A stretch of 58,993 nucleotides of DNA from positions 1 through 58,993 of the forward strand of contig JACQVP010000014.1 of the NCBI GenBank assembly GCA_016209715.1, written 5' to 3'. Made by a program: the position numbers and the translations under genes. Each line of letters opens with the position of its first letter. Positions within the stretch are counted from its first letter, which is position 1. This document shows, one piece after another, positions 1-58,993 of the stretch. The notes beneath the pieces were generated by a model that was given only the letters and a program-made list of their open reading frames with translations, did not search any database and was not told the origin of the DNA. The stretch comes from Candidatus Omnitrophota bacterium. GTDB lineage: Bacteria; Omnitrophota; Omnitrophia; Omnitrophales; Omnitrophaceae.

Positions 1-43
1 GCTGAGGGCTAATGACCAAACTCAAAACTTGTGGTTTTGAGTT
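1..43. repeat. Left copy (cut by the window edge) of a double-hairpin repeat: GCTGAGGGC (1-9) plus the perfect hairpin AACTCAAAAC/TTGTG/GTTTTGAGTT (19-43)
   Basis: Read directly. The blocks GCTGAGGGC, CTCAAAAC and GTTTTGAG recur in the same order on the opposite strand at 1976-2030. Confidence 0.6.
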
Positions 44-54
44 ATTTGACTCAG

Positions 55-435
55 CTACGTAGCTGAGGTGCATGTTTGCGTGAGATCCCGCATGATCGTT
101 TGCATGATCCCTGCGGCCTTGGCTTCGTCAAAATCCTGATGATAAGACTTCTCGGCCCCGAATCTTGAAAGGTCATAATGAAAATCCGGCCGGAGCCTTT
201 CTTTCGCCAGGCATTGACGGGCGCATTGCAACGAACAGCCGTCGATTGCGATCAGTATACCAGCCTCCCTGGCTTGGCGGACAAAGGACCGGATGCCGGC
301 GCCGATGCCGGCGATGCATGACATTTCCGCGACCTGCTGCCGGTCCAATTGAACGGCGATCCAGTTGGCCATTTGCGCGGCCGAAGAACATCCGGAGCAG
401 GAATAAAGGACCTTTTTCAGTTCGGCTGAAGGCAA
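55..435 (-). CDS. DGC-domain putative zinc-binding protein
   Basis: N-terminal YSCSGCSSAAQ Cys cluster and the AIDGCSLQCA (DGC) motif. The ORF-track start codon is TTG, so the start is uncertain. Confidence 0.6.
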   Translation of the reverse strand: MPSAELKKVLYSCSGCSSAAQMANWIAVQLDRQQVAEMSCIAGIGAGIRSFVRQAREAGILIAIDGCSLQCARQCLAKERLRPDFHYDLSRFGAEKSYHQDFDEAKAAGIMQTIMRDLTQTCTSAT

Positions 436-1478
436 GGACGGTGCCCCTCCTCTTTTGTGCGCCGCAGGACTTCGCCGAGCGGGCGGTGATCGAGCAGTTC
501 GAACTGCCCTCCCGGTCCGCTTTCCGTCAGCGTGTAACCGCCGGGCGCCGTCGCCGACCCCGCGCTGAGATGCGTCACGCCGATCCCTTTTTTAAGGACG
601 CTGTCGCGGAATGCCGGCGTTTCGCGGGTGCTGAGGACGATGCCGGCGGACGGCACCGCAAGCCGCGCGAGGACGATGATCCTTTCCAACTGCTCATCCG
701 TGACTTCTTTCCCCTCCCCGGCCGTAGGCCCAAGCCCGTAGGCCGAGCGCAGTCTCGGAAATGAAAACGTGGCCGGAAATTTTCCGTACCGCGTCCGCAA
801 ATCCCGGGCGTGGGCGATCAGCGCGCACAAATCCTCGCGGTAATCGTTCAAGCCGAGAAGGATGCCCAGCCCCACGCGGGATATCCCCGCCTCGAGGGCC
901 CTCTCCATCGCGCCTTTCCGCCATTCGTAATCCTCCTTGGGGCCGTCATGCGCCGCCGCGTATACCTCCCGGTTGTACGTCTCCTGAAAAAGAAGGCATT
1001 GCGAAATGCCGGCCTGCCTGAGAACGCGGTAATCCGGAACGCTCATCGGGGCGACTTCCGCCATCAGATAGAAGGACATTCCCGCCGCGCGCAGGGCCCC
1101 GGCATGCGCCGCGATTTTCGCGGCCCCGGAATGGCCCGGGTGCTCGGCCGCCACCAAAAGCAGGGTTCGGTGCCCCTGTTCCCAGAGAAACCGGGCCTCC
1201 GTCAGAAATTCGTCCGTTTCAAGCGCCCGGCGGCGCAGGGCGCGGTTGCTTCTCCGAAAACCGCAATACGCGCAATCGTTCACGCAGTAGCTGGAAAAAT
1301 ACAACGGCGCGAAAAAAAACAAGCGCCCGCCGAAATGCCCGCGCGTCAGGGCGCAGGCCGTCTCATGGGCCCGCCTCCAGTCCTCCGGCCCGGCCCGTTC
1401 CAAAAACAGGGCGGCCTCCTCCGCCGTCAAACCGGCACCGGCGGCCGCCTTCTCGTGCAGGCTCTCGAGCGATTCCAT
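417..1478 (-). CDS. Radical SAM enzyme of the ThiH/HydG (tyrosine lyase) family
   Basis: YFSSYCVNDCAYCGF CX3CX2C motif, as in ThiH/HydG. The start is trimmed to the ATG at 1478 (MESLESLHEK), 2 nt after the upstream stop. The longer track ORF to 1568 overlaps the hemerythrin gene. Confidence 0.7.
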   Translation of the reverse strand: MESLESLHEKAAAGAGLTAEEAALFLERAGPEDWRRAHETACALTRGHFGGRLFFFAPLYFSSYCVNDCAYCGFRRSNRALRRRALETDEFLTEARFLWEQGHRTLLLVAAEHPGHSGAAKIAAHAGALRAAGMSFYLMAEVAPMSVPDYRVLRQAGISQCLLFQETYNREVYAAAHDGPKEDYEWRKGAMERALEAGISRVGLGILLGLNDYREDLCALIAHARDLRTRYGKFPATFSFPRLRSAYGLGPTAGEGKEVTDEQLERIIVLARLAVPSAGIVLSTRETPAFRDSVLKKGIGVTHLSAGSATAPGGYTLTESGPGGQFELLDHRPLGEVLRRTKEEGHRPCLQPN

Positions 1479-1480
1479 CC

Positions 1481-1960
1481 TCAATGGCCGCAGCAGCCGG
1501 AATGGGAGCCGCCCGAAACCGGTTCGGACATTTTGCGAAACACGACCTCCCTTTCCTCGGGACCGCAAAGAGAATCGATCAGCGGATACAGGATTTGTTC
1601 TTCTTTGCCGTTGTGGGCCGTGAGGACCGAGATCAGGAGGTCCTCCTCCGCGTCGCTCCCGGCGTCCCCGGCGGCGATCCGGTCCTGGATCTTGCCGAGC
1701 ACGGCCTTGATTTGCACGTGTTCGCTCCGCATCACCTCCGTGGGGCCGGCCCCCTGCATCCCCGTCTTTTCCTCGAAGAGGGGGAACAGAATCTCCTCCT
1801 CCCAGACGATGTGCCGTTCCAGGCCGCTCTTGAATTCCGAAAAAAACTTGCCGGCCCGTTCAAAGTCAACGTGCTTGTATTTTTTGAACTGCTTCATGAG
1901 CTCGTCCAGCCGGTCATGATCGGCGCCGTAAAACGAAGTGATGTTTCTACCCGATGTCAT
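1481..1960 (-). CDS. Hemerythrin (HHE cation-binding) domain protein with a C-terminal Cys/His tail
   Basis: H/E-rich helices (HIVWEEEILFP, RSEHVQI, AHNGKEEQILYP), a C-terminal HSGCCGH tail and a GGGAGGAGA RBS before the ATG at 1960. Confidence 0.7.
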   Translation of the reverse strand: MTSGRNITSFYGADHDRLDELMKQFKKYKHVDFERAGKFFSEFKSGLERHIVWEEEILFPLFEEKTGMQGAGPTEVMRSEHVQIKAVLGKIQDRIAAGDAGSDAEEDLLISVLTAHNGKEEQILYPLIDSLCGPEEREVVFRKMSEPVSGGSHSGCCGH

Positions 1961-1975
1961 ATTTCTCCTCCCGAT

Positions 1976-2030
1976 AGCTCAAAACATCCAGTTTTGAGCT
2001 GCTTATCGCCCTCAGCCACGGGGCTGAGGG
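1976..2030. repeat. Right, inverted copy of the double-hairpin repeat: hairpin AGCTCAAAAC/ATCCA/GTTTTGAGCT (1976-2000) plus hairpin CCCTCAGCC/ACGG/GGCTGAGGG (2009-2030)
   Basis: Read directly. The reverse complement aligns with 1-43 (GCTGAGGGC..CTCAAAAC-N5-GTTTTGAG). The second hairpin overlaps the mobA stop. Confidence 0.6.
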
Positions 2031-2605
2031 TCCAGTTTATTGAATCGTTCCAAATCCCGTTTTTCGTTTACGTTAAAAAATGCCGTTTCTCCGGACCCGA
2101 AGAAGTCGAGGACCTCCAGTCCGGGCAGGTCCCGCAAAAAGCTTTCCATAGACAACTGATTGTCGCGCAGGCACGCCTCGATCCTGTCCTTGAGCGAGGC
2201 CGCGTAAATCCCGGGAAACGGGTGCCGATACCGGCGCTCCGGCGCGGCAATGACAGCCGCGCGAGAACCGTTCTTCGCGGAAGACAGAAGCGTTTCCAAA
2301 AGCGGCCGCGTGATCCCCGGCATATCGCAGGTGAGCGCCAGAAAGCTCTCTTCCGGATAGCGCAGGCAGGCGGTGTACAACCCGCCGAGCGGCCCCTTGC
2401 CGGGAATCGCGTCGAAATGGACCGGACACTCCAGAAAGGAATAGTCGCGGGCCGGATTGGCAATGATCGAAACAGCGAGGTCCAATTCCCGGAGACGGTT
2501 CAGGATCCGGCCGATCACCGGCGTGTTTCCAATACTGGCCAGGGCCTTGTCTTCTCCGAACCGGCTGCTCAACCCACCCGCGAGAATGATGCCCCGGACG
2601 TTCAT
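2012..2605 (-). CDS. mobA: Molybdenum cofactor guanylyltransferase
   Basis: N-terminal GIILAGGLSSRFGEDKAL nucleotidyltransferase motif, 197 aa, and an ATGA overlap with moaE. Confidence 0.85.
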   Translation of the reverse strand: MNVRGIILAGGLSSRFGEDKALASIGNTPVIGRILNRLRELDLAVSIIANPARDYSFLECPVHFDAIPGKGPLGGLYTACLRYPEESFLALTCDMPGITRPLLETLLSSAKNGSRAAVIAAPERRYRHPFPGIYAASLKDRIEACLRDNQLSMESFLRDLPGLEVLDFFGSGETAFFNVNEKRDLERFNKLDPQPRG

Positions 2606-3024
2606 CTAGCTTCTCCCCGGCAGCACACCCATTCGGCAGCGCCGTCGGCATAAAGTTCATGCTTCCAGATGGGCACGGCGGCCTTGATCTCCTCCAGCAC
2701 GCGGCGGCAGGCAGCAAAGGCTTCCTCGCGATGAGCCGAATAGACGGCGATGGCGACCGCGGCTTCGCCAACCTCCAGCAGGCCGATCCGGTGCAGGACC
2801 CGGATGTCGGAAACGCCGTGGGCCCGCCCGGCCTCCTCAATGATCCGCGCGATTTCTTTCTCCGCCATGGCCTCGTAACACTCGTACCGCAGGGCCGAGA
2901 CCGCTCTTCCCCCGTGCTCGTTGCGTACCAGGCCCACGAACAGAGCGGCCGCGCCGGAGCCGGCATCGCCGCCCGCGAGAAACGTCTCGAGAGGGATGGG
3001 ACTTTTCGTCAGGTGCACGGTCAT
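2602..3024 (-). CDS. moaE: Molybdopterin synthase catalytic subunit
   Basis: 140 aa. Position between moaD and mobA, MoaE-like sequence (VGLVRNEHGGR, AAVPIWKHE) and coupled stops/starts. Confidence 0.8.
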   Translation of the reverse strand: MTVHLTKSPIPLETFLAGGDAGSGAAALFVGLVRNEHGGRAVSALRYECYEAMAEKEIARIIEEAGRAHGVSDIRVLHRIGLLEVGEAAVAIAVYSAHREEAFAACRRVLEEIKAAVPIWKHELYADGAAEWVCCRGEAR

Positions 3025-3263
3025 CCTCCCGCCACCGGCGGCATCAACGCGATATCGTCCCCTTCCCGCAGACGGTAAGGATGGGGAACGTAGTGTTCAT
3101 TGACCGCCATCAGCACCGGGAATCCCGGCGGCAAGGCCCGCGAAAAGCCGCAAACCCGCTGCAGCAATTCTCCGGCGGTGGCCCCATCGGAAATCTCCAT
3201 CACGCAAGACTCGGTCCCGAAAAAATTCCTGAGCTGAGCAAAAAAACTGACTTTTATCTTCAT
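3021..3263 (-). CDS. moaD: Molybdopterin synthase sulfur-carrier subunit
   Basis: 80-aa ubiquitin-like protein ending in PPVAGG (C-terminal GG). ATGA overlaps on both sides. Confidence 0.8.
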   Translation of the reverse strand: MKIKVSFFAQLRNFFGTESCVMEISDGATAGELLQRVCGFSRALPPGFPVLMAVNEHYVPHPYRLREGDDIALMPPVAGG

Positions 3264-4480
3264 GACCGTCCTCCTTGTAATCCCGGAATCAAATCCACGC
3301 GAAAATTCCCCGCCCGTCCGTTTGCCCGCGGCGGGACCCGGATCAAGGCTTGCGTCCCGGCGAGCGACGAGAGCATGTGCGAGCCCTGCTTCGAAAGAGG
3401 CTTGGCCCAGGCCGAGCCGTTTTTCGCCGTCACGCGGCTTCTGACGAATAGAAAGCGGGCGGCGGAACGAACTCCGCCGCGGACGGCAAGCGTCCGGCTG
3501 GGCAAAGCAAAATCCTTGCGCCCCGCCATCTTTCTCAGCGCGGGGAGCGCGTATTCATAGAAACAGGCAAACACGGCGCCGGGATTTCCCGGCAGGCCGA
3601 AAACCAGTCGCCGGCCGGCCCGGCCGAAATACAGCGGCTTGCCGGGCTTTTGATTCACCTTCCAGAAAATGGTCCGGACGCCCGAGCGCGCCAAAACTGA
3701 TTTGGCAAAATCATAGTCCCCTGCCGAAACGCCCCCCGTGAGCAAAAGGATATCACCGGCCTTGAGCGCGGCCCGGACCGCTCTCTCCAAAGAGCGCGGG
3801 CGGTCCGCCGCCCGTTTCAAGACCCGGAATGGAAATCCGGCATCCTTCAGGGCCGCCGCGAGCATTCCCCCGTTGGAATCGTAAACCCGGCCGGGTTTGA
3901 GTCCGGTTCCCGGCTCCGCGAGTTCATCGCCCGTCGTCAAAATCGCGACCCGGGGCTTCAGAAACACCGGGACCCGCGTCAAACCCAGGGAGGCCAAAAG
4001 CCCCACCGCGCCCGGATTGATCACCGCGCCCCGGCGGAGAACGACGCGCCCCTTCCGGATTTCCTCGCCCCGGCGGCGCACATGATTTCCCCACGGCACC
4101 GGCGCGCGCAAGCATAAGAAGCCGTCTGCCTCTCCGGCGTCTTCAAACGCCAGGACCGCATCGGCTCCGCGCGGAATCTTCGCACCGGTCATGATCCGGC
4201 AGGCCGTCCCCCTGTTCAAGGCGCAGGCGCGGGTCTCGCCCGCCCGCAAACTACCCGACAATGCCAGGCGCACCGGCAGGCCGGCCGAGGCGCGCCGCGT
4301 GTCCCGCGAGCGCAGGGCGAAACCGTCCATCGCCGAATTATCGAAAAGGGGAAATTCCACCGGTGAGGCGATGTCGTCGGCCAAAACGCATCCGAGCGCT
4401 CCGGCCAGCGCGATCCGGCCCTTTCGCGGGGCCGGGACATTCGTGCGAACCAATTTTTCCGCTTGCGCGACCGTGATCAT
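3260..4480 (-). CDS. moeA: Molybdopterin molybdotransferase
   Basis: MoeA-like sequence (SAMDGFAL, LLLTGGVSAGDYDF, FGLPGNPGA). The start is trimmed to the ATG at 4480 (MITVAQAEKL), which forms an ATGA overlap with the upstream gene. The 524-aa track ORF carries a spurious Arg/Gly-rich extension. Confidence 0.85.
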   Translation of the reverse strand: MITVAQAEKLVRTNVPAPRKGRIALAGALGCVLADDIASPVEFPLFDNSAMDGFALRSRDTRRASAGLPVRLALSGSLRAGETRACALNRGTACRIMTGAKIPRGADAVLAFEDAGEADGFLCLRAPVPWGNHVRRRGEEIRKGRVVLRRGAVINPGAVGLLASLGLTRVPVFLKPRVAILTTGDELAEPGTGLKPGRVYDSNGGMLAAALKDAGFPFRVLKRAADRPRSLERAVRAALKAGDILLLTGGVSAGDYDFAKSVLARSGVRTIFWKVNQKPGKPLYFGRAGRRLVFGLPGNPGAVFACFYEYALPALRKMAGRKDFALPSRTLAVRGGVRSAARFLFVRSRVTAKNGSAWAKPLSKQGSHMLSSLAGTQALIRVPPRANGRAGNFRVDLIPGLQGGRS

Positions 4481-5226
4481 AATCCCCTCAAAAGAAGTTT
4501 GACCGAAACGAAAATCACCAACCCCGCGAGAAGGCGCGTCAGCAAGGGTTTGGGCACCGGGCCGGCGCCCAGGCGCGAACCGGCAAGTCCCCCGAAAAAC
4601 ACCGACGCGGCGAGCGCGGCGAGTCCGCTGAAATCCGCCTGCCCTTTGCCCAATTGGCCCGCCAGTCCCGCGGCCGAATTGAGCGTGATGAATAGACTCG
4701 CGGCGCAGGCCGCCTGCTTCGCGTCCGCCCATTTCATGAGAAGTAAAAACGGGCTCAAAAAAACGCCGCCGCCGATGCCCACGAGCCCGGAAAGGAAACC
4801 GAAAGAACCTCCCGCCGCGAGACCTGCCGCCCATCTCATTCGCGCGCTCAAAGGGGCCGCCCCTTCCGCCGGCTTTTCATTCAGCATCATCCGCACGCCC
4901 GCGGCGAAAAGGGAGAGGCCCAGGAGCACCGTAAACAATTCCCGGCCGACGGAAATGCGCCCTCCCGCGTAAGCCAGAGGCACCGACAAAACTAAAAAAG
5001 GAAATATCAGAGAGGGAACGAAATGGCCTTGCCGGCGGTAATTGAAGAACCCGGTCCCCGCGACCACCAGATTGCAAACCAGCGCCAAGGCCGGGACGGA
5101 CTGATAGGAAAGGCCGGCCAGCACCAGAACGGCAAGGTAGGAAGATCCGCCGCCAAAGCCCACCATCGAATAGAAGAAGGCGATCCAGAAAAAAACCAGC
5201 GGGACCCATCCCGGAAGCGGATCCAT
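4477..5226 (-). CDS. TSUP (TauE/SafE) family membrane permease
   Basis: About 250 aa of very hydrophobic sequence with 7-8 helices and repeated GxGGG motifs (VGFGGGSS, VGIGGGVF). The first ATG is at 5226; the track starts at a TTG at 5229. Confidence 0.7.
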   Translation of the reverse strand: MDPLPGWVPLVFFWIAFFYSMVGFGGGSSYLAVLVLAGLSYQSVPALALVCNLVVAGTGFFNYRRQGHFVPSLIFPFLVLSVPLAYAGGRISVGRELFTVLLGLSLFAAGVRMMLNEKPAEGAAPLSARMRWAAGLAAGGSFGFLSGLVGIGGGVFLSPFLLLMKWADAKQAACAASLFITLNSAAGLAGQLGKGQADFSGLAALAASVFFGGLAGSRLGAGPVPKPLLTRLLAGLVIFVSVKLLLRGL

Positions 5227-6128
5227 CAATGCCCGCCTCCTTCCATCATCTGATACGTATGCAGGACGGCCGGAAAGACCGCGGCCAGCGATTCGCGGAC
5301 GCCGTTCGACGAGCCCGGGAGATTGAGAATGATTGTCCGGCCTTTTTGCGCCGCCACGCCCCTCGAAAGCATGGCGTAGGGCGTGCGGCGCTGTCCGTAG
5401 GCCCGGGCCGATTCCGCGATCCCCGGGATTTCGCGGTCCATGATTTCCCGCGTGGCTTCGACGGTCACGTCCCGGGGCCCGAGCCCGGTGCCGCCCGTGG
5501 TCACGATGAGATCATCCCCCCTCCCGCACCATTCCGCGAGGCGCTCCCGGATCTTTTCCTTGTCGTCCGGGAGCACCGCGTAATCCGGCCGTATCCCGAA
5601 GCTTTCGAGCTTTTCCACGATGATCTTCCCTGATTTATCCTGCCGCTTCCCCTGAAAGGTCCCGTCCGAAGTGACCAGGACCGAGGCGCGGAACCCGCGG
5701 GGCAGCACCTCGCGGTAATCGCTCTTCCCACCTTTTTTCGAGACGAGCCGCGTAGCGGTAATCTCCAGGCCGTCATCCACGGGTTTCAGCATGTCATAAA
5801 TGGTGAGCGCGGCGACCGAGGCGGCCGTGAGGGCCTCCATTTCGAGGCCCGTTTTCGCGACGGCTTCGACCACGGCGGTGACGGACACCGAATCCGGGCC
5901 GGTCTCAAAATCGACGGCGATAAAATCAATGGGCACGGGATGGCAATACGGGATGAGCTCCGAGGTCTTTTTCGCGGCCGAAATCCCGGCCACGCGCGCC
6001 ACCGCCAGGACGTCTTTTTTGGGCAGATCGTTCGCGGCAAGCCGAGCCAAAGTTTCCGGCCGGGCGCGAACGACGCTCCGGGCCTCCGCCCGCCTCAAGG
6101 TCTCGATTTTTCCGGTCACCGATTTCAT
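5226..6128 (-). CDS. moaC: Bifunctional MoaC (cyclic pyranopterin monophosphate synthase) / MogA-MoaB-like protein
   Basis: The N-terminal half carries ELIPYCHPVPI (MoaC signature). The C-terminal half carries LIVTTGGTGLGPRDVTVEA (MogA/MoaB signature). Confidence 0.85.
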   Translation of the reverse strand: MKSVTGKIETLRRAEARSVVRARPETLARLAANDLPKKDVLAVARVAGISAAKKTSELIPYCHPVPIDFIAVDFETGPDSVSVTAVVEAVAKTGLEMEALTAASVAALTIYDMLKPVDDGLEITATRLVSKKGGKSDYREVLPRGFRASVLVTSDGTFQGKRQDKSGKIIVEKLESFGIRPDYAVLPDDKEKIRERLAEWCGRGDDLIVTTGGTGLGPRDVTVEATREIMDREIPGIAESARAYGQRRTPYAMLSRGVAAQKGRTIILNLPGSSNGVRESLAAVFPAVLHTYQMMEGGGH

Positions 6129-6129
6129 T

Positions 6130-7143
6130 TCAGCCTCCCACCTTATGGATCAAGGGATATTCTCCGGCCGCCACGCCGAAGCGGGAATCCGCGCGGTACG
6201 GGTTCCCCCGGAACTCGTTTCCCTTCGGCTTCATCTTCACGGCCAGGCGCAGGGCCGCGCGAATCTCCTCGTCCGGGGCCCCCGCTCTCAGCAAATGCCC
6301 CACGGCGTATTCCTCTTCCGAGAAAAGACAGGGCCGGATCTTGCCGTCAGCCGTCATGCGGACGCGCGAGCAACGGTCGCAGAAGGATTCCGTGAGCGAG
6401 GCGATAAATCCGATTTTCCCCGCCCCTCCGCGGATGCGGAACACCCGCGCGGTATCGTCCTCGCCGCCGACCTCCTCGACCAGATCAAAATGCCGGTCCA
6501 TGAGGGCCCGGACTTCGGAGATCGGCAGAAAATATTCGGGACTCCAGTTTTCGCCGCACAACGGCATGAATTCGAGGAACCTGACCTCCAGGGCGTTCCC
6601 CTCGGCCAGGCGCCCCATCCCGAGGAGTTCATCCTCGTTCAGGCCGCGGAGGGCCACCGCGTTGATCTTCACCGGGAACCCCGCCCGAAGGGCCGACAGC
6701 GCCGCCCCCAGCACCGCTCCGGAATTTCGCGAGCCCGTGATCCGGCGGAACCGCTCCGGATCGATACTGTCCAAGCTGATGTTGATGCGGTCCAAGCCGG
6801 CCTCGCGCAGGGGCTTGAGAAAGAGCTCCAGCCGGCTTCCGTTCGTGGTGATCGAGAGGTCGCGGATCCCGTCAATTTGCTTGAGGGCCCGCACGATCTC
6901 GACGATGTCGGGCCTCAGCAAAGGCTCACCGCCCGTCAAGCGGACCTTTTCGATGCCGAGTCCCGCCGCGAGAGCCACGAACCTGGCGATTTCATCCAGC
7001 TTCAGATAACGCCCGGACGGAGAAGACAGAATGCCCCCGGAAGGCAGGCAGTAGACGCATTTAAAATTGCAGGCTTCGGTCAGGGAAATCCGGAGATAAG
7101 AGATGCGGCGTCCGAAAGAATCGATCAAGAAATCTTGTTTCAT
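6130..7143 (-). CDS. moaA: GTP 3',8-cyclase
   Basis: LTEACNFKCVYC radical SAM motif, C-terminal auxiliary cluster CDRCSRVRMTADGKIRPCLF and a terminal GG. The start is trimmed to the ATG at 7143 (MKQDFLIDSFGRR) behind a GGAAAGGAG RBS. Confidence 0.9.
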   Translation of the reverse strand: MKQDFLIDSFGRRISYLRISLTEACNFKCVYCLPSGGILSSPSGRYLKLDEIARFVALAAGLGIEKVRLTGGEPLLRPDIVEIVRALKQIDGIRDLSITTNGSRLELFLKPLREAGLDRINISLDSIDPERFRRITGSRNSGAVLGAALSALRAGFPVKINAVALRGLNEDELLGMGRLAEGNALEVRFLEFMPLCGENWSPEYFLPISEVRALMDRHFDLVEEVGGEDDTARVFRIRGGAGKIGFIASLTESFCDRCSRVRMTADGKIRPCLFSEEEYAVGHLLRAGAPDEEIRAALRLAVKMKPKGNEFRGNPYRADSRFGVAAGEYPLIHKVGG

Positions 7144-7149
7144 TTTTCT

Positions 7150-7270
7150 CCTTTCCAATTCCGCGAGCCGCCATCCCGGGCGGCGTCGCATCGGGAGGCG
7201 CCGCCGTTTCCCGCGGCGCCCTCGTCCCGTCATCCGTGGCATGAAGCTTTAGGACGTCCGGGATCGGAGT
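7150..7270 (-). ncRNA. Candidate Moco (moaA-motif) riboswitch in the moaA leader
   Basis: The minus-strand leader reads ACUCCGAUCC...GGCGCCGC-GGGAAACG-GCGGCGCC-UCCCGA...GGAAAGGAG-AUG. CUCCGA, GGAAAC and GCCUCCC blocks and a moaA-proximal position fit my memory of the motif. No covariance-model check was done. Confidence 0.4.
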
Positions 7271-7282
7271 TCAACTGTGCCA

Positions 7283-7325
7283 AGGATATCCCATGGCGGA
7301 GAGTGCGTCTGTGATGCAAATCACA
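7283..7325 (-). promoter_or_regulatory. CRP-type operator TGTGATTTGCATCACA (7310-7325), then 21 nt, then the -10-like TATCCT (7283-7288); putative moa operon promoter
   Basis: A perfect TGTGA-N6-TCACA palindrome followed by GACG, with the same geometry as three other sites in the window. Confidence 0.5.
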
Positions 7326-7327
7326 CC

Positions 7328-7672
7328 TCAAACGGAAGGAATCATTCGGACGGCAGGACGGTCGTTTACAGTACGGCAGGCCGTTTCGCATTGGGCGCAG
7401 CCGTTGCACAACTGCGCCGCCAGGACGGGTTTGGCATCGATCATGCGGAGGGCCTGGTCCCGGAGGGGGCAGGCCAGATAGCATTGCTGGCAATCCATCC
7501 CGCCCCAGGCCAGGCATTGAGCCACTTCCAGCCGGGCCTTGAGGACCCCGGCCCCGGGAGGCGAGGCGGGCGCCAAAAATCCTTGTCCCAAAGCGCGCAA
7601 TCCGTGCGCCAGAGAGCCGGGCAAGCGCTTCAGGAAATTTCTTCGGGCCTCGACTGGTAGATCCCGTAACAT
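7328..7672 (-). CDS. NapF-like ferredoxin with a vestigial Tat motif (two Cys clusters)
   Basis: ARRNFLKRL twin-arginine motif followed by a weakly hydrophobic segment. Clusters CX8CX2CX3CP and CNGCAQCETAC. ATG at 7672 behind GGAGG; the track start at 7702 is a GTG. Confidence 0.6.
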   Translation of the reverse strand: MLRDLPVEARRNFLKRLPGSLAHGLRALGQGFLAPASPPGAGVLKARLEVAQCLAWGGMDCQQCYLACPLRDQALRMIDAKPVLAAQLCNGCAQCETACRTVNDRPAVRMIPSV

Positions 7673-8565
7673 TGTTCGCAGACCTCCATTTCCGGATTCC
7701 ACTCCCGGTGCTCCGAGCGGATTCTCTGATGAACGGCCTCAGAACGAACAGGCCTCACGGCGGGGCGGAAGCCGGGGAAGCCGCACAGGGAGCAGCGAAA
7801 CCATCCCTCTTCCTTGGCGGCCAAATAATTCCTGGATCGGCGGCCGGCCGCAAGATCGATGAGCTCAGACTGAGTCCAGGCCCGGCCGTCTTCCATTTCT
7901 TTTGAAATTTCAAGCCGCGTCTCCTCCGTCCAAAACGGAAACGCCATCTCCAAGGCGCGTTCGCGACGGCCGTAAAATTCCTCCGCCATCAAATGCCCTT
8001 TCTTCCGCAGCCTGACGGCGGTGTAAAGCGACCAGAGAAACGAGAATCGTTCACGAATGACCTCGTTCTCGGCCTCGCTCCCCCCGCCCAGGGCGGGGGC
8101 CGGCGAATACCGGAAACCGGGATCCAGCATGTCCGCGAGCTGGGTCAGCTCATGTCTCAGGAAAAAATCGATGTCCCCGCGGTCCGGCGAGGTCAACAAA
8201 CTTACCCGGACGGCGATCAGCGCCGTCTTGAAAGGGCCCTCCGCATAAATCTCACCGCGTTCCTCCTTGCGCGTGAACGCGCGCCGGATGACAAAACGGA
8301 GGTGCGGCGATTGAAAGGCGCGGAATTCCAGGATGCGGTCGCGGAAGATCGAAGACATCCCGAGGCGGTCGAACCAGCGGCGGTTGAGCGTTTCGAAGGA
8401 ACCGTTGTCCGCGCCCGCGGCGGTTTCGTAGAGGTGTTCCCGCTCCCGGTAAAATTCCTCCGCGATGTCAGACCGCCCGCCGTCCCTCAGGTTTCTGACC
8501 GCAAAAAAGACGGATTCCTCGACGAGCGAGGACTCATATTCAATCTTTATTTGCGAAGCGAGCAT
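7630..8565 (-). CDS. Hypothetical 311-aa protein with a C-terminal Cys4 (CSLC...CEQC) ribbon, inside the NXR-like operon
   Basis: Long ORF with charged, non-repetitive composition. The start is trimmed to the ATG at 8565 (MLASQIKIEY). I recognise no family. Confidence 0.55.
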   Translation of the reverse strand: MLASQIKIEYESSLVEESVFFAVRNLRDGGRSDIAEEFYREREHLYETAAGADNGSFETLNRRWFDRLGMSSIFRDRILEFRAFQSPHLRFVIRRAFTRKEERGEIYAEGPFKTALIAVRVSLLTSPDRGDIDFFLRHELTQLADMLDPGFRYSPAPALGGGSEAENEVIRERFSFLWSLYTAVRLRKKGHLMAEEFYGRRERALEMAFPFWTEETRLEISKEMEDGRAWTQSELIDLAAGRRSRNYLAAKEEGWFRCSLCGFPGFRPAVRPVRSEAVHQRIRSEHREWNPEMEVCEQCYGIYQSRPEEIS

Positions 8566-9302
8566 GACACGCACCCCGCTTCCTCGGATTCCTGGACCAT
8601 CCGGACCGGGAGGTCCGGCCTTCCGGACTCGACACCCATGATGCGGCAATCCCAGGAGGCGAACGCCGCCGCCGCGCGGGCCGCGTCGGCGAGGAAGGTT
8701 TTCCCGGCCCGTTTTTCGAGCCGCGAAGCAAACGCCGGCAGCCAACGGCCCAAGTGGTCGGCCGCGAAACGCCCCGCCGCCCGGGCGCATATTTCCGCCT
8801 TCTCGGGGCCGTGATGGGCGAGCGCATACGCCTGCTTATACAGCAGGAAATACAGGAACTCGCATTCCACGGAAACATGGTCGGGCCTTTCCCGCGAACG
8901 CCCGTTCAATCGCAAACCGAAGGCCTGATAGAAGGAGCTGATGTCCGCGAGCTCCTGCGGCTGGCGATGGCTGTGCTCTTCCCCGTATTCAAGCTCGTAA
9001 GCGGGGACCTTGGCGTAGGCCGTGAACCCGAAACAATGCTCATATTGCCCGCACCAATCCTCGAGCGAAAGGCGGCCGGTCTTCCGGAACAGGTCCCCGA
9101 CGTTTTTCCTGACGCCGGATGCACCGGCCATTTTGAGAGAATGCAGCGCCTGGGACCAGGAACGGCGGTTTTCGGCGAAAAATTCCCGCACGCCTTTCTC
9201 GGCCGGATGGCGGAAGGCGAAGGCCAGCATTTGGTAGAAGTAACTCCTGCCGAATAGCCGGTCGAGCTCAGATGCTGTTTTGGTGGATGTCGGGTCGGAC
9301 AT
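8547..9302 (-). CDS. TorD/NarJ/DmsD-family redox-enzyme maturation chaperone
   Basis: ERPDHVSVECEFL (E-P-x-D-H signature), aromatic-rich helices and a position after the beta subunit. Confidence 0.8.
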   Translation of the reverse strand: MSDPTSTKTASELDRLFGRSYFYQMLAFAFRHPAEKGVREFFAENRRSWSQALHSLKMAGASGVRKNVGDLFRKTGRLSLEDWCGQYEHCFGFTAYAKVPAYELEYGEEHSHRQPQELADISSFYQAFGLRLNGRSRERPDHVSVECEFLYFLLYKQAYALAHHGPEKAEICARAAGRFAADHLGRWLPAFASRLEKRAGKTFLADAARAAAAFASWDCRIMGVESGRPDLPVRMVQESEEAGCVSCSLRK

Positions 9303-10506
9303 AAAACGGCTCCTCCACTTTCGTGCTCACGATCTTGCGGCCGTCCCGGTCGAAGCCGTTGATGGTGTCGTCGTAGAGCGCGAAGGGTTTCCCCTGGATT
9401 TCGGTCTCATAAATTTTCGGGCCGGGCTCGATCTGGTACCGGAAAATGATCTGATTCGTCTTCCGGAACATCTGCAGGACGGCCAGAAGCTCGCGATCGG
9501 GGTTCCGATAGGCCTCGATGGCATGGTCCACGCCGGGGCCGAACATTTGCTTCAGGAAGTCGCGGGAGACCCAGCGCGGCGGAATGTAATAGCCGTTGGG
9601 CTCGGTGCCGAACTGAGGATAGAGCGGCAGCGCGACCTTGGCCACTTTGACCAGATAATAAATGGGATTGTAACGGTCCTCGGCCCATTGCCCATCGGAA
9701 GCGATCTGGACCAGCCCCTGGAGCCGGATCTGTCCGATGCAGGCGGCCATGCAGCGCGTTTCCATGGGCCGGCCCTGGGTCTCCGGGTCCTTCCCTTCGA
9801 TCCGGGGATAACAGCCGATGCACTTTTCCGTCACCCGCGTGCTGGGCCGGTACATGGCTTTTTTATACGGGCAGGCCTCCACGCATTTGCGATAGCCGCG
9901 GCAGCGCGATTGGTCCACCAGCACGATGCCGTCTTCCGGCCGTTTGTAGATGGCGTTCCGCGGACAGGCAGCCAGGCAGGCCGGATAGGTGCAATGATTG
10001 CAAAGGCGAGCGAGATAAAAGAACCAGGTCTTGTGCTCCGGTAAACTCGTGCCGTCGTCGACGTAGGAGCCTTCTTTCCCCTTCGGGCCCACGGCCGTGT
10101 CTTCATAGATATTCGGAAACCGCCATTCTTCGTCCGTCGGGAGGTATCCCAAGACTCGCTGGGGCTCGGCGCCGGCCTTGGTTTTCGCCGCCTCGAAAAT
10201 CGTCTTCCCGTCGAAGACGTCCCCTTTCCATTTTTGGGCGCCGGGATTGGTTTCCTCGAGCAGTTTCAGGAGCTTGACGTCCCAGAACTGCGGATAACCG
10301 CCGTAGGGTTTCGTCTCCACATTGTTCCACCACATGTATTCCTGCCCCTTGGAGAACGTCCAGGTGGATTTGCAAGCCATGGTGCAAGTTTGACAGCCGA
10401 TGCACCGGTTCAGATTGAAGACAAAGGCGAATTGACGGTCGGGATGATGCTCCTCGTGGGGGTATTCCATCTTCCGGTTGATCTGCCAATTGAAGACCTG
10501 GCTCAT
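9268..10506 (-). CDS. Type II DMSO-reductase beta (NxrB/NarH-like) Fe-S subunit
   Basis: Four Cys groups: CIGCQTCTMAC, CNHCTYPACLAACP, CRGYRKCVEACP and CIGCYPR...CMAAC. The start is trimmed to the ATG at 10506 (MSQVFNWQINR), which overlaps the upstream stop. Confidence 0.9.
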   Translation of the reverse strand: MSQVFNWQINRKMEYPHEEHHPDRQFAFVFNLNRCIGCQTCTMACKSTWTFSKGQEYMWWNNVETKPYGGYPQFWDVKLLKLLEETNPGAQKWKGDVFDGKTIFEAAKTKAGAEPQRVLGYLPTDEEWRFPNIYEDTAVGPKGKEGSYVDDGTSLPEHKTWFFYLARLCNHCTYPACLAACPRNAIYKRPEDGIVLVDQSRCRGYRKCVEACPYKKAMYRPSTRVTEKCIGCYPRIEGKDPETQGRPMETRCMAACIGQIRLQGLVQIASDGQWAEDRYNPIYYLVKVAKVALPLYPQFGTEPNGYYIPPRWVSRDFLKQMFGPGVDHAIEAYRNPDRELLAVLQMFRKTNQIIFRYQIEPGPKIYETEIQGKPFALYDDTINGFDRDGRKIVSTKVEEPFYVRPDIHQNSI

Positions 10507-10772
10507 GACGCCCTTCTCCCCCGCCATTTGGCCCCGGCCTCTTCGATGACCGAGCGCACAAACGCGTCTCCTTTTTGCTTCCACACCCGGTACGGGCCGA
10601 CGTAAAGCGGGTTCCGGAACAGATTCAAAAGGGCGTCCTCCCCCCAGCCGTCACGCGCGAATTCCTCCGCGAAACAAAGCGCCATGTCGCGCACTTCCGC
10701 CTCCGACTGCGCAGGCAGTTCGATCCCCACCATTTCCATCGGGTCTTCCGGGTCCATTTCGTGTTTCGGCAT
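10503..10772 (-). CDS. Hypothetical 89-aa acidic protein between the alpha and beta genes
   Basis: ATG at 10772 preceded by AGGAGG. Its stop overlaps the beta start (ATGA). Sequence begins MPKHEMDPEDPMEMVGIELP...; no family recognised. Confidence 0.5.
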   Translation of the reverse strand: MPKHEMDPEDPMEMVGIELPAQSEAEVRDMALCFAEEFARDGWGEDALLNLFRNPLYVGPYRVWKQKGDAFVRSVIEEAGAKWRGRRAS

Positions 10773-10780
10773 GTTGCCTC

Positions 10781-13700
10781 CTACCCCTTGAAATAACCGC
10801 CGCTCAAATACTGTTTCATGACTTCGCTCTCGTTGGCGGGCGTGAATCCCGTAGTGGCCGGGGCCCACACGCCCTTGCCGTCCAGGCCGCCGTCCTCGGC
10901 CTTGGTCACGCGCACCAGAGTTTCCTTCGGCACGGTGTTGACCGCATGGTTGTCCGCCTCGCCGCCAAAGATGAAGGACATGAACACCTTGGCCTTGTGG
11001 AACAACGTGTCCGTCTGGTGCATCGGCATGTGCCAATTTCGCGTCACGCTTTGCTGGGAGCCGTACCGGAAATTGGCCTGATAGGCGCCGCCTTCCGACA
11101 ACGCGCGCTTGTCCGGCCGCGACTCGTGCGCCTTCACCGATTTTTCCGTGGCGATATAAGTTCCGTGTTTCATCATCACCACGTTATAAGGAAAGGCCGG
11201 GTTGAATTTGACGCGCAACATCAGGCGCGCGACTTTGTAAAATGGATCGTCGGGCCGGGCGCCGACATAGGGCCGGTCCGCCGGGTTGGCGTCCACGTAG
11301 ACGTAATCGCCGTCGTTGATGCCGAGCTCCTTGGCCGCCTGAGGGTTCATGTGCACCTGCTGTTCGCCGACTCCCGGGGTGCGCTTGTCCATGCGGTAAG
11401 GATCGCCGAAGTTGGAGTCCCAAATCTGGTGCCAGTCCACATTGCTCCAGAGCGAATGGACCCGGTGCCGGCTCTTCGGCGTGAGACAGTAGAAGCGAAA
11501 CCCTTTTTCCCACAGGAAATTCTGCGTCTGCTTCACCTCCGCCCAAGGCATCCGGATGTTGCGCACGGAGCGGTCGTCCCAATGTTCCGCCGCGGGCGCG
11601 ATGCCGTAATCATTGGGCCGGACGTAGGGATTGGAGCTCACGATGACGTTGGGCAGATACGGCGTGGCCTCGGGCCCTTCCCGGTGCACGATGAAATTCT
11701 CTCCGTATTCGATGGCCTCGGCCACGTCGGTGTAGGCGTGGAGACGCCCGGTGTCGGTGTGGAACGGCTCTCCCGCGTGCACCTGCTCCCAGAAGGGGAC
11801 GCGCGGATAGGTCCGGAAGAGCATCAGGGCCCCGCCCGGAGGACCGTATTTTCCGCTCATGATGTCCGGGAGCTTGTAGCCTGCGGTGGTGGTGGAGGTT
11901 TCCAGCAGGCGCTGGATATAGACCTCCCGGTTTCCCTCCAGCGCGAATTTCCAGTAATCGCGGAAGCGTGCGTCTCCGGTCAGTTCCCCGAGCTTTTCGG
12001 CGATCCCGGCCAGGATCATGATGTCGTCCCGGCTGTCGAACACCGGCGGGATCCCTCCCTTCCAAATCTGCAGAAAAGGATTGGAGCAGGAGGCGGTGAC
12101 CTCCAGCCCCTCGAATTCCAGCCAGCTGTTGGCGGGAAGCGCCAGGTCCGCGTATTCGATCGAGGCCGTCATCTGGATGTCGATGGAGACGATCATTTCC
12201 ACGTTGGGATTGACGTTCTTCAGCATCTCGTAGGCGTGCTTGGCGTTGTTCAGCAAGTTCACGTTGGTGAACATCATCACTTTGGTAGGGCTCGGCATGT
12301 GCGTGGCGCCGGTGAACACTTTGCGGCCGTCCTTCGGCGTGTCCACGATGAGCGGCCGGTCCCCGTGGTTCCAGTAGGCCGGCTCCTCGTCTTTGAAATA
12401 AACTTTGGCGTGCACGTCTTTGCCCGGCGCGGCCGGATCGAGGTTCGGATGGAACGGGTCTTCACCCACCCAGCCTTTGAACCCGTACCCGGTCCAGGGC
12501 GAACCCTGGAACAGGGCCGCTTTATAATTTCCGGCCCAGGTGTGGCAGCCCGAACCCGGCTTGCCGATGTTGCCCGTGAGCATGAGCGGCAGGTAGGCCG
12601 CGCGGTTCATTTCCGTGGCGTGGAAGTAATGATTGATCCCCTCGCCCTGGTGGATGGCCGCCGGCTTGATCGTCGCCAGGTCCTTGGCCAATTGCTCGAT
12701 CATCTCCCTCGGCGCCCGGGTCATTTCCACCACCGAGTCGAGGTCGTAATCCCGGAGATGGATCCGGTAAAGCGAGAAGAGGGTCATCACTTCGATTTCC
12801 CGCCCGTCCACAGTGCGGACTTTAAACGTCCCTTCCAGGGCCGGCCGGATATTTTTCCGGGCCAGCGCCGGACCGAGATCGTCGCGGGTGAGCGCGGCCG
12901 GCTGATTCCCGGCCTCGTCCCAGATCACGAAGTCGCCGATCTTGGCGTATTGTTCGTCCGTCAATCCCTGGTACTTGAAACTCGGCCCGTCTTTTTTGAG
13001 GCCCGGCCGGTAATCGGCGAAGATTTCGGCGGCGCGCAGGCGGCGCAGGTTGTCGGTCCTCACCAATAGGGGGAAATCCGTGAACTGGAGGACAAAATCT
13101 TTGTCGTACCAGCCGTTGTCCACCATGAGGCGCGTGATGCCCAGGAAGAGCGCCGTGTCCGAGGCGGGACGGATCGGGATCCAGTAATCCGACTTCGTCG
13201 CCGGGGGACTGTATTCGGGCGTGATGGTGACCAGTTTCGCCCCGCGCTCCATGCATTCGATGAACCAATGACTGTCCGTGAGCTTGTTCTCGACTAGGTT
13301 CTTCCCGTCCTGGATGATCAGCTTGCTCGACCGCAAGTCGTTGAAATCGCAATCCGAAGCCTGCAGGCCGTGGACCCAGGGATGCCCGGGGGCCTGGTCG
13401 CCGTGCCAGGTGTAGTTGGACCAAATCCTGCCGGCCTTGGCTTGATCGGGCCCGACGCCTCTCAAATGAGCGTCGAGAAGGGCCATGGTGTTCGACAACC
13501 GGTACATCCCGTATTTTCCGAAGACACCGAGCAGGCCCATCCCGCCGCGCATCTTGATCGTCCGGACCCCCGCGCCTTCCATCGGCGCGAGCATTTCTTC
13601 CGGATATCCCTCGGCCAGGAGTTTTTTCTTTCCTTCCTCTCCGCTGTACCGTTTGCCGACGGCCATCAGGCCTTTGGCGACGTAGCCCAGCGCCTGATCC

Positions 13701-14218
13701 CAGGAAACCTTCTCGAATTGGTCGGTCCCGCGGGAATCGAATTTGTATTTGGTCTTGTTTTGCGCCGTGAGCTCGGGGAACCCGTCTTCGGCCCACTGGC
13801 GCCAGCCGCGCCGGACGATGGGATATTTCAACCGGTAAGGACCGTAAAGAAGGCGATGAAACGTGAAACCTTTGGCGCATTGCCGGGGATTCCAGTTGGA
13901 CGTGGCCTTGTTACCGTAGAGGTCGCTGTAGGTCTCGTAATCGTACTGGGAACCGAGGCGCACCACGACGCCGTTGCGAACGTAGGCCTTGGCGCGGCAG
14001 GCGTGCGTGTCATTGGGAGAGCAGACCCAGGAGAAAGTGCTGTCGTACCGGTACTGATCGCGGTAGATCTGCTCCCAGTCCCGGTCCGGGTAATGAGCGA
14101 GAGGGTTGGCAATTTCCTCGACCGGCTCGAGGGCCCAAAGCGAATCTTTCATCGCCAGAGCCATGCCGGCCGCCGTGAGTCCGGAAAGTTTCAAGAAGTT
14201 ACGCCGAGTCAGTTTCAT
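10781..14218 (-). CDS. Tat-exported molybdopterin alpha subunit of a periplasmic NXR/NarG-like type II DMSO reductase
   Basis: MKLTRRNFLKLSGLTAAGMALA Tat signal. The mature protein is about 1145 aa. The FS0-type motif VCSPNDTHACRAKAYVRNG is C-x3-D-x3-C when aligned to NarG H-x3-C-x3-C. Beta, gamma and chaperone genes are adjacent. The start is trimmed to the ATG at 14218. Confidence 0.9.
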   Translation of the reverse strand: MKLTRRNFLKLSGLTAAGMALAMKDSLWALEPVEEIANPLAHYPDRDWEQIYRDQYRYDSTFSWVCSPNDTHACRAKAYVRNGVVVRLGSQYDYETYSDLYGNKATSNWNPRQCAKGFTFHRLLYGPYRLKYPIVRRGWRQWAEDGFPELTAQNKTKYKFDSRGTDQFEKVSWDQALGYVAKGLMAVGKRYSGEEGKKKLLAEGYPEEMLAPMEGAGVRTIKMRGGMGLLGVFGKYGMYRLSNTMALLDAHLRGVGPDQAKAGRIWSNYTWHGDQAPGHPWVHGLQASDCDFNDLRSSKLIIQDGKNLVENKLTDSHWFIECMERGAKLVTITPEYSPPATKSDYWIPIRPASDTALFLGITRLMVDNGWYDKDFVLQFTDFPLLVRTDNLRRLRAAEIFADYRPGLKKDGPSFKYQGLTDEQYAKIGDFVIWDEAGNQPAALTRDDLGPALARKNIRPALEGTFKVRTVDGREIEVMTLFSLYRIHLRDYDLDSVVEMTRAPREMIEQLAKDLATIKPAAIHQGEGINHYFHATEMNRAAYLPLMLTGNIGKPGSGCHTWAGNYKAALFQGSPWTGYGFKGWVGEDPFHPNLDPAAPGKDVHAKVYFKDEEPAYWNHGDRPLIVDTPKDGRKVFTGATHMPSPTKVMMFTNVNLLNNAKHAYEMLKNVNPNVEMIVSIDIQMTASIEYADLALPANSWLEFEGLEVTASCSNPFLQIWKGGIPPVFDSRDDIMILAGIAEKLGELTGDARFRDYWKFALEGNREVYIQRLLETSTTTAGYKLPDIMSGKYGPPGGALMLFRTYPRVPFWEQVHAGEPFHTDTGRLHAYTDVAEAIEYGENFIVHREGPEATPYLPNVIVSSNPYVRPNDYGIAPAAEHWDDRSVRNIRMPWAEVKQTQNFLWEKGFRFYCLTPKSRHRVHSLWSNVDWHQIWDSNFGDPYRMDKRTPGVGEQQVHMNPQAAKELGINDGDYVYVDANPADRPYVGARPDDPFYKVARLMLRVKFNPAFPYNVVMMKHGTYIATEKSVKAHESRPDKRALSEGGAYQANFRYGSQQSVTRNWHMPMHQTDTLFHKAKVFMSFIFGGEADNHAVNTVPKETLVRVTKAEDGGLDGKGVWAPATTGFTPANESEVMKQYLSGGYFKG

Positions 14219-14220
14219 GG

Positions 14221-15891
14221 TCACTCCAGCTTGAGTTCGTTCCATATGGAAACCATCTTTTGTCCGTTCCGGTCTCTGTTTTCCCCGTCCCAGACCGCGA
14301 AAGCCGCCTGGACGGGCTCTCCTTTTTTAAACGTCAGGCGCTCCGCGTCCTCCGGGCGCAGCTTGCGCCGGAAAACAACGCGCCATTTGCCGTCCTGCCA
14401 GAAGCCGCGCACCTCCACCGCTTCAGTCTTGGGAAACATCGTGGTGAAGGTGCCGATCCCGCGCGCCATCCCCTCTTCGGCGGAAGCCCGCAGGGGATTT
14501 GAAACCGGGTTGCCGGCCCCCCAACCGGTCATGCGCTCCGGATCATGCCGGGCGGTTTGGGACCGGACCGCTTCAAAGCTCGCCCCATGCGCGTAATCCG
14601 CGTCCTCCGGATAATAATCGATGCCGGTCTCGGGATATCGCGAATCGATGTCTTTCCAGCCCTCGCGGTCCTCCTGCCAGGCGGCTTTCCAATGCCAGAA
14701 GAGAACGTCTTGGGCGGCGCTTCCCATGGCGAAGAGCGGCGGATCGGATTCGGCGGAAAACTGGATCGCCGCGCCGTCGGAAAAATCCTGCGGCGCCGCC
14801 ACGGAACGGTTGGGCACGGGGTCCGGCCATTCGAGATGGATCCCGATATTTTTCCCATCGTGCGCGGCGCGCACCTCGACCGCTTCCGCGCGTTCATTTC
14901 GCCACCAGAGCGGCGTGAGCGGGACGCGGACCGGCTCGATCTTGAGCCAGGCCGCGGCCAGAGGGTCGATCTCCACGCCTCCGCGGAGGCGCTTGGCGCG
15001 GAGAGTCATCCGCTCCAACTGGGCCCGGCCTTCGGCCCCTTCGGCCGGCAAAGTCTGGACGTAATGAATCAAGTCCCAGATCTGCTCATCCGTGAAAACG
15101 CCTTGATAGCCCGGCATGGGAGAGCCCGGGAGGCCGGCCAGGACGCGGTAATACAATTCGCGGGACGACGAATCCGCTTTGAAAACGCCGGCCGTGAGGT
15201 CCCGGGGTTTTACCGGAACGCCCTGGCTGTCGATCATTCGCTGCTGGCCGTCGCCTTTTCCTTCCAGCCCGTGGCAGGGCGCGCAGGCCTTGACGAAAAG
15301 TTCACGCCCCTGGGCGAGACCCGCCGGGTCCGCGGACGTTTCGGCCGGCACCGCGATCACGGCCGCTGGATCGACCTCCTTCCGCATCATCTTCTCGAGC
15401 ACGGCCCAGGGAATTTCAGTCTTCAGCATCTCGTCCGTCAATTCCCCCTTCCCGAGATAGGCACGGGTCTCCGCCAGGGTCCGCACGTAATAGACGAGCG
15501 CCCAGCGCTGATTTTCGCTCAAGTGCTTCCAGGCCGGCATGGAGGAGCCGGGCATGCCCCGGCTGATGCTTTTGAAGAGATCCTCGTCGGTGGCGGTCAT
15601 GTCGGTCGTCGATATCAGGCGGAATTCGTCGCGGGAAAAATTGCGCGGCTTGGGATACAGGAGATACGACGCCGGACCGTCTCCTTCGCCTTTCAGCCCG
15701 TGGCAGGTCGTGCATTGCTTGAGATAAAGGTCGCGCCCCAACCGGTAAAGTTCCGGGCTAGGGACGGGTTTCACGGCGGCCTCCCGGGCGTCTATCGGCT
15801 GCCAGAACGCGAACACCGCGACGAGGACGGCAATCCCCGTGGCTGAAGCGACGGCCTTCAGAATGTCGAACCGGTCGGCGGGGTCGCTCAT
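14221..15891 (-). CDS. Membrane-anchored gamma subunit: dihaem cytochrome c fused to an EB_dh (NxrC/EbdC-like) domain
   Basis: N-terminal TM (ILKAVASATGIAVLVAVFAFW), CTTCH and CAPCH motifs each followed by a Met-containing loop, and a C-terminal half resembling NxrC/EbdC haem-b domains. Lies immediately upstream of alpha. Confidence 0.75.
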   Translation of the reverse strand: MSDPADRFDILKAVASATGIAVLVAVFAFWQPIDAREAAVKPVPSPELYRLGRDLYLKQCTTCHGLKGEGDGPASYLLYPKPRNFSRDEFRLISTTDMTATDEDLFKSISRGMPGSSMPAWKHLSENQRWALVYYVRTLAETRAYLGKGELTDEMLKTEIPWAVLEKMMRKEVDPAAVIAVPAETSADPAGLAQGRELFVKACAPCHGLEGKGDGQQRMIDSQGVPVKPRDLTAGVFKADSSSRELYYRVLAGLPGSPMPGYQGVFTDEQIWDLIHYVQTLPAEGAEGRAQLERMTLRAKRLRGGVEIDPLAAAWLKIEPVRVPLTPLWWRNERAEAVEVRAAHDGKNIGIHLEWPDPVPNRSVAAPQDFSDGAAIQFSAESDPPLFAMGSAAQDVLFWHWKAAWQEDREGWKDIDSRYPETGIDYYPEDADYAHGASFEAVRSQTARHDPERMTGWGAGNPVSNPLRASAEEGMARGIGTFTTMFPKTEAVEVRGFWQDGKWRVVFRRKLRPEDAERLTFKKGEPVQAAFAVWDGENRDRNGQKMVSIWNELKLE

Positions 15892-16049
15892 TTTTTGTCG
15901 TCCGCCCCCCCTCCGGCGGTCCGGCCCTTTTTGAATTCGCGAATCCCCTCGCCAAACGACCGCGCCATTTCCGGGATGCGCTTGGCTCCGAACAACAGCA
16001 ACAGCACTGCCAAAATCAATGCCAATTCCAACGGCCCGGGCAAATTCAT
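15888..16049 (-). CDS. tatA: Twin-arginine translocase subunit TatA/E (53 aa, below the ORF-track cutoff)
   Basis: My translation is MNLPGPLELALILAVLLLLFGAKRIPEMARSFGEGIREFKKGRTAGGGRDDKK. It has the canonical FG-x-KR-(I/L)PE hinge and ATGA overlaps with both neighbours. Confidence 0.85.
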   Translation of the reverse strand: MNLPGPLELALILAVLLLLFGAKRIPEMARSFGEGIREFKKGRTAGGGADDKK

Positions 16050-16606
16050 TTTCTTTTCCCTCCTTCCGCCGCCCTGATTTTTCGCACCAGGATCTTCTTC
16101 TCTTCCGGGTTCAGGTCACGGCTGATAGTCTTGTAGACGCTCACGTTTTCGTTATAAAGGTGATGCCGCAGCAGATAAATAAGATAGGTCCCCGTTTCCT
16201 GCATTTTTTCCAGGGACAGCAATCGTTTGCCGGCGTCATTCTCGCGGTCGACCGCCCGCAGGCTCGCGTTGAATTCGATCAAGGTCTTCTCGAAATCCGC
16301 GTGCTCCGAGCGGAGCAGGCGGATGACGGATTCCATCTTCGGTACGTGCTTTTCCAGAAACGGAAAAATGACCGTCTCTTCCAGGCGCGCGTGATGCCGC
16401 ATCACCCGGTTAAAAAAGAGCCGCAGGCGGTTGGCCTCCTTGAGATTCTTCCCGAGCGAGAGCTTCCCCTCGTATCGGATGTTGGTCAAGACGTCGGAAA
16501 GCTTTTCCGTCTCCCGGAAGCTTTCTTCATGCTCGGCCTCGAGCTCGTTCAGGCAATCGCTGAATTTGGGGGCCCGAATATTTTTAGCGATCATCTCTTT
16601 TTTCAT
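16046..16606 (-). CDS. Hemerythrin (HHE) domain protein, first gene of the NXR-like operon
   Basis: RHHARLEETVIFPFLEKH and LLRSEHADFEK His/Glu motifs; 186 aa. Confidence 0.65.
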   Translation of the reverse strand: MKKEMIAKNIRAPKFSDCLNELEAEHEESFRETEKLSDVLTNIRYEGKLSLGKNLKEANRLRLFFNRVMRHHARLEETVIFPFLEKHVPKMESVIRLLRSEHADFEKTLIEFNASLRAVDRENDAGKRLLSLEKMQETGTYLIYLLRHHLYNENVSVYKTISRDLNPEEKKILVRKIRAAEGGKRK

Positions 16607-16616
16607 TTCCGGCCAA

Positions 16617-16659
16617 ATGGTAACCCCGCTCGCGGCGGCCGTCTGTGATGTTCGTCACG
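16617..16659 (-). promoter_or_regulatory. CRP-type operator CGTGACGAACATCACA (16644-16659), then 21 nt, then the -10-like TACCAT (16617-16622); putative NXR-like operon promoter
   Basis: Read directly. Followed by GACG like the other sites. The predicted TSS is only about 4 nt before the ATG at 16606. Confidence 0.5.
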
Positions 16660-17656
16660 GCGCGAGCGAATCCGTGAGGCGTTCGGCGGCGCGCTCTCCG
16701 CTCATGACGCAGCTGAACACGCTCACCCCGTCGTAAGCATTGCCGGCCAGGGCGAGCCCGCGCCAGGGGCGCAACAAGTTCTCGATCCGGCGCTTCCAAA
16801 AGGAATGCCCCGGCCCGTACCGGGGCACGGCCCGCCGGTGGCGACGGAGGCAATAAAAATCAGGCGATTCGCGAAGGCCGCATTTGCGGGCCAAGCGGGC
16901 CTGCATTCGGCGAACAATCGCCTCATCCGTCAAGGGCGAAGACTCTTCATCCCAGGAAAGCATCACCCGGACGAGACGCCGGTCCGGCGGCGCGTGTTCG
17001 GGAAATTTTTGCGCTCCCGCCAGGCCCTCCCGGAATCGGATCCGAGCCGGCACGGACAAGCCGGGCCGTGCGGGATAGCCCATATACAGGGAAATCACCG
17101 AACAGTAGGACAGCTCGCTCAGCGCCTGAGACAAACGCGGGGCCCAGGATGCGAGCAGCGCCGCCGCGGCGGGGGCCGGGACGGCGAGGCAAACGCCGTC
17201 GGCTTCGAGGAGGCTCAAGTCGTCGAGCAACACATACCATTTCCCCCGGATCCCCTGCCAAACCCGGACGGCCCGGCCCGTCTTGCGGCAGCCCGGCGGC
17301 AGGGCTTGAAAATACGCCGTGGGCAAACTTCCGAGCCCCCGCCGGAAAGAGAACACCGGACGTTTAAAAAAAGGAAATCGAAAGCCGGGCCCGAAGGCAC
17401 AGAGGATATCAGCGGCCAACCCGGCGCTTTCCCAATAGCCCGCGGGCCAGGGCTTGAGCGCGGAGAGCGCGTCCGGACCGTGCTCTAAAAGGGCTCCCTC
17501 CCGGGCTTCGGTTTCGATCAAACCGCCGAGCCGCGGCTGCGCCTCGATCAGCACCAGCTCGACCGCGAGCGAACGCTCTTGCGAGAGCCGGGCGATCCGG
17601 CGCGCCGCGCTCAACCCCGCGATCCCGCCGCCGACAACGATCAGGGTGCGACGCAT
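16655..17656 (-). CDS. FAD-dependent oxidoreductase, short protoporphyrinogen/amine-oxidase-like protein
   Basis: N-terminal LIVVGGGIAGLSAARR dinucleotide fold. At 333 aa it is shorter than typical HemY. Confidence 0.55.
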   Translation of the reverse strand: MRRTLIVVGGGIAGLSAARRIARLSQERSLAVELVLIEAQPRLGGLIETEAREGALLEHGPDALSALKPWPAGYWESAGLAADILCAFGPGFRFPFFKRPVFSFRRGLGSLPTAYFQALPPGCRKTGRAVRVWQGIRGKWYVLLDDLSLLEADGVCLAVPAPAAAALLASWAPRLSQALSELSYCSVISLYMGYPARPGLSVPARIRFREGLAGAQKFPEHAPPDRRLVRVMLSWDEESSPLTDEAIVRRMQARLARKCGLRESPDFYCLRRHRRAVPRYGPGHSFWKRRIENLLRPWRGLALAGNAYDGVSVFSCVMSGERAAERLTDSLAP

Positions 17657-18777
17657 GAGCCCAAATAGTCGCCGGGGTGCGGTTCCCTGAGACCGAGGTC
17701 CGGGAAGCGCCGAAAAAAATTTTCATGAAAGAGATAATCGAGGCCTTCGTTGGACGGCGGCGAAAATCCCATGACCTCTTTCCACACCGTCTTGTTCTCC
17801 ATGCAGAAATAGATGAGGACTTCCTTCCAGCGCGAACGCAGGCCGGAATAAATGCCGCGGTAAATGGCCGTCCGGACCGGACGGAAATAACGGAGCTTGC
17901 CGTCCGTCCCGCGCACCATTTCGGCGGACGTGATGCGGGTGCGCGGAAACCGCCTTTCGATGACCGGCTTGAGCGGGGGCGGGAAACGCAGGCTTCCCAG
18001 ACTGATCCAGGCCACGTCTTCCTCATTCACGGCGGAAAACAGCTCCCGGATCAATCCCGCGTATTCCTCTTCCCATCCCGGAAAATCAAGCAACGGATCG
18101 AAATGAAACCCCAGCCGGTATCCCTTGGCCGCGGCGCGGGCCGCCGCCTCCAGCCTTTCCCGGACGGGGGCCGTCTTGTGCTCCTCCGTCTCCACGATGC
18201 GAGCGGGGTTCAGGGACCAGGAGACCACCACATTTCTCGTCGCGATCGGCGGCAGATGCCCCACGAAATCCGTCTTCGTCTTAAACTCGAGGATGACCGG
18301 ACGGGTCTTCGCGGCCTGGATCAGGGCGGTGTTGAATCCGGTCAAGGGATCGAGCGCCAAGGAGTCCGTCAGTTCCCCGGTGCCGATCCGCAACATCCGG
18401 CCCGGCAGGCGCTCGATCAACCGGTCCAACTCCTCCGGAATGATTTCCAAATTGGCGTAGAGCGTCAGGGCCGTCTGGTTGAGATAACCTTGCAGAATGC
18501 AATACGTGCAATCCCAGGGACAATTCGCCTGAATGTTGAGCACCCAATAATTGCAACAGAGGTAGGAAGCATCGGTGCCCGGGCAGGGTTTCAGGAACGG
18601 GCCTTTGAAGCGAGTGATCCAGAGCGACCGCTTCCCCTCGGCGGGAGAAAGCGCCCGAGCGGCGAGTGCGGTCTCGTCCGTGAATTCGAAAGGGATCCCG
18701 CGCAATTTGTTCAGGACCCGCGTCGCGAGCGGCGTCTCGCGAACGTCGGAATCGACGTAAATTTTATCGATCTTCAT
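17641..18777 (-). CDS. Spore-photoproduct-lyase-family radical SAM protein
   Basis: CPWDCTYC cluster motif. GYRLGFHFDPL and RRFPRTRI blocks resemble SplB (GYKLGFVVAPI, RYPKTRL). Confidence 0.6.
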   Translation of the reverse strand: MKIDKIYVDSDVRETPLATRVLNKLRGIPFEFTDETALAARALSPAEGKRSLWITRFKGPFLKPCPGTDASYLCCNYWVLNIQANCPWDCTYCILQGYLNQTALTLYANLEIIPEELDRLIERLPGRMLRIGTGELTDSLALDPLTGFNTALIQAAKTRPVILEFKTKTDFVGHLPPIATRNVVVSWSLNPARIVETEEHKTAPVRERLEAAARAAAKGYRLGFHFDPLLDFPGWEEEYAGLIRELFSAVNEEDVAWISLGSLRFPPPLKPVIERRFPRTRITSAEMVRGTDGKLRYFRPVRTAIYRGIYSGLRSRWKEVLIYFCMENKTVWKEVMGFSPPSNEGLDYLFHENFFRRFPDLGLREPHPGDYLGSCVAP

Positions 18778-19751
18778 CGTCCGAATTCGAAGCCTTCGGC
18801 GCGCAGGTCCTCGAAGTCACTTTCCAGAGCATTCCCGGGCGTCGTTAGAAGGTCCCCCACGATCAAACCGTTCACCCCCGCGCGCAGGGCCTCTCTCTGC
18901 CATCCGCCGAGTTGCAGCCGCCGCCCTCCCGCCAAACGGAGAGGCGAACCGGGCAGGATCAGACGGAACACCGCCACGGTTTTCAACACCTCGATCGGAT
19001 CGAGCAAGGGCTGGTTCTCGAGCGGCGTGCCGGGGCGCGGATCGAGCAGATTGATGGGCACGCATTCGGGGGCGTAGGTCCGGATCTCAAAGGCCGCATC
19101 CACCCGGTCCTCTCGCGTCTCTCCCATTCCCAAGAGCACCCCGCAGCAGAGTTCGAGGCCGGCCGCCCGCGCCGCGCCGAGAGTGGCCACGCGGTCCTCG
19201 AAGCTATGCGTGGTCGCAATCCGCTCATAAAATGAGGACGATGTTTGAATGTTGTGATTGATGCGGCGGATCCCGGCCTCTTTAAGGCGCCGGGCCCGGA
19301 CAAAATCGAGAAAACCGACGGAAGCGTCCAAATGGAGGGTGACGGCGCGCCGGACGGCGGCGATTATTTCAAGGAGTTTGCCGAATTCCGCGTCGGTAAG
19401 CTTCCCTCCGGAAGTGACGATGCAAAACTCGTCGCAGCCGCGGTCTTCGGCCTGCTTCGCCTTCTCCAGCACGGCCGCTATTTCCAGAAGCGGATATCGC
19501 GGGATCCCGGTCTTGTAGCGGACCGACTGCGCGCAAAAAGCGCAATCTTCGGCGCAGAGGCCGCTTTTGGCATTCACGATCGAGCACAACCCGGCCCTCC
19601 GGCCTTGAAATTTTCTCGTGACGGCGACGGCGAATTCGAAAAGGCGGCTGATTTCGGAAGGATTTTCCAGGCGGAGCAATCCCAGATAGGAGTCACGGGA
19701 AAGGAGCTTGCCGTCAAGGGCCTGACGCCCCACCCAATCGACCGATTGCAT
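18774..19751 (-). CDS. bioB: Biotin-synthase-like radical SAM enzyme
   Basis: SGLCAEDCAFCAQS, INHNIQTS, CCGVLLGMGE, VPINLLDPRPGTPL and RLAGGR blocks parallel BioB. Confidence 0.7.
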   Translation of the reverse strand: MQSVDWVGRQALDGKLLSRDSYLGLLRLENPSEISRLFEFAVAVTRKFQGRRAGLCSIVNAKSGLCAEDCAFCAQSVRYKTGIPRYPLLEIAAVLEKAKQAEDRGCDEFCIVTSGGKLTDAEFGKLLEIIAAVRRAVTLHLDASVGFLDFVRARRLKEAGIRRINHNIQTSSSFYERIATTHSFEDRVATLGAARAAGLELCCGVLLGMGETREDRVDAAFEIRTYAPECVPINLLDPRPGTPLENQPLLDPIEVLKTVAVFRLILPGSPLRLAGGRRLQLGGWQREALRAGVNGLIVGDLLTTPGNALESDFEDLRAEGFEFGR

Positions 19752-19756
19752 ACTCC

Positions 19757-19799
19757 TATATAGCCAAAGGCTGGCAAATCGTCTGTGACGGCAGTCACA
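19757..19799 (-). promoter_or_regulatory. CRP-type operator TGTGACTGCCGTCACA (19784-19799), then 21 nt, then the -10 TATATA (19757-19762); putative bioB-like operon promoter
   Basis: A perfect TGTGA-N6-TCACA followed by GACG. The hexamer ends 5 nt before the bioB ATG, so the mRNA may be leaderless. Confidence 0.55.
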
Positions 19800-19804
19800 A
19801 GGAC

Positions 19805-20485
19805 TTAGGAGAGGAGGTCGCGGAGGCCTTTTTCGTCGAGAATGGCGATGGACTTGGGCAGGATATCGATCAGCTTCGCGCGCTTCAGCTGATAAAGGTA
19901 ACGGGCGACCGTCTCGCGCGAGGTGCCGATGCGCTGGGCGAGTTCTTCCCGCGTGAAATTGACGCTCAACACGTCTTTTACGTCTTTTTTCGAGCCGGGC
20001 GCGGCCTGAGCGGAACGCATGTCCAGCAGGAACTTGGCCAGCCGCTTTTTGACGTCCTTCAGCGAAACCTCCTCGATGAGAGAGGTGAAACAGCGGAGGC
20101 GGTCGGCGAACAGGCGATTGAGGGTGCGGGCGAGTTTATGGTTGTTTTGCACCATCCTCACATAATCGTCGCGGGACAAGAAAAGAACTTTGCAGTCGGT
20201 CATGGCTTCGGCCGAAGCGGAGCAAAACCAGGTAAAAGAACCCGGATTGCAGGCGCAGGTGTCTCCCGGGCCCAGCATCTCCAGGATCTGTTCGCGGCCG
20301 GAGGACGCCGTGCGGTAAAGCTTGACCCGTCCGGAGTGGACGAAGAACACCCTCTCGCACAAATTACCTTCATGAAAAAGCAGGTCGCCTTTGGCGAACG
20401 ACTTCTCGCGCATGACCTGCTTGATCGTGCCAACTTCGCTCTCCGACAGGCCTTGGAAGAACGGGATACCTTTGGGGATCTCCAT
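19805..20485 (-). CDS. Crp/Fnr-family transcription regulator with a CRP-like recognition helix
   Basis: cNMP-binding-like N-terminal half and a C-terminal HTH, ELAQRIGTSRETVARYL (RE-x3-R as in CRP RETVGR). No FNR-type N-terminal Cys cluster. Contains an internal CAC...C group (DTCACNPGSFTWFC). Confidence 0.85.
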   Translation of the reverse strand: MEIPKGIPFFQGLSESEVGTIKQVMREKSFAKGDLLFHEGNLCERVFFVHSGRVKLYRTASSGREQILEMLGPGDTCACNPGSFTWFCSASAEAMTDCKVLFLSRDDYVRMVQNNHKLARTLNRLFADRLRCFTSLIEEVSLKDVKKRLAKFLLDMRSAQAAPGSKKDVKDVLSVNFTREELAQRIGTSRETVARYLYQLKRAKLIDILPKSIAILDEKGLRDLLS

Positions 20486-20526
20486 GCCAACTCTATCTTG
20501 TCAGAGGCGGCCTAAAAGTTCAAGGC

Positions 20527-21336
20527 TTAAGAATAAGCGTGGAGAGAAGCCAGCCAGAAATTGACGCCGAAATAGGTAAACATCACCAGAAAGAAACCGA
20601 AAAACGCGAGCACGGCAAAGCCCCGGCCGGATCCGTTTTCCATCGACCGCACATGATGAAGGGCCCCATACAAGGCCCAGGTGATGAAGGCCCAGGTTTC
20701 CTTGGGATCCCAGTTCCAATAGCGACCCCAGGAAGCGTTGGCCCAGACAGCGCCGGTGGAAATGCCCAGCGTCAAAAAAGCGAATCCGACCGCGATGAGC
20801 CTCGCCATCAGTCGGTCCAAATACTCCAGCCGGCCTTCGATCTCGCCGCGTTTTTCCGGCCGGGAGACAAATTTCCTCGCCGCGTCCAGGAATAAATAGA
20901 TGCCGGCCGTGCCGAATGCCACGGCAAAAGAGGCGTAGCCGAGGATGGCCGCCGTAACATGGAAGAGCAGCCAATTGCTTTTCAAGGCCGGCAGAAGGGG
21001 CTCAATATCGGATGACAAGAGCGAGCACAATCCGAGCAGGACGGCGGCCGTCAGACCGGCGAACCCCCCTACGGAAAGCGCCCGGAATTTCGGGAAGGTG
21101 GTCCAGTAAATGGCCATCATGAGAAAACCGAGCAAAATCAGGGTTTCGTAAGTATTGGACCATGGGAGATGGCCCGCCTGGACCCCGCGGATGGCGATCA
21201 CGGAGCCGTGAAAAGCAAGCAGCCCGAGACCCATCGAGATTGCGGACCAAAACCAAATCCTCCCTCCGGAAACGGCTGCGGAAAAGGATACCAGGGCAAA
21301 GAGAAGATAACATAACATCAAAATGCCGATGATCAT
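20527..21336 (-). CDS. ccsA: Cytochrome c biogenesis (System II) haem-handling protein
   Basis: WGRYWNWDPKETWAFITW tryptophan-rich haem motif and polytopic sequence. The start is trimmed to the ATG at 21336 (an ATGA overlap). Confidence 0.85.
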   Translation of the reverse strand: MIIGILMLCYLLFALVSFSAAVSGGRIWFWSAISMGLGLLAFHGSVIAIRGVQAGHLPWSNTYETLILLGFLMMAIYWTTFPKFRALSVGGFAGLTAAVLLGLCSLLSSDIEPLLPALKSNWLLFHVTAAILGYASFAVAFGTAGIYLFLDAARKFVSRPEKRGEIEGRLEYLDRLMARLIAVGFAFLTLGISTGAVWANASWGRYWNWDPKETWAFITWALYGALHHVRSMENGSGRGFAVLAFFGFFLVMFTYFGVNFWLASLHAYS

Positions 21337-22637
21337 CTCACACCGCCCCCCTTCACAACCGGTTCCAGTTCCCTCAGTATGATCCCGGCTTCGTATTTCA
21401 AGCCCGCGGGATCTTTGACGCAGGCGCCTGAACATTCATAGGAGCTCTCTTCCCCGCGCCGCTCGGGAACAAAAGAAATCCGTATGCCCCGCGGGATGAC
21501 AAAGGCACTCAGAAAGGCACCCAGGATCATGACCACAAAGCCCGCATAGGCAAGCGGCCAGCCCGGATCATAGCTCACTTTCATCCCGGAAGAGTAAATC
21601 TTCCGGATCCTCCCGATGGCAAAGGCCCATTCTGCGGGACCAGCGCCCTGATGCAAAAATAGATCGGAGAATACCCAAATCTGCTTCTCGGGGGTATCGG
21701 GCGAGGTGGAAGTATACAAAAACAAGGAGACCGCGGGATTGCGGAAATAGGGAGAACGGCTCGCCGCTTTTCCGCCTTGAACGATGACAAAATCCGGAAC
21801 GATCTCACCCGCCTCGACCGTGTAAGGCAGCCCCGCGAGTCCTGATTTTTTACCCGGCGCGAGGGTGATTTCACCGAAGGGTTTGCCGTTTTTATAGACC
21901 CGGAGAACTACCTCCCGGATCTTCACGCTGTAACGCATCTGAAAAACCCGCACTCCCCCTATCTGCAGGGGGCCGTTCACACTCAAGTCATGGTGCTCGA
22001 TCCGTCCCTTCCGGTCCTGAACCAGTAAACGGCTCACGTAAGACGCGACATTGCCCGTCGCGTCCAGCATCACGCTGAATTTCTCCAATTTGATTTTGGC
22101 ACCTCCCCGCGCAAGCAAGGTCGTGGCGCCTTCTTGCAATTCGATGTCCCGGACGTCCGCGAACGAATAAGTCAAAAGCCCCGCGAGAAGGGCAACCACC
22201 AGTCCAGCATGGACCAGGAAACTGCCCCAAATGCCGTCCAAATCCTTAACGCCGGTAAAAGAGAACCGCAATTTCTCCATTTTCGCGATCACGCGGTATC
22301 TCTTCGACCTCAGGACCGATGAAATCCGATCCTGATACTCCTGCAGATCTGAAAATGGGATCCTGGCGGGTCGGAAATCTTGAAGGCGCGTCTCCCGCCC
22401 CGCGGTGGTAATCTCATCCGCGGCCGCCATCCGGAACAAATCGATCCCCTTGCGGACTGTGTGCGACACCGCGAAGACTCCCAGGAGTCCCAAAAAAGCG
22501 ACAAACGGCTTCGCCGCAAACAGGGCACTGGGATTTTTCAAAAAAGGGAGGGTACTTTCAGGAATGGTGCCGAACGCGGCCGCGGCGCAGATCAAAACGA
22601 TCAAAACATTGACAAAGCGCAGAATAGAAGTAGTCAC
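21333..22637 (-). CDS. ccsB: Cytochrome c biogenesis protein ResB/CcsB
   Basis: N-terminal TM helices, a large soluble domain, a C-terminal TM and translational coupling to ccsA. GTG start. Confidence 0.7.
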   Translation of the reverse strand: MTTSILRFVNVLIVLICAAAAFGTIPESTLPFLKNPSALFAAKPFVAFLGLLGVFAVSHTVRKGIDLFRMAAADEITTAGRETRLQDFRPARIPFSDLQEYQDRISSVLRSKRYRVIAKMEKLRFSFTGVKDLDGIWGSFLVHAGLVVALLAGLLTYSFADVRDIELQEGATTLLARGGAKIKLEKFSVMLDATGNVASYVSRLLVQDRKGRIEHHDLSVNGPLQIGGVRVFQMRYSVKIREVVLRVYKNGKPFGEITLAPGKKSGLAGLPYTVEAGEIVPDFVIVQGGKAASRSPYFRNPAVSLFLYTSTSPDTPEKQIWVFSDLFLHQGAGPAEWAFAIGRIRKIYSSGMKVSYDPGWPLAYAGFVVMILGAFLSAFVIPRGIRISFVPERRGEESSYECSGACVKDPAGLKYEAGIILRELEPVVKGGGVR

Positions 22638-22666
22638 TGAGGCCCATATTATTGGGGAACGAAGGA

Positions 22667-24817
22667 TTATTCAAACGCTTTCTTAAATCCGACGGTCACG
22701 CCCTGGCCAAAATACTCGTCGTTGTAACCGCTGAAACCTCGGCCGTCGTAGAATTTGAATATCTGGTAGCGGGCCTCGAAGGAGCAGGTCTTGCTGATAT
22801 CGTACTGGATCCCCGCGGTCACCTCATTCATGGTGTTCCGATTATCGCCGAGGGAATCCGTCAATTGATACCCCGTGGACAGCACGCTCTTCTTGGTCAG
22901 ACGATAATTCAGATTGGAAACCAGATAATATACGTCTCCGTTAAAATCGTAAGCGCCTGTGCCGCCCGACCAATTGCTCCTTCCGGTAGCGTCCGTCGGC
23001 GTATCCACGCGGTAATAATCGTACATTCCGGCGAAATACCCGAATAAATTCCGGATCACCGGTCCCGAGAAAGCCATCGAAAAGCGATCCCGGTCCAAAT
23101 TCTGCTGCTGATCTCCGACTTTGGGAAATTCAATATTGTCCATGATCCATTGGTATTTCAAGGTCGAGATCCACGCCGCCGGCAGTTTCACGTCTAAGTT
23201 CGCAGTGATTTCCTGCACCATCCGCTCCTGATCGCCCAGATAACCGGGATAATATCGAGGCAACGTGTCCGACCGGGTGTTGTACTGACGCTCTCTCTGC
23301 TGCCATTTGTACTGCAGATTCGCCTTCATCCTCGAATTCAACCTCTGGGCTATCTTCACTTTCGGCACGTAGTCCAGATAAGTGACATTGGTTTCATAAC
23401 TCAGTTCGGGCGCTCCGGATCCCCAACCCGCATCCGTGAAGATTTCATGATTGCGCGCGTCAAATGTTTCTTTCCAATTCAAACGCCGCTGCTCGAGATC
23501 AATGCCCGCGTAAGCGGTAGTCCCTTGACGCCGGTACGTGACCGACAACGCTTCCCCAAACCAGCCTTCGCTCAAATTGGTATCGGAGGACCGGAGGTTA
23601 TTGATCCCGCCCGCGATCAACGTGCCATGATTGTCCGTCACGGCATGCTCGCCGCGAAATCCGAACCGCATATCGAGACCCTTCCGCCGCAGAAAATCCA
23701 GCATGGCGCTTCCCGCGCTCACGGTATTGCTGACCCTCCAGTTGTCGACATCCGGGCTCCAATAAATATTGGGATTGGCCAGATTCGGCCGGACCTCGCT
23801 GCGGACACTGTCATTCCGGAGAAAATTGAAGAAATAGCCCCCGTGCACGTAAACATCGTCGGACCAGAAGCTGTCGTACTTCGTTTGGAGTTTGATATCG
23901 TGAAATTGGTAGCGGTCGATATAGTCGCGCTTCTGAGCAAGGACTCCATTCGTGTATCTCGTCGAATCGGTAAACTGGCCGTCTTGATAGGCTTCATATG
24001 AAATCAGCGGCTCAATATTGTGTTTCTCGGCAACCTTCATCGGAAGACTGAGAGTGAATTTGTTGCTCACTCCATCCACCTGCCGTCTCATTGAAATAGA
24101 GCGCAGAGACGGCAATCCCGTGCGCGTGGCCACGTCCCCCTTGAGCAGGGTCTCCCTGCCTTCGCGAGTCCATAAGCCGTATTTAAAAATCAGTTTTGAT
24201 GTTTCCGATACCGGATACCCCAATTCCACATCGACATTTCCGCGGTCCGTATAAAGATCCTCGTCCGTCCAATCTCCGAACTCATCTGGCAGACGATACT
24301 GAGATGGATCCCACGGCTTGTCTTCCGTGCCATTCCAATATTTTCTAAACCGCTTCCATCTTGCATCCAGATAATAACCGCCCTCTTTTGAAACGCGCAT
24401 GTCAGCCAAATAGCTGTAATTGACGAGGGCCTTCCCCTTGAACTCCGTGGTGATGTCGCCGGAAGCATCCTTAAAATACAAGCCCCTTACCCCGCCCGTC
24501 GTCTGGTCATCCGTATACCAGTCTTCCCGAAACCGGCCTCTATCGCCTTTCACGTAGTAATGAGTGATCGAAGGTGCGACCACAAAAAGATCCGGGCTCG
24601 CCCCCGGAAAATCACCGAAGTATTTCTCCTTTAGATTCTGTGTCGCCTGCGCGGAACTCGGAGCAGCATTTTGCGCAGAAGGCTGCGGCTGGCTTTCTGT
24701 TATTTCTTTGGTCTCGGAAATCGCAATCTCGTCGGCATTAGCATTCAAGGAGGCGAAACACAAAATCCCGACCGTCAGGAGAACCGCCCCAAAGCCACCG
24801 CGGAGATGGATTCTCAT
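22667..24817 (-). CDS. Outer-membrane beta-barrel protein (MtrB/PioB-like porin of a porin-cytochrome pair)
   Basis: Signal peptide ending SLNANA-DE and 716 aa with alternating aromatic/polar strands (YxY, FxF) throughout. The start overlaps the stop of the cytochrome gene (ATGA). Confidence 0.65.
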   Translation of the reverse strand: MRIHLRGGFGAVLLTVGILCFASLNANADEIAISETKEITESQPQPSAQNAAPSSAQATQNLKEKYFGDFPGASPDLFVVAPSITHYYVKGDRGRFREDWYTDDQTTGGVRGLYFKDASGDITTEFKGKALVNYSYLADMRVSKEGGYYLDARWKRFRKYWNGTEDKPWDPSQYRLPDEFGDWTDEDLYTDRGNVDVELGYPVSETSKLIFKYGLWTREGRETLLKGDVATRTGLPSLRSISMRRQVDGVSNKFTLSLPMKVAEKHNIEPLISYEAYQDGQFTDSTRYTNGVLAQKRDYIDRYQFHDIKLQTKYDSFWSDDVYVHGGYFFNFLRNDSVRSEVRPNLANPNIYWSPDVDNWRVSNTVSAGSAMLDFLRRKGLDMRFGFRGEHAVTDNHGTLIAGGINNLRSSDTNLSEGWFGEALSVTYRRQGTTAYAGIDLEQRRLNWKETFDARNHEIFTDAGWGSGAPELSYETNVTYLDYVPKVKIAQRLNSRMKANLQYKWQQRERQYNTRSDTLPRYYPGYLGDQERMVQEITANLDVKLPAAWISTLKYQWIMDNIEFPKVGDQQQNLDRDRFSMAFSGPVIRNLFGYFAGMYDYYRVDTPTDATGRSNWSGGTGAYDFNGDVYYLVSNLNYRLTKKSVLSTGYQLTDSLGDNRNTMNEVTAGIQYDISKTCSFEARYQIFKFYDGRGFSGYNDEYFGQGVTVGFKKAFE

Positions 24818-25590
24818 CGGTTGAATGTCCTCCAGGTATTGGATCCATGCGGTGAACGGTGATGATCCACGCAGTTTTCACCGGGGCCAATGAAGTAATT
24901 TCCGCCGCCCGCGCCGTGCGGCACGCCGCCGATATTACCAGCCTGATTATTGGTATTGGGCTCCCAGTGGCATCGCAGACAGAGCGCATTGTCGTCCGCG
25001 ACGAGCAATTTTGCATAAACGCCGCCGTGGGGTTCATGGCAAACCTGACAGCCGTCCCGCATCGCGTCGTGCTCGAAGACAAACGGCCCTTTGTATTCCT
25101 TATGGCATTTAAAGCATTTTTCGCTGGATCGTTCCAAATCGGTGACGGAATGTGATGCCCGGTCGGCGTTATGCATGCCATGGCAGTCCATGCACGCCAT
25201 TTGCCCTTCCGTCACGGGATGATGAAATTGAAGTTGAAACTGAGCCTTTTTGTCCAGATGGCAGGCGAAACAACGCTCCGTATCATAGCGTATGATCTTT
25301 GTTTTATCTCCGCTGCCGTCCACATGCAGACTTCCGGGACCGTGGCAGGATTCACAGGCCTCCCCGGTGATTTTCTCTCCCTCTTCTAAACTAGTCCCGA
25401 AATGGGATTCCAAGCGGTGCCGCTTCACGACGTCCTCATGGCAAGCGGCGCAGGTTTCCATTCCGACGTATTCGGCCCCCGGTATCGTATGCTGCTCAAG
25501 AGCATTGCGGATTTCTTCATAGTCCCGGCAGGAGGAAATATAAAATGCTGTGAGTGCAAAAATTGGGAGCAACAGGTAACGAAGTTTCAT
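24814..25590 (-). CDS. Heptahaem c-type cytochrome lipoprotein
   Basis: Lipobox FYISSC. Seven CXXCH motifs (CAACH, CESCH, CFACH, CMDCH, CFKCH, CQVCH, CLRCH) with paired CXXCH-x-PH spacing, plus a terminal CVDHH. Confidence 0.85.
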   Translation of the reverse strand: MKLRYLLLPIFALTAFYISSCRDYEEIRNALEQHTIPGAEYVGMETCAACHEDVVKRHRLESHFGTSLEEGEKITGEACESCHGPGSLHVDGSGDKTKIIRYDTERCFACHLDKKAQFQLQFHHPVTEGQMACMDCHGMHNADRASHSVTDLERSSEKCFKCHKEYKGPFVFEHDAMRDGCQVCHEPHGGVYAKLLVADDNALCLRCHWEPNTNNQAGNIGGVPHGAGGGNYFIGPGENCVDHHRSPHGSNTWRTFNR

Positions 25591-25605
25591 AATCGCATTT
25601 TAATA

Positions 25606-25621
25606 GGCCAGAATCGTGCCA
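25606..25621 (-). promoter_or_regulatory. Sigma54 (-24/-12) promoter TGGCACGATTCTGGCC
   Basis: The minus strand reads GTTGGCACGATTCTGGCCTA. TGGCACG is perfect, the GG-N10-GC spacing is correct, and it lies about 15-30 nt upstream of the cytochrome ATG in the 48-nt gap after the NtrC-type regulator gene. Confidence 0.6.
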
Positions 25622-25638
25622 ACTTCATGAAGGGGAAA

Positions 25639-27096
25639 TTACTGTTCAGAGTTCTGAGATTGGGTGTTTTGGCTCAAGTCGGCTGGATCTTCCGTGTCAT
25701 TCAACCCATATTTTCCCATTTTATACCGCAAAGCGTCCCGGCCAATGCCCAGCATGCGTGCGGCCTTGGACTGATTCCCCGATGCCGCTTCCAGCGTCTG
25801 GATCACAAGCTGTTTTTCGATTTCATCCAGCGGAACGGACAAGAGACAGGTGGGCAATTTATTGGAGGGCTTGCCGGAAGACGGCGCGCTTCCTTCCGAC
25901 TTGTAATCCTTCAGCACACAGCCGCAATCGATCTCCGCCGGAAGATGATGGGTCCGGATGAGGGTTTCTTCATTCAGGATCATCGCCCTTTCGATGATGT
26001 TTTTGAGCTCCCTCACGTTCCCGGGCCATTTATAATTCAGGAGCATTTCCAGCGCGTCCGGCGCGATGCCGGAAATCGATTTTTTGAATTCCCGGTTGAA
26101 GTGGGCAAGGAAATAGCCCGCTAATGCCGGGATGTCCTCTTTCCGCTCACGCAGCGGATGAAGATAAATAGGCACGACGTTCAGCCGATAGTAAAGGTCT
26201 TCCCGAAAGCGCCCCTCCCGGACTTCCACCTTCACGTCTTTGTTCGTCGCCGCGAGGATCCTCACGTCGGCCTCAAGTTCCTTGACCCCGCCGATCTTGC
26301 GGAATTTTTTCTGATCGATGAGATGGAGAAGTTTTGCCTGGAGCTCCTTCGGCATATCGCCGATCTCGTCCAGGAAAAGGGTTCCTCCCTGCGCTTCTTC
26401 AACCAGCCCTTTTTTAGACTGACGCGCGTCCGTGAAAGCGCCCTTTTCATACCCAAACAATTCGCTCTCGAGAAGGGTCGCCGGAAGCGCGGCGCAATTC
26501 ACGGCGATGAAGGGACGCGCCGCCCGGCGGCCCCCATAATGGATCACACGGGCGAGCAGGTCCTTGCCCGTGCCGCTGGCGCCCTCGAGAAGCACGGTGG
26601 ACGCCTCCGAAAGACATATCTGCCTCACCAAATCGAGCACCCGTTTCATGAAAACACTTTCGGCTACGATATTGGACCAATCATATTTTCCACGTTCGAT
26701 GGACTCCCACTCATGGATCTTTTTCCGCAATTTCCTTCTCTCAATCGCTTTTTCGATATTGAGCTTGAGTTCGTCAAATTGAAACGGCTTGTGCAGATAA
26801 GTGAACGCCCCTGCCTGCATGCATTCGACCGCGCTCCGGATGTCATCATTCGCGGTGATGACCAGGACGGAGACCAAAGGATCCCGCTTCATCATTTCCA
26901 TCAGAACATCCTTCCCGTTTCCGTCCGGGAGGCGCAAGTCCAGGATGACCACGTCGACCACGTCCTCTTCAAAGAGCCGCAATCCCGCGCCGGCCTTCGT
27001 GGCCGTAGCGACTTCATACCCTTCGCGCGTCAAATCTTTTTCCAACGACCAGCAAATCAATTTTTCATCATCCACGATCAATATTTTGGCCTTCAT
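25639..27096 (-). CDS. Sigma54-dependent response regulator (REC + AAA+ + Fis-type HTH)
   Basis: ILIVDDE...DLRLPDG receiver, GASGTGKD Walker A, GAFTDA sigma54-contact loop and a C-terminal QSKAARMLGIGRDALRYKM HTH. Confidence 0.9.
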   Translation of the reverse strand: MKAKILIVDDEKLICWSLEKDLTREGYEVATATKAGAGLRLFEEDVVDVVILDLRLPDGNGKDVLMEMMKRDPLVSVLVITANDDIRSAVECMQAGAFTYLHKPFQFDELKLNIEKAIERRKLRKKIHEWESIERGKYDWSNIVAESVFMKRVLDLVRQICLSEASTVLLEGASGTGKDLLARVIHYGGRRAARPFIAVNCAALPATLLESELFGYEKGAFTDARQSKKGLVEEAQGGTLFLDEIGDMPKELQAKLLHLIDQKKFRKIGGVKELEADVRILAATNKDVKVEVREGRFREDLYYRLNVVPIYLHPLRERKEDIPALAGYFLAHFNREFKKSISGIAPDALEMLLNYKWPGNVRELKNIIERAMILNEETLIRTHHLPAEIDCGCVLKDYKSEGSAPSSGKPSNKLPTCLLSVPLDEIEKQLVIQTLEAASGNQSKAARMLGIGRDALRYKMGKYGLNDTEDPADLSQNTQSQNSEQ

Positions 27097-28634
27097 CCCA
27101 TCCTCCCCGCCTCCACAGAGGCCTCGTCCACCGCAGACTCCGCCGCGGCCGGCAAAATGATGCTTAAAATCGTTCCCTTCCCGGGAAGGCTTCGTGCCCG
27201 GATCGAGCCGTGGTGGGCCTCGATGATCCCCTTGGAAACCGACAGCCCCAATCCTGTTCCGTCCGCGCGCGTAGTGAAAAAAGGTTCAAAGATGGAGGCC
27301 AAGACGTCTGCGTCCATTCCCAAGCCGGTGTCCTCCACTTCGGTGAGAACTCCGTCCGGGACGGGCTCGATGCGAACGCTCAAAACGCCGCCTTCCGGCA
27401 TGGCGTTTGCGGAATTTAAGAACAAGTTCAGAAAGACCTGCTCCAACTGCCCTTCGTCCCCGCACACGGCCAATCCCGGGGATTTCGCCGTCACCTGAAA
27501 GCGGATGTTCCGCGACCTGAGAAAATGCTCCGCCAAATGAAATGCCTGCTGGACCGGGTCGGCGAGCGGGCACCGATCAAAAGAGGGCGGCTTTTGCCGC
27601 GCGTACCTCAAAAGATTATGAAGGGTCTTTTCGATGCGCCCAACCTGCATGATGAGCTCCGTAAAAATTTCGGGGTCCTGCCCGGGCTGAAGCTCGCTCT
27701 TGAGCGCATGGAGCGTCGAACTCATCGCGGCCAGCGGATTTTTAATTTCATGCGAAATATTGGAAATGAATTGCCCGAGAGAAGCCAGACGGTTTGAATG
27801 TGCAAGTTCGCGGCGGTGCTGTTCGGCAATTTTCTGCTGGGCCCGGCGAAAGCCGCGGATCATGGCGTTGAAGCTTTCTGAAAGGCGTTTCAAATCCGCA
27901 TCGCCCCGGATAGAAATCTTGGCATCGAGTTGCCCGCGCTGCGCTTTCTCCATCTCCGATATCAGCTGCCGAATGGGTTTGCGCACAATGGTCCGGACGA
28001 CCCACCGGATGAGGACCGCACTCAGCAGGATGATGCCGCCCGCGGCGATAATCATGAAGAGCCGGTTTTCGGCGAAGCGTTTGAAGATCGGCGCCAGGGA
28101 GACGTGAAGCTCGATCCCTCCCAACGCGGCCCCGGGGACAACGTCATGGCAGCGCATGCAGGCGGCCCGGCTGTGCACGGGATGCACGATCCGGAGGGTC
28201 CCCTTCGCACCCTTCTCCTGGAAGTGGATCACGCCTTGGTCGCGCGTAAAACGGTCCGCATCGGTCGTCGTCAAATCGACTGCCTGGTCGATTTTACGAG
28301 GGACCGTTGAAAAACGAATAATCCCTTTCGCATTGAAGATGTTGATCTCCGCGAGACCCAGACGATCTTTTTCGCTCCCGATCACCTGCTGCAATTGTGC
28401 CGGGTCGAACGTTTCGTTCATCATGGTCTCGATCAGCTTTCCCTTAAGGTACTGCGCCTGGTAGAGGGACGTCGTCACCAGCGTTTCGGCGATCCGCTTG
28501 GAAGCCCCTTTCATCAAAGCGAAGGCGCCGATCCCCACGATGAGACACACCACGGCGCCGACGGTCAGGACGAGTTTCACGGTCAGGGATTGAAACAGGA
28601 TCCTTTCCAAAAAGCCGGCCCTCCTAGTTCCCAT
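27093..28634 (-). CDS. Sensor histidine kinase with a periplasmic CXXCH (haem c) domain, HAMP, HisKA and HATPase
   Basis: Two TMs flank an approximately 150-aa loop containing CMRCH. H-box NISHEIKNPL; N/G boxes LNSANAM and DTGLGM...GTGLGLS. Confidence 0.85.
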   Translation of the reverse strand: MGTRRAGFLERILFQSLTVKLVLTVGAVVCLIVGIGAFALMKGASKRIAETLVTTSLYQAQYLKGKLIETMMNETFDPAQLQQVIGSEKDRLGLAEINIFNAKGIIRFSTVPRKIDQAVDLTTTDADRFTRDQGVIHFQEKGAKGTLRIVHPVHSRAACMRCHDVVPGAALGGIELHVSLAPIFKRFAENRLFMIIAAGGIILLSAVLIRWVVRTIVRKPIRQLISEMEKAQRGQLDAKISIRGDADLKRLSESFNAMIRGFRRAQQKIAEQHRRELAHSNRLASLGQFISNISHEIKNPLAAMSSTLHALKSELQPGQDPEIFTELIMQVGRIEKTLHNLLRYARQKPPSFDRCPLADPVQQAFHLAEHFLRSRNIRFQVTAKSPGLAVCGDEGQLEQVFLNLFLNSANAMPEGGVLSVRIEPVPDGVLTEVEDTGLGMDADVLASIFEPFFTTRADGTGLGLSVSKGIIEAHHGSIRARSLPGKGTILSIILPAAAESAVDEASVEAGRMG

Positions 28635-30531
28635 TTTCGCCGTGCCCTTCCGGGGACTTTCCCGTGAACATGCTCCAATTCATGGGGTAATTTTCGGGGT
28701 CGAACATCGCAAAATAAAAATGCCAGATCACGATGGCCAGCGTCGCCAGCACGGCTTCGTAAAAATGGACGATGGTCGCGACGTCGAGCGCCCATTTGGG
28801 GAAATACCGCATCGCGAAATTCTCATAGACCAGCATCAGCCCGGTGACGGCCATGACCACGGAGCCCCAGACCAGCGCCCAGTATTCGAGCTTTTCCACG
28901 TAGTTGTATCGCGCCAAGACGGGTTTCTCCGGCGTCAGGCCGAGATTGTGCTTCTGCATGCGCCAGAAATCGGAGAAATCCTTCGCCGCGGGGAGCAGCG
29001 CCCGGAACTGGCCGCGCCCGCGTTTGGTGAAAGCGAGGTAGCCCAGGTGGAAGGCGCCCACGGCCATGAACAACTTGGCCGCCAGGCGGTGCACGATCCC
29101 GCGCCAATCGGCCTGCGTCCCGAAGAAGGTGAAAGGCGCGGCCCACCAGGCGTCCGGATATTTGAGGGCGAAACCGGAATAGGCGAGCAGGATGAAAGAA
29201 ACGGCCAGGAGCAGGTGCTGGATCCGCTCGCTCAGCGTGAACCGGGTGTGCCGCCCTTTTTGCTTGGCCCGGGCGTAATGCTCGCGGAGTTTGCGCGCGA
29301 AATCAAGGGCGTTGTGCACGATCATCCCCCCGATCACCAGCAGAATGAGCCAGACATAAAAGACCCCCACGAAGTAGACCACCTGATCGCGGAGACTGGA
29401 AGGCGCGATGTGGATCGAGCCCTTGGCCAATTGATCGCTCACGTTCGGGTGGCAGCGCCCGCAGGTTTGGGGAAGGTTTTTCTTGTTGACCGAAGAGGCC
29501 GGGTCGCTCGAAGGCAGGATGTCGTGGGCGCCGTGACAGCTGGCGCAATTCGCCACCGTGGTGCGCCCGAACTTGCTCGCCAGCCCGTGATAACTTTCCA
29601 GATAAGTTTTCACCCGGTCGGCGGGCAGGCGGTATTTGGTGACGACCTTCTCGGCGGCATGGCAGTGGCCGCAGGTCTTTTCGGACACCGCGGTGGTGTA
29701 GACCGTCGAGGCCGGGTCTTTGTGCGAAAGGATGTTGTGCTCGCCGTGGCAATCGGTGCAGACGGGCACTTCCATCTTGCCCGCCAGGGCGGCGCGGCCG
29801 TGGATGCTCCGCTCGTAAGTCCGCAGCACGTTCTCGTGGCACTTGCCGCAGGTGCCGGGCACGTGCTTTTTGAAAATTTTCGATTCGGGATTGGTCGGCG
29901 CGTGCAGGTCGTGCGAACCGTGGCAATCGTTGCAGACGGCCGCGGAAAGGTTCTTCTTCTCCAAGAGCGCCTTGCCGTGCACCGTGTCGGCGTACGAATG
30001 AAGGGGTTGTTTCTCCAGCAGGGAATACCTCGCCATCATCTTCTCGTTCTCGTGGCAGACGGCGCAGGTCTGCGGGATGTTCAACCGGTGGATCGGGGAA
30101 AGGGGATCCCGCGCGCTGCGAATGGTGTGTGTGTCGCCGTGGCAATTGAGACAGCTCGCCGCGGGGACCCCGCTCTTGAGCGCCTTGCCGTGGTCGGAGG
30201 CGCCGTAAATCTCGGCCTCGACGCGGTGGCAGACCGCGCAATCGACCTGTTTCAGGCTTTCCGGGTGGGGCAATTCTTTGATGTCGCTGTGGCAGGAAGT
30301 GCACAAATTGCTCCCGTGCGCGGTGGTCTCGAAATCCTCGAGCTTGAACGTGTCGTGGCAGGCGAGGCAGTCTTCGTTGGCGATGGTTTCAGCCGCTGCC
30401 GGCTCGTCCAGCGGCGCGGGGGCAGGTTCCTCGGCGCAAGCCAGCGCCGCCCAGAGGCAGATCGCGAGCGCGATCAGGATCAGGACGAGATCCAGCTTTA
30501 CGCGATTTCCCCCGAATGGCAATCGAAACAA
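28624..30531 (-). CDS. CbcL-like fusion: periplasmic 11-haem cytochrome c plus a 5-TM b-type cytochrome (FdnI/HydC-like) domain
   Basis: Signal peptide, 11 CXXCH motifs, then His-bearing TM helices (IQHLLLAVSF, IVHRLAAKLF, VATIVHFYEAV). TTG start at 30531 or 30522. Confidence 0.8.
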   Translation of the reverse strand: MFRLPFGGNRVKLDLVLILIALAICLWAALACAEEPAPAPLDEPAAAETIANEDCLACHDTFKLEDFETTAHGSNLCTSCHSDIKELPHPESLKQVDCAVCHRVEAEIYGASDHGKALKSGVPAASCLNCHGDTHTIRSARDPLSPIHRLNIPQTCAVCHENEKMMARYSLLEKQPLHSYADTVHGKALLEKKNLSAAVCNDCHGSHDLHAPTNPESKIFKKHVPGTCGKCHENVLRTYERSIHGRAALAGKMEVPVCTDCHGEHNILSHKDPASTVYTTAVSEKTCGHCHAAEKVVTKYRLPADRVKTYLESYHGLASKFGRTTVANCASCHGAHDILPSSDPASSVNKKNLPQTCGRCHPNVSDQLAKGSIHIAPSSLRDQVVYFVGVFYVWLILLVIGGMIVHNALDFARKLREHYARAKQKGRHTRFTLSERIQHLLLAVSFILLAYSGFALKYPDAWWAAPFTFFGTQADWRGIVHRLAAKLFMAVGAFHLGYLAFTKRGRGQFRALLPAAKDFSDFWRMQKHNLGLTPEKPVLARYNYVEKLEYWALVWGSVVMAVTGLMLVYENFAMRYFPKWALDVATIVHFYEAVLATLAIVIWHFYFAMFDPENYPMNWSMFTGKSPEGHGENGN

Positions 30532-32009
30532 TTCATCTCCTTCCAGGCTTCGCCCACGTCTTCATCGGGATGCTTGAACTCGAGCCCACCCGTGTTGCTT
30601 TCGATCGCCCCCGGCTTTCCCTGCTCCATGATGATGTGGCAGGAGTTGCAATCGTTGGTGAGGATCTCGCCTCCCGCGGTTTTATGTTTGTTGTCGTGGC
30701 ACCGGAAACATCCCGGCGCGTCTTTGTGCCCGATGTTCTCCGGATAGGCCTTCCAGGAAACCTTCATCTCGGGGAAAAAGTTGCTTTTGTAAATCTTGAC
30801 CACGGTGTTAACGCTCCTGGCTAAACTGTCCTTTTTCTCCTTCAGCACCGCGGGGTACTCCGATTCATAAAAGGCCTTCAACGATTCCCGGATCCCGGCC
30901 GCGGCTTCCTTCTCGCTGGCGTATTCGCCGACCAGGGCCTTCACCGCCTCCCGCTTTATATAAGGAAGCTCGCGGTCAATCTCCCCCACCGAAAGGGCTT
31001 CGTTGACCGCGTCCACCGGCGTCCGGAAATTGTGGCTGGGCCGGTTGTGGCAGTCCATGCAATCCATGCGCCGTATCTCGCCCGGGGGCGGCGAAGCCGC
31101 GGAAAACCCCGATTCTTCGTCCACGTAGACACGCTCCTTCCCTTCCGGGTCGATGATTTTGACCCAGGGGATCACGTGGCGCTCTTCGTCGGTGGCGATG
31201 TAATAAACTTTATTTTTGATGTTCATGTGCCAATGGATGCCCTCTTTTTTGCCGAACTTGCGGGTCCCCCCGCCCACGAACAGGAGCATCCGCGTGCGCC
31301 ATTCAGTGTTGGCCTCATCGGGCAGGAAATACTGCTTGTCCTGTTCCACGGCGCCGAAAAACTGCTGCGGCCAATGGCACCGCTCGCAAGTCTCCTGTGC
31401 CGGACGCAGGTGTTTGATGGGCGTTTCAATAGGCTTGGAATATTTTTTCATGACCACCGAATACACCTGGTAGGCCCCTGAAAATTTGGAGCGGACATAC
31501 CACGCCGCGCCCGGCCCGATGTGACATTCCACGCATTTGACCCGCGCGTGCGGCGAATTGTGATAGGCGGTAAATTCCGGCTTCATCACCTCGTGGCAAA
31601 CGCGGCCGCAGAACGTTTGCGACTCCGTGAATTCGTAAGAACGAAACAGGCCAAACACGGTGAAAAGCCCGAACAGGGTGGTCACCCCGATCGTGGTGAA
31701 GGCCCATTTTTGATGGGTCGGATTGTTGAAGTCGATCGCGGGAAAGCGCCGGACGGTGCCGTGTTTGAGCCGCGCGGCCCGCTCCCGAAGGGCCCCCACG
31801 GGGATCAGGATCAAACTCAAGGTCAAGAAGGCCGGCGCCAGAAAATAAGTGATAATCCCGATGTAAGGATTGATCTCCTTCGACCAGATGTCCAGGAAGG
31901 ACAGGAACAGGATCACCGTGAAGAAGATGACGGACAGTATCCCCCCGATGACGCTGATCCAATTCTGGAAATAGGAGTCCTTTTTATTCGGGTTATTCGG
32001 GTCCATCAT
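30498..32009 (-). CDS. ImcH-like inner-membrane multihaem cytochrome (NapC/NirT-related)
   Basis: Three N-terminal TM helices; CGRVCH (CX3CH) plus six CXXCH motifs (CVECH, CERCH, CMDCH, CFRCH, CNSCH, CFDCH). ATG at 32009 behind AGAGGGA; the track start at 32012 is a TTG. Confidence 0.7.
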   Translation of the reverse strand: MMDPNNPNKKDSYFQNWISVIGGILSVIFFTVILFLSFLDIWSKEINPYIGIITYFLAPAFLTLSLILIPVGALRERAARLKHGTVRRFPAIDFNNPTHQKWAFTTIGVTTLFGLFTVFGLFRSYEFTESQTFCGRVCHEVMKPEFTAYHNSPHARVKCVECHIGPGAAWYVRSKFSGAYQVYSVVMKKYSKPIETPIKHLRPAQETCERCHWPQQFFGAVEQDKQYFLPDEANTEWRTRMLLFVGGGTRKFGKKEGIHWHMNIKNKVYYIATDEERHVIPWVKIIDPEGKERVYVDEESGFSAASPPPGEIRRMDCMDCHNRPSHNFRTPVDAVNEALSVGEIDRELPYIKREAVKALVGEYASEKEAAAGIRESLKAFYESEYPAVLKEKKDSLARSVNTVVKIYKSNFFPEMKVSWKAYPENIGHKDAPGCFRCHDNKHKTAGGEILTNDCNSCHIIMEQGKPGAIESNTGGLEFKHPDEDVGEAWKEMNCFDCHSGEIA

Positions 32010-32031
32010 CAAAGTCCCTCTTAGCTGTGCA

Positions 32032-32074
32032 AGAGTACCGTATATATACTCAGCCGAAAGTGATCGGCATCACA
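32032..32074 (-). promoter_or_regulatory. CRP-type operator TGTGATGCCGATCACT (32059-32074), then 21 nt, then the -10-like TACTCT (32032-32037); putative imcH-cbcL operon promoter
   Basis: Read directly, with the same 21-nt geometry as the other three sites. A TATATATA run at 32041-32048 is an alternative -10. Confidence 0.5.
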
Positions 32075-32082
32075 AAGGGTCC

Positions 32083-32130
32083 AAAAAAAAAGGCTGCCCG
32101 TCACCTCCTCTGAACCCATGACGGACAGCC
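32083..32130 (-). terminator. Rho-independent terminator after the tetrahaem cytochrome gene
   Basis: Minus strand GGCTGTCCGTCA-15 nt loop-TGACGGGCAGCC (12-bp stem, one G-U pair) followed by a run of 9 T. Confidence 0.75.
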
Positions 32131-32156
32131 CGGCGGCTCAATCAGCCACCTAATAC

Positions 32157-32687
32157 TTATTTATTTGGAACCGGGTGCTTAATCTTCTCCCACCGTTCCG
32201 CAAAATTGAACGGCCTGAAATTCGGGTTTTCTTCGTTATGGCATTTCACGCAAGTCGCTTCGGTGGGAATCTCCATTCCCGCCTTCATCGCCGCGTCCCG
32301 ATTTTCCATAATGCTCTTCTTGGCATAGTCTTTCCCCGCACCGTGGCAAGACTCGCAGGAAACGCCTTCCTCGACCGGCACTTTTTGTGTAACTTTTTGC
32401 TCTGTAAGACCATACGCTGTCGCATGGCATTTCAAGCATTTGCCGCTCGTCGTGGGATCTTCAATTCCCAGCTTGGCTGCGGTTTCCTTGGCAGCCGGTG
32501 TCGTAAGTGTTTGGTAGGCTTTGGAATGTGCGGATTCCTGCCAAATCCTCAGCTGTTCGCCCTGTTCCGGTTTCTTGTGGCACATTGAACACATCTTCAC
32601 CCCTGTGTATTCATGAGCGGCCAGTGCCGCGTCCAAGGGGGCCAGCAGATTCACTGCCAAAAACATCATGATCCATTTCTTCATCAC
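32157..32687 (-). CDS. Periplasmic tetrahaem c-type cytochrome
   Basis: Signal peptide ending LDAALA-AH and four CXXCH motifs (CSMCH, CLKCH, CESCH, CVKCH). The track start is a GTG at 32687; the first ATG is at 32684. Confidence 0.85.
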   Translation of the reverse strand: MMKKWIMMFLAVNLLAPLDAALAAHEYTGVKMCSMCHKKPEQGEQLRIWQESAHSKAYQTLTTPAAKETAAKLGIEDPTTSGKCLKCHATAYGLTEQKVTQKVPVEEGVSCESCHGAGKDYAKKSIMENRDAAMKAGMEIPTEATCVKCHNEENPNFRPFNFAERWEKIKHPVPNK

Positions 32688-33069
32688 CCATCACCCCTTT
32701 CCTCTGGCATCTTAAATTTCTACTAATACAATCTTGATGCCAAGATCAAACCGTTATTACGAATTATTGCTCTCTCCTAAGTCATATTTCAGAAATGAGT
32801 TATACTATCGGCCCGCGCCGGCAGATTTGACCCCGCCAGCGCCTTGCGTCATTTCACTCAATGGCCTTTAAAGGGCTGCGTCAGAATCCCTAAGGATCGT
32901 TATTGTTTCTGTAATAATGGCTAATTTTGCTGCTTTCTGATTAATCTTAAAGGCAACTGGCTCGACAGGAATCATGATGCGATCTCTGTGCGGAGTTGGG
33001 TCTTCCGATCTTTGACCGCGCTGATGTCAAAAATTTCAAAACATCTCTTCCGTTGCGGATTTTTCTGAA

Positions 33070-33075
33070 TATAAT
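33070..33075 (+). promoter_or_regulatory. Perfect TATAAT hexamer about 95 nt upstream of the giant ORF (no convincing -35)
   Basis: Read directly in the AT-rich intergenic region. A TG lies 2 nt upstream (not canonical extended -10 spacing). Confidence 0.3.
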
Positions 33076-33170
33076 ATTCCCCTACCAGCCCAAAAGTCGC
33101 CGGGGTATCAGCAGCAATCAATGAATCAAATTGCCATCAAACAAGAGAAACGTGTCATCTCAAATTTTGG

Positions 33171-36100
33171 ATGGAAAAAAAACCTATGCGATTGAATTTC
33201 CACTTTCATAAGTCGCATAGTGTTAGACGGGTCCTCCTCCTCTCTTTCTTCTTTCTTCTTCCTTTCTCTTCCCTGAATTCATACGCCGCCGATTCCTTTC
33301 ACGTTCTCGACGCGGCCGACCGCGGCGCCGAGGCCTCCGAACCGGGCCGGGCCTCCACGCTGGCCGGTTACGACGAGACCCGCAAACAGGACGTGATCGA
33401 ACTAAACTATTCCCTTCCCGCGAATGGAACGGCGAGTTTTTGGGCCAAGAATTTTCCGGCCGGCCTGGAGCCGGAGTCCGTCGGGACGGTCGAGATCTCC
33501 GTGAAAACGGCCGATGCCGCGGAGCAGGAGCAAATTTCCGTCACCCTGGATCTAAACGGAAGCGCCGGGACACAGAGCTTCCCCATCGAACTGAAGACCG
33601 GCTGGACGAGCAGGACGGAAATCATTGATTGGCCGACCCTCGGCAAATTGGAGGAATTGAGACTCGACCTGAAGGCCGCGGCGCCCGCGGAAGGAACACT
33701 TACTTTTACGATCTCTTTCAAACCGGCGCCGGCCCCGGCACCAGCCGCGCCCGCGGTGGAAGTCACGGCGCCGGCCAGCTCCGCTCCTGAGCCGGCGGCA
33801 GAGCCTGAGACCGAGGACGCCGAGGCCCCGGCGCCCAAGCCGGAAGTGGTCCCGGCCGCGTGGACGCTCTTCGACGCCGGTCAGCGCGGAGTGGACATGA
33901 GCGGGAACGCCGCCGGCGGGATCATGCCGACTTTTGACGAGGCCGCCAACAAGGACGTCCTCGAGTTTGACTACACCCTTTCCGAAGGCGACTCCATCAA
34001 AGTCTGGGCCCGGGAGTTCCCTTCGACTCTTTCGAGCGCCACCGCCAACGCCTCTAAAATCAGCGTCCGGGTGATCGAGCCCGGCCAGGCAGAAACGATC
34101 TCGGCCTCGCTCGAAATCCAAGGCAGCGCGGGGGCTCAATCCGTCCCGCTCATTTTGAAATCGGGCTGGAATTCGTCGTTGAACGCCGTGAACTGGGACG
34201 AGACCGGCGATTTACGCGAAGCGGCTCTAGCTTTGGCGCCGGCGCCGGGACAAAAGTCGGCTAAGGGGACGCTCAACGTGGCCGTGGATTTCGTCCGACT
34301 GGCCGACTTGAACCTGCTCCGCTCCTCCGGCCAAACAGCCGCCTGTTCCCTTTTCGACGCGGGTGAAAAGGGCGTCTTCAACATCGGTTCCTCCAAAGGG
34401 CTCATCACCGGCGCCTTCAATGAGCAATTGGGCAAAGACGTGTGGGCCTTCGAGTATTCTTTGCCCGACGCCTCGGTGGTCGGCATCTGGACCAAGAGTT
34501 ACCCCGCCGACCTCAATGCCGCGGCGGCGGACGCGGTCCGGGTCGGGGTCCAGGTCCCCGACTCCAATCAATTGACGCAGGTTTCGGTCAAACTGGAAAT
34601 CAAAGGAGAGAGCGGCATGCAGACCATCCCTCTTTCCCTGAAACCCGGGTACAACTCCGTCGCCGAGCGCATCAACTGGGGGACCATCGGGGCCTTGACG
34701 GAAGTCGTGTTCGTGGTGAGCCCGATGGCCGTGGGGCCGCTCGTGGTGAGCCCCGTCGGCCTGAGCCCGATGGAAAACAAGGAACCCATCAACGGCACCC
34801 TGTACTTCGATCTTGAATTCGGCCGCCTCAGCTTCATGCAAAAGAATGCCACGCTGATCAAGGTGGCCCTGATCTTGTTGGTCGGTCTTCTGGCCTCGCT
34901 CGGCACGTTTGTCGCGAGCCGGACCTTCCGGCGCGAGACCGCACGCGCCACCGCCCCGGAAGAAAACACCGGTCGCAGCCCGGCCGGCAGGGACTTTTTT
35001 TACGGCGCCATGGCCGTTCTCATCGCCGGAGTCGCGATCTACATCTATTCTCTGAATTCGATCAGCCCCCTCGACGGAGCCTTTCATCTCGGTTTCGCCG
35101 GAGTGGCCCTGACGGGGATCGTCATTTCCGCGCTCCTGAAAAAGCATCTCACGGGCGAATGCCTTTCGGCCGGCGAAGTCTTCCAGAATTTCACGGCGTG
35201 CGGCCTCCTGGCCATCGCCACGAGCAAGCAGGAAATCCTCCAGGCGCCCTCCAGTTGGGTTCAGATCTTTCAATTCAGCGGCATGGTGGCCGCGGTCACG
35301 TTTTCCATCTATCAATTTTCGAACGCGCGTTCCCTGGCTGTTTCCCGGCGCCATCTGGGCCCGGTCAGCTGCGCCCTCATCGTGGGCACCCCCTATTTGT
35401 TCAACTGGCTGCTGCTGGTCGAAAACGCTAATTTCCTGCAAACCCTGATCAACGCCCTCACCGTGCACCTGCTGGCCGCCTGGCCCCCGGTCCTGGAATT
35501 CCTGGGCCGGCTTTTGGTCATCTTTCTCTTCAACGAAGCGGTGACGAACGGCATCAGCCTCTCCACCAAAGGCCGCCTGCTCAAATCCGGACTGGCCCAT
35601 GCCGTTATTTTCGGCGTTTCGGCCGGCGTCGTGGTTTCGCCTTACATCGCCGACCTCGGGTCCCTGCCCGCGGTGGGAGCTCTGGCCGCGCCGCTGCGCG
35701 CCCTCGTCGCCATCCTGACCACCGTGCTTTCGTTCGCCGGACTCTGGGGCGAGGTGTATCTCCTCACGGGAATTTCCCTCGACGGCGGCCACAGCAAGGC
35801 CCCCTCCCAGGAAAGCATCCTGAATCACGTCAATATCGGCGTGCGTAAAGGCATGGCTTACAGCGGCATCCTCACCGCCATCTTGTATGTGCTCTTCATC
35901 GTTTTCGACGCGCGCGCGGCACAGGCGTTCATGGCGCGCTTTCCGCTGCCCATCGGCATCCTCGCCGGGGGGCTCATTTTTCCGTTCGTGAAGACCATCA
36001 TCGAGACCTTCGACGGAAGCCTTCCCTTTTTCGAGCGCACCCGTTTCAGCTACCGCGACCCGGTGCTCTATTTCCGCGGCGCGATCGTCGGCTTCGGTTT

Positions 36101-39100
36101 CGCGCACATGATCGCGCACGGCCTGTTCGCGGCGGGCATGCAAGAGCGGATCGGATTCGGCCTCGTGATCGGGCTGGCCGCCTCGGGCGGAGTCAGCTTC
36201 CTGAGAGACGTATTTTACGGATTCCGCGGCCAGGGCGGGGTTCAGAGCTGGCGGCTTTATCTGGTGGATTCCCTGCTCGGGGCCTTCGTGGGGTGCGCGG
36301 TGGCCTTCTACCTCGATGCCCGCCAGGTCCCGGTCATCCTGGAAAAATTCAAGCTTTACACCTCCGCCGGTTTCGACGCGGTCGATTACATCACTTACCC
36401 GCTCTTGAACAAATGGGGCCGCATCGACCTCGGCACTTACGCGGGCGGCGTGAAACTTTTGTACACCGAATCTCTCGCCGGCGTCATCAATTGGTCCATC
36501 GCGGCCTGGCTCTTCGCCATCAACAAAGTCTTCATGCAGGCCTTTTTCGACAAGGACAAGACCCCCATCAAGTTTTTCTTCTCCAAGGAAGGCTTCGCCA
36601 CCCTCATCGAGCACATGATCTACGTCCTCCGGTGGGGGCTCTGGATGTCCCCGATCATTTTCACTTTCCTCCGGATGATGCCCGAGGCCACCTGGTACAA
36701 CCAGGACGGCGCGATCCGCACCGTGTTCGCGATTTATCAAAACGCCACCCTGTCTCCGGAGGCCTTCCAGCAGTGGAGCCTTCAGGTTTTCGTGTACATC
36801 CTGGCCTTCGACTTCTTCCGCATCCTGATCTGGATGGACCACATGGGCCTGCGCGTGGCCACGCTCGTCAATTTGAGCTTCCTCGGGATGGACAAGCTGG
36901 ACGAAAAGATTTCCCGCTTCATCGGCCCGGCCGCGGCGCAACGTTATATCCCCGAAGGCGTGAAACGCTTCACCACGTGGGCGCCCCTGCTGATCCCGTT
37001 CTATCTCCCCCGCGGCGACGATTGGAACTATGTCTGGAACACCGCCGAGGCCATGCAAAACGCCGGGCGCGGCCGCGGCTTGGTTTCCTTCCTCCAATCT
37101 CTCTCGCTTCCGCAAATGGCGCTCTTGATCGCCTGCGCCGTCGCGGTCGCCACCGCCGTTTCTTATGCCGCGCGCGAACTGAGCCGCCGGGCGAGAAAGC
37201 GGCGCCTGGCCACGTTCGAGCTGGAGAACCGCGAATATCGCGTCGTGGTGAAGGAAAACGGCGAGGCCTACAGCGAGGTGCTCTCCAAGGAATTTTTTGA
37301 CCTCACCCGCCGCGCTTACGACCTGATCGATCCCTGCGGGCGCATTCTCTTCCTTCTGGACACCAAGGAAGCCCCCCGCGCGCCCCGCCGCTTTTGGCCG
37401 GTCGTCGGCAATTTTCCGCGGGACATGTTCGACGCCTCGCAAATCGAGAAGGGCGACGGCACCGTCAAATTCACGAACGAGAATCACGGCGTGCGAACCA
37501 CTGTGGAAATGAGACTCCCGGACCTCGACAGCACCGCGGAGGTCTGGACGGTCACCGTTGAAAACATGACCGCAAAACAGCGCGAGTTGAAAATGGTCCC
37601 TTATCTCGAGTGGGTCCTGAACGGATGGATCCACGACCGGTTTCACACGCAGTACGCGCGGCTGTATCCCGAGATGGAATACAAGGCCGGCGCGAACGCG
37701 ATCCTGACCTGGCAGAAGGCCACCAAATCCATGGGCTTCCTGGCCTCCGATGTCGCCCCGCAGGGGTTCCTCTCTTCCCGCATGGATTTCATCGGCCGGG
37801 CGCAGAGCATCTGGGCGCCCCGGATCTTCGACACGCTCGCGTTTTCGGAAGCGCGCGACACGGCCGGCTACCCGACGTTCGATCCCATCGGCAGCCTCCT
37901 GATCCATTTGACCCTGCAGCCGAAATCTTCGAAGACCGTGCGCTTCATCGTCGGACACGCCAAAAACAAAGACGCGGCGCTGGGCCTGATCCGTAAGTAC
38001 CTCAATCCGGTCCCGGCCGAGACGGCGCCTTCCGGTCCCGCCAAGAAGAAATATCCCCTGATCGGGCACGGCGAAATCTTGCCGGGCACGCCGCAGCCGT
38101 ATTCGGAATTCATCGACGAGGGCCGGAAATTGCTCGTCCGCACGCCTTTCACCACCCGGCCGTACGACCACGCGCTCTCCAACGCCATCCACTCGGTGAT
38201 GGTCACCAATCGCGGCCTGCACACGTCCTGCAACGGCAATTCGCAGCAAAACCGCCTCACGCCGGACTGGCCGGACACGGTGACGAAGGAAATCCCGACG
38301 GAAGCCATTTATCTGCATGACCCGGAGACGCGGGAATGGTTTTCCCCGACCTACCATCCCCTGAACAAACCCAACGCGCAGTTCGAGTCCGAGTTCGGCG
38401 TCGACGGAACCGCCATTTTCCGCATGACCGAGGGCTCCCTGTCGACGCGCCTCACCGTGTTCGTGCCGGTGGACGACCCGGCCGGCGTCTATTATTTGAC
38501 CGTGAAAAACAATTCCGACCGCTCCCGCAGGCTCCGGGTGTCGCCTTATTTCCAAATGGTCCTCTCCTTTCAACCGGAGCGCTCGGGGACACTCAGCGTG
38601 AAACACGACCGCGACACCAACGCCCTCTTCTTCGAAAACCCGCGCAACATGTTCCGCACGGGATGGGCCTTTGCCTCCATGTCGCTCCCGGCCGAGCAGG
38701 TGGAGACCAAGCGGGGCCGCTATTTCGGTTCGGACCGCGGCACCATCCATCCTTTCCTGGTGGAGCAGGGCCGCCCGGACGAGACCCAACTGTGGGACGA
38801 CCGCCAGGTGGCCGCCTTTGTCGGGACCTTGGAAGTCCCCGCGCGCGGGGAGGCTTCGGTCGCTGTGGTCCTGGGGCAGACGGACCGGCGAGACGAGGCG
38901 CAGAAATTGGTCCGCAAGTACAAAGACCTCGAGACCGCCAAGACCGCGCTGGCCCAGACCCAGCAATGGTGGCTCAATCTGATGAACACGGCGCAAGTGG
39001 AGACCAACCGTCCCGAATTCGACCGCCTGCTTCACTGGCTCAAGTACCAGGCCCTCGCCGAGCGCATCTGGGCCCGCCGCGGGTTTTACCAAACGAGCGG

Positions 39101-40481
39101 CGCCTTCGGGTTCCGCGACCAGCTGCAGGACACGGTCAACATGATCTGGGTGGACCCTTCCCTGGCCCGCAAACAAATCATTCTCCATGCCTCCCAGCAA
39201 TTCGTCGAGGGAGACGTCTTTCACTGGTTCTTCACCCTGACGGACGGGCGCACGGCCTTCTCGTGCCGCTCCCATGCCTCGGACAATCCCGTGTGGCTGC
39301 CGTGGGCCGTGGTCGAATACGTGCGCGGCACCGGCGATTATTCGGTCCTGGACGAAATGGCCTCTTACGTCGTTTCCGAATTTCCCTTTGCGCCCCTTCC
39401 CAAAAACAAGCAGGGCTGGGGCCATTTATACCACCGTTCCACCCGCGCCGATTCCATTTACCGGCACTGCATGAAATCCATCGACCTGGTCCTCAACCAT
39501 CGCATGGGCAAGCACGGCCTCCCGCTGATCCAGACCGGCGACTGGAACGACGGCCTGGACGAGATCGGCAGCGAAGGCCACGGCGAAAGCGTCTGGCTCG
39601 GGTTCTTCCTCTACTACATCTTGAAGCACATCCTCCCCGTCATCGAAGTGAAGGAAGGCGGGGCCAGGAAGGAGCATTACACCCGCAGGATGAAAGACCT
39701 CGGCGCCGCGCTCGAACGCACCTGGCGGGGAGACCGTTACCTGCGCGCCATCCACGACGACGGGACGGAAATCGGGGTCAAGGACAGCGGCGTCTGGGAA
39801 ATCGACGCCCTCACCGCGGCGTGGGCAGTGATCTCGGGCCTCAATCTCGAACGCGGCCTCATCGTTTTCAACACCGCTTTGCATGTGCTCGAGAAGGAGA
39901 ACGCGGTCCTGCTCGGCTGGCCGGCGCTCCGGGAGGACACCAAGCCTTATTTGGGCCGCAGCAGCAAATATCCGGAAGGGGTCCGCGAGAACGGCATGTA
40001 CTGCCACGGCGTGCAATGGCTCGTGCGCGCGGCCCGAATCCTGGCCGAAGAATTCGACAAGGACGGGGACCGGGCCAAGGCCGACGAATACCGCGAAACG
40101 GCCTACCGCCTGTGGCTGAAGGTCTCCGCCATTCCGCACACCGAAGGAAAGGAAATTGAAATCTACGGCGGACAGCCCAACAAGCAGTCGGCGGACATCC
40201 TCACCAACTTCGACCAGGGCCGCATGATTTGGCACGGTTACACGGGCGCGGCCGGCTGGATGCTGCGCCAGGCGTTCGAAGGAGTGGTCGGCGCCGCCTT
40301 GTCCAAGAACCACCTCATCCCGCCCAAGGACCTGGACAAAAATCGCGGAAACTTGAAAGTGAACCGCGTGCACCGTGATCTCGACGTCCTGAAATCCGCC
40401 GGGAACGCGTTCAAACGTTCGTCGAAAGTACAAGTCGAGCCGCCGGCATGGGCGGCAGACAGCCATTCTAAAAGGAGGTAA
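33171..40481 (+). CDS. 2436-aa membrane protein: signal peptide, three beta-sandwich-like repeats, about 20 TM helices and a tandem GH94-like (cyclic-glucan-synthase C-terminal-like) phosphorylase region
   Basis: Uninterrupted ORF. Repeats at about aa 42-183, 229-376 and 391-553. Hydrophobic block at aa 560-1335. GH94-type blocks: TRPYDHALSN...NGNSQQNRLTPDW, FGFRDQLQD and QTGDWNDGLDE. An alternative ATG at 33186 has a better GGATGGA spacer. Confidence 0.85.
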   Translation: MEKKPMRLNFHFHKSHSVRRVLLLSFFFLLPFSSLNSYAADSFHVLDAADRGAEASEPGRASTLAGYDETRKQDVIELNYSLPANGTASFWAKNFPAGLEPESVGTVEISVKTADAAEQEQISVTLDLNGSAGTQSFPIELKTGWTSRTEIIDWPTLGKLEELRLDLKAAAPAEGTLTFTISFKPAPAPAPAAPAVEVTAPASSAPEPAAEPETEDAEAPAPKPEVVPAAWTLFDAGQRGVDMSGNAAGGIMPTFDEAANKDVLEFDYTLSEGDSIKVWAREFPSTLSSATANASKISVRVIEPGQAETISASLEIQGSAGAQSVPLILKSGWNSSLNAVNWDETGDLREAALALAPAPGQKSAKGTLNVAVDFVRLADLNLLRSSGQTAACSLFDAGEKGVFNIGSSKGLITGAFNEQLGKDVWAFEYSLPDASVVGIWTKSYPADLNAAAADAVRVGVQVPDSNQLTQVSVKLEIKGESGMQTIPLSLKPGYNSVAERINWGTIGALTEVVFVVSPMAVGPLVVSPVGLSPMENKEPINGTLYFDLEFGRLSFMQKNATLIKVALILLVGLLASLGTFVASRTFRRETARATAPEENTGRSPAGRDFFYGAMAVLIAGVAIYIYSLNSISPLDGAFHLGFAGVALTGIVISALLKKHLTGECLSAGEVFQNFTACGLLAIATSKQEILQAPSSWVQIFQFSGMVAAVTFSIYQFSNARSLAVSRRHLGPVSCALIVGTPYLFNWLLLVENANFLQTLINALTVHLLAAWPPVLEFLGRLLVIFLFNEAVTNGISLSTKGRLLKSGLAHAVIFGVSAGVVVSPYIADLGSLPAVGALAAPLRALVAILTTVLSFAGLWGEVYLLTGISLDGGHSKAPSQESILNHVNIGVRKGMAYSGILTAILYVLFIVFDARAAQAFMARFPLPIGILAGGLIFPFVKTIIETFDGSLPFFERTRFSYRDPVLYFRGAIVGFGFAHMIAHGLFAAGMQERIGFGLVIGLAASGGVSFLRDVFYGFRGQGGVQSWRLYLVDSLLGAFVGCAVAFYLDARQVPVILEKFKLYTSAGFDAVDYITYPLLNKWGRIDLGTYAGGVKLLYTESLAGVINWSIAAWLFAINKVFMQAFFDKDKTPIKFFFSKEGFATLIEHMIYVLRWGLWMSPIIFTFLRMMPEATWYNQDGAIRTVFAIYQNATLSPEAFQQWSLQVFVYILAFDFFRILIWMDHMGLRVATLVNLSFLGMDKLDEKISRFIGPAAAQRYIPEGVKRFTTWAPLLIPFYLPRGDDWNYVWNTAEAMQNAGRGRGLVSFLQSLSLPQMALLIACAVAVATAVSYAARELSRRARKRRLATFELENREYRVVVKENGEAYSEVLSKEFFDLTRRAYDLIDPCGRILFLLDTKEAPRAPRRFWPVVGNFPRDMFDASQIEKGDGTVKFTNENHGVRTTVEMRLPDLDSTAEVWTVTVENMTAKQRELKMVPYLEWVLNGWIHDRFHTQYARLYPEMEYKAGANAILTWQKATKSMGFLASDVAPQGFLSSRMDFIGRAQSIWAPRIFDTLAFSEARDTAGYPTFDPIGSLLIHLTLQPKSSKTVRFIVGHAKNKDAALGLIRKYLNPVPAETAPSGPAKKKYPLIGHGEILPGTPQPYSEFIDEGRKLLVRTPFTTRPYDHALSNAIHSVMVTNRGLHTSCNGNSQQNRLTPDWPDTVTKEIPTEAIYLHDPETREWFSPTYHPLNKPNAQFESEFGVDGTAIFRMTEGSLSTRLTVFVPVDDPAGVYYLTVKNNSDRSRRLRVSPYFQMVLSFQPERSGTLSVKHDRDTNALFFENPRNMFRTGWAFASMSLPAEQVETKRGRYFGSDRGTIHPFLVEQGRPDETQLWDDRQVAAFVGTLEVPARGEASVAVVLGQTDRRDEAQKLVRKYKDLETAKTALAQTQQWWLNLMNTAQVETNRPEFDRLLHWLKYQALAERIWARRGFYQTSGAFGFRDQLQDTVNMIWVDPSLARKQIILHASQQFVEGDVFHWFFTLTDGRTAFSCRSHASDNPVWLPWAVVEYVRGTGDYSVLDEMASYVVSEFPFAPLPKNKQGWGHLYHRSTRADSIYRHCMKSIDLVLNHRMGKHGLPLIQTGDWNDGLDEIGSEGHGESVWLGFFLYYILKHILPVIEVKEGGARKEHYTRRMKDLGAALERTWRGDRYLRAIHDDGTEIGVKDSGVWEIDALTAAWAVISGLNLERGLIVFNTALHVLEKENAVLLGWPALREDTKPYLGRSSKYPEGVRENGMYCHGVQWLVRAARILAEEFDKDGDRAKADEYRETAYRLWLKVSAIPHTEGKEIEIYGGQPNKQSADILTNFDQGRMIWHGYTGAAGWMLRQAFEGVVGAALSKNHLIPPKDLDKNRGNLKVNRVHRDLDVLKSAGNAFKRSSKVQVEPPAWAADSHSKRR

Positions 40482-40489
40482 GTTTACAC

Positions 40490-40711
40490 ATGAAGACGTT
40501 GAGGAATACCGGGTCGGCCGCGCTTTTGGCCTTGGGGCTGGCCGTTTTCGCGGGGGGAACCGCCGAAGCCAACCACCACCTGGAATGCTGCAAGTATGAA
40601 GGCAAGAAATCTCTCACCCAGAGAGAGCTTCCGGAAGCCCAGAACGAGATCGTGATGATGCGCGTCCAACAAATGGAACGGGCGCAAAAGGAAGCCGGCG
40701 CCGCGCTTTAA
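40490..40711 (+). CDS. Small secreted protein (73 aa) with an HHLECC motif
   Basis: GGAGG 12 nt upstream of the ATG (inside the end of the giant ORF) and a signal peptide ending GTAEA-NHH. Its stop overlaps the convergent stop of the Ehr small-subunit gene. Confidence 0.45.
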   Translation: MKTLRNTGSAALLALGLAVFAGGTAEANHHLECCKYEGKKSLTQRELPEAQNEIVMMRVQQMERAQKEAGAAL

Positions 40712-41616
40712 TTCCCCGGCGCTCCGGCTTTGCCGAGCGCCACGAAGATCCCGTACAGAATCGCCTCCGGACGGGGCGGACAGCCCGGAATATAAACGTC
40801 GACCGGCACCGCCTGGTCCACCCCTCCCGAGACCGCGTAACTGCCCCGGAAGATCCCCCCGCTCACGGCACAACCCCCGCAAGCCACCACTGATTTAGGA
40901 GAAGGCATCGCCGCGTAAGTCTTCACCAGCGCCAGTTCCATCTGGCGGGTCACCGGCCCCGTCACGAGCAGCAGGTCCGCGTGCCGGGGCGAGGCCACGA
41001 AGTGGATTCCGTATCGTTCGGCATCATAAAGCGGGGTTGACAGATTGGTGATTTCCACTTCGCAGCCGTTGCAGGAGCCCGCGTCGACCTCGCGGACATG
41101 CAGCGACCGGCCGAAGAGCGCGCCGATCTTGTCTTTGAGCTTCCTCCCCAGGTCCTCGAGCGGGAGTCTGTCGGCAAAGTCTCCCTGCTCGTAATTCGGA
41201 TGGCGCGCACGCGCCGCCGCCGGCGGAAAATTCTTTTCCGGAGCTACGAACCGGGGGTCCTTAACGGTCTCGGACAGCCGGAACTCGAATGGCCGCGCGA
41301 GCGCGTCGCGGGAAGGCGCCGCCAGTTCAAATTTCCCCCGGAAGGAAATGGCCTCGTACGGGCAGGCCGGTCCGCAAAGACCGCAAAAGATGCAGTCGCC
41401 GTAATCCAGGACCAGCGTCCGGCGGTTCTCCTTCTGATCGTCCGAGACCGAAAGCGCGTCCGTGGGGCACGCCGCGACGCATTGGCCGCAGCCCGTGCAT
41501 TTGGCGGCGTCGATCTCAGGAGCCCCCGCGAAGCCTAACGGCGCCTCCGTCTGTCCCGGACAATACGAGGGCGCGGGCCTCCCGCTCTGGAAATTTTTTT
41601 TCAGGATCCTCAGCAT
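40708..41616 (-). CDS. Fused 2x[4Fe-4S] ferredoxin (HyfH/NuoI-like) and NuoB/HycG-like small subunit
   Basis: N-terminal CTGCGQCVAACP and CIFCGLCGPACP. C-terminal GSCNGCEVEI, ACGGCAVSGG and IPGCPPRPE (N2/proximal cluster ligands). Confidence 0.85.
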   Translation of the reverse strand: MLRILKKNFQSGRPAPSYCPGQTEAPLGFAGAPEIDAAKCTGCGQCVAACPTDALSVSDDQKENRRTLVLDYGDCIFCGLCGPACPYEAISFRGKFELAAPSRDALARPFEFRLSETVKDPRFVAPEKNFPPAAARARHPNYEQGDFADRLPLEDLGRKLKDKIGALFGRSLHVREVDAGSCNGCEVEITNLSTPLYDAERYGIHFVASPRHADLLLVTGPVTRQMELALVKTYAAMPSPKSVVACGGCAVSGGIFRGSYAVSGGVDQAVPVDVYIPGCPPRPEAILYGIFVALGKAGAPGN

Positions 41617-41634
41617 CGGATTCTATCTCCCCGT

Positions 41635-43212
41635 TCAGCGGTCATTGCCGGAATACGAAAGGTTCAGGCTCTTGTTGATCACCGGAAAGTCCGGCACGAT
41701 GTTCTCGAGAACCGCGTACTCGATAAGCGGCCAATTGGCGAAAGAGGGCGATTGAATCTTCCAGCGGCTGATCTTGCCCTCCCGGTCCGTCGAAAGCCAA
41801 TGGAAGCACTCGCCCCGCGGCGACTCGACCCCTCCCAGGGCATGAGCCATCGGCGCCAAAGGCCGCGGTACGGCCAGGCAGGGCCCCGGCGCGAGACCCG
41901 CGGCGACTTCGTGGATGAGCTTGAAGCTCTCGTAGATTTCCTGGATCCTGACTTTAAGCCGGGACTCGACGTCACCTTCCGCGAACACGGGCACCATGAA
42001 AAAGAGCTGTGAGTAGACGCCGTACGGATGATCGCGCCGGAGGTCGCGATCGACGCCCGAGGCCCGCGCCGCGGGGCCTGTGCCGCCGAGCGCTTCGGCG
42101 ATTTCCCTGCGGATGATCCCCGTTTCCTCCACCCGGTCGAGAAAGGAACTCGAATTCCAGATGATGTGGACGATCTGCTCGAAATCTTTCTTGATGGCTT
42201 CCGTTTCCCGGAGCAGATGATCCAAGGCGCCGGCCGCGAAGTCCTTGTGCACGCCCCCCGGTACGATCATGGACCGCAGGAGCCGCTGTCCCGTGAGCCT
42301 TTCGTTGAGCCGCAGGAGCCGCTCCTTGACCGCCGCCAACTGGGCCGCTCCGAAGCTGAAGGCCACGTCGAGAACGACGCCCGAAATATCGGCGACGTGG
42401 TTGTAAAGCCTTTCCAGTTCGAGCAAGATGACCCGCAGGCGGAGCGCCCGTTCGGGCACCGTCGTCCCGCTGAGAGCTTCCAGCGCCTGCGCGCAAGCCG
42501 CCGCATGCGACACCGAATTGTCGCCGGAGACCCTTTCGGCGAGGCATAGAATTTCCCGCGGGCTTTTTCCCTCGCCCAGTTTTTCGATCCCTTTGTGGGT
42601 GTAAAAAAGGCGGATCTCGAGCTTCAGGATGCTTTCCCCCGCCGATGAAAACCGGAAATGGCCCGGCTCGATCACCCCCGCGTGAACGGGCCCCACGGGG
42701 ATTTCGAAGACGCCGGCGCCTTCCACCCGCTCGAACGGGTAATCGCCCTGGCGGCGCGGGACTTTTACGCCGTTGGGGAAATCCTTGCGGAGCGGATATT
42801 GGCCGGCGGGCCAGTCCTCGTGCAAAACCAGACGCCGGGGATCCGGGTGACCGGACGGTTTGAGCCCGAACAAATCCTGGATCTCGCGCTCCTGCCAATT
42901 GGCCTGGGGATACAACGACACGACGGAGGGAAAGGAAGCCTCCGTTTCCCCCGCCTGCACCGCCAGGGCCAGGAACCGGTCTTCGCGCGGATGGGCGAAC
43001 GCATAACGCAGGCGGAAGCCCCCTCCCGACTTCCGTTCGTCAAATCCGGCCAGGAATAGAAAGCGCATCTCGAGGACGCGGGCCATGAATTCCGCCGCCG
43101 CGGGCAGGACTTCCGGCGCAACCGAGACCGATGTCAGACGGCCGGTCTCGGCGCGTTCGCCGTACACGGACTTGCCAAACTGTTGCTTCAAACGTTCGAT
43201 CTCAGGGGTCAT
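41635..43212 (-). CDS. NuoC-NuoD / HycE-like large subunit lacking all NiFe-binding cysteines (Ehr type)
   Basis: NWQEREIQDLFG (NuoC), then GPVHAGVIEPGHFRF and FYTHKGIEK (HycE/EchE-like). The L1 position reads ERVSGDNSVSH instead of R-x-C-G-x-C-x3-H. The C-terminus reads NLSYSGNDR-stop instead of D-P-C-x2-C-x2-R. The start is trimmed to the ATG at 43212. Confidence 0.85.
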   Translation of the reverse strand: MTPEIERLKQQFGKSVYGERAETGRLTSVSVAPEVLPAAAEFMARVLEMRFLFLAGFDERKSGGGFRLRYAFAHPREDRFLALAVQAGETEASFPSVVSLYPQANWQEREIQDLFGLKPSGHPDPRRLVLHEDWPAGQYPLRKDFPNGVKVPRRQGDYPFERVEGAGVFEIPVGPVHAGVIEPGHFRFSSAGESILKLEIRLFYTHKGIEKLGEGKSPREILCLAERVSGDNSVSHAAACAQALEALSGTTVPERALRLRVILLELERLYNHVADISGVVLDVAFSFGAAQLAAVKERLLRLNERLTGQRLLRSMIVPGGVHKDFAAGALDHLLRETEAIKKDFEQIVHIIWNSSSFLDRVEETGIIRREIAEALGGTGPAARASGVDRDLRRDHPYGVYSQLFFMVPVFAEGDVESRLKVRIQEIYESFKLIHEVAAGLAPGPCLAVPRPLAPMAHALGGVESPRGECFHWLSTDREGKISRWKIQSPSFANWPLIEYAVLENIVPDFPVINKSLNLSYSGNDR

Positions 43213-44678
43213 CCGCCCGCTCCTTCCACCACCCGCACGGCGCCGTGCAAGAGGTCCTGAAACGGCCCCGGAATATAAATCCCCAGGGACACGATCAAGA
43301 AGAGCCCGATCCAGAGCACTCCGTCCATCCAGCCGTTCCTGGAAGGATGCGGCTCCCGCACCCGCTCGCCCAGCGCCATTTCGCTCAGATGCCTCACAAA
43401 GCCGGCGAAGATCAGCACCAGCAGCGCGATGACGGCCGCCGTCGCCCCGAAATGCCGGCTGGCGAAACCGCCGCTCAGGATGGAAAATTCGCTGACGAAG
43501 ACACTGAAAGGCGGAAGGCCCGCAATGGCGAGGATCCCGGCAAAAAAGACGGTCCCCAGGAACGGGCTGGTCTTCAGGAGCCCCCGCACGCCGCGGATTT
43601 CCTTGGTGCGAAAGTGGTGCAGGATATGGCCGCAGCTGAAAAACAAGAGCGACTTGGTGAAGGCGTGATTGACGATGTGAAGCAGCGCGCCGTAGACCCC
43701 GAAAAACGACCCAAAACCGATCCCCGCCGCGGTGAGCCCCATGTGCTCGACGCTGGAGTAAGCCAGCAGTCTCTTGTAATCGCCCTGCACGAGAATGAAG
43801 GGACAGGCCACCGCCACCGACAGCACGCCGAAGAAGATCAGCAAGCCGTCCGAGAACCCCCCTCCGACCGCCGCCCGCGTCAGAATATGGAAACGGATGA
43901 TGCCCGAAATCGAACAGCTCAAGAGCACGCCCGAAAGGAGCGCGCTCACGGGGCTCGGCGCCTGGCTGTGCGCGTCCGGCAGCCAGGAGTGGAACGGGGC
44001 GAGCCCGGCCTTGGTCCCGTAACCGGCCAGGATGAATACGAACGCGAGTTTCATGATTTGGGGGTCCAGGGTCGCGGCCCGGGACAAAAGCACGGACCAG
44101 TGAAGGAGGTCCTGGCCTTCCCCGCCCCCGCCCGAAGTGGCCGAATAGTAGACCAGGATGATGCCGAAGAGCGCCAGCGCAATGCCGACGGTGCACAGAA
44201 TCAAATACTTCCAGGCCGCTTCGATGGAGCTTTTCTTGTCATCCACGTTGACGAGAAAAGCGGAGGCGAGCGTGGTCCCTTCGATCGCGATCCACATGAT
44301 CCCCAGATTATTGGACAAGACGACGAGCAGCATGCTCAGCAGAAAGAGATGGAAGAAAATGGCGTATCGCTTCAATTTTACGAGAGGGATCGCCAGGTCG
44401 CTTTCCCCAAAAAGATAGCCTGCCGCGTAAACGGCCGACAACAATCCCACGGTCGCGATCAAGAAAACAAACACCGCCGCCAGCGGGTCCAGCAGGATAT
44501 TGCCGCCGAACTCAAAACGCGGCCCCGTCCCCGCCGTCCGGAACACCAGGGCCCAGGCGCATCCGGCCAGCAGGGCCGCGCCGGAGACAAAGACCCATTG
44601 CAGAAATCTCTTCGCCGGCGACAGCACGGCCAGGAGGCCCGAAATCAGAGGGATCACGAGCAGGCAGGCGATTGTCAT
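43209..44678 (-). CDS. NuoM/N (HyfF/HycC)-like antiporter-type membrane subunit
   Basis: 489 aa, about 14 TM helices, and a Mrp/Nuo antiporter-like block FHSWLPDAHSQAPSPVSALLSG. Confidence 0.85.
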   Translation of the reverse strand: MTIACLLVIPLISGLLAVLSPAKRFLQWVFVSGAALLAGCAWALVFRTAGTGPRFEFGGNILLDPLAAVFVFLIATVGLLSAVYAAGYLFGESDLAIPLVKLKRYAIFFHLFLLSMLLVVLSNNLGIMWIAIEGTTLASAFLVNVDDKKSSIEAAWKYLILCTVGIALALFGIILVYYSATSGGGGEGQDLLHWSVLLSRAATLDPQIMKLAFVFILAGYGTKAGLAPFHSWLPDAHSQAPSPVSALLSGVLLSCSISGIIRFHILTRAAVGGGFSDGLLIFFGVLSVAVACPFILVQGDYKRLLAYSSVEHMGLTAAGIGFGSFFGVYGALLHIVNHAFTKSLLFFSCGHILHHFRTKEIRGVRGLLKTSPFLGTVFFAGILAIAGLPPFSVFVSEFSILSGGFASRHFGATAAVIALLVLIFAGFVRHLSEMALGERVREPHPSRNGWMDGVLWIGLFLIVSLGIYIPGPFQDLLHGAVRVVEGAGG

Positions 44679-44679
44679 A

Positions 44680-45342
44680 TCATCCTTTTAACATCGTCAA
44701 TTGATCCATGTCGAGGCCCTCGAAAGCTCCGCGGATCTTAAAGACAAAGACCCCCATGATGATGGCCCCCACCAGAACGTCGAAAAAGATCCCGATTTCA
44801 ACGAGGAGGGGCATCCCGAACGTGGTGGTGACGCCGAGCAGGAAAAGGCCGTTTTCGATCAGGAGAAGCCCCAGCACCTGGGTCAGCGCCTTCTTGCGCG
44901 TGGTCATCATGAACATGCCCAGGAACAGCGTGGCCACCGCAATGGAGACAAACTCCTGGGACAGCGGGGGCTTGATCGCGCGCAGGTTCCCGACCCCGTA
45001 AAACGAGATGAACACGAGGAGCGTCGAAAAAATGAGCGAAAGCGGGATGTTGAGGTAAGTCTCCACATCCCGGCGGATGCCGAGCCGGCGGATCATGCGG
45101 TAAAAGATCTGGGGGATCACGATGGTTTTCAGGACCAGGGTCAGAACGGCCGCGATCAGGACATGAGGAACGCGATGATAGAGGGCGGTGCCGGTGGTGA
45201 TGAGCGCGAGCAGGAACGAATGCAGCGCGTAAAAACGGATGCAGGCGAACAGTTGCGGCGAAACGATGAGCGCCAGCGAAGTCACGAGAAGGAGCATGGC
45301 CACGAAATGCAAGGCCGGCAGCATCCAGGCGGCGCCGGTCAT
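44680..45342 (-). CDS. HyfE/NuoK-like small membrane subunit
   Basis: About 220 aa and 6-7 TM helices. The start is trimmed to the ATG at 45342 (ATGA overlap). The position matches hyfE in hyf-type operons. Confidence 0.6.
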   Translation of the reverse strand: MTGAAWMLPALHFVAMLLLVTSLALIVSPQLFACIRFYALHSFLLALITTGTALYHRVPHVLIAAVLTLVLKTIVIPQIFYRMIRRLGIRRDVETYLNIPLSLIFSTLLVFISFYGVGNLRAIKPPLSQEFVSIAVATLFLGMFMMTTRKKALTQVLGLLLIENGLFLLGVTTTFGMPLLVEIGIFFDVLVGAIIMGVFVFKIRGAFEGLDMDQLTMLKG

Positions 45343-46286
45343 TGCCAGCTTCCCATCATGAGCTGTCCCAGCATCGAAAGGATCGCCAGCGCGTAGGCCA
45401 CCCCGAGCAGGTCCGGGACCCGGAACAGGCGGAGTTTGGCGCAGTGGATCTCGATCCAGCCGACGAGGAGCGCCAGCGAAAGGACTTTGGCGGCGAAGAT
45501 CAGCACCGCCAAGAGCGCCGCCGCCGGCGAAGCGACGCTGAGCGCCGGTGAAGGGATAAAGAAATTCGCCAGAAGCGTCAGGAAAATCAGCTGTTTGATC
45601 TGGTGCGCCCATTCAATCAGCGCGAGATATGGGCCGGAATATTCCAGGACCATGGCCTCATGGATCATGGTGAGTTCCAGATGGGTGGAGGGGTTGTCAA
45701 CCGGAATGCGGCCGCTCTCGGCGATCGCCACGATGAGCATCGCCCCAAAGGCCGGGACCATGAAATAAAGTCCGTCCAGGGGGGCTTCCGCGCTCAGCCG
45801 CGAGGCCATGCCCGAAAGAGACAGCGTCTGCGTGCGGTAAGCCAGCGCAAACAACGTCAGCAAAAAGGCCGGCTCAGCCAGCGAACCCAGGGTCATTTCC
45901 CGGCTGGAACCCATCCCCCCGAATGTCGTCCCGGTGTCGAGAGCCGCCAGCGCGAGAAAAAACTTGCCCAAGGCCAGGAAATAAACGAATACCACGAGGT
46001 CCCCCAGGAACCCAAACAACGGCTCCGCCCCAATGGCGGGAATCATCCACGCCGCGATGACGGTAGAGCAGAAAAGCACGATGGGCATGGCATGAAAAAT
46101 CCACGAGGCCTGGTCCGAAATGACCATGTTTTTACGGAACAATTTGCCGAGATCCGCGTAGGCTTGAACAAGCGACGGCCCCCGCCGGTTTTGCGAGGCG
46201 GCCTTCATTTTCTTGATGAACCAGCCCGAGGCGGGCGCGACCGCCAGGAGGACCAGCCCTTGGAGCAGCGATCCGGCCAGGTTCAT
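45339..46286 (-). CDS. NuoH/HycD-like membrane subunit
   Basis: 315 aa and polytopic. RGPSLVQAYADLGKLFRK and EGESELVAG-like (ESGRIPVDNP..E) blocks are typical of HycD/NuoH. Confidence 0.8.
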   Translation of the reverse strand: MNLAGSLLQGLVLLAVAPASGWFIKKMKAASQNRRGPSLVQAYADLGKLFRKNMVISDQASWIFHAMPIVLFCSTVIAAWMIPAIGAEPLFGFLGDLVVFVYFLALGKFFLALAALDTGTTFGGMGSSREMTLGSLAEPAFLLTLFALAYRTQTLSLSGMASRLSAEAPLDGLYFMVPAFGAMLIVAIAESGRIPVDNPSTHLELTMIHEAMVLEYSGPYLALIEWAHQIKQLIFLTLLANFFIPSPALSVASPAAALLAVLIFAAKVLSLALLVGWIEIHCAKLRLFRVPDLLGVAYALAILSMLGQLMMGSWQ

Positions 46287-48304
46287 AGAAGCCTCACCAC
46301 CAGGACCAGAATGATCGTGGTCAGAAGAATGTAACTCAGATAGAGCTGGATGTGCCCCGTCTGGATTTGCCTGGCCTTTTCCGAGAGGCCGATGATCCAG
46401 CGCGCCAGCGGGCGGTAAAGGACCTCTTCAAACAACGGACGGATCCTCGACTCAAACCGCTGGGCGGTGCGCAGGAGGACGTGGCCTTCATCTTCGACCT
46501 CGACCCGGCGCAGGGGCTGATAAAGAAAAGAAAAGATCCTCCGCAGGGGCTTCGAGTAGCCGGTCGCCGAATACTGCATGCGGTCGGTGATCCGCGAAAA
46601 ACCGCAATCCCAATTGGGTCCGGTCCGCACTTTGAGCTGTTTCAATCTCAGGCGCCGCCAGATCCAAAGGGAGATCGGAAGAACGGCCAAAAGCCCCAAC
46701 CCGGCGGCGGGCATAAAGCGGCCCATCTCGGCCGGTCCGGACACGCAAACGGATTGTCCGGAAGGCAGAAAATCGGCCGGTGCGCCTTCCAAGAGGTCCG
46801 CCGCAACCCGGCTCAGGATCCCCGCTGTCCAGCCTGCACCGGCGGACAAAAGAACGCATCCCGCGGAAAGAACGGCCATGGCCGCTTTCATCCAGCCGTC
46901 CGATTCCCGGGCCTGGGCCGCCTCGGAAGAGCGCGGACTTCCCAGAAAAGTGATGCCGAAGGCCTTGACGAAACACATCGCGGCCAGCGCTCCGGCAAAC
47001 CCGAAAAGTGAAGCCAGGATCGGAAAGAAGAAGCGAGCCGCCAGTCCTTGGAACTGCATGCCCGCGAACAAAGCAATCAAAGTCATCCATTCGCTCACGA
47101 AACCGTTTAGCGGCGGAAGGGCGGAAATCGCGACGCAGCCCGTCAGAAAAAAAGCCGCCGTCGCGGGCATTCGGTGGATCAGTCCGCCCAACCGCTCCAT
47201 GTCCCGGCAATGGACGGCCGAAAAAACTGAGCCCGCGCCCAAAAACAAAAGCCCTTTGAAGAAGGCGTGATTGACCGAGTGGAACAGCGCGGCGATGAGC
47301 GCAAAGCCCGCCCAGGCCGTCCGGCCCGAGGCGGCGAAAAACAACGAGGATCCGATCCCCAGGAAAACAATGCCCATATTTTCGATGCTGCTGTAAGCCA
47401 ACAGGCGCTTGAGATCATGCTCCATGAGCGCGTAGAGGATGCCGATCAGCGCCGATAAAATGCCGGCGCAAAGAATCACTCCGCCCCACCAGGCCTCGAT
47501 CTCCCCTAAAAATTGAAAAAGGAAGCGCAACAGCGCGTAAATCGCGGTCTTGATCATCACGCCTGACATCAGGGCCGAGGCGTGACTGGGCGCCTGCGTA
47601 TGCGCTTCCGGAAGCCAAATGTGCAGCGGAATCATTCCGGCCTTTGTCCCAAGCCCAATCAGGGCGCAGACAAAAACAGCGTTTTTCCAGGCCGGGGCCA
47701 GGGCGGACGCGCTCGCCTGAAAGTCCCGGAACTCAAAGCTCCCGGCGTTCAGAAACAGGGCCAAAAAGGCGATCATGAGAAAAGCGGTCCCCAGGTGCGT
47801 CATCACAAAATATAAGAGGCCCGCCCGGCGGGACTCCTTCTGCTCATGCTCCATGACGACGAACATATAAGAGGTCAACGCCATCACTTCCCAGCTGAGC
47901 AGGAAATAAAAGGCATTGGCAGCCGTGATCACGAGCGCCATGCTGCAAATGAAACTGTTATAGACAAATCCCAAGAAACGCGCGTCCCGATGATGATCTT
48001 TGAGGTAACCGACCGCATAAATGGAAACGGCGGCCGATAGAGCCGACAGGATGAACAGAAACACGGCCGACAGCCGGTCGAGGCGGAGGGTCAGGTTCCC
48101 GAACACGCCTTCCCCCGGGAAAACCCATTCGAACGGAATTCCGCTCGCGAAAACGAAAAGGGCGCAGGCCAGGCCGAGCATGGAACCGATGCCCGCCGCG
48201 AGGTGGCTGGCGGCCGAGGCCAAGCGCGTGTTCTTTCCGGAGAGCGCCGGAATGAGCGCCCCGAAGATATAAAATATGAATTGCAGTAAAAACAGGGTTT
48301 TCAT
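46283..48304 (-). CDS. NuoL (HyfB)-like antiporter-type membrane subunit
   Basis: 673 aa with LHIWLPEAHTQAPSHASALMSG and AYSSIENMG blocks. The start is trimmed to the ATG at 48304 (ATGA overlap). Confidence 0.85.
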   Translation of the reverse strand: MKTLFLLQFIFYIFGALIPALSGKNTRLASAASHLAAGIGSMLGLACALFVFASGIPFEWVFPGEGVFGNLTLRLDRLSAVFLFILSALSAAVSIYAVGYLKDHHRDARFLGFVYNSFICSMALVITAANAFYFLLSWEVMALTSYMFVVMEHEQKESRRAGLLYFVMTHLGTAFLMIAFLALFLNAGSFEFRDFQASASALAPAWKNAVFVCALIGLGTKAGMIPLHIWLPEAHTQAPSHASALMSGVMIKTAIYALLRFLFQFLGEIEAWWGGVILCAGILSALIGILYALMEHDLKRLLAYSSIENMGIVFLGIGSSLFFAASGRTAWAGFALIAALFHSVNHAFFKGLLFLGAGSVFSAVHCRDMERLGGLIHRMPATAAFFLTGCVAISALPPLNGFVSEWMTLIALFAGMQFQGLAARFFFPILASLFGFAGALAAMCFVKAFGITFLGSPRSSEAAQARESDGWMKAAMAVLSAGCVLLSAGAGWTAGILSRVAADLLEGAPADFLPSGQSVCVSGPAEMGRFMPAAGLGLLAVLPISLWIWRRLRLKQLKVRTGPNWDCGFSRITDRMQYSATGYSKPLRRIFSFLYQPLRRVEVEDEGHVLLRTAQRFESRIRPLFEEVLYRPLARWIIGLSEKARQIQTGHIQLYLSYILLTTIILVLVVRLL

Positions 48305-49026
48305 TTCACCACCAGGACCGGACAGGCCGCCTCCTCGGCAATGGTGTCGCAGAGCGCCCGAAAACGATGATCCCTCCAGTGATGGGTCTCGCTCGACCCC
48401 ATGATCAGCATGTCCGCGGATGATTCGCGGCACGCCGCCTGAAGGGTTTGCCTCGGTTCGCCGCAAAGGATGCGGTATCGGGCCCTGACTTTCAGCCGGT
48501 GGAATAAATACTCCGCCCGGGCCTGGGCCATCCGGAGGGCCGGCGAGGAAGCGGAGCCCACCGTCACGACCTCGACTGGGGAGCGGCCGCGCTTGCCCAG
48601 CAAGGCCGCCAAGCCGAGGGCCTTTTCGTTGAAACGGCCGCCGATGCAGGCCAGCACGATGTTGCGGATCTCCCGGTCGAAATGACCGGGGATCGCCAAG
48701 ACCGGACAGGGCGCCTCCTTCAAGGCCGTCCTGACGAAGGTTCGCACATTCCCTTCTTTCAGCAGCGCCACATAGTCGTGTCCGCTCTGGAACGACCGCA
48801 GGAGAGCGGGAAACGAATCTTCATAAACGCACTTTTCCCACCGGAACGAACCGTGGTCCGCTTCTTCATTCAGAAAGCGCGAATAAAAATCAATTTTGCT
48901 CGGCCGGTCTTTGAGCCACTCGCCGGAAACCCACCACCGCAGTTCCGCGCCGATCGCTTCCGCGATTTCAATGGAAGCCCGCAGGAATCCCGTGTGACAT
49001 CCGTCCGTGGGGAGAAAAATGGCCAT
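48301..49026 (-). CDS. Universal stress protein (tandem USP-like)
   Basis: C-terminal ADMLIMGSSETHHW...ACPVLVVK USP signature. The start is ambiguous: ATG at 49026 with AGGAGA, or ATG at 49071 without an RBS. Confidence 0.65.
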   Translation of the reverse strand: MAIFLPTDGCHTGFLRASIEIAEAIGAELRWWVSGEWLKDRPSKIDFYSRFLNEEADHGSFRWEKCVYEDSFPALLRSFQSGHDYVALLKEGNVRTFVRTALKEAPCPVLAIPGHFDREIRNIVLACIGGRFNEKALGLAALLGKRGRSPVEVVTVGSASSPALRMAQARAEYLFHRLKVRARYRILCGEPRQTLQAACRESSADMLIMGSSETHHWRDHRFRALCDTIAEEAACPVLVVK

Positions 49027-49078
49027 GTTCTCCTGCGCTTTCTTATGGCTATTCCTGGTTGGGGCGGGCATGGCGGGA

Positions 49079-50251
49079 TCAGGTGGAAAGATGGGCGGGA
49101 ACGCGAGCCCGGCCCTCATCTGCGGACGGCAATAACGTGACCTCTTCGGCTTCGCCTTGCAGGAACCGCTCCGTTTCCAGCCGCGCCTGGGCATCGTCCA
49201 TTTGCCGAGGGGGATGCTTCATATAATAGGCCGATACGCCCTCCAAGGGCCCGCGGAGGCCCCGCTGCCGTGCGATCTTCAGACAGCGGATTGCGTCGAT
49301 GACGATCCCGGCGGAGTTGGGAGAATCCTCGACGGAAAGCCGCAGTTCGATGCTGACGGGAGCTCCCGAGAATCCGCGGCCTTCCATGCGCACGAAACAA
49401 AGCTTATTGTCTTTCTGCCAAGGGACATAATCGGAAGGGCCGATGTGGATATCCTCGTCGGGGAGCCTTTCCGGCAATTGCGATTGCACAGCTTCGGTCT
49501 TGGATATTTTCTTACTCTTCAGACGATCCCGGTTGAGCATGTTCAGGAAGTCGGTGTTGCCGCCCGTGTTGAGCTGGTAAGTCCGGTCCAATTTCACTCC
49601 CCGGTCCACAAAAAGCTTGGTCAGGACGCGGTGCACGATCGTGGCGCCGAGCTGCGATTTGATGTCGTCGCCGATCAGCGGAATGCCTTTCGTCCGGAAG
49701 CGCTCGGCCCAGACGGGATTGCTGGCCACGAAAACAGGCATGCAATTGACCAGGCTCACACCGGCCTCCAGACAGGCCTCCGCGTAAAAGGCGGTGGCCA
49801 TTTCGGAGCCAACCGGCAGATAATTCAACAGGATTTCCGTCTTGGTTTCCCGAAGCCGGCGGACCAGTTGGGCTAATTCAAGGGGTTTCTGCCCCGCCAG
49901 CACGAAGCGACGGGATTCCGGATAATCGTTCATGTGCGCGGACAGGCCGTCCAGCGGATTGCCCATCTCCACCGTCACTCCCTTATCCACGGCAGGATAG
50001 AGCCGCATAGCGCAATTGGGCTCGGCAAATAGTGCCTCTCCCACGGGACGGCCGACCTTGCGCCGGTCAATGTCAACGGCCAGAACCGTTTCAATCTCTC
50101 CCGGAGCGAAACCTCCGATTTCCGGATGCATCAATCCCGGGACCTTCTCCGGAATTCCCCCCTTGAACAAGTCCCGGTAAAGGGCGATGCCCTGCAACAA
50201 GGAGCTGGCGCAATTCCCCACTCCCACGACGGCGATTCTGATCCTAGGCAT
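49079..50251 (-). CDS. ino1: myo-Inositol-1-phosphate synthase
   Basis: IRIAVVGVGNCASSLLQG N-terminal fold and LNRDRLKSKKISKTEAV, typical of archaeal/bacterial MIPS. Confidence 0.8.
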   Translation of the reverse strand: MPRIRIAVVGVGNCASSLLQGIALYRDLFKGGIPEKVPGLMHPEIGGFAPGEIETVLAVDIDRRKVGRPVGEALFAEPNCAMRLYPAVDKGVTVEMGNPLDGLSAHMNDYPESRRFVLAGQKPLELAQLVRRLRETKTEILLNYLPVGSEMATAFYAEACLEAGVSLVNCMPVFVASNPVWAERFRTKGIPLIGDDIKSQLGATIVHRVLTKLFVDRGVKLDRTYQLNTGGNTDFLNMLNRDRLKSKKISKTEAVQSQLPERLPDEDIHIGPSDYVPWQKDNKLCFVRMEGRGFSGAPVSIELRLSVEDSPNSAGIVIDAIRCLKIARQRGLRGPLEGVSAYYMKHPPRQMDDAQARLETERFLQGEAEEVTLLPSADEGRARVPAHLST

Positions 50252-51671
50252 GCATTCCCTCTCTCATTCTTCTTTGGGCCACGCCGGTTTTGTACGCGGC
50301 CTTGGCCACGCCGTCCGCGACCGCAGCGACGACTCGCGGATCGAAAATGCTCGGAATGATGTATTCCTCGCTCAGCTGTTCGGGAGAGATGAGACCGGCG
50401 AGCGCGTTTGCCGCCGCGACTTTCATTTCCTCGTTGATAGCCTTGGCGCGGACATTTAACGCGCCCCGAAAAATGCCGGGGAAGGCAAGGGCATTGTTGA
50501 TCTGGTTGGGAAAATCCGAGCGGCCCGTGGCAAAAATACGGCAGGCCTTGAGGGCCTCGAAGGGATCGACCTCGGGGTCCGGATTGGCCATCGCGAAAAC
50601 GATCCGGTCCTTTTTCATCCACCGCAGGTCCGAAACGTCGAGCAGGTTCGCGGCCGACACTCCGATGAACACGTCCGCCCCGCGCAGGGCCTCCTTCAAG
50701 GTCATCATCGGCTCGGCGCTCCGTTCGTGCAGATCCAGACGGCTGCGCAATTCCCGCTTGTCGCCGGCGAGCACCACGCCGCGCCGGCCGCATCCCAGGA
50801 GATGGCGAGCGCCTGCGGCGAGCAGTATCTGACAGCAGGCCGTGCCCGCCGCGCCCAGTCCGCTCACCACAATCCGGACTTTGGAAATTTCCTTCCCCAG
50901 GATCTTCAGCGCGTTCTTCAGAGCGGCCAGGACCACTACGGCCGTGCCATGCTGATCATCGTGCATGACCGGAATGTCGAGCGTCTTCTTCAGACGCTCC
51001 TCGATCTCGAAACAACGGGGAGCGCTGATGTCCTCCAGGTTGATCCCCCCGAAGGCGGGAGCGATGTTCTGGACAGTCTTGACGATTTCGTCAACGTCCT
51101 GCGTCGCCAGACAGACCGGCCAGGCGTCGATCCCGGCGAATTCCTTGAATATCATGGCCTTGCCTTCCATGACCGGCATGGCGGCCGCCGGCCCCAAATT
51201 GCCCAATCCCAGAATCGCCGAGCCGTCGGTGATTACGGCAACACTATTGCCTTTCACGGTGAGCGCGTAAACCTTGCTGGGCTCTTCGGATATGGCTCGC
51301 GAAACGCGGGCCACCCCCGGCGTGTAGGCCATGGAAAGCTGATTGCGGGTTTTCAGAGGGAACTTGCTGTGGACTTGGATCTTGCCTCCCAAATGCATTA
51401 GGAAAATACGGTCGGATACGGAGATGACCCGGATCGAAGAGACATTTTTAAGCCCGGCGACGACACGCTCCCCGTCTTCCTCGTCCGCCACGTCAAATGT
51501 GATATCCCGCACAATTTTCGACTTGGTGACCTCGACAATATCCACCGCCCCGAGGTTCGCCCCTTCCTGGGCCAGGGCCACTGCCACTTGGGCAAACACG
51601 CCGGGCTTATTGTCCAGCTCCAGGCGCGCCGTGAGGCGGTAATTAGAATAAGGGCCGTCGTCGCGGGTCAT
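50244..51671 (-). CDS. NAD(P)-dependent malic enzyme with an N-terminal ACT-like domain
   Basis: PVMEGKAMIFKEFAGID, VMHDDQHGTAVV and VSGLGAAGTAC blocks. Confidence 0.9.
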   Translation of the reverse strand: MTRDDGPYSNYRLTARLELDNKPGVFAQVAVALAQEGANLGAVDIVEVTKSKIVRDITFDVADEEDGERVVAGLKNVSSIRVISVSDRIFLMHLGGKIQVHSKFPLKTRNQLSMAYTPGVARVSRAISEEPSKVYALTVKGNSVAVITDGSAILGLGNLGPAAAMPVMEGKAMIFKEFAGIDAWPVCLATQDVDEIVKTVQNIAPAFGGINLEDISAPRCFEIEERLKKTLDIPVMHDDQHGTAVVVLAALKNALKILGKEISKVRIVVSGLGAAGTACCQILLAAGARHLLGCGRRGVVLAGDKRELRSRLDLHERSAEPMMTLKEALRGADVFIGVSAANLLDVSDLRWMKKDRIVFAMANPDPEVDPFEALKACRIFATGRSDFPNQINNALAFPGIFRGALNVRAKAINEEMKVAAANALAGLISPEQLSEEYIIPSIFDPRVVAAVADGVAKAAYKTGVAQRRMREGMHA

Positions 51672-51707
51672 GATAGTCTCATCTATTCAAATATGGCAAT
51701 ATTGTCA

Positions 51708-51736
51708 TATATAGAACACAAAAAAATAGCTGTCAA
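51708..51736 (-). promoter_or_regulatory. Near-consensus sigma70 promoter TTGACA-17 nt-TATATA upstream of the malic enzyme gene
   Basis: Read directly on the minus strand: TTGACAGCTATTTTTTTGTGTTCTATATA. It lies about 37 nt before the ATG at 51671. Confidence 0.6.
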
Positions 51737-51739
51737 CGT

Positions 51740-52084
51740 TTATTCCTTCCCCAAGCTCTCCAGCAGTTTTTCGCTCTTCCTCAATTTTTTCCGTAAAATC
51801 TCGGCGATGGGCCGCAAGACCTTGAAAATGTCGTGATCATGAATGCCGTAAAAAACGGTCGTCTTTTCCTGCCGGGCGCTCAAAATGCCGAGTTCGCGCA
51901 GGGTGGCCAAATGGCGGGAAAGATTCGATTGTTCGACGCCGAGGGCGCTCACGATCTTGCCCACGCTGGCTTCCCCGTCCTTGAGGTATTCGATGACCTG
52001 CAAACGGACGGGGTGTCCGAGGACCTTCAGAAAATCGGCCTTGATCTTGAAGATCATGTCCTGCATTTGTCTTTTCTCGTGCAT
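51740..52084 (-). CDS. ArsR/SmtB-family transcriptional regulator
   Basis: LGHPVRLQVIEYLKDGEASVGKIVSALGVEQSNLSRHL winged HTH. The start is trimmed to the ATG at 52084; the longer track ORF runs into the tRNA. Confidence 0.8.
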   Translation of the reverse strand: MHEKRQMQDMIFKIKADFLKVLGHPVRLQVIEYLKDGEASVGKIVSALGVEQSNLSRHLATLRELGILSARQEKTTVFYGIHDHDIFKVLRPIAEILRKKLRKSEKLLESLGKE

Positions 52085-52097
52085 ATGGCCTCCCAAA

Positions 52098-52172
52098 TCG
52101 GGGCGAGAGGATTCGAACCTCCGACATCTTGCTCCCAAAGCAAGCGCTCTAGCCAGGCTGAGCTACGCCCCG
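52098..52172 (-). tRNA. tRNA-Pro (anticodon UGG)
   Basis: The minus strand CGGGGCGTAGCTCAGCCTGGCTAGAGCGCTTGCTTTGGGAGCAAGATGTCGGAGGTTCGAATCCTCTCGCCCCGA folds as a cloverleaf with anticodon loop TTTGGGA, GTTCGAATC T-loop and no encoded CCA. Confidence 0.9.
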
Positions 52173-52297
52173 TCATTCCCTGTGCCTTGCGGGCACGCCC
52201 CGCTTGCAGCCGCGATTTTAACGAACCGGCCGCGGCCCGTCAATGCCCTAAGTTTGACACCGGTCGGTATTTATGATAGAGATATGCCCTCATTGAC

Positions 52298-52834
52298 ATG
52301 TTCAATACCCTGCGGAAGCATTCCAAAACCGTCATCTGGCTCATCATCATCGCCTTCATCTTGTGGGGGGCTTCCAGCCTGCTCGTGAGCCAGAACCGCA
52401 GCACGAGTTATGCCGGCGAAGTCTTCGGCCGCAAGGTTTCGTACAAAGAATATAACGATATTTCGAAAATGCTGAGCGTCTTCAAGCCCCCGCTCGAGAC
52501 GTCGCAGACCGGAACGGCCTCGGACGACGAGATTTGGCTTTACATCGCCCTCAAGCGGGAGGCCGAACAAACTAAAATTCCGGCGGACGATGAGTCCGTG
52601 AGGCTCGAAATCCAGAAGATGTTCGGGATGAATGAACTCTTCGATCCTCGCCGGTACGAAGAATGGGTGCGGGACGTGCTCAAAGAAAACCCCCGCAATT
52701 TCGAAGAGCTGGTCCGGACCCAAATCCGGATCCGTAAACTGATCCAGTCCGTGGCGCCTCAAAACGCCGAAAATCCCGCTTTTCAGGAATGGGTCACCGC
52801 GCTCTTGCGGCGCGCCAGGATCAAAAAGTACTGA
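52298..52834 (+). CDS. SurA-N/PpiD-like membrane-anchored chaperone fragment
   Basis: MFNTLRKHSKTVIWLIIIAFILWG N-terminal anchor typical of PpiD-like proteins; 178 aa and no PPIase domain. Confidence 0.5.
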   Translation: MFNTLRKHSKTVIWLIIIAFILWGASSLLVSQNRSTSYAGEVFGRKVSYKEYNDISKMLSVFKPPLETSQTGTASDDEIWLYIALKREAEQTKIPADDESVRLEIQKMFGMNELFDPRRYEEWVRDVLKENPRNFEELVRTQIRIRKLIQSVAPQNAENPAFQEWVTALLRRARIKKY

Positions 52835-53290
52835 TCACTTCTTTCCCAAAAGGGCCTTCACTTCCTGCATGAAGTGGTTCAGGTCCTTGAATTCGCGATA
52901 GACCGATGCGAACCGCACGTAGGCCACCTGGTCGATCCTGGACAGTTTCTCCATGATAAACTCCCCGATTTCCGCCGAGCGAATTTCCCTCAAATCCTTT
53001 TCATCGAGGAGCTTCTCGAGGTCGTCGGCAATGGATTGCTGCTGTTCGATGGAGACCGGCCTTTTTTCGCAGGCCTTCATGATGCCCTGCAGGGCCTTGT
53101 TGCGCTCATAAGGCTCCCGCCTCTGGTCTTTTTTGACCACCAGAAGCGGAATTTCCTCGACCTTCTCGTAGGTGGTGAAACGGCGTCCGCAGGGGTCGCA
53201 TTGGCGGCGCCGGCGGATCACCGCCCCCTCGTTCGAGGCGCGGGAATCGATGACTTTGGTGTCTTCAAACTTGCAATAAGGGCAGCGCAT
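52835..53290 (-). CDS. nrdR: Transcriptional repressor NrdR
   Basis: MRCPYCKFEDTKVIDSR...CDPCGRRFTTYE zinc ribbon plus an ATP-cone. Confidence 0.9.
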   Translation of the reverse strand: MRCPYCKFEDTKVIDSRASNEGAVIRRRRQCDPCGRRFTTYEKVEEIPLLVVKKDQRREPYERNKALQGIMKACEKRPVSIEQQQSIADDLEKLLDEKDLREIRSAEIGEFIMEKLSRIDQVAYVRFASVYREFKDLNHFMQEVKALLGKK

Positions 53291-53951
53291 GTTGGAGAAT
53301 CGCTTTCTTCAGTCTTTGGGCGGAGGCATACGGGTCATCGCATCTGAACACGGCGCGGACCACGGCGACGCGCCGGGCGCCCGCCTCCAGAACCTGAGGC
53401 AAGTTGTCCGCGTCGATGCCTCCGATGGCGACGAAAGGTACTTTGATTTTACGCGATACTTCGCGCACGAGGTCCAGGCCCACGGGTTCGTATGACGGCT
53501 TGGTGGGCGTCGAAAAAACCGGCCCCACACCGATGTAATCCGCTCCTTCTTCGGCCGCCCGCAGCGCCTGTCCCAAGCTGTGGGTCGATTTGCCGATGAT
53601 CTTCGACCGGTCCCGGAGGATCTTGCGGGCCACGGCAACGGGCAAATCATCCTGTCCCAGATGGACGCCGTCCGCGCCCAGGGCGATCGCGAGATCGAGG
53701 CGGTCGTTGACGATGAAAATTCGCCGGTGCTTTGCCGTCAAGCGCCGCAATTTCGACCCCACGCGCAGGAGCTCCGCGTCGCTCAATGATTTCGAGCGGA
53801 GCTGCAGGACATCGACCCCGCCCCGGAGGGCCTTTTCCGCCCGCGCAAGAAAACCCGCGTCCGGTTCGCGGAGGTCCGTGACGGCGTACAGTCTAAAATT
53901 TTTCAGCAAACCTTTTTTCCAGCTCATAAAGGGAAAAACGCAAGTTTTCAA
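53265..53951 (-). CDS. thiE: Thiamine-phosphate synthase
   Basis: RLYAVTD, VLQLRSK, IVNDRLDLA, GVHLGQDD and VAIGGI blocks. Confidence 0.85.
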   Translation of the reverse strand: MKTCVFPFMSWKKGLLKNFRLYAVTDLREPDAGFLARAEKALRGGVDVLQLRSKSLSDAELLRVGSKLRRLTAKHRRIFIVNDRLDLAIALGADGVHLGQDDLPVAVARKILRDRSKIIGKSTHSLGQALRAAEEGADYIGVGPVFSTPTKPSYEPVGLDLVREVSRKIKVPFVAIGGIDADNLPQVLEAGARRVAVVRAVFRCDDPYASAQRLKKAILQHALPLLQV

Positions 53952-54306
53952 ACTCGGACGCCCGGGCAGGATAAACCGCGCGCGTCACTTCTTCCAGCAC
54001 CCGGACCGCCTCCTGGGCGCGCTTGACGTTCGCCTCGAAAATATCCGGAGCGCCGGGCCGTTTCTTGTCATTCAGGCTTCGCTCGCGGCCCACGTCGCGC
54101 GCCGTGTCCCGCGCGGCCACTATCTTAGCATAGGGAACGGGCAGGCCTAAAAGGATTCGCGTGAGCCGGTGGCGCAGTTGCTTGGCCCGGAGAGTGCCGC
54201 GGGAATCGTTGAAGGCGAATCTCAGGATGTCCTCGCAGACGCGAAGGGCCTCCTTGGCGCGGTTATAATTGGAATCCATGATCCGCAAATAGGCCTTGCG
54301 CCACAT
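53893..54306 (-). CDS. ThiE-associated N-terminal-domain-like protein (free-standing)
   Basis: RIMDSNYNRAKEALRVCEDILRF resembles the LDANLNRAREGLRV domain that is fused to ThiE in other bacteria (from memory). It overlaps the thiE start in another frame. Confidence 0.45.
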   Translation of the reverse strand: MWRKAYLRIMDSNYNRAKEALRVCEDILRFAFNDSRGTLRAKQLRHRLTRILLGLPVPYAKIVAARDTARDVGRERSLNDKKRPGAPDIFEANVKRAQEAVRVLEEVTRAVYPARASEFENLRFSLYELEKRFAEKF

Positions 54307-54779
54307 CACCGGGCCCGCGACTTCTGGAGGATCCCGGTGGTGGAACGCCCCGGCCGGAGCGGGATGCGGACGACCTTGCCGCCGTAGGACTCCACGAAGG
54401 TCCGTCCCACGATGTCCTCGAGCCGGTAATCCGCCCCTTTGACCAGCGCGTCCGGACGGATGCGCCGGATGAGTTTGAGCGGGGTCGCGTCGCCGAAGAG
54501 CGTGACCGCGTCCACGCTGCAAAGCTCGCTCAGAATCTCGGCGCGGTCGCTCTGGCTGTTCACGGGGCGCCCTTTGCCTTTCAAGGCCCGCACCGAACGG
54601 TCGGTATTCATCCCGACCACGAGCAGGTCGCCGAATTTTTTCGCTTTGCGGAGGTAGTCGACGTGCCCGTAATGGAGGATATCGAAACAGCCGTTGGTGA
54701 AAACGATCTTCTTCCCCGCCCGGCGGGCTTTCTGGACGAAAGCCAGCAACGCGGCCGGAGATTTCACTTTGGGGTTCAT
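54306..54779 (-). CDS. D-beta-D-heptose 1-phosphate adenylyltransferase (RfaE domain II)
   Basis: IVFTNGCFDILHYGHVDYL cytidylyltransferase HxGH motif. The start is trimmed to the ATG at 54779. Confidence 0.85.
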   Translation of the reverse strand: MNPKVKSPAALLAFVQKARRAGKKIVFTNGCFDILHYGHVDYLRKAKKFGDLLVVGMNTDRSVRALKGKGRPVNSQSDRAEILSELCSVDAVTLFGDATPLKLIRRIRPDALVKGADYRLEDIVGRTFVESYGGKVVRIPLRPGRSTTGILQKSRAR

Positions 54780-55342
54780 CAGCCGGCGGGGGATTCGTCG
54801 ATCATCTCGCACAAGGCGTGCAACGCCACGAGATGGACTTCCTGGATGTGGCTGGTGACGTCGGAAGGGACGCAAAAACAGTGGTCCGCAAGCTCTTTCA
54901 AGGCTCCGCCTTTGGCGCCCGTGAAACCGATGGTCGTCACCCCGGCGCGGCGGGCCTCCCGGCACGCCTCGAGGCAGTTCTTGGAATTGCCGCTGGTCGA
55001 AAGAAGAAAGAGGACATCGCCGGCCTCTCCCAGGGCCTCGACCTGACGGGCAAAAACGCGGTCGTAGGAATAGTCGTTGGCGATGGAGGTCAGAATGGAA
55101 GTGTCGGTGGTGAAGGAAATGGCGGCCAGACCTTTCCTTTCCTTCTTGAAACGGCCCACGAATTCGGCCGCGATGTGCTGAGCTTCGGCCGCGCTCCCGC
55201 CGTTTCCGCAAAACAGGATCTTTTTACCGGCCTTGAGGGCCTGGGAGCATATCCCGGCAAATTGCGCGATCTGGTCCTGGCACTTCCGGTTCCGGGCGGT
55301 CTCTTCGAGTACGGTCAAGGCCCCTTGTAAGATAGGGTTCAT
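54779..55342 (-). CDS. gmhA: Phosphoheptose isomerase (SIS domain)
   Basis: ILFCGNGGSAAEAQHIAAEF and LLSTSGNSKN blocks. Confidence 0.85.
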   Translation of the reverse strand: MNPILQGALTVLEETARNRKCQDQIAQFAGICSQALKAGKKILFCGNGGSAAEAQHIAAEFVGRFKKERKGLAAISFTTDTSILTSIANDYSYDRVFARQVEALGEAGDVLFLLSTSGNSKNCLEACREARRAGVTTIGFTGAKGGALKELADHCFCVPSDVTSHIQEVHLVALHALCEMIDESPAG

Positions 55343-56370
55343 CCAAAAAAGACCTTGGCCATCTCGTACATTTCCTTCGGCACGAGCTTCAGCGCGCCCA
55401 CCGCATTGGCCAAGTCCACAGAGACGATGTTGTTGCCCTGCAGGCTCACCATTTGGCCGAACCTTCCCTCTTTCACCAGATCCACCGCCTTGACGCCGAA
55501 TCGGGTGCCCAGGATACGGTCAAACGCCGTGGGGCTGCCGCCGCGCTGGATGTGCCCCAAGACGGTGACGCGCGTTTCGTAACCGGTTTTCTTCTCGATC
55601 AATTTCGCCAGCGCGCTGCCGATCCCGCCCAGTTTGACATGCCCGAACTCGTCGAGCTTCTCTTCCTGCGTGATTTCCTGCTCGGAGAGTTTGGCGCCCT
55701 CGGCCACCGCGACGATACTGAACGTCTTGCCGCGCTCGTGGCGCTTCTTGATGAGCGCGCAGACCTCGTTCAAGTCGATGGGAAATTCCGGAATCAGGAT
55801 GATGTCCGCGCCGCCGGCCAGCCCGGACTGCAAAGCGATCCATCCGGCGTGCCGTCCCATGATCTCGACCACGATCACGCGGTTGTGGGATTCCGCCGTG
55901 GTGTGCAAGCGGTCGATGCATTCGGTGGCGATGTTCAAGGCGGTGTCAAAACCGAAAGTGAAGTCCGTGCAGGAAAGATCGTTGTCGATGGTCTTCGGGA
56001 TCCCGATCACCTTGACGCCTTCTTTGTAAAGTTTGGAAGCCACGCCCAGCGTGTCCTCTCCGCCCACCGCGATCAGGGCGTGGAGGTCATTGACGGCGAT
56101 GGTCTGCTTGACTTTTTCGACGTCGCCCTGCTTCTTGTAAGGGTTCGTGCGGGAAGTCCCGAGGATCGTTCCGCCGCGCGGCAGGATCCCCGACACGGCC
56201 TTCGAATCCAGCACCACCCGGTCATTGTCGACGAGCCCCTTCCAGCCGTTCCGGAAACCGAGGACCTGCCAGTTCTCGAGGATGGCCTTTTTCACGACCG
56301 CGCGGATCACGGGGTTCAAACCGGGGCAATCGCCTCCTCCCGTCATGATACCTATTTTAGGATTAGACAT
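55339..56370 (-). CDS. pfk: 6-phosphofructokinase (ATP- or PPi-dependent; GGEDT / PKTIDND variant)
   Basis: IGIMTGGGDCPGLN, AVGGEDTLGVA, IGIPKTIDNDL and MGRHAGW. The Lys in PKTIDND leaves the phosphoryl donor ambiguous. Confidence 0.9.
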   Translation of the reverse strand: MSNPKIGIMTGGGDCPGLNPVIRAVVKKAILENWQVLGFRNGWKGLVDNDRVVLDSKAVSGILPRGGTILGTSRTNPYKKQGDVEKVKQTIAVNDLHALIAVGGEDTLGVASKLYKEGVKVIGIPKTIDNDLSCTDFTFGFDTALNIATECIDRLHTTAESHNRVIVVEIMGRHAGWIALQSGLAGGADIILIPEFPIDLNEVCALIKKRHERGKTFSIVAVAEGAKLSEQEITQEEKLDEFGHVKLGGIGSALAKLIEKKTGYETRVTVLGHIQRGGSPTAFDRILGTRFGVKAVDLVKEGRFGQMVSLQGNNIVSVDLANAVGALKLVPKEMYEMAKVFFG

Positions 56371-56427
56371 TTTTCCTTCTTCCTTCCCTTCTTTGTCAAT
56401 GAACTCAAATCAGGTTAACGCCATCCA

Positions 56428-57015
56428 CTACAAAACCGCTTTCGAGGAAGAAACCGCCGGCGGTGAAACGAGTTCGTCTTCCACTTTGTGTTCTTCCACT
56501 TTCACGACCTCCGCCTTGATCTCGATCGGATATTCCATTCCGAGCACCCGCGCCAGTTTCTGACGGATATCGTCCTGGACTTCGCGGACCAGGTCCGGAA
56601 TGTTGAGCGCGGACCAGAGGGTCAAGCGGATCACGATCTCGAGTTCGCCGTCCTGCAAACGGCGCTTGATCTTGCAGTCTTTGATCACCAAAAATTTCTT
56701 GAGGGCCTTCCGGACGATGTCCTCGATGGCGTCCAGAGACACGGTGATGCGGCCGAGCTCGCTCTGGAAGACGACGGAATCTTCCGCCCGGTTCCGCGCG
56801 ATCAGCATCTTGGCGAATACCAGCCCCACGGTGATAAAAAGAAATCCGGTGACCAGGATCTGCATCGAGTCCCAAAAACCGGCATACATTTGGTCAATGG
56901 CCAGATAAACGTCTTCGACGGGCACGATCCGGAGGGCCATGATCACCAGCAGGCTTCCCACCGTCAAATAGACCAGGACCGAAAAAGCGTACACAAAGAA
57001 TTGGACAACTTTCAT
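56428..57015 (-). CDS. AmaP/Asp23-like membrane-anchored stress protein
   Basis: Two N-terminal TM helices followed by an Asp23-like soluble part (GRITVSLDAIEDIVRKA...ELEIVIRL). Family assignment is from memory. Confidence 0.45.
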   Translation of the reverse strand: MKVVQFFVYAFSVLVYLTVGSLLVIMALRIVPVEDVYLAIDQMYAGFWDSMQILVTGFLFITVGLVFAKMLIARNRAEDSVVFQSELGRITVSLDAIEDIVRKALKKFLVIKDCKIKRRLQDGELEIVIRLTLWSALNIPDLVREVQDDIRQKLARVLGMEYPIEIKAEVVKVEEHKVEDELVSPPAVSSSKAVL

Positions 57016-57019
57016 AAGG

Positions 57020-58378
57020 TTACTCCTCTTCGACTTTGCCGGTTTGAAACAGCTTGTCGATAAAAAGGGTCGTGTTTTTTCCTTTGAGAAACGCGGGATT
57101 CGTCATGATCCTCTTGTGCAAAGGAATAGTGGTCTTGACCGGGCTGATCTCGGTCTCGTCCAAGACGCGCTGCATCGTGGCGATGGCCTCCTGCCGGTTA
57201 CGGCCCCAGGTGATCATCTTGGCGATCATGGAATCGTAAAACGGCGGGATCTCATAGCCCGCGTAGGCGTGGGAATCCACCCGGACATGGGGGCCGGCGC
57301 CGAAGGTGATCTTATCGATCCGGCCCGGAGATGGCATGAAATTGTTGTCGGGATCTTCGGCGTTGATGCGGCATTCGATGGCCGCGCCGTTGCACTTCAC
57401 GGTGTCCTGGGTCACGGACAACTTTTCCCCCTGCGCGATCCGAATTTGTTCTTTCACGATGTCCACACCCGTCACGATTTCGGTCACGGGATGCTCCACC
57501 TGCAGTCGGGTGTTCATTTCCATAAAATAGAACCTTTCTTCATCATCGACCAGAAATTCCACCGTGCCGACGTTTTCATAGTTGACGGCCTTGGCCGCCC
57601 GCACCGCCGCTTCTCCCATTTTGCGGCGCAATTTCTCCGAAATCATCGCCGGGGCTTCCTCCAGGAGCTTCTGATGCCGCCGCTGGATCGAGCAATCGCG
57701 CTCGCCCAAATGGATCACGTGTCCGAAAGAGTCCGCCATGATCTGGACTTCGATGTGGCGGGGCCCTTTCACGTACTTTTCCATGTACACTTCCGGGTTC
57801 CCGAAAGCCGCGTCGGCCTCCGTGCGGGCGGTCAAAAACGCGCTGACCAAAGTCCCGTCGTTATGGGCGATCTTCATTCCCTTTCCGCCGCCGCCGGCCT
57901 TGGCCTTGATGATGACCGGATAAGTGAGCTTTTTCGCCACACGGAGCGCTTCTTCCTGGTCCTTCAGGACCCCCTTGCTTCCCGGGATCAAAGGCAAACC
58001 CGCTTTCCTCATGGTGTCCCGGGCCAGGGATTTGTCGCCCATCAGCCGGATCGCCTCGGGTTTCGGCCCGATGAATTTGATTTCGCAAGACTCGCAGATT
58101 TCCGCAAAATGGGGATTCTCGGCCAGGAACCCGAACCCCGGATGGATGGCCTCGACGTCCGCGATCTCGGCGGCGCTGATGATGCTCGGAATATTCAAAT
58201 AGCTGTCGGCCGATCTGGCCTCGCCGATGCAAATGGCATCGTTTGCCAATTTTACATGCAGCGAATCGCGGTCGGCCTTGGAATAGACCGCGATGGTCTG
58301 GATGCCCAATTCCTTGCAGGCCCGGATGATCCTGACCGCAATTTCGCCGCGGTTGGCGATTAAAATCTTGCTAAACAA
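57020..58378 (-). CDS. accC: Acetyl-CoA carboxylase biotin carboxylase subunit
   Basis: [33 protein letters not shown] and [14 protein letters not shown]. Confidence 0.95.
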
Positions 58379-58381
58379 CGG

Positions 58382-58840
58382 TCAGGATTTCTCGATTTTG
58401 AACAAAGGTTGATCGAACTCAATGGGTTGGCCGTTCGTCACCAGGATGTCCACGACTTTCCCGTTGATTTCCGATTTGATCTCGTTCATGAGCTTCATGG
58501 CCTCAATGATGCAGAGAACGTCGCCTTCCTTAACCACATGCCCTTTGGTCACATAGGGATCCTGGTCCGGGGCGGGGGCGCCGTAAAACGTGCCCACCAT
58601 GGGAGAGCGCACGAAAACAATACGATCATTGCCGGCTTCCTGCCGGGGAAGCGCTCCGGCGCCTGTTTCAGGCGCGGAAACGGCGGGTATGAAGCGGGCG
58701 TGGGAGATCTCTTCCTTGGGGGCGTAACCGGCGGTATCCTTTTTCAAGCGGATGCGTTCGCCTTCCTTTTCAATCTCCAGCTCGACCAGGTCGTGCTCTT
58801 TCATGAGATTGATCATTTCTTTCAACTCTTTTAGATGCAT
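58382..58840 (-). CDS. accB: Biotin carboxyl carrier protein
   Basis: CIIEAMKLMNEI biotinylation motif and a Pro/Ala linker. Confidence 0.9.
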   Translation of the reverse strand: MHLKELKEMINLMKEHDLVELEIEKEGERIRLKKDTAGYAPKEEISHARFIPAVSAPETGAGALPRQEAGNDRIVFVRSPMVGTFYGAPAPDQDPYVTKGHVVKEGDVLCIIEAMKLMNEIKSEINGKVVDILVTNGQPIEFDQPLFKIEKS

Positions 58841-58870
58841 ATTATTAGATCCTGTGTGGAAATTCCTGTA

Positions 58871-58899
58871 ATTCTACCGGAAAGCAAAATGGCTGTCAA
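58871..58899 (-). promoter_or_regulatory. Near-consensus sigma70 promoter TTGACA-17 nt-TAGAAT upstream of accB
   Basis: Read directly on the minus strand: TTGACAGCCATTTTGCTTTCCGGTAGAAT. It lies about 30 nt before the ATG at 58840. Confidence 0.6.
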
Positions 58900-58993
58900 T
58901 CAAAGAAGGGGGTTTTTATTTACAAGTCTTTACAAATCAGATATTTATGACGATTTTGACCGGATTACTCCTGCCAATGCCTTCAACCCCAGC

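What the first reader, a model, noticed from the sequence alone, without database searches (positions are those of the whole stretch)
7328..16606. Periplasmic NXR-like type II DMSO-reductase operon with its own tatA, hemerythrin and unassigned accessory genes
Seen: nine coupled genes in the order hemerythrin, tatA, gamma, alpha, 89-aa ORF, beta, TorD-like chaperone, 311-aa ORF and NapF-like ferredoxin. Alpha has a canonical Tat signal (TRRNFLKLSG) and is about 1145 aa. Its FS0 motif aligns as C-x3-D-x3-C against NarG H-x3-C-x3-C.

Established: Tat export, an EB_dh-type gamma subunit and the absence of NarI place it among periplasmic type II DMSOR enzymes (Nxr, Ebd, Ser, Clr, Pcr, Ddh). To my recollection, the large alpha size and the Asp-for-Cys FS0 ligand are traits of the Nitrospira/Nitrospina/anammox NxrA clade.

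Inference: the substrate and direction (nitrite oxidation, nitrate reduction or another oxyanion) cannot be read from the sequence. The context here is an anaerobe-like cytochrome island and a CRP-type promoter, which would be unusual for a classical nitrite oxidiser.
Basis: partly seen in the sequence, partly recalled or inferred. Interest (0 to 1): 0.7.

Follow-up and report, generated by a model that had tools for sequence, protein, structure and literature searches.

The report
Omnitrophota nitrite/nitrate oxidoreductase gene island
This is a complete, intact gene cluster for a periplasmic nitrate/nitrite-converting molybdenum enzyme of the same lineage as the anammox and Nitrospira nitrite oxidoreductase, carried by an uncultured anaerobe-like Omnitrophota bacterium; enzymes of this kind are already known from many such genomes, and it is still unknown whether they make or consume nitrate.

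Summary
Nine tightly coupled minus-strand genes (7328-16606) encode hemerythrin, TatA, gamma, alpha, an 89-aa protein, beta, a TorD-like chaperone, a 311-aa protein and a NapF-like ferredoxin.

Alpha matches the Kuenenia NxrA crystal-structure sequence over its full length (1854 bits, 65% identity). It keeps the Tat motif, the Cys-x3-Asp-x3-Cys FS0 site, Asn70 and the Mo ligand Asp275. Beta and the haem-b part of gamma match NxrB and NxrC.

- Gamma is a fusion of a dihaem cytochrome c to NxrC.
- The unit continues into a full molybdenum-cofactor operon (down to 1481).
- Both unassigned ORFs are conserved accessory families. The order gamma-alpha-orf89-beta-TorD-orf311 holds in all 80 related loci from at least 10 phyla, and orf311 also sits in anammox nxr clusters.
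- A CRP-type operator precedes the operon and three other promoters.

The contig is from an Omnitrophota MAG. NXR-like clusters in such lineages are already reported. The direction remains inferred; nitrate reduction is more likely here (about 0.6).

Verdict: a new member of a known kind, of moderate interest.

The parts
16645..16658 (.). CRP-type operator (cGTGACGAACATCACAGAC), about 40 nt upstream of the first gene of the NXR operon
   Evidence: The window has 6 exact GTGA-N6-TCAC sites against 0.37 expected. The same extended motif lies upstream of NXR operons in Omnitrophota loci L002, L011, L014, L018 and L001.
16046..16606 (-). Hemerythrin-1 (HHE di-iron domain, 186 aa), first gene of the operon
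   Evidence: PF01814, E 4e-11. There is a weak RIC/YtfE-like NCBIfam hit. Hemerythrins recur in NXR clusters: L001, L011, L014, L018, L141 and L145. One lies between orf89 and beta in L043/L050/L054/L070, and one is fused to orf89 in L071.
15888..16049 (-). tatA (53 aa), dedicated Tat pore subunit
   Evidence: PF02416, E 1e-15; TIGR01411 above its cut-off. tatA is present in 12 of 24 Omnitrophota loci, and tatC is also present in L144, L145 and L017.
14221..15891 (-). Gamma subunit NxrC* (556 aa): N-terminal Sec-type signal or anchor, then a dihaem cytochrome c, then an EB_dh-type haem-b domain
   Evidence: Pfam finds 2x Cytochrom_C plus EB_dh. Residues 47-281 match both halves of 6h5l_B, a Kuenenia dihaem cytochrome. 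Residues 336-556 match NxrC 7b04_C, with Met155 and Lys305 conserved. Nearly all complete homologues carry 2 CxxCH plus EB_dh.
10781..14218 (-). Alpha subunit NxrA (1145 aa), the Tat-exported Mo-bisMGD catalytic subunit
   Evidence: Matches 7b04_B at 1854 bits over its full length; 65.4% identity over 951 columns. Carries the TRRNFLK Tat motif, FS0 C-x3-D-x3-C, Asn70 and Asp275.
10503..10772 (-). orf89: small cytoplasmic accessory protein (acidic, Pro-rich N-terminus plus a three-helix bundle), always found between alpha and beta
   Evidence: No Pfam, NCBIfam, PDB or fold hit. Present in 77 of 80 genome loci at this position. The family has 493 representatives. AF2 pLDDT is 79. Fused to a hemerythrin in L071.
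9268..10506 (-). Beta subunit NxrB (412 aa, four Fe-S cluster motifs, no signal peptide)
   Evidence: Matches 7b04_A at 584 bits over its full length; Fer4_11.
8547..9302 (-). NxrD, a TorD/NarJ-type cofactor-insertion chaperone (251 aa)
   Evidence: PF02613, E 1e-15. TIGR03482 (type II DMSO reductase chaperone) at 87 bits, below its cut-off.
7630..8565 (-). orf311: conserved cytoplasmic accessory protein with a zincin-like core (degenerate HExxH...D, here HELTQ...D) and a C-terminal four-Cys zinc ribbon
   Evidence: No sequence family. AF2 pLDDT is 89. Fold hits to zinc metallopeptidases are weak (4l7a, M61, SprT; probability 0.35-0.38). Homologues sit between TorD and NxrA in anammox-type loci at 230-250 bits.
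7328..7702 (-). NapF-like 2x[4Fe-4S] ferredoxin (114-124 aa) with a vestigial RRNFLK motif
   Evidence: Weak Fer4 and NapG/NapF hits. The RRxFL motif is conserved but has no hydrophobic h-region in 13 homologues.
7311..7324 (.). Second CRP-type operator (TGTGATTTGCATCACAGAC), in the 184-nt gap before moaA
2012..7143 (-). Molybdenum-cofactor operon: moaA (6130-7143), moaC-moaB fusion (5226-6128), tauE-family anion exporter (4477-5229), moeA (3260-4480), moaD (3021-3263), moaE (2602-3024), mobA (2012-2605)
   Evidence: Pfam assignments. Junctions overlap by 4 nt. The same gene set and order follow the NXR genes in L143.
1481..1960 (-). Hemerythrin-2 (159 aa), closing the island
   Evidence: PF01814, E 9e-19. 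A hemerythrin next to mobA is also seen in L145.
19805..20485 (-). CRP/FNR-family regulator (226 aa, no FNR-type N-terminal Cys cluster), the candidate binder of the operators
   Evidence: cNMP_binding plus HTH_Crp_2. All CRP, Fnr and FixK models score below their cut-offs. A further operator lies at 19785-19798, directly downstream of the gene.
32060..32073 (.). Fourth CRP-type operator, upstream of the NrfH-like/CbcL-like multihaem quinol-dehydrogenase operon (28624-32012)

Best explanation
The locus encodes a complete periplasmic nitrite:nitrate oxidoreductase of the anammox/Nitrospira/Nitrospina lineage (NXR, equivalently a 'pNAR'). It also carries everything needed to build the enzyme.

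Assembly (inferred by homology). Alpha (Mo-bisMGD plus an Asp-ligated FS0 cluster) and beta (four Fe-S clusters) are assembled in the cytoplasm. Five kinds of helper take part: the TorD-like chaperone, the NapF-like ferredoxin, the two conserved unknowns orf89 and orf311, a di-iron hemerythrin, and a co-regulated Moco-biosynthesis operon. The alpha-beta pair is then exported by Tat, with a dedicated TatA. In the periplasm it docks onto a Sec-exported gamma subunit in which the Met/Lys-ligated haem b of NxrC is fused to a dihaem cytochrome c.

Catalysis (inferred by homology). Electrons pass along c-haems, haem b, FS4 to FS0 and Mo, in either direction. The enzyme chemistry is nitrate + 2e- + 2H+ <-> nitrite + H2O.

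Direction (inferred from context). In this organism I consider nitrate reduction the more likely physiological direction. Electrons would come from the quinol pool through NapC/NrfH-type and CbcL-type multihaem quinol dehydrogenases, which carry the same CRP-type operator. The organism shows anaerobe traits on the contig: a group-4 [NiFe] hydrogenase, multihaem cytochromes, and no oxidase in 59 kb.

Sub-confidences: NXR-family enzyme acting on nitrate/nitrite, 0.9. Architecture and maturation roles as described, 0.7. Nitrate-reducing direction, about 0.6.
For: Identity of the enzyme:
- Alpha scores 1854 bits, full length, against Kuenenia NxrA, compared with 198 or less for PcrA, EbdA and NarG.
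- Alpha is 65.4% identical to Kuenenia NxrA.
- The FS0 ligands Cys67/Asp71/Cys75, Asn70 and the Mo ligand Asp275 are conserved.
- Beta scores 584 bits against NxrB.
- Gamma keeps the haem-b ligands Met155 and Lys305, and has a dihaem domain about 40% identical to Kuenenia 6h5l_B.

A real, selected unit:
- The order gamma*-alpha-orf89-beta-TorD-orf311 is conserved in all 80 genome loci from Omnitrophota, Methylomirabilota, Binatia, Planctomycetota, Acidobacteriota, Desulfobacterota and others.
- Omnitrophota relatives L141, L143, L144 and L145 carry the same NapF-like, tatA, moaA, hemerythrin, tauE and Moco genes.
- The genes are translationally coupled.

Regulation:
- The CRP-type operator is enriched about 16-fold, sits at four promoters, and is conserved in relatives.

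Direction:
- Kuenenia NXR is bidirectional in vitro, and its nitrate reduction is faster.
- Two related clusters lie next to nrfHA, the ammonia-forming nitrite reductase genes (L145, L110).
- Relatives carry the anaerobic ribonucleotide reductase gene nrdD nearby.
- The window carries an Ech/Mbh-type hydrogenase and no oxidase.
- An Omnitrophica genome was previously interpreted as an H2-driven nitrate reducer that lacks nitrite reductase (PMC4821891).
- The cytochrome operon with NrfH-like and CbcL-like quinol dehydrogenases shares the operator.
Against: - No experiment exists on any member of this sub-clade.
- The characterised close relatives (anammox, Nitrospira, Nitrospina) use the enzyme mainly to oxidise nitrite.
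- A high-potential haem b and class I c-haems are exactly what a nitrite oxidiser needs.
- Authors studying the same family in Planctomycetota and KSB1 leaned towards NxrA (PMC10732223).
- Only one 59-kb contig of the genome was available, so oxidases or nitrite reductases elsewhere cannot be excluded.
- nrfHA adjacency was found in only 2 of about 145 loci.
- The link between the CRP-family gene and the operator is not demonstrated.
- No Nitrospira or Nitrospina reference sequence could be placed in my tree.
Confidence: 0.6

Rival explanations
1. The enzyme works physiologically as a nitrite oxidase. Nitrite is oxidised in the periplasm. Electrons leave through haem b and the fused dihaem c to a terminal oxidase under micro-oxic conditions. 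Alternatively, under anoxia they go to a nitrite, NO or N2O reductase (nitrite dismutation, as proposed for anammox NXR feeding nitrite reduction).
For: - The closest characterised enzymes are nitrite oxidoreductases.
- The Asp-ligated FS0 and the Met/Lys haem b are conserved.
- The fused dihaem domain is homologous to Kuenenia 6h5l_B. That entry holds a Kuenenia HAO-type octahaem enzyme. That the cytochrome chain is that enzyme's redox partner, and that the enzyme reduces nitrite, is from my own recollection.
- c-haem-bearing alt_NxrC proteins exist in Nitrospina.
- Authors of PMC10732223 favour NxrA for this clade.
- nxrAB-type genes of non-canonical lineages are among those reported as highly transcribed in floodplain soils.
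Against: - No oxidase, nitrite reductase or CO2-fixation gene is seen in 59 kb.
- The contig has an anaerobe-type gene content (group-4 hydrogenase), and relatives carry nrdD.
- nrfHA lies next to two related clusters.
- Co-regulation is with quinol-dehydrogenase-type cytochromes, which normally deliver electrons to the periplasm.
Confidence: 0.28
2. The enzyme acts on a different substrate (chlorate/perchlorate, selenate, DMS, an alkylbenzene, arsenite) and only resembles NXR.
For: Type II DMSO reductases change substrate within modest sequence distances. No curated NCBIfam model reaches its cut-off. The residue after the Mo-binding Y-x4-D-x11-Q motif varies among NXRs (QA here, QT in Kuenenia, QN in Nitrospira, QM in Nitrotoga).
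Against: - 65% identity and a gap-free full-length alignment to a crystallographically and kinetically characterised NXR.
- The substrate-positioning Asn70 and the ligand Asp275 are conserved.
- PcrA, EbdA and NarG score about ten-fold lower.
Confidence: 0.04
3. The cluster is a decaying or silent relic acquired by horizontal transfer and has no current function.
For: The family is patchily distributed over many phyla, which implies frequent transfer.
Against: - All 17 genes are intact and translationally coupled.
- G+C content matches the flanks.
- All catalytic and cofactor ligands are kept.
- A conserved operator is present.
- The closest relatives, at 79-91% identity, are all Omnitrophota, and in my tree they form one clade. 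This argues for vertical inheritance within the phylum.
Confidence: 0.03

Closest known systems
Kuenenia stuttgartiensis NXR-ABC (PDB 7B04; Chicano et al. 2021, PMC8387239)
   Same: Alpha, beta and the haem-b domain of gamma align over their full length (1854, 584 and 96 bits). The Tat signal is the same, as are the 3Cys/1Asp FS0 site, Asn70, Asp275 and the Met/Lys haem b. A TorD-like chaperone and an orf311 homologue sit in the cluster.
   Different: - The gene order is C-B-TorD-orf311-A in anammox-type loci, against C*-A-orf89-B-TorD-orf311 here.
- Anammox NxrC has no fused c-haems.
- No orf89 was found within 10 kb in anammox-type loci.
- Anammox NXR sits in the anammoxosome and forms tubules with NXR-T. 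I did not search for NXR-T here.
Putative NXR/NAR clusters of Planctomycetota (Phycisphaerae UBA1845), KSB1, Rokubacteria, Armatimonadetes and Elusimicrobia MAGs (PMC10732223, PMC4821891, bioRxiv 10.1101/765248)
   Same: The Phycisphaerae, KSB1 and Rokubacteria proteins belong to the same protein family at 72-75% alpha identity. Loci L066 and L071 come from the very MAG set of PMC10732223. They share the six-gene core and the same unresolved direction. For the Armatimonadetes and Elusimicrobia clusters I have only the papers' own descriptions of NXR-like genes; no sequence of theirs was compared here.
   Different: This copy belongs to the Omnitrophota sub-clade (79-91% identity). That sub-clade adds tatA, a NapF-like gene, hemerythrin and a Moco operon in cis, and uses a CRP-type operator. 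Many other lineages instead have an Rrf2-family regulator upstream.
Nitrospina gracilis 'alternative NxrC' proteins (Luecker et al. 2013, PMC3578206)
   Same: Gamma-type subunits that combine 1-3 c-haem motifs with the DMSO-reductase haem-b domain. They were proposed to hand electrons between NXR and the respiratory chain. The same paper lists a 'putative zinc finger' protein conserved in Kuenenia, Nitrospira and Nitrospina clusters. Its equivalence to orf311 is my inference.
   Different: In Nitrospina these proteins are extra copies beside a plain NxrC inside nxrABC operons. Here the fused form is the only gamma and is the first structural gene. No direct sequence comparison with Nitrospina was possible.
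Respiratory nitrate reductase NarGHJI and archaeal/bacterial periplasmic pNar
   Same: Same superfamily, cofactor set, chemistry and TorD/NarJ-type chaperone. pNar is also Tat-exported.
   Different: There is no NarI. FS0 carries Asp/Cys where NarG has Cys/His. NarG scores only 109 bits. No NarB/NarC Rieske/cytochrome-b module is present.
Kuenenia dihaem cytochrome c of PDB 6H5L chain B
   Same: Both c-type domains of gamma (residues 47-281) align to it at E 6e-37.
   Different: In Kuenenia it is a separate protein. The 6H5L entry also holds an HAO-type octahaem enzyme, and that the cytochrome is this enzyme's redox partner is from my own recollection. Here it is covalently fused to NxrC.

Membership tests
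Periplasmic NXR lineage of type II DMSO reductases (anammox/Nitrospira/Nitrospina type) | Catalytic subunit alignable over its full length to a characterised NxrA, and much closer to it than to Pcr, Ebd, Nar, Ser or Clr | tested here: met
   1854 bits and 65.4% identity to 7B04_B, against 198 (PcrA), 173 (EbdA) and 109 (NarG). In the NJ tree the Omnitrophota clade lies inside a large clade that is sister to the anammox group.
Periplasmic NXR lineage of type II DMSO reductases (anammox/Nitrospira/Nitrospina type) | Twin-arginine signal on alpha; beta without a signal (hitch-hiker export) | tested here: met
   The MKLTRRNFLKLSG motif gives TAT_signal hits. Beta starts MSQVFNWQ, with no signal.
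Periplasmic NXR lineage of type II DMSO reductases (anammox/Nitrospira/Nitrospina type) | FS0 ligated by 3 Cys plus 1 Asp (C-x3-D-x3-C) | tested here: met
   C-SPN-D-THA-C aligns to Cys67/Asp71/Cys75. The structural basis is given.
Periplasmic NXR lineage of type II DMSO reductases (anammox/Nitrospira/Nitrospina type) | Asp ligand to Mo (Y-x4-D motif) and a substrate-positioning Asn | tested here: met
   YTWHGD aligns to Asp275, and Asn70 is conserved.
Periplasmic NXR lineage of type II DMSO reductases (anammox/Nitrospira/Nitrospina type) | EB_dh-type haem-b gamma with Met/Lys ligation, and no NarI | tested here: met
   PF09459 is present. Met155 and Lys305 equivalents are conserved. No Nitrate_red_gam hit was found among the ORFs scanned.
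Periplasmic NXR lineage of type II DMSO reductases (anammox/Nitrospira/Nitrospina type) | Measured nitrite-oxidising and/or nitrate-reducing activity | not testable with these tools
   Needs enzyme assays or isotope tracers.
Chemolithoautotrophic nitrite oxidiser (functional guild) | Terminal oxidase or another acceptor above +430 mV, plus a CO2-fixation pathway in the same genome | tested here: inconclusive
   None was found in the 59-kb window, but the rest of the genome was not available.
Anammox nxr cluster | Gene order nxrC-nxrB-torD-orf311-nxrA with a plain NxrC | tested here: not met
   Anammox-type loci L081-L097 show that order. The window has C*-A-orf89-B-D-orf311.
NarGHI respiratory nitrate reductase | Cytoplasmic alpha without a Tat signal, His-ligated FS0, and a NarI membrane subunit | tested here: not met
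   A Tat signal is present. FS0 has Cys/Asp in place of His/Cys. There is no NarI. TIGR01580 scores 128 bits against a cut-off of 1084.
Zincin metallopeptidases (for orf311) | HExxH catalytic motif and a recognisable zincin fold | tested here: not met
   The window copy reads HELTQ. The second His is lost in 9 of 16 Omnitrophota copies but kept in 36 of 36 anammox-type copies. Fold matches are only weak (E 0.1, TM 0.2-0.26).
NapF/NapG ferredoxins (for the 114-124-aa protein) | Four Cys clusters, and a score above the family cut-off | tested here: not met
   There are only two Cys-cluster motifs. NapG scores 37 bits (cut-off 269) and NapF 27 bits (cut-off 102). It resembles NapF in having a vestigial RR motif without an h-region.

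The most novel reading that the evidence does not exclude
This widespread C*-A-orf89-B-D-orf311 form of NXR, with its dihaem cytochrome hard-wired to the enzyme, may be a periplasmic electron hub in anaerobes that bypasses the quinone pool. Two versions are possible. In the first, it oxidises nitrite anaerobically and passes the electrons to nitrite, NO or N2O reductases (nitrite dismutation, an unproven source of nitrate in anoxic waters and aquifers). In the second, it reduces nitrate with electrons taken up through the co-regulated porin-cytochrome conduit (nitrate-dependent Fe(II) oxidation or electron uptake). In either version, orf89 and the zincin-like orf311 would be previously unrecognised, dedicated NXR maturation factors.
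Probability: 0.12. Interest if true: 0.8.

Novelty: new member of a known kind. Interest (0 to 1): 0.4.

Why it matters
Nitrite oxidoreductase is the only known biological source of nitrate. Metagenome surveys routinely count 'nxrA' hits as nitrification potential.

This locus belongs to a very large, phylum-crossing set of NXR-like clusters (528 related stretches in the species-representative genome collection) found in organisms that do not look like nitrifiers. If these enzymes run as nitrate reductases, nxrA-based budgets overestimate nitrite oxidation. If some oxidise nitrite without oxygen, they could explain the anoxic nitrate production proposed for oxygen-minimum zones (from my own knowledge; not checked in the papers read here).

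The locus itself adds no new principle. It does give a clean, complete example showing the fused c-haem gamma subunit, the full maturation gene set, two conserved proteins of unknown function that are obvious targets for NXR assembly studies, and a defined operator that could be used to find out which signal switches the enzyme on.

Tried and rejected
- Exact look-up of the window's alpha, as both the 1154-aa and the 1145-aa form, in the contig index found nothing on record. The source sample and the rest of the genome therefore could not be reached.
- FNR-box search (TTGAT-N4-ATCAA, up to 2 mismatches): 30 hits against about 17 expected, and none well placed. The best hit (16269-16282) lies inside the hemerythrin gene. 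I rejected it in favour of the CRP-type motif.
- The sigma-70 promoter and terminator scans were uninformative in this 61% G+C DNA.
- orf89 and orf311 gave nothing significant in Pfam, NCBIfam, profile-versus-PDB sequence searches or Foldseek against the PDB. The 'zinc metallopeptidase' reading of orf311 is kept only as a weak lead.
- A word-indexed homologue search for orf89 and orf311 returned only close 'hypothetical proteins'. Cluster look-ups of 10 orf89 representatives gave no named organism apart from one Verrucomicrobiota MAG.
- I could not obtain Nitrospira, Nitrospina, Nitrotoga, Thermogutta or Methanoperedens sequences. The tree is neighbour-joining, rooted on the most divergent metagenome group, and has no labelled nitrifier references other than Kuenenia.
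- Luecker et al. 2010 (PMC2922143) is not held in the library. The Asp observation is cited through Chicano et al. instead.
- A search for nrfA/nrfH next to NXR clusters found them in only 2 loci. This is supportive but not general.
- I considered and rejected a recent horizontal insertion, because there is no G+C discontinuity.

Full report
**1. What is in the sequence**

The window is a 58,993-bp contig whose alpha-subunit protein is identical to an NCBI entry from a 'Candidatus Omnitrophica bacterium' MAG (P0001, longest contig 58,993 bp).

- hemerythrin, 16046-16606
- tatA, 15888-16049
- gamma, 14221-15891
- alpha, 10781-14218
- an 89-aa ORF, 10503-10772
- beta, 9268-10506
- a TorD-like chaperone, 8547-9302
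- a 311-aa ORF, 7630-8565
- a NapF-like ferredoxin, 7328-7672/7702

None has an internal stop. Successive genes overlap by 4-43 nt or are at most 8 nt apart.

**2. Identity of the enzyme**

Against all PDB sequences, alpha aligns end to end with Kuenenia stuttgartiensis NxrA (7B04_B) at 1854 bits. The next best hits are perchlorate reductase PcrA (198), ethylbenzene dehydrogenase EbdA (173) and NarG (109). Identity to Kuenenia NxrA is 65.4% over 951 well-aligned columns.

The alignment places the window's C-SPN-D-THA-C on Cys67, Asn70, Asp71 and Cys75, and its YTWHGD on the Mo ligand Asp275. Chicano et al. (PMC8387239) show crystallographically that Asp71 is an FS0 ligand, and that NarG and EbdA instead have His at the Cys67 position.

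Beta matches NxrB (7B04_A) at 584 bits over its full length. The C-terminal 220 residues of gamma match NxrC (7B04_C), with the haem-b ligands Met155 and Lys305 conserved. The N-terminus of alpha carries a textbook twin-arginine motif, and beta has no signal.

All tested defining features of the periplasmic NXR lineage are therefore met. The NarGHI features (NarI, His-FS0, cytoplasmic alpha) are not. No curated NCBIfam model reaches its cut-off. This reflects the lack of a model for this lineage rather than divergence.

**3.

(a) Gamma is a fusion. Residues 47-281 are a dihaem class-I cytochrome c whose two halves both align (E 6e-37) to chain B of PDB 6H5L. That entry holds a Kuenenia HAO-type octahaem enzyme; that the cytochrome chain is its redox partner is my recollection. 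A hydrophobic Sec-type signal or anchor precedes this domain.

(b) The unit does not stop at 7328. A 184-nt gap follows, and then moaA, moaC-moaB, a TauE-family exporter, moeA, moaD, moaE and mobA, mostly overlapping by 4 nt. A second hemerythrin lies at 1481-1960. The island is therefore 17 genes long (1481-16606).

(c) A CRP-type palindrome with extended consensus TGTGA-N6-TCACAGAC occurs six times in the window, against 0.37 expected. Four copies sit in promoters:
- 40 nt upstream of the operon's first gene (16645-16658)
- in the gap before moaA (7311-7324)
- just below a CRP/FNR-family regulator gene (19785-19798; gene 19805-20485)
- upstream of an operon for an NrfH-like 6-7-haem protein and an 11-haem::FdnI-type cytochrome b (32060-32073)

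The same motif precedes NXR operons in Omnitrophota relatives L002, L011, L014, L018 and L001.

**4. Relatives and synteny**

A scan of one genome per GTDB species found 528 stretches encoding relatives. The best 80 are 72-83% identical. They come from Omnitrophota (the closest), Methylomirabilota/Rokubacteria, Binatia, Planctomycetota (Phycisphaerae), Acidobacteriota, Syntrophobacteraceae, Latescibacterota, Hydrogenedentota, Sumerlaeota, Gemmatimonadota and others.

In every locus long enough to judge, the order is gamma-alpha-orf89-beta-TorD-orf311. Nearly every complete gamma has two CxxCH motifs plus the EB_dh domain.

Annotated contexts of four further Omnitrophota genomes (L141, L143, L144, L145) show the same accessory set: a NapF-like gene, tatA (sometimes with tatC), moaA, hemerythrin, and in L143 the identical moaA-moaCB-tauE-moeA-moaD-moaE-mobA series. 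The window is therefore a typical Omnitrophota NXR island, not an oddity.

A metagenome scan using the Kuenenia NxrA sequence as query returned anammox-type loci (85-97% identical to Kuenenia). Their order is nxrC-nxrB-torD-orf311-nxrA, usually with a c-haem-bearing gamma-like gene further upstream.

orf311 is therefore shared with anammox clusters. It most probably corresponds to the 'putative zinc finger' protein that Luecker et al. listed as conserved among Kuenenia, Nitrospira and Nitrospina. The fused gamma resembles their 'alternative NxrC'. orf89 is found only where alpha is directly followed by beta: the window's clade and three more divergent groups (L110, L113/L114, L119-L122). It was not found within 10 kb in anammox-type loci.

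In a neighbour-joining tree the window sits inside an Omnitrophota clade. That clade lies within the large multi-phylum clade, which is sister to the anammox group plus an unidentified 65%-identity group. The tree has no labelled Nitrospira or Nitrospina references.

**5. The accessory proteins**

orf89 has no match in Pfam, NCBIfam, PDB sequences or PDB folds. Its family has 493 representatives at 50% clustering, all short proteins and all 'hypothetical' where named. The model (pLDDT 79) is a disordered acidic MPYxDPDPxDP head followed by a three-helix bundle.

In the Sumerlaeota locus L071 it is fused to a hemerythrin domain. In Planctomycetota loci L043, L050, L054 and L070 a hemerythrin gene is inserted between orf89 and beta. 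This ties the hemerythrins at both ends of the window's island to the same process.

orf311 also has no sequence family. It folds confidently (pLDDT 89, pTM 0.77) into a beta-sheet-plus-helix core, followed by a helical domain and a four-Cys ribbon. Its best, weak fold matches are zinc metallopeptidases (4L7A, an M61 peptidase, SprT; probability 0.35-0.38, TM at most 0.26).

The family motif is HExxHxxDMLDP. It is intact in 36 of 36 anammox-type copies. The second His is replaced in 9 of 16 Omnitrophota copies, including this one (HELTQ); Glu139 is kept in all but one copy (an Asp in one Omnitrophota copy) and Asp145 is invariant. I therefore do not file it as a peptidase.

The NapF-like protein keeps an RRxFL motif but has no hydrophobic h-region, and carries two [4Fe-4S] motifs. 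This is reminiscent of cytoplasmic E. coli NapF (my own knowledge).

My inference is that TorD, orf89, orf311, the NapF-like protein and the hemerythrins act in the cytoplasm on apo-NxrA/NxrB before Tat export, in cofactor and Fe-S insertion, protection from NO or O2, or proof-reading. None of this is shown.

**6. Direction of catalysis**

Kuenenia NXR oxidises nitrite (61 nmol/min/mg) and reduces nitrate (1.5 umol/min/mg) in vitro. The chemistry therefore allows both directions, and the partners decide.

Arguments for nitrate reduction here:
- The contig carries a group-4 energy-converting [NiFe] hydrogenase (40708-48466), cytochrome-c maturation genes, a multihaem/porin-like cluster and no oxidase.
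- The NXR operon shares its operator with NrfH-type and CbcL-type quinol dehydrogenases, which usually feed electrons outward to periplasmic reductases.
- Relatives have nrdD nearby, and in two cases (L145, L110) nrfHA sits immediately beside the cluster, giving a nitrate-to-ammonium route.
- Speth et al. interpreted an Omnitrophica genome as an H2-dependent nitrate reducer lacking nitrite reductase, and noted a TauE-family exporter associated with nitrate reductases. A tauE gene is embedded in the window's Moco operon.

Arguments against:
- The nearest characterised enzymes serve nitrite oxidation.
- The high-potential haem chain suits an oxidase role.
- Authors working on the same family in Planctomycetota and KSB1 tentatively favoured NxrA, while stating that direction cannot be assigned.
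- I saw only 59 kb of the genome.

I put nitrate reduction at about 0.6, nitrite oxidation at about 0.28, and other substrates or non-function at below 0.1.

**7. Novelty and verdict**

NXR-like clusters in Omnitrophota/OP3 and in many other non-nitrifier phyla are already documented, and the proteins are in public databases. The locus is a new member of a known kind.

It is a complete and instructive member. It shows a hard-wired dihaem-c::NxrC gamma that is standard in a clade spanning more than ten phyla, two conserved accessory families without any assigned function, recurrent hemerythrin linkage, and a defined CRP-type regulon connecting NXR, Moco synthesis and multihaem quinol dehydrogenases.

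The open question, whether these enzymes consume or produce nitrate in anoxic habitats, is important. This sequence alone does not make it more testable than earlier reports did. Interest: 0.4.

Noticed in passing
window 22667-32687: This stretch looks like a porin-cytochrome extracellular-electron-transfer set. It holds a 716-aa signal-peptide protein with no Pfam family (possibly an outer-membrane barrel), a 7-haem lipoprotein (24814-25590), a sigma-54 response regulator and histidine kinase (25639-28634), an 11-haem protein fused to an FdnI-type cytochrome b (CbcL-like, 28624-30531), an NrfH-like 6-7-haem protein (30498-32012) and a 4-haem cytochrome (32157-32687). CcsA/ResB cytochrome maturation genes lie next to it (20527-22637).
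   Followed up: partly
window 40708-48466: Energy-converting group-4 [NiFe] hydrogenase or Mbh/Ech-like complex. It includes a fused 30-kDa/49-kDa large subunit of 853 aa, a small subunit with a 2x[4Fe-4S] domain, and NuoH-like and NuoL-like membrane subunits. This fits an anaerobic, H2-cycling lifestyle.
   Followed up: partly
window 33171-40481 (+): A giant 2436-aa ORF with GH94 supersandwich and catalytic domains at its C-terminus (cyclic beta-1,2-glucan synthase or cellobiose-phosphorylase type). A 1732-aa antisense ORF overlapping it has no family and is probably spurious.
   Followed up: no
window 4477-5229; L143 19539-20285: A TauE/SafE-family anion exporter is embedded between moaCB and moeA in the Moco operon, with 4-nt overlaps on both sides. 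It occupies the same position in another Omnitrophota genome. Its role next to a periplasmic enzyme is unexplained; nitrite or sulfite export, or oxyanion handling for Moco, are possibilities.
   Followed up: partly
L071 5161-6090; L043 14296-14949; L050, L054, L070: orf89 is fused to a hemerythrin domain in a Sumerlaeota MAG. In several Planctomycetota MAGs a separate hemerythrin gene is inserted between orf89 and nxrB. This is a gene-fusion link between the unknown small protein and di-iron hemerythrins.
   Followed up: yes
L043, L053, L062, L064, L066, L068-L070, L072, L073, L141 and others, about 200-600 nt upstream of gamma: An Rrf2-family regulator gene (the family that includes NsrR and IscR) lies directly upstream of the gamma gene in more than 20 related loci from several phyla. 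The window's lineage uses a CRP-type operator instead.
   Followed up: partly
L145 19849-21811; L110 4047-5740: nrfH-nrfA, encoding the ammonia-forming cytochrome c nitrite reductase, lies immediately beside the NXR-type cluster in two loci. This suggests a nitrate-to-ammonium route in those organisms.
   Followed up: partly
L098-L109, L112, L116, L117, L124, L127, L128 (metagenome contigs): An unidentified group of NxrA genes, some on contigs whose record prefixes I recall as marine metagenomes (not checked), is 64-67% identical to Kuenenia NxrA. They have the anammox-like order nxrC-nxrB-torD-orf311-nxrA, with NapF-like and moaA genes downstream. The organism was not determined.
   Followed up: no
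window 16655-19751: Directly upstream of the NXR operon, under a further CRP-type operator, lie bioB (348 bits, above its cut-off), a spore-photoproduct-lyase-like radical-SAM gene and an unusually short (333 aa) protoporphyrinogen-oxidase-like flavoprotein. The SPL-like and bioB genes are also near NXR clusters in L011 and L018.
   Followed up: no
window 417-1568: A ThiH/HydG-like radical-SAM gene (TIGR02351 at 276 bits and HydG at 251 bits, both below their cut-offs) lies at the far end of the island, next to hemerythrin-2. Its function is unclear.
   Followed up: no
window 19805-20485: The CRP/FNR-family regulator lacks the FNR N-terminal Cys cluster. It has an unusual C-x-C-x8-C-x9-C group inside the effector-binding beta-roll (residues 77-98), which may be a metal, Fe-S or haem sensing site.
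   Followed up: no

Follow-up and report, generated by a model that had tools for sequence, protein, structure and literature searches.

The palindrome at positions 19784-19799 (minus strand) of a Candidatus Omnitrophica MAG contig is predicted to be a real binding site of the adjacent Crp/Fnr-type regulator, and the same arrangement of site and promoter is found again across the Omnitrophota, an uncultured phylum. The contig, which is the window analyzed here (58,993 nt) and the sole contig of this MAG that was examined, carries exactly four operators of the TGTGA-N6-TCACA type, all facing minus-strand genes, and these sites appear to switch on genes of respiration and cofactor synthesis. We consider it likely that the regulator binds the four palindromes and activates the four promoters by a class II mechanism, an activating role that we infer from the promoter geometry alone. 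The mechanism itself is textbook; the sensor of the regulator looks unusual. No description of Crp/Fnr or hemerythrin regulation in Omnitrophota was found in the literature searched.

Operators and promoters in the window

The focal operator, O3 (TGTGACTGCCGTCACA), is a perfect TGTGA-N6-TCACA, separated by 5 nt from the end of the regulator gene. As had been read from the sequence before, GACG comes next on the minus strand, and TATATA (19762 to 19757) stands exactly 21 nt past the site, ahead of GGAGT and the ATG of a bioB gene at 19751. The three further copies, at 7283-7325, 16617-16659, and 32032-32074, are also on the minus strand. Operator O1 (7310-7325; TGTGATTTGCATCACA) begins 2 nt past the end of the ORF preceding it and has the -10 hexamer TATCCT (7283-7288) 21 nt after it. 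Operator O2 (16644-16659; CGTGACGAACATCACA) contains the TGA stop of a PPO-like gene and is followed at the same distance by TACCAT (16617-16622), 10 nt before the ATG of a hemerythrin gene. Operator O4 (32059-32074; TGTGATGCCGATCACT) has TACTCT 21 nt further on (32032-32037), and AGAGGGA precedes an ATGATG at 32009. The layout of site, 21 nt, and TAnnnT, which the original prediction assigned to all four copies, is present in these three and not in the focal one, since TATATA (19757-19762) lacks the 3′ T. As a -10, this hexamer without the T at -7 scores lowest among the four (2.0 bits, versus 6.6 to 8.1 bits in the other three).

Exact TGTGA-N6-TCACA sites occur twice in the window, with 0.02 expected, and none of 100 shuffles gave two or more. 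The rate of TAnnnT in the window is 0.0032 per position, which by arithmetic gives a chance of about 3e-8 for three more at one fixed offset. A position weight matrix (PWM) trained on 61 sites, all from other Omnitrophota genomes, scored the four operators at 16 to 25 bits (O3, 25.5 bits, the top score of the window; O1, 23.3; O2, 20.4; O4, 16.2), and the next-best match reached 9.2 bits within a coding region, in line with the earlier claim that intergenic DNA holds no further full site. A candidate fifth site at 51498-51513, with one mismatch, was rejected: it scores 4.6 bits, has no hexamer, and is mismatched at an invariant position.

An activator site centered near -41.5 with no -35 box is the class II arrangement of CRP and FNR. 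Two reference promoters of the same contig do carry a perfect TTGACA, as first noted (TTGACA-17-TATATA from 51736 to 51708 and TTGACA-17-TAGAAT from 58899 to 58871). A scan for sigma-70 consensus promoters called none at any of the four operators, and the operator-linked -35 hexamers match TTGACA at only 2 to 3 of 6 positions. The absence of a -35 box is in this sense correct, but it was put too strongly: three of the promoters read CAGACG at 17-bp spacing and so keep G-A-C, the fourth having CTTTCG at this position. At O3 the CAGACG hexamer (19780-19785, minus strand; 3/6 matches) shares the last 2 nt of the operator. The class II layout, with the site over a weak -35 and 21 bp to TAnnnT, is shared by three of the four copies here and by 64 of the 101 sites in related loci, the focal copy carrying TATATA instead.

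Recurrence in Omnitrophota and operator specificity

The comparative set comprised 68 related Omnitrophota loci with 101 sites having at most one mismatch; the relatives were retrieved by an alignment-based scan of contigs. TAnnnT stands at exactly +21 in 64 of the 101 sites and at +22 in 9 more, over a background of 0 to 7 at other offsets, an independent comparison that bears out the class II geometry proposed for the window. Among the exact sites, 31 of 37 have TAnnnT at +20 to +22 and the remaining 6 have near-consensus hexamers. These 37 exact sites around orthologous regulators lie in 908 kb, where 0.8 would be expected, and about 50 of 62 loci carry a site between -5 and +115 nt from the regulator's stop codon. 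The motif logo reads (T/A)GTGA(C/T)-N4-(G/A)TCAC(A/T), with C/G at the inner positions (TGTGAC..GTCACA) in 47 of 64 sites. Directly behind the site stands a G in 58 of the 64 aligned promoters, and the next two bases are A or C and then C. The spacers and flanks are not conserved between copies, which argues against a repeated element, and no enrichment of an extended -10 (TGn) was detected among the aligned promoters. In four loci (L050, L052, L056, and L058) the start codon lies 6 nt past the hexamer, which would fix the +1 and place the center of the site at -41.5.

The regulator (226 aa; 19805-20485, minus strand) has a cNMP_binding domain (Pfam PF00027, 8.6e-21) and an HTH_Crp_2 domain (PF13545, 3.5e-17). 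The Crp/Fnr superfamily is marked by a beta-roll of the cNMP-binding type at the N terminus, a long helix for dimerisation, and HTH_Crp_2 at the C terminus, an architecture to which the regulator conforms. Its AF2 model has helices at residues 116-140 and 179-202 and is matched to CRP structures by Foldseek with a probability of 1.00; the nearest PDB entries are the CRP of Thermus (4ev0) and that of M. tuberculosis, at 27 to 30% identity. CRP reads TGTGA through R180, E181, and R185 (RETVGR). The recognition helix of the regulator contains R190-E191-T-V-A-R195, within SRETVARYL, so that the RETVAR attributed to this ORF is indeed there, and R-E-T-x-x-R is kept in 62 of 66 orthologues. We propose that a regulator dimer would read TGTGA(C)-N4-(G)TCACA through R190, E191, and R195 of this CRP-like helix. 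The operator core, 21 bp from a sigma-70-type -10 and centered at about -41.5, would overlap a degenerate -35 that retains GAC alone, and the bound regulator would recruit RNA polymerase to intrinsically weak promoters.

The operator changes together with the recognition helix. Orthologues with R-V/I-T in place of R-E-T (L048, L049, and L053) are accompanied by the operator TGTATCTCCAGATACA, followed by GA, 21 to 22 nt, and TAnnnT; that is, TGTAT-N6-ATACA beside R-V/I-T versus TGTGA-N6-TCACA beside R-E-T, in the same geometry. Contig CAYING010000003.1 carries paralogues of both types, each with its own operator and hemerythrin gene. This covariation, seen in three related genomes and one paralogue pair, probably represents one evolutionary event. 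The role of R180/E181 in TGTGA recognition is a published rule (PMC1274295). The assignment of the operator to the regulator, which the original prediction had made from their proximity and the helix, gains weight both from this shift and from the linkage in about 50 of 62 loci.

Predicted target operons and alternative readings

The four promoters would punctuate a 27-kb block of genes in one direction, and the proposed regulon of four operons holds on this contig, with an annotated unit behind each operator. Operon 4 (20527-32009, minus strand) encodes, according to Pfam, a NapC/NrfH-like multihaem cytochrome, a multihaem cytochrome c-cytochrome b fusion, a histidine kinase, a sigma-54 response regulator, a multihaem cytochrome, a 716-aa protein with no family match, ResB, and CcsA. 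Its genes lie on a single strand with intergenic gaps of -34 to +48 nt, and it probably continues into the regulator gene; the order ResB-CcsA-regulator-bioB is also found in L069, the closest relative. Promoter 4 would in this way serve a two-component system and cytochrome c maturation besides the multihaem cytochromes, and probably also the regulator, which would create positive feedback. Upstream, the intrinsic terminator of the preceding cytochrome gene (32083-32132, minus strand; 14-bp stem and U9; RNA fold of -39 kcal/mol, z = -4.0) ends 8 nt before O4.

Promoter 3 would drive operon 3 (16655-19751, minus strand), made of bioB (18774-19751; TIGR00433, 348 bits versus a cutoff of 225), an SPL-like radical SAM gene (17641-18777; PF20903), and a gene for a short PPO-like flavoprotein (16655-17656; TIGR00562, matched in two pieces), with gene overlaps of 4 and 16 nt. 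Promoter 2 would drive the hemerythrin-tatA-NXR operon (operon 2; 7328-16606, minus strand). Pfam and NCBIfam annotate in it a hemerythrin-like gene (16046-16606), tatA (15888-16049), an nxrC-like cytochrome c/EB_dh gene (14221-15891), nxrA (10781-14245), nxrB (9268-10584), a NarJ-like chaperone gene (8547-9302), an unknown gene (7630-8790), and a ferredoxin-like ORF (7328-7702). The NxrA protein matches Kuenenia NxrA (7b04_B) with 1854 bits, and stop and start codons overlap as ATGA at 16049-16046 and 15891-15888. The hemerythrin-like protein has no relative among solved structures at E ≤ 0.01. A candidate sigma-54 promoter for the NXR operon (15997-16012) was rejected, as it is one match with 1.24 expected and lies inside the tatA coding sequence.

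Operon 1 (2602-7143, minus strand) contains moaA (6130-7143), a moaC/moaB fusion (5226-6128), moeA (3260-4834), moaD (3021-3263), and moaE (2602-3024), as annotated with Pfam, so promoter 1 would control a Moco riboswitch and the Moco pathway. The aptamer (7132-7281, minus strand; RF01055, 55.1 bits versus a gathering threshold of 36, E = 1.7e-10, full model 1-135) has its conserved core about 12 nt past the O1 hexamer, and its 3′ strand bears the Shine-Dalgarno sequence of moaA. The true moaA ATG is at 7143 (N terminus MKQDFLIDSFGRRISYLRIS), with AGGAG 5 nt upstream and the 133-nt riboswitch as leader; a start at the ATG at 7242, which would leave a 40-nt leader, was rejected because this ATG lies inside the aptamer. 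The position of the riboswitch right after the O1 hexamer and that of the terminator ending 8 nt before O4 give independent support to these promoters. This riboswitch had been overlooked in the earlier, sequence-only reading of the contig.

The gene after the regulator-linked operator encodes a hemerythrin in 46 of 66 loci, and bioB takes this place solely in the window and in L069. These counts indicate that the core target across the phylum is the hemerythrin-like gene directly downstream of the regulator, and that bioB is not the ancestral one, a point that the earlier reading had also overlooked. The ancestral module would then be regulator, operator/promoter, and hemerythrin gene, and the present lineage would have placed bioB behind the ancestral operator position. 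L069 also informs on the bioB promoter. Its operator and GACG are identical to O3 and GACG of the window (20/20 positions), the spacer has diverged, and TATAAA stands at +22, with the same 5 nt between it and the ATG. Since neither TATATA nor TATAAA has the -7 T kept by all other family members, O3 may drive bioB only weakly. The GGAG before the bioB ATG was ruled out as a Shine-Dalgarno sequence, with its spacing of 1 nt and its absence in L069. The N terminus of BioB is conserved from its first residue on, L069 has no Shine-Dalgarno sequence, and four to six other loci have their start codon 6 nt past the hexamer and encode proteins that are conserved from the first codon. A leaderless bioB mRNA, with its ATG 5 nt after the hexamer, is plausible from this arrangement. 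Transcription would start at A19751 for bioB, at about 16612-16610 behind O2, at about A7276/A7278 (the 5′ end of the riboswitch) behind O1, and at about 32026-32024 behind O4.

The missing -7 T in both genomes, the hemerythrin found in most other loci, and the failure to find a terminator between the regulator gene and bioB would also suit an unlikely variant of this scheme, in which O3 is a genuine operator but an ineffective promoter of bioB: it would be a relic, left over from the hemerythrin promoter of the ancestral module, and most bioB transcripts would arise by read-through out of the regulator gene. A relic would hardly account for the full identity of operator and GACG despite divergence of the spacer, nor for the conservation of the TATA(T/A)A block and of its 5-nt distance to the ATG. 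Moreover, bioB has no conserved Shine-Dalgarno sequence, so that an ATG at the 5′ end would be the simplest route to translation, and a consensus promoter on the same contig likewise uses TATATA.

It is decidedly improbable that the same regulator acts on the same operators as a repressor, blocking RNA polymerase at the -35 until released by a signal. Crp/Fnr-family repressors are documented, as in the model for HcpR2 of Desulfovibrio (PMC5701242), and here the operators overlap the -35 position, where three window promoters retain G-A-C. These promoters should, however, be weak unaided, given the poor matches to TTGACA and the lack of consensus sigma-70 calls, and the near-invariant 21-bp phasing over unrelated targets and genomes fits a contact between activator and polymerase, which a steric block would not need.

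Activation by the adjacent regulator is also preferred over another factor with the same core, either of the Rex type (TTGTGAA-N4-TTCACAA) or a true cAMP-CRP encoded elsewhere, to which we give very little credit. Rex has been reported on sites identical to the TGTGA-N6-TCACA of HcpR1 (PMC5701242), and a single contig of this genome was examined; but 47 of 64 sites have C/G and not A/T at the inner positions, the sites track the regulator gene in about 50 genomes and change with its helix, the geometry is of the activator type, and no paralogue of the regulator is present within the window. Chance palindromes, hairpin terminators, or repeat copies, suggested by the palindromic form alone, can practically be dismissed given the excess of exact sites in both the window and the related loci, the 6-bp stem without a T-run, and the different flanks and spacers of the copies.

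Sensor of the regulator and relation to known systems

The regulator has four cysteines (C43, C77, C79, and C88), a motif that marks a sharply bounded subfamily. All 66 of the 66 orthologues have C43 and C88. For C77 and C79, invariance within this set is circular, the loci having been fetched with the peptide GDTCACNP, and is backed solely by the profile search. The phosphate-binding cassette of CRP makes its cAMP contacts through G71-E72 and R82-S83 (E. coli numbering). In the alignment to Thermus CRP (4ev0), FGE...RSA pairs with CAC...CSA, so that C79 and C88 stand opposite a Glu and an Arg, a pair that we take to be the cAMP contacts E72 and R82 of E. coli CRP. The cAMP-contact residues of CRP proper are missing from the regulator, which has invariant Cys instead. 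The effector would accordingly differ from cAMP, and this replacement makes redox, O2, or NO the most likely signal, perhaps perceived by a Cys-bound cofactor or thiol chemistry. More tentatively, and with rather less than even confidence, we suggest a new sensory class of Crp/Fnr proteins, whose cNMP pocket has been rebuilt as C43-x33-C77-x-C79-[N/H]-P-x6-C88 and holds an Fe-S or metal center responsive to O2, NO, or redox state; with the hemerythrin gene transcribed from its operator, it would form a phylum-wide switch of anaerobic respiration, including here the NXR of the Nitrospira/anammox type.

CRP proper (E. coli, Thermus 4ev0, M. tuberculosis, and GlxR) is nearest by sequence and fold and shares R-E-x-x-x-R, TGTGA-N6-TCACA, and the class II arrangement. 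The regulator differs from it by having C79 and C88 for Glu and Arg and by a regulon that is respiratory and cofactor related rather than catabolic, and it scores 71 bits with the CRP equivalog model NF008732 (cutoff, 266). FNR is marked by an N-terminal Cys-x2-Cys-x5-Cys which, with a central Cys, ligates a [4Fe-4S] cluster. The protein studied here starts with MEIPKGIPFFQGL, unlike FNR without N-terminal extension or Cys, and its cysteines are in the beta-roll at the cNMP pocket; its operator is TGTGA-N6-TCACA and not the FNR box TTGAT-N4-ATCAA, and the NCBIfam Fnr model gives 62.8 bits versus a cutoff of 228. E. coli FNR and Pseudomonas Anr are nevertheless similar in being Crp/Fnr dimers on a palindrome at -41.5 with a poor -35 (a geometry read here from sequence) and in controlling genes of anaerobic respiration, molybdoenzymes, and cofactors. 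In E. coli, moaABCDE is under both an FNR-dependent promoter and a Moco riboswitch (PMC2408646), and a hemerythrin is controlled by the FNR-type regulator Anr (PMC12403760).

HcpR1 of Desulfovibrio (HcpR regulon, Rodionov et al. 2005) is likewise FNR-like and belongs to anaerobes, and its motif is wTGTGAnnnnnnTCACAw. Genes of nitrate or nitrite respiration and genes resembling those of hemerythrin, ferredoxin, and cytochrome c are frequent in the predicted HcpR regulons (PMC1274295, PMC5701242), and HcpR1 is thought to sense NO via haem (PMC5701242). HcpR is characterised by its control of hcp (hybrid cluster protein) and frdX; neither gene was found among the window genes and the 20 annotated first genes behind sites elsewhere, at one contig per genome. 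The HcpR of P. gingivalis is only 18% identical to the regulator in a structural alignment, and the four-Cys motif is not described for HcpR in PMC1274295 or PMC5701242.

These results provide a high-confidence predicted pair of transcription factor and operator for the uncultured Omnitrophota. The PWM and the promoter model (-35 remnant, 21-bp gap, TAnnnT, and frequent leaderless starts) are applicable to any Omnitrophota genome and may reveal coregulated genes of respiration and cofactor synthesis. On this contig, one predicted regulon would join an NXR-type enzyme, its Tat export and chaperone, Moco synthesis with a riboswitch, cytochrome c maturation, and multihaem cytochromes. The natural change from E to V/I in the recognition helix, with its matching change in the operator, is a ready specificity experiment, and the conversion of the cAMP pocket into a Cys-lined site makes this regulator a concrete candidate for a new redox-sensing form of a fold that has been studied intensively.

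Operators and promoter geometry

Direct reading of the minus strand bore out the focal copy as originally predicted. The operator O3 (19799->19784, TGTGACTGCCGTCACA) is followed by GACG within a spacer totalling exactly 21 nt, then by TATATA (19762->19757), GGAGT and an ATG at 19751. The 58,993-bp window contains two exact TGTGA-N6-TCACA sites where 0.02 would be expected, and none of 100 dinucleotide shuffles reached two. With up to one mismatch there were five matches, four of which shared this layout, all on the minus strand: O1 (7325->7310, 21 nt, TATCCT), O2 (16659->16644, 21 nt, TACCAT), O3 (19799->19784, 21 nt, TATATA) and O4 (32074->32059, 21 nt, TACTCT). Since TAnnnT has a frequency of 0.0032 per position in the window (60% G+C), three further copies with a hexamer at one fixed offset cannot be due to chance. 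The predicted TAnnnT held for these three but not for O3, whose TATATA does not fit the pattern and has the lowest -10 score among the four operators. The claim that a -35 box is absent also had to be revised, since three of the promoters carry CAGACG at the -35 position (17-bp spacing), and so preserve the G-A-C of TTGACA. Both promoters cited for reference, 51736->51708 (TTGACA-17-TATATA) and 58899->58871 (TTGACA-17-TAGAAT), are real. With the focal hexamer and the -35 position corrected, the recurrent layout is confirmed. A weight matrix trained on 61 sites from other Omnitrophota genomes, leaving out those of the window, recovered exactly the four predicted sites (25.5, 23.3, 20.4, and 16.2 bits); the best score elsewhere in the window was 9.2 bits. 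The fifth one-mismatch match, at 51498, scored only 4.6 bits. The operators are squeezed into intergenic gaps of ~50 nt or less, and the TGA stop of a protoporphyrinogen oxidase (PPO)-like gene lies inside O2 (16655-16659).

An alignment of 30 homologues of the regulator was used to retrieve loci from GTDB species representatives, yielding 68, nearly all from Omnitrophota MAGs; in the closest relative, L069, the regulator is 87% identical. In 908 kb of related loci, there were 37 exact sites, compared with 0.8 in shuffles. Allowing up to one mismatch gave 101 sites, of which 64 had TAnnnT on one side at a downstream distance of precisely 21 nt and 9 at 22 nt, with 0 to 7 occurrences at all remaining offsets from 5 to 44 nt. 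Exact sites had TAnnnT at +20 to +22 in 31 of 37 cases, and the other six showed AATAAT (twice), CATACT, CACAAT, GACACT, or TAAAAG at +21. The spacers are unconserved, which indicates independent promoters and no repeated element. The operator logo was (T/A)GTGA(C/T)-N4-(G/A)TCAC(A/T), followed on the promoter side by an asymmetric G (58/64 sites), then A/C, then C, a remnant of the -35 element.

Transcription units behind the operators

The four promoters split a one-directional 27-kb block. Within the O4 unit, 22667-32012 (minus strand) encodes a NapC/NrfH-like cytochrome, a fusion of multihaem cytochrome c with cytochrome b, a further multihaem cytochrome, and a 716-aa protein without family match, with a histidine kinase and a sigma-54 response regulator embedded among them; ResB and CcsA also belong to the unit. 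An intrinsic terminator (32083-32132, minus strand; 14-bp G+C-rich stem and U9, z = -4.0), belonging to the cytochrome c554-like gene 32157-32687, ends 8 nt before O4. The O4 unit probably runs into the regulator gene (19805-20485, minus strand), given a gap of 41 nt without a terminator. This gap (20486-20526, minus strand) has TAGAGT 4 nt before the ATG, and neither a -35 hexamer nor an operator; the regulator gene may have its own weak or leaderless promoter there.

The O2 unit (minus strand) has the order hemerythrin-tatA-nxrC-like-nxrA-nxrB-narJ-like, the first three genes being joined by ATGA stop/start overlaps, and its nxrA scored 1,854 bits against Kuenenia NxrA (7b04_B). A complete Nitrospira/anammox-type nitrite oxidoreductase cluster (7328-16049, minus strand), comprising tatA, nxrC-like cytochrome c/EB_dh, nxrA, nxrB, a NarJ-like chaperone, and two more ORFs, is found on this Omnitrophota contig, with translational coupling to the hemerythrin gene. 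A sigma-54-like promoter, TGGCAGTGCTGTTGCT (15997-16012, minus strand), was rejected: it lies within the tatA coding sequence, and one match against 1.24 expected is chance level.

Between O1 and moaA lies a Moco riboswitch (7132-7281, minus strand; RF01055, 55 bits, E = 1.7e-10), whose conserved core starts 12 nt past the O1 hexamer. Its 3' strand carries the moaA Shine-Dalgarno sequence, so moaA starts at 7143, an ATG preceded by AGGAG, and not at the longest-ORF start, 7242, which falls within the aptamer. The unit continues with moaC/B, moeA, moaD, and moaE. The layout resembles that of Escherichia coli moaABCDE, which combines an FNR-dependent promoter with a Moco riboswitch (PMC2408646). 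The riboswitch and the terminator would be independent signs of transcripts starting at these hexamers. Downstream of the Moco genes is a second radical-SAM/BATS protein (ThiH/HydG/BioB-like; 417-1568, minus strand). Elsewhere, a giant 2,436-aa gene (33171-40481, plus strand) carries GH94 supersandwich and catalytic domains at the C-terminal end; no other long gene in that part of the contig is on the plus strand. The sole tRNA is tRNA-Pro (TGG; 52098-52172, minus strand).

Across loci, the dominant first ORF behind the sites was a hemerythrin-like protein of ~180 aa (38 loci), orthologous to that of the window (16046-16606; Pfam Hemerythrin, H/HxxxE motifs), and in 46 of 66 loci the gene directly 3' of the regulator was that of hemerythrin. 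The FNR-type Anr controls a hemerythrin as well (PMC12403760). Further first genes encoded Rrf2 regulators, radical-SAM proteins, hemA, PFOR, multicopper oxidase, COX2-like cupredoxin, HSP20, CorA, and rhodanese.

The position of O3, right after the regulator stop codon, is the ancestral one. In the window and L069 it is followed by bioB instead of hemerythrin, and the window hemerythrin gene has its own operator 3 kb beyond O3. The O3 unit comprises bioB (TIGR00433, 348 bits), an SPL-like radical-SAM gene, and the short PPO-like gene. The latter (16655-17656, minus strand) encodes only 333 aa; its matches to the protoporphyrinogen oxidase model are confined to the two ends (residues 1-75 and 148-329), as though some 190 residues were absent from the middle. 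O3 plus GACG is identical (20/20) in the window and L069, the spacer has diverged, and the hexamers, TATATA and TATAAA, respectively, both lack the -7 T. In both, the bioB ATG lies 5 nt past the hexamer, the GGAG preceding it in the window is TCCG in L069, and the BioB proteins (77% identity) align from residue 1, which makes a leaderless bioB mRNA a reasonable reading. The weak -10 would also allow O3 to be largely a relic, with bioB transcribed by read-through from the regulator gene.

Possible leaderless starts extend beyond bioB. In L050, L052, L056, and L058, the start codon lies 6 nt past the hexamer without a Shine-Dalgarno sequence, the N-termini of the last three align from codon 1, and the start codon would fix +1 so as to center the operator at -41.5. 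Start codons 4 to 10 nt past the -10 hexamer, again without Shine-Dalgarno, were found for the hemerythrins of L045, L050, L052, L056, L057, L058, L039, L026, and L020 and at 16606 and 19751 in the window, suggesting that leaderless mRNAs may be common in the Omnitrophota regulon of this regulator.

Pairing of regulator and operator

The regulator shows 100% identity to an entry annotated as 'Crp/Fnr family transcriptional regulator [Candidatus Omnitrophica bacterium]' and has cNMP-binding-like and HTH_Crp_2 domains. Its nearest solved structures, by sequence and predicted fold, are Thermus CRP (4ev0), Mycobacterium tuberculosis CRP, and GlxR (27 to 30% identity), and it scores below every curated NCBIfam cutoff (CRP, 71 versus 266 bits; Fnr, 63 versus 228 bits). 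Its recognition helix is R190-E191-T-V-A-R195, the RETVAR of the original prediction.

In about 50 of the 62 loci with enough sequence, the stretch from -5 to +115 nt of the regulator stop codon contains a site with two mismatches or fewer, and in seven loci (L004, L007, L014, L020, L027, L037, and L038) the regulator TGA stop is the operator TGA. The R-E-T-x-x-R helix is present in 62 of 66 orthologues; the exceptions include R-V-T (L048 and L049) and R-I-T (L053). None of these three loci has a TGTGA site, its position being taken by TGTATCTCCAGATACA (TATATC... in L053), then GA and TAnnnT at +21 or +22. The operators beside R-V/I-T regulators are TGTATC-N4-GATACA, with the 21- to 22-bp geometry kept. 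Contig CAYING010000003.1 carries both types, L048 (R-V-T, TGTAT operator) and L061 (R-E-T, TGTGA operator), each regulator upstream of its own hemerythrin gene. This co-variation agrees with a rule from the literature, by which R180/E181 determine the TGTGA bases (PMC1274295), and is probably one evolutionary event. Rex sites share the same core (PMC5701242), but binding by another factor such as Rex is argued against by the sites changing with the regulator helix in L048, L049, and L053. Action of the regulator itself at these operators is supported by the site counts in 908 kb, the +21 geometry, and the helix/operator co-variation, through what is predicted to be a canonical Crp/Fnr class II arrangement.

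Putative sensor cysteines and known systems

In an alignment to Thermus CRP, 'FGE...RSA' stands opposite 'CAC...CSA' of the regulator, placing C79 and C88 at the positions of a CRP Glu and Arg, which we take to be E72 and R82 (E. coli numbering), both cAMP contacts. C43, C77, C79, and C88 show no substitution anywhere in the 30-sequence alignment or in the 66/66 loci, where the invariance of C77 and C79 is circular because both belonged to the retrieval pattern. A profile search run exhaustively over 1.84 billion cluster representatives, made without this pattern, yielded some 28 clusters between 403 and 170 bits, every one with C43, C-[A/S]-C-[N/H]-P, and C88; at 167 bits and lower, these columns have F-[A/G]-E ... 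Y-P-A instead. This break shows a sharply bounded subfamily. As judged from these residues, cAMP is unlikely to be the effector, and sensing is most likely through a putative Cys-bound cofactor or thiol switch.

FNR/Anr and Desulfovibrio HcpR1 are the closest functional analogues of the regulator, whereas CRPs are nearest in sequence and DNA specificity; it has the defining sensor features of neither CRP nor FNR. It fits best as an uncharacterised subfamily of Crp/Fnr found throughout the phylum Omnitrophota, in which novelty is most likely to lie in the cysteine-lined pocket.

Follow-up and report, generated by a model that had tools for sequence, protein, structure and literature searches.

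Gene Content of the Locus

The window analysed here is a stretch of 58,993 nucleotides (contig JACQVP010000014.1) from the genome of Candidatus Omnitrophota bacterium (GCA_016209715.1), which is 69% complete. It contains an island of genes, all on the minus strand, in which a multihaem cytochrome, a large outer-membrane protein, and two cytochrome c synthase subunits are encoded in succession:

24814..25590, minus strand: MtrA-like multihaem cytochrome, 258 aa, with seven CXXCH motifs, one CxDHH motif, and homology to MtrA
25528..25539, minus strand: lipobox I-S-S-C (residues 18-21), with Cys21 as the lipidated N-terminus predicted from the sequence pattern
24859..24873, minus strand: eighth haem site in variant form, C240-V-D-H-H244, which in the alignment falls on the tenth MtrA CXXCH
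22667..24817, minus strand: predicted MtrB/PioB-like 26-strand outer-membrane barrel, 716 aa (AF2 model, Foldseek, weak PF11854 match)
21333..22637, minus strand: ResB/CcsB, System II cytochrome c synthase subunit (PF05140, E 4.7e-30)
20527..21435, minus strand: CcsA, System II synthase subunit (TIGR03144, 214 bits, above the cut-off), the true start of which is probably near 21336

The stop codon of the cytochrome gene overlaps the start codon of the barrel gene in cgATGAgaa, read as ...F N R stop and M R I H, so that the ATGA overlap reported in the first-pass annotation of this DNA was confirmed by nucleotide reading. The same annotation had described a 258-aa cytochrome with an ISSC lipobox and seven CXXCH motifs, followed beyond the barrel by ccsB and ccsA, all of which was likewise found to be correct. 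Of 79 related loci, each from a different species, about 50 have an ORF of 600-760 aa directly 3' of the gene for the cytochrome, and the pair is kept in Omnitrophota, Planctomycetota, Verrucomicrobiota, Chlamydiota, and Elusimicrobiota; the pairing is not a chance neighbourhood. Relatives of the cytochrome are encoded in 240 species-level genomes, usually with a barrel gene after them, and the closest, from Ca. Omnitrophus fodinae, lies in an identical gene order (CbcL, histidine kinase, response regulator, cytochrome, barrel, ResB, CcsA).

The Cytochrome as a Shortened MtrA Relative

The N-terminus of the cytochrome reads MKLRYLLLPIFALTAFYISS followed, across the predicted cleavage site, by C. 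Its signal-peptide h-region leads into I-S-S-C21, which matches the lipobox pattern [LVI][ASTVI][GAS]C, and a signal peptidase II, LspA (PF01252, 129.8 bits), is encoded on contig C76 of the same genome; LolA was not found in this 69%-complete assembly. The first-pass annotation had treated the lipid anchor as a mark of the design, a view that does not hold for the family, about half to three quarters of whose members carry a lipobox under a loose pattern, while close relatives of the window cytochrome carry ordinary signal peptides.

Exactly seven CXXCH motifs (CAACH, CESCH, CFACH, CMDCH, CFKCH, CQVCH, and CLRCH) precede the variant site. Against Shewanella MtrA (PDB 6R2Q_A) the cytochrome gave a match at E 2.5e-25, in which residues 103-251 align with MtrA 179-324 and sites 3-8 with haems 5-10 of MtrA. 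The curated models are not reached: TIGR03508 (DmsE/MtrA decahaem), for which ten CXXCH are expected, scored 148.2 bits against a cut-off of 192.2, with two cytochrome copies at 123-143 bits in the search of the bacterium's own genome, and the best NCBIfam match, NF041028 (Geobacter decahaem family GSU2203), scored 170 bits against 325. The cytochrome has 749 homologues of about 260 aa, and the wider family to which it belongs has eight sites and is distributed broadly across Omnitrophota, Planctomycetota, Verrucomicrobiota, and allied groups. By sequence, then, the protein is best classed as a shortened, divergent relative of MtrA. An AF2 model of the cytochrome alone, built from a 28-row alignment, reached a pLDDT of only 44 and was unusable.

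The Barrel and the Case for a Conduit

The 716-aa protein begins with a signal peptide ending in ASLNANA, before DE, and has a disordered region at about residues 29-75. Its AF2 model is all-beta with 26 strands (overall pLDDT 72.7, strands mostly 80-97), in agreement with the earlier description of a signal-peptide-bearing beta-barrel. When the model was searched with Foldseek, the best match was MtrB (6r2q_B), at TM 0.60/0.66, all others being at or below 0.42. With 26 strands and MtrB as its nearest fold, the modelled barrel would be wide enough to host a multihaem cytochrome.

The expectation that the MtrB_PioB family (PF11854) would be recognised in this protein was borne out for some of the family's barrels rather than for the window copy. 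No match was returned by hmmscan, and in the genome search the window barrel scored 21.8 bits (model positions 1-146), below the gathering threshold of 23. The barrel homologue P0012 passes at 28.9 bits, however, and the model was matched by six of 44 family barrels at E up to 0.01 (best 7.9e-9), MtrB_PioB being the only Pfam family to recur among them. Among PDB sequences, a 15-row profile of the barrel found nothing, and a 44-row profile did not recover MtrB. The link to MtrB therefore rests on the fold, the weak Pfam matches, and the gene partnership, in that the barrel gene directly adjoins an MtrA-type cytochrome gene, by the ATGA overlap here and by immediate proximity in the loci counted above. 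On the strength of the model, the barrel is regarded as a divergent MtrB-like fold.

Could the barrel instead serve as a porin for nutrients or as a transporter, its position beside a periplasmic, lipid-anchored cytochrome being incidental? The window barrel has no Pfam match above threshold, many TonB-dependent receptors appear in its Foldseek list, and there is one faint TonB-receptor match. That match, the sole one to any nutrient porin, TonB receptor, or usher family, scored 17.8 bits against a cut-off of 800, so that the homology which the first-pass annotation had named as fatal to its proposal was not seen. The barrel also lacks a plug domain, was modelled with 26 strands rather than 22, resembles TonB receptors at TM values no higher than 0.42 against 0.60/0.66 for MtrB, and is strictly partnered with an MtrA homologue across phyla. 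This alternative is accordingly judged highly improbable.

The proposal of a porin-cytochrome pair for outer-membrane electron transfer is supported by the MtrA homologue and the modelled MtrB-like fold, and an MtrAB/PioAB-type electron conduit, as the best explanation of the whole, is considered likely. The design is indeed reduced, as had been suggested, with eight cofactor sites in place of ten and no MtrC/OmcA-type surface decahaem lipoprotein among the eight multihaem ORFs of the genome, in which the window cytochrome matched TIGR03507 at 15 bits only; at 69% completeness, the absence of an MtrC-type protein is not proven. It is not a different design, as the annotation had alternatively proposed, since the pair is a divergent member of the MtrAB/PioAB type and not an independent invention.

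The Variant Eighth Site

The eighth site, overlooked in the first-pass annotation, is encoded by tgc gtg gat cat cac and takes the place of a CxDCH in relatives. Its counterpart, haem 10 of MtrA, marks the cell-surface end of the wire. The motif C[VIL]DHH[R] is conserved in 67 of 120 close homologues, and an upstream histidine (in GGVPHG) together with the following xHGS is kept in all 67 CxDHH proteins. The count of seven CXXCH is thus accurate, but “heptahaem” is probably an undercount, because the eighth site has only been altered and not deleted and its presumed axial histidines are retained in 67 of 67. The site may well still hold a haem, unusually bound, for which a single thioether to Cys240 would be the simplest case. 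In the cytochrome tree, a switch between HH and CH occurred at least twice, and a single HH clade was rejected (p-AU 0.02).

The alternative is that the protein is a true heptahaem, in which CxDHH has lost its haem and now caps the mouth of the barrel structurally or binds a metal there through Cys and His. In its favour, CXXHH was not reported as a haem-binding motif in the literature searched. The complete retention of the presumed axial histidines would be unexpected had the haem been lost. This alternative also treats the two synthase genes as passengers.

A Dedicated Haem Synthase?

The first-pass annotation took ccsB and ccsA for mere neighbours; in the present analysis they emerged as the most interesting part of the locus. 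ResB and/or CcsA adjoin all 11 CxDHH loci with enough flanking sequence, and neither was found near any of the nine assessable CxxCH pairs, even at E up to 1. The adjacency followed the motif in both independent HH/CH contrasts, close relatives with CxDCH having no adjacent ResB/CcsA in either; as there are only two such contrasts, the sign test (p 0.5) has no power. In the CcsA tree, 10 of the 11 CxDHH-adjacent copies, that of the window included, form one clade with support of 97/97, and the copy at locus L016 falls outside it.

Further CcsA-family genes were present in all six CxDHH genomes checked, among them a second ResB and a long-form CcsA on contig C112 of the window genome. The number of CcsA-family copies was 2-4 in CxDHH genomes and 1-3 in CxxCH genomes, with 2-3 being frequent in genomes lacking CxDHH, and these overlapping ranges make copy number a weak test. 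A search for an active-site signature in the linked CcsA clade gave only two clade-specific positions, together with a cysteine that precedes the conserved histidine in nine of the 11 copies but is lacking in that of the window, and no argument is drawn from it.

System II synthases dedicated to unusual motifs are well documented (PMC12285233); in the Wolinella precedent, NrfI acts on CXXCK and CcsA1 on CX15CH. The window genes share the arrangement that characterises these enzymes, in that they adjoin a cytochrome with a non-canonical motif in a genome holding a second synthase set. By this analogy, the downstream ResB/CcsA may constitute a synthase dedicated to CxDHH, as NrfI is to CXXCK. 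Against this, single-cysteine variants of the CXXAH type are poor substrates for haem attachment. The fuller proposal is that CxDHH is a new type of c-type haem attachment site at the surface end of the conduit, formed through a single thioether or through a cysteine thioether plus a histidine-vinyl bond, and installed by its own ResB/CcsA clade; it is put forward tentatively, as plausible but short of probable. If true, the substrate classes of the dedicated System II lyases, so far CXXCH, CXXCK, and CX15CH, would be joined by a fourth, and the conduit would have a specially tuned terminal haem at its point of contact with the external substrate.

Under the heptahaem reading, ResB and CcsA would be a general maturation system, kept for co-expression or as part of a self-sufficient mobile cassette. 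In the adjacent CcsA the WWD motif (WGRYWNWDPKE) is canonical and no clear change is seen in the active site, the cassette occurs under several phylum labels, as would fit horizontal spread as a unit, and the co-variation is backed by two independent contrasts only. A general system would nevertheless be redundant, since every CxDHH genome checked has other CcsA-family genes, and the missing synthase genes beside close CxDCH relatives in both contrasts are likewise at odds with it. The loss of the eighth haem is therefore a possibility that we view with some doubt.

Regulation and Electron Supply

Upstream of the cytochrome, the island continues with a promoter element, a two-component system, and three further cytochromes:

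25606..25621, minus strand: -24/-12 promoter element of the sigma-54 type, TGGCACGATTCTGGCC, which begins 31 nt upstream of the cytochrome start codon
25639..27096, minus strand: NtrC-type sigma-54-dependent response regulator (Response_reg, Sigma54_activat, HTH_8)
27093..28634, minus strand: sensor histidine kinase (HAMP, HisKA, HATPase_c) whose periplasmic loop contains a c-type haem motif, CMRCH
28624..30531, minus strand: CbcL-like inner-membrane cytochrome with 11 CXXCH and a cytochrome b (Ni_hydr_CYTB) membrane domain
30498..32012, minus strand: ImcH-like inner-membrane cytochrome, 504 aa, with 3 TM helices, a CX3CH motif (CGRVCH), and six CXXCH
32157..32687, minus strand: soluble tetrahaem cytochrome of the c554 family (PF13435, E 9.6e-20; PDB 1bvb, E 1.8e-11)

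The promoter element is conserved in six loci. At L004, L005, L020, L021, and L025, elements of the form TGGCAY-N5-(T/A)TG(A/C) are found a short distance before the cytochrome ATG, each downstream of the gene for an NtrC-type regulator, which is kept upstream of the cytochrome in all five. No rpoN was found in the 69%-complete genome, and scans of the island for sigma-70 promoter and terminator consensus sequences returned no more than chance. The CxxCH motif of the kinase is conserved in nine homologues, Verrucomicrobiota among them. The architectures of the two inner-membrane cytochromes fit those described for CbcL/MtoC/MtrH and for ImcH (PMC6295460), and the c554-family protein is a candidate periplasmic shuttle on sequence grounds.

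These neighbours bear on the direction of electron flow. An inward conduit, resembling PioAB/MtoAB, would take up electrons from extracellular Fe(II), minerals, or a partner cell, for use in periplasmic nitrite/nitrate reduction or for entry into the quinone pool. The lack of an MtrC-like surface cytochrome matches the PioAB/MtoAB layout known from Fe(II) oxidisers (PMC6344600), a second, paralogous cytochrome-barrel pair lies directly downstream of nrfHA on contig C68 of the same genome, and CbcL/MtoC-type cytochromes occur in reducers and oxidisers alike (PMC6295460). ImcH homologues, however, which are read as quinol oxidases, have so far been found only in Fe(III) reducers (PMC6295460), and at this locus the pair lies in a single island with imcH and cbcL, on the same strand and with the same regulator set. 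Inward flow is considered rather unlikely, and outward flow is tentatively preferred.

Comparison with Known Systems

The Shewanella MtrA/MtrB complex (6R2Q) shares with the window pair the MtrA homology, the 26-strand barrel, and the order of cytochrome then barrel gene. Its MtrA has ten sites and a plain signal peptide, in contrast to the eight sites, lipobox, and terminal CxDHH found here; it is joined by MtrC in MtrCAB, a partner missing from the window module; and it relies on Ccm, where the window has System II ResB/CcsA in the same operon. The barrels are barely recognisable as relatives by sequence, and the N-terminal CXXC of Shewanella MtrB is lacking in that of the window. The name MtrAB is also borne by an unrelated actinobacterial two-component system.

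PioAB of Rhodopseudomonas palustris and MtoAB of Sideroxydans and Gallionella are closer in layout, being two-gene MtrAB-type modules that lack a surface decahaem and are linked to a CbcL/MtoC-type inner-membrane cytochrome. Their cytochromes are soluble decahaem proteins of Fe(II) oxidation, unlike the shorter window protein with its variant last site, and the window gene set additionally includes the ImcH-like quinol oxidase. The Geobacter Pcc systems (OmaB-OmbB-OmcB; Ext) likewise combine an octahaem periplasm-side cytochrome, a porin-like barrel, and lipoprotein cytochromes, but their proteins are reported not to be homologous to Mtr (PMC6344600), and they have a separate outer lipoprotein cytochrome. 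In the window module the MtrA homologue is the only cytochrome, with no second, outer one in the cluster. Wolinella succinogenes NrfI/CcsA1 resembles the window in placing a CcsBA-type synthase beside an odd-motif cytochrome, with a general synthase elsewhere in the genome. Specificity was demonstrated there by genetics, whereas here it is suggested by gene association; the Wolinella synthases are fusions, whereas ResB and CcsA are separate; and the window motif, CxxHH, has no second cysteine.

No paper on Omnitrophota and porin-cytochrome systems was found in the literature searched. Published counterparts include MtrA-like cytochromes with porins, expressed in peat, that were described from Palsa-1439 and SPRUCE Verrucomicrobiota (bioRxiv 10.64898/2026.05.27.727921), taxa that also contribute loci to the relatives of the window pair. 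The Verrucomicrobiota EET3/EET4 clusters probably represent the branch of this cytochrome-barrel family that has CX4CH, a placement drawn from their description rather than their sequences. In its accessible part, the preprint covers Acidobacteriota and Verrucomicrobiota, with no mention of Omnitrophota, CxDHH, or linked ResB/CcsA.

Proposed Mechanism and Significance

In the outward conduit favoured here, the 716-aa protein would form the 26-strand barrel, through the lumen of which the 258-aa cytochrome would thread as a closely packed chain of haems, its N-terminus probably lipid-tethered to the periplasmic face of the outer membrane and its C-terminal end reaching the cell surface. The CxDHH site, equivalent to haem 10 of MtrA, would hold a haem put in by the downstream ResB/CcsA and, with an MtrC-like surface cytochrome absent, this outermost cofactor would be in direct contact with the external substrate. 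Electrons would most likely pass from the quinol pool via the ImcH-like and CbcL-like proteins to the c554-like periplasmic cytochrome, and then be delivered outside the cell to Fe(III), Mn(IV), or humic acceptors. Transcription of the operon would begin at the sigma-54 promoter and be switched on by the adjacent NtrC-type regulator, the kinase of which may sense through its covalently bound haem.

Groundwater, sediments, and peat are rich in Omnitrophota and their PVC relatives, none of which, to our knowledge, has been cultured. If the conduit is real, electron exchange with minerals or humic matter would be a common trait of these small-genome bacteria, and the cytochrome-barrel family would account for the “metal-reducing cytochromes” noted in Omnitrophia (PMC10066038). 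The family is missed by the curated models TIGR03508 and PF11854 and is therefore undercounted in iron-cycling surveys. A naturally minimal Mtr module, with eight sites and no MtrC, would also indicate how far a haem wire across the outer membrane can be shortened, and the association of CxDHH with ResB/CcsA allows the idea of a new haem-attachment specificity to be put to a direct test at the outer end of that wire.

Cytochrome and Barrel Genes

The two genes proposed in the first-pass annotation to form a porin-cytochrome pair, together with the two that follow them, were recovered on the minus strand, which is also the strand of the island of genes upstream:

24814-25590, minus strand: cytochrome, 258 aa (open reading frame with seven CXXCH motifs and a lipobox)
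22667-24817, minus strand: barrel protein, 716 aa (signal peptide; predicted 26-strand model)
21333-22637, minus strand: ResB, after the barrel gene
20527-21435, minus strand: CcsA, after ResB

As had been stated from the sequence at first pass, the N-terminus of the cytochrome (MKLRYLLLPIFALTAFYISS-C) yields the lipobox I-S-S-C with Cys21, exactly seven CXXCH motifs can be counted, the stop codon shares ATGA with the start of the 716-aa frame, the latter protein bears a signal peptide (ending in ANA, followed by DE), and the ccsB and ccsA genes announced downstream of the barrel gene were found as ResB and then CcsA. The window genome is an Omnitrophota assembly of 1.37 Mb that is 69% complete. 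The closest relative found, Candidatus Omnitrophus fodinae SCGC AAA011-A17, has a cytochrome 80% identical to that of the window and the same gene order, CbcL-kinase-regulator-cytochrome-barrel-ResB-CcsA.

On sequence grounds, the window cytochrome is homologous to MtrA: the E-value against chain A of 6R2Q, the Shewanella Mtr complex, is 2.5e-25, and haems 5 to 10 of MtrA are the counterparts, in the alignment, of sites 3 to 8 in the window protein. It scored below the cut-offs of both the DmsE/MtrA decahaem model (148 bits versus 192) and the GSU2203 decahaem model (170 bits versus 325), and is therefore related to both families while being a member of neither. Its own family, composed of proteins of about 260 aa, gave 749 matches in the protein collection and has relatives in 240 species-representative genomes, the phylum labels including Omnitrophota, Planctomycetota, Verrucomicrobiota, Chlamydiota, Elusimicrobiota, and others. 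Seven CXXCH motifs are invariant in the family alignment and an eighth site lies close to the C-terminus, taking the form CxxCH, CxDHH or, most frequently, CX4CH (with Verrucomicrobiota among its carriers); the family is thus octahaem in plan, having two haem sites fewer than MtrA. Directly 3' of the cytochrome gene, an open reading frame of 600-760 aa is present in about 50 of the 79 loci, and the conserved unit is the cytochrome-barrel pair, not the cytochrome gene alone. CxDCH-type family cytochromes were also encountered in two Chlamydiota MAGs (loci L023 and L027), from genomes labelled Chlamydiae/Chlamydiales; in L023 the next gene after the cytochrome encodes a barrel of 753 aa. For Chlamydiota, provided the binning is correct, this occurrence of the family is surprising.

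The kinship of the barrel with MtrB_PioB, for which an HMM check had been suggested at first pass, was upheld in part. The window barrel sequence had no Pfam match of its own, and in the search of its own genome MtrB_PioB reached 21.8 bits (cut-off 23) over the N-terminal 146 model positions; an Omnitrophota homologue 52% identical to it scored 28.9 bits, above the threshold. Six of the 44 barrels adjoining family cytochromes matched MtrB_PioB (E up to 0.01), which recurs among them more than any other family. Barrel sequence profiles searched against the PDB did not reach MtrB, and the barrel is therefore very divergent. The AlphaFold model of the 716-aa protein, built with 15 homologues, did form a barrel, of 26 strands (mean pLDDT 72.7, strands mostly 80-97), for which MtrB was the best solved structure (TM 0.60/0.66), all remaining structural matches being 22-strand TonB-type receptors with TM <= 0.42. 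Elsewhere in the genome, a 477-aa open frame (contig C111, 6416-6625; locus L085), matching the C-terminal part of the MtrB_PioB model at 22.9 bits, may be another outer-membrane barrel.

Real and well conserved, the pair belongs to the MtrAB/PioAB kind, of which it is a shortened version with eight sites, and it is highly probable that it serves as an electron conduit.

The Lipid Anchor

The lipid anchor had been named at first pass as one element of what would be a reduced or different design. A lipobox is found in the window cytochrome and its nearest Omnitrophota relatives, and by a loose pattern in 32 of 61 CxDHH, 32 of 42 CxxCH, and 7 of 8 CX4CH proteins; other close relatives carry plain signal peptides. 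The anchor looks like an optional aid rather than the foundation of a novel architecture. The window genome encodes signal peptidase II. In MtrA the N-terminal end is on the periplasmic side, and in the window cytochrome Cys21 stands about 25 residues ahead of the first haem motif; most simply, then, the cytochrome would be tethered in the inner leaflet of the outer membrane, beside the barrel rim that faces the periplasm.

The Variant Eighth Site

In the window cytochrome the eighth site is C240-V-D-H-H244, its two His residues being encoded by the usual codons cat and cac. It is aligned to the last CXXCH of MtrA, the haem of which occupies the extracellular end of the wire in 6R2Q, beside MtrC. 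Of the 120 closest homologues, 67 show the form C[VIL]DHH, in most cases with Arg next and with NIWRTFNR as the C-terminal tail, and all 67 proteins retain a His about 15 residues upstream (GGVPHG) as well as a downstream xHGS. Judged by this conservation, the variant is not noise. The His residues of GGVPHG and xHGS are read as putative axial ligands of the last haems, and their retention suggests that the eighth site would still be occupied by haem. No mention of a CXXHH motif was found in a literature search.

ResB and CcsA beside CxDHH Pairs

When counted only in loci with enough flanking DNA, ResB and/or CcsA adjoin the pair in 11 of 11 CxDHH loci, the window included, and in 0 of 9 CxxCH loci, where neither gave a match even at E up to 1. 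The cytochrome tree comprises two clades, the first holding CxDHH and some CxxCH forms and the second CX4CH and a few CxxCH forms. At least two motif changes occurred within the first clade, the constraint that places all HH forms together being rejected (p-AU 0.02), and in both independent contrasts the adjacency accompanies HH and is absent with CH, n=2 giving p 0.5 and leaving significance out of reach. A tree built from 45 CcsA domains groups the copies adjoining CxDHH pairs in one clade (support 97/97, four phylum labels) with that of locus L016 as the sole exception, and none of the other CcsAs of the same genomes falls inside this clade. Further CcsA-family genes exist in all six CxDHH genomes examined, contig C112 of the window genome carrying another ResB and a CcsA of the long form. 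This stretch (C112, 1-3826; locus L125) also encodes a Bcp-like peroxiredoxin; the open frame containing the ResB spans about 580 aa, and the CcsA, cut by the contig end, groups in the CcsA tree with copies near CX4CH-type pairs of other genomes.

In Wolinella succinogenes, NrfI (CXXCK) and CcsA1 (CX15CH) are dedicated synthases while CcsA2 handles CXXCH, and the gene for NrfI shares an operon with that for its substrate, NrfA (PMC12285233). The pattern of CxDHH with ResB/CcsA resembles that of NrfI and CcsA1, and the ResB/CcsA next to the CxDHH pair would apparently be dedicated to the variant site. The WWD motif of the adjoining CcsA is canonical and its active site shows no convincing signature, and several CcsA-family genes are also carried by genomes without CxDHH, both of which speak against a dedicated lyase. 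The joint claim that the eighth site holds haem and that a specialised synthase installs it is offered tentatively, with doubt slightly outweighing belief.

In 9 of 11 copies of the CxDHH-linked CcsA clade, and in 0 of 26 other CcsAs, a Cys stands two positions ahead of the conserved periplasmic His (xCLHx); the window's own CcsA has Ala at this position of the CcsA alignment (residues ~240-250, window ~20690-20720). Two pair types stand side by side in locus L042 (Omnitrophica RIFCSPLOWO2_12_FULL_50_11, 362-5932), in which a window-type barrel (48% identical), ResB, and CcsA are followed by a CX4CH-type cytochrome.

Upstream Island and Direction of Electron Flow

Five genes lie upstream of the pair on the same strand, with a promoter element between:

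25606-25621: sigma-54 -24/-12 element TGGCACGATTCTGGCC, starting 31 nt before the cytochrome ATG
Upstream of the pair, minus strand: NtrC-type regulator
27093-28634, minus strand: histidine kinase with CMRCH in a periplasmic loop (~28146-28160)
Upstream of the pair, minus strand: CbcL-like protein (11 CXXCH and a cytochrome b domain)
30498-32012, minus strand: ImcH-like protein, 504 aa (three TM helices, CX3CH by the third helix, six CXXCH)
Upstream of the pair, minus strand: tetrahaem cytochrome of the c554 family

Nine homologues, ranging from Omnitrophota to Verrucomicrobiota, retain the kinase loop motif as CxxCH, a pattern suggesting that a redox sensor with covalently bound haem controls the conduit operon. 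Equivalent sigma-54 elements just before the cytochrome ATG were found in five further loci (L004, ~5127-5142; L005, L020, L021, and L025), and such closeness to the start codon leads a very short 5' leader to be expected; a search of the window genome, 69% complete, yielded no rpoN (PF04552). The same neighbour genes recur around family pairs in many loci, ImcH-like genes being near them in about 30 of 79, and by its gene content the island reads as a regulated route from the quinol pool to the cell surface. Three TM helices with CX3CH and six CXXCH constitute the ImcH architecture (PMC6295460). Zhong and Shi (2018) reported no mtrAB or mtoAB adjacent to imcH (PMC6295460), whereas in the window the imcH-like gene lies 5 kb from the mtrAB-like pair on the same strand.

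To date, ImcH homologues have been recorded in Fe(III) reducers alone (PMC6295460), so that electron export from the cell would be the favoured direction. Electron uptake is a possible alternative, given that PioAB and MtoAB likewise consist of two genes and lack MtrC and that a paralogous pair in the window genome adjoins nrfHA; none of the only eight multihaem ORFs found in this 69%-complete genome is MtrC- or OmcA-like. The second pair (contig C68, 8793-14147; locus L084, 8793-12227) is of the CX4CH type and lies directly downstream of nrfH and nrfA, with a 273-aa cytochrome (plain signal peptide, eighth site CFSAGCH) and a barrel of at least 681 aa; the first haem motif of its NrfA is CLHCH, not CXXCK. 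Contig C79 (4415-7243) encodes a membrane-anchored protein of 942 aa that has a long coiled-coil region and eight CXXCH, several of these within class-I cytochrome c-like domains.

Relation to Previous Work

Clusters of an MtrA-like cytochrome and a porin, termed "EET3/EET4", are described for peat Verrucomicrobiota, those labelled Palsa-1439 and those labelled SPRUCE among them, in a 2026 preprint (bioRxiv 10.64898/2026.05.27.727921), and genomes so labelled occur among the family loci. "Metal-reducing cytochromes" were assigned by FeGenie to 10 of 23 Omnitrophia species by Seymour et al. (2023; PMC10066038). The accessible portions of these two sources make no mention of the CxDHH site or its linked synthase. 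The shortened eight-site form of the MtrAB type is missed by curated models, and what is new here is its variant outermost site together with the apparently dedicated ResB/CcsA.
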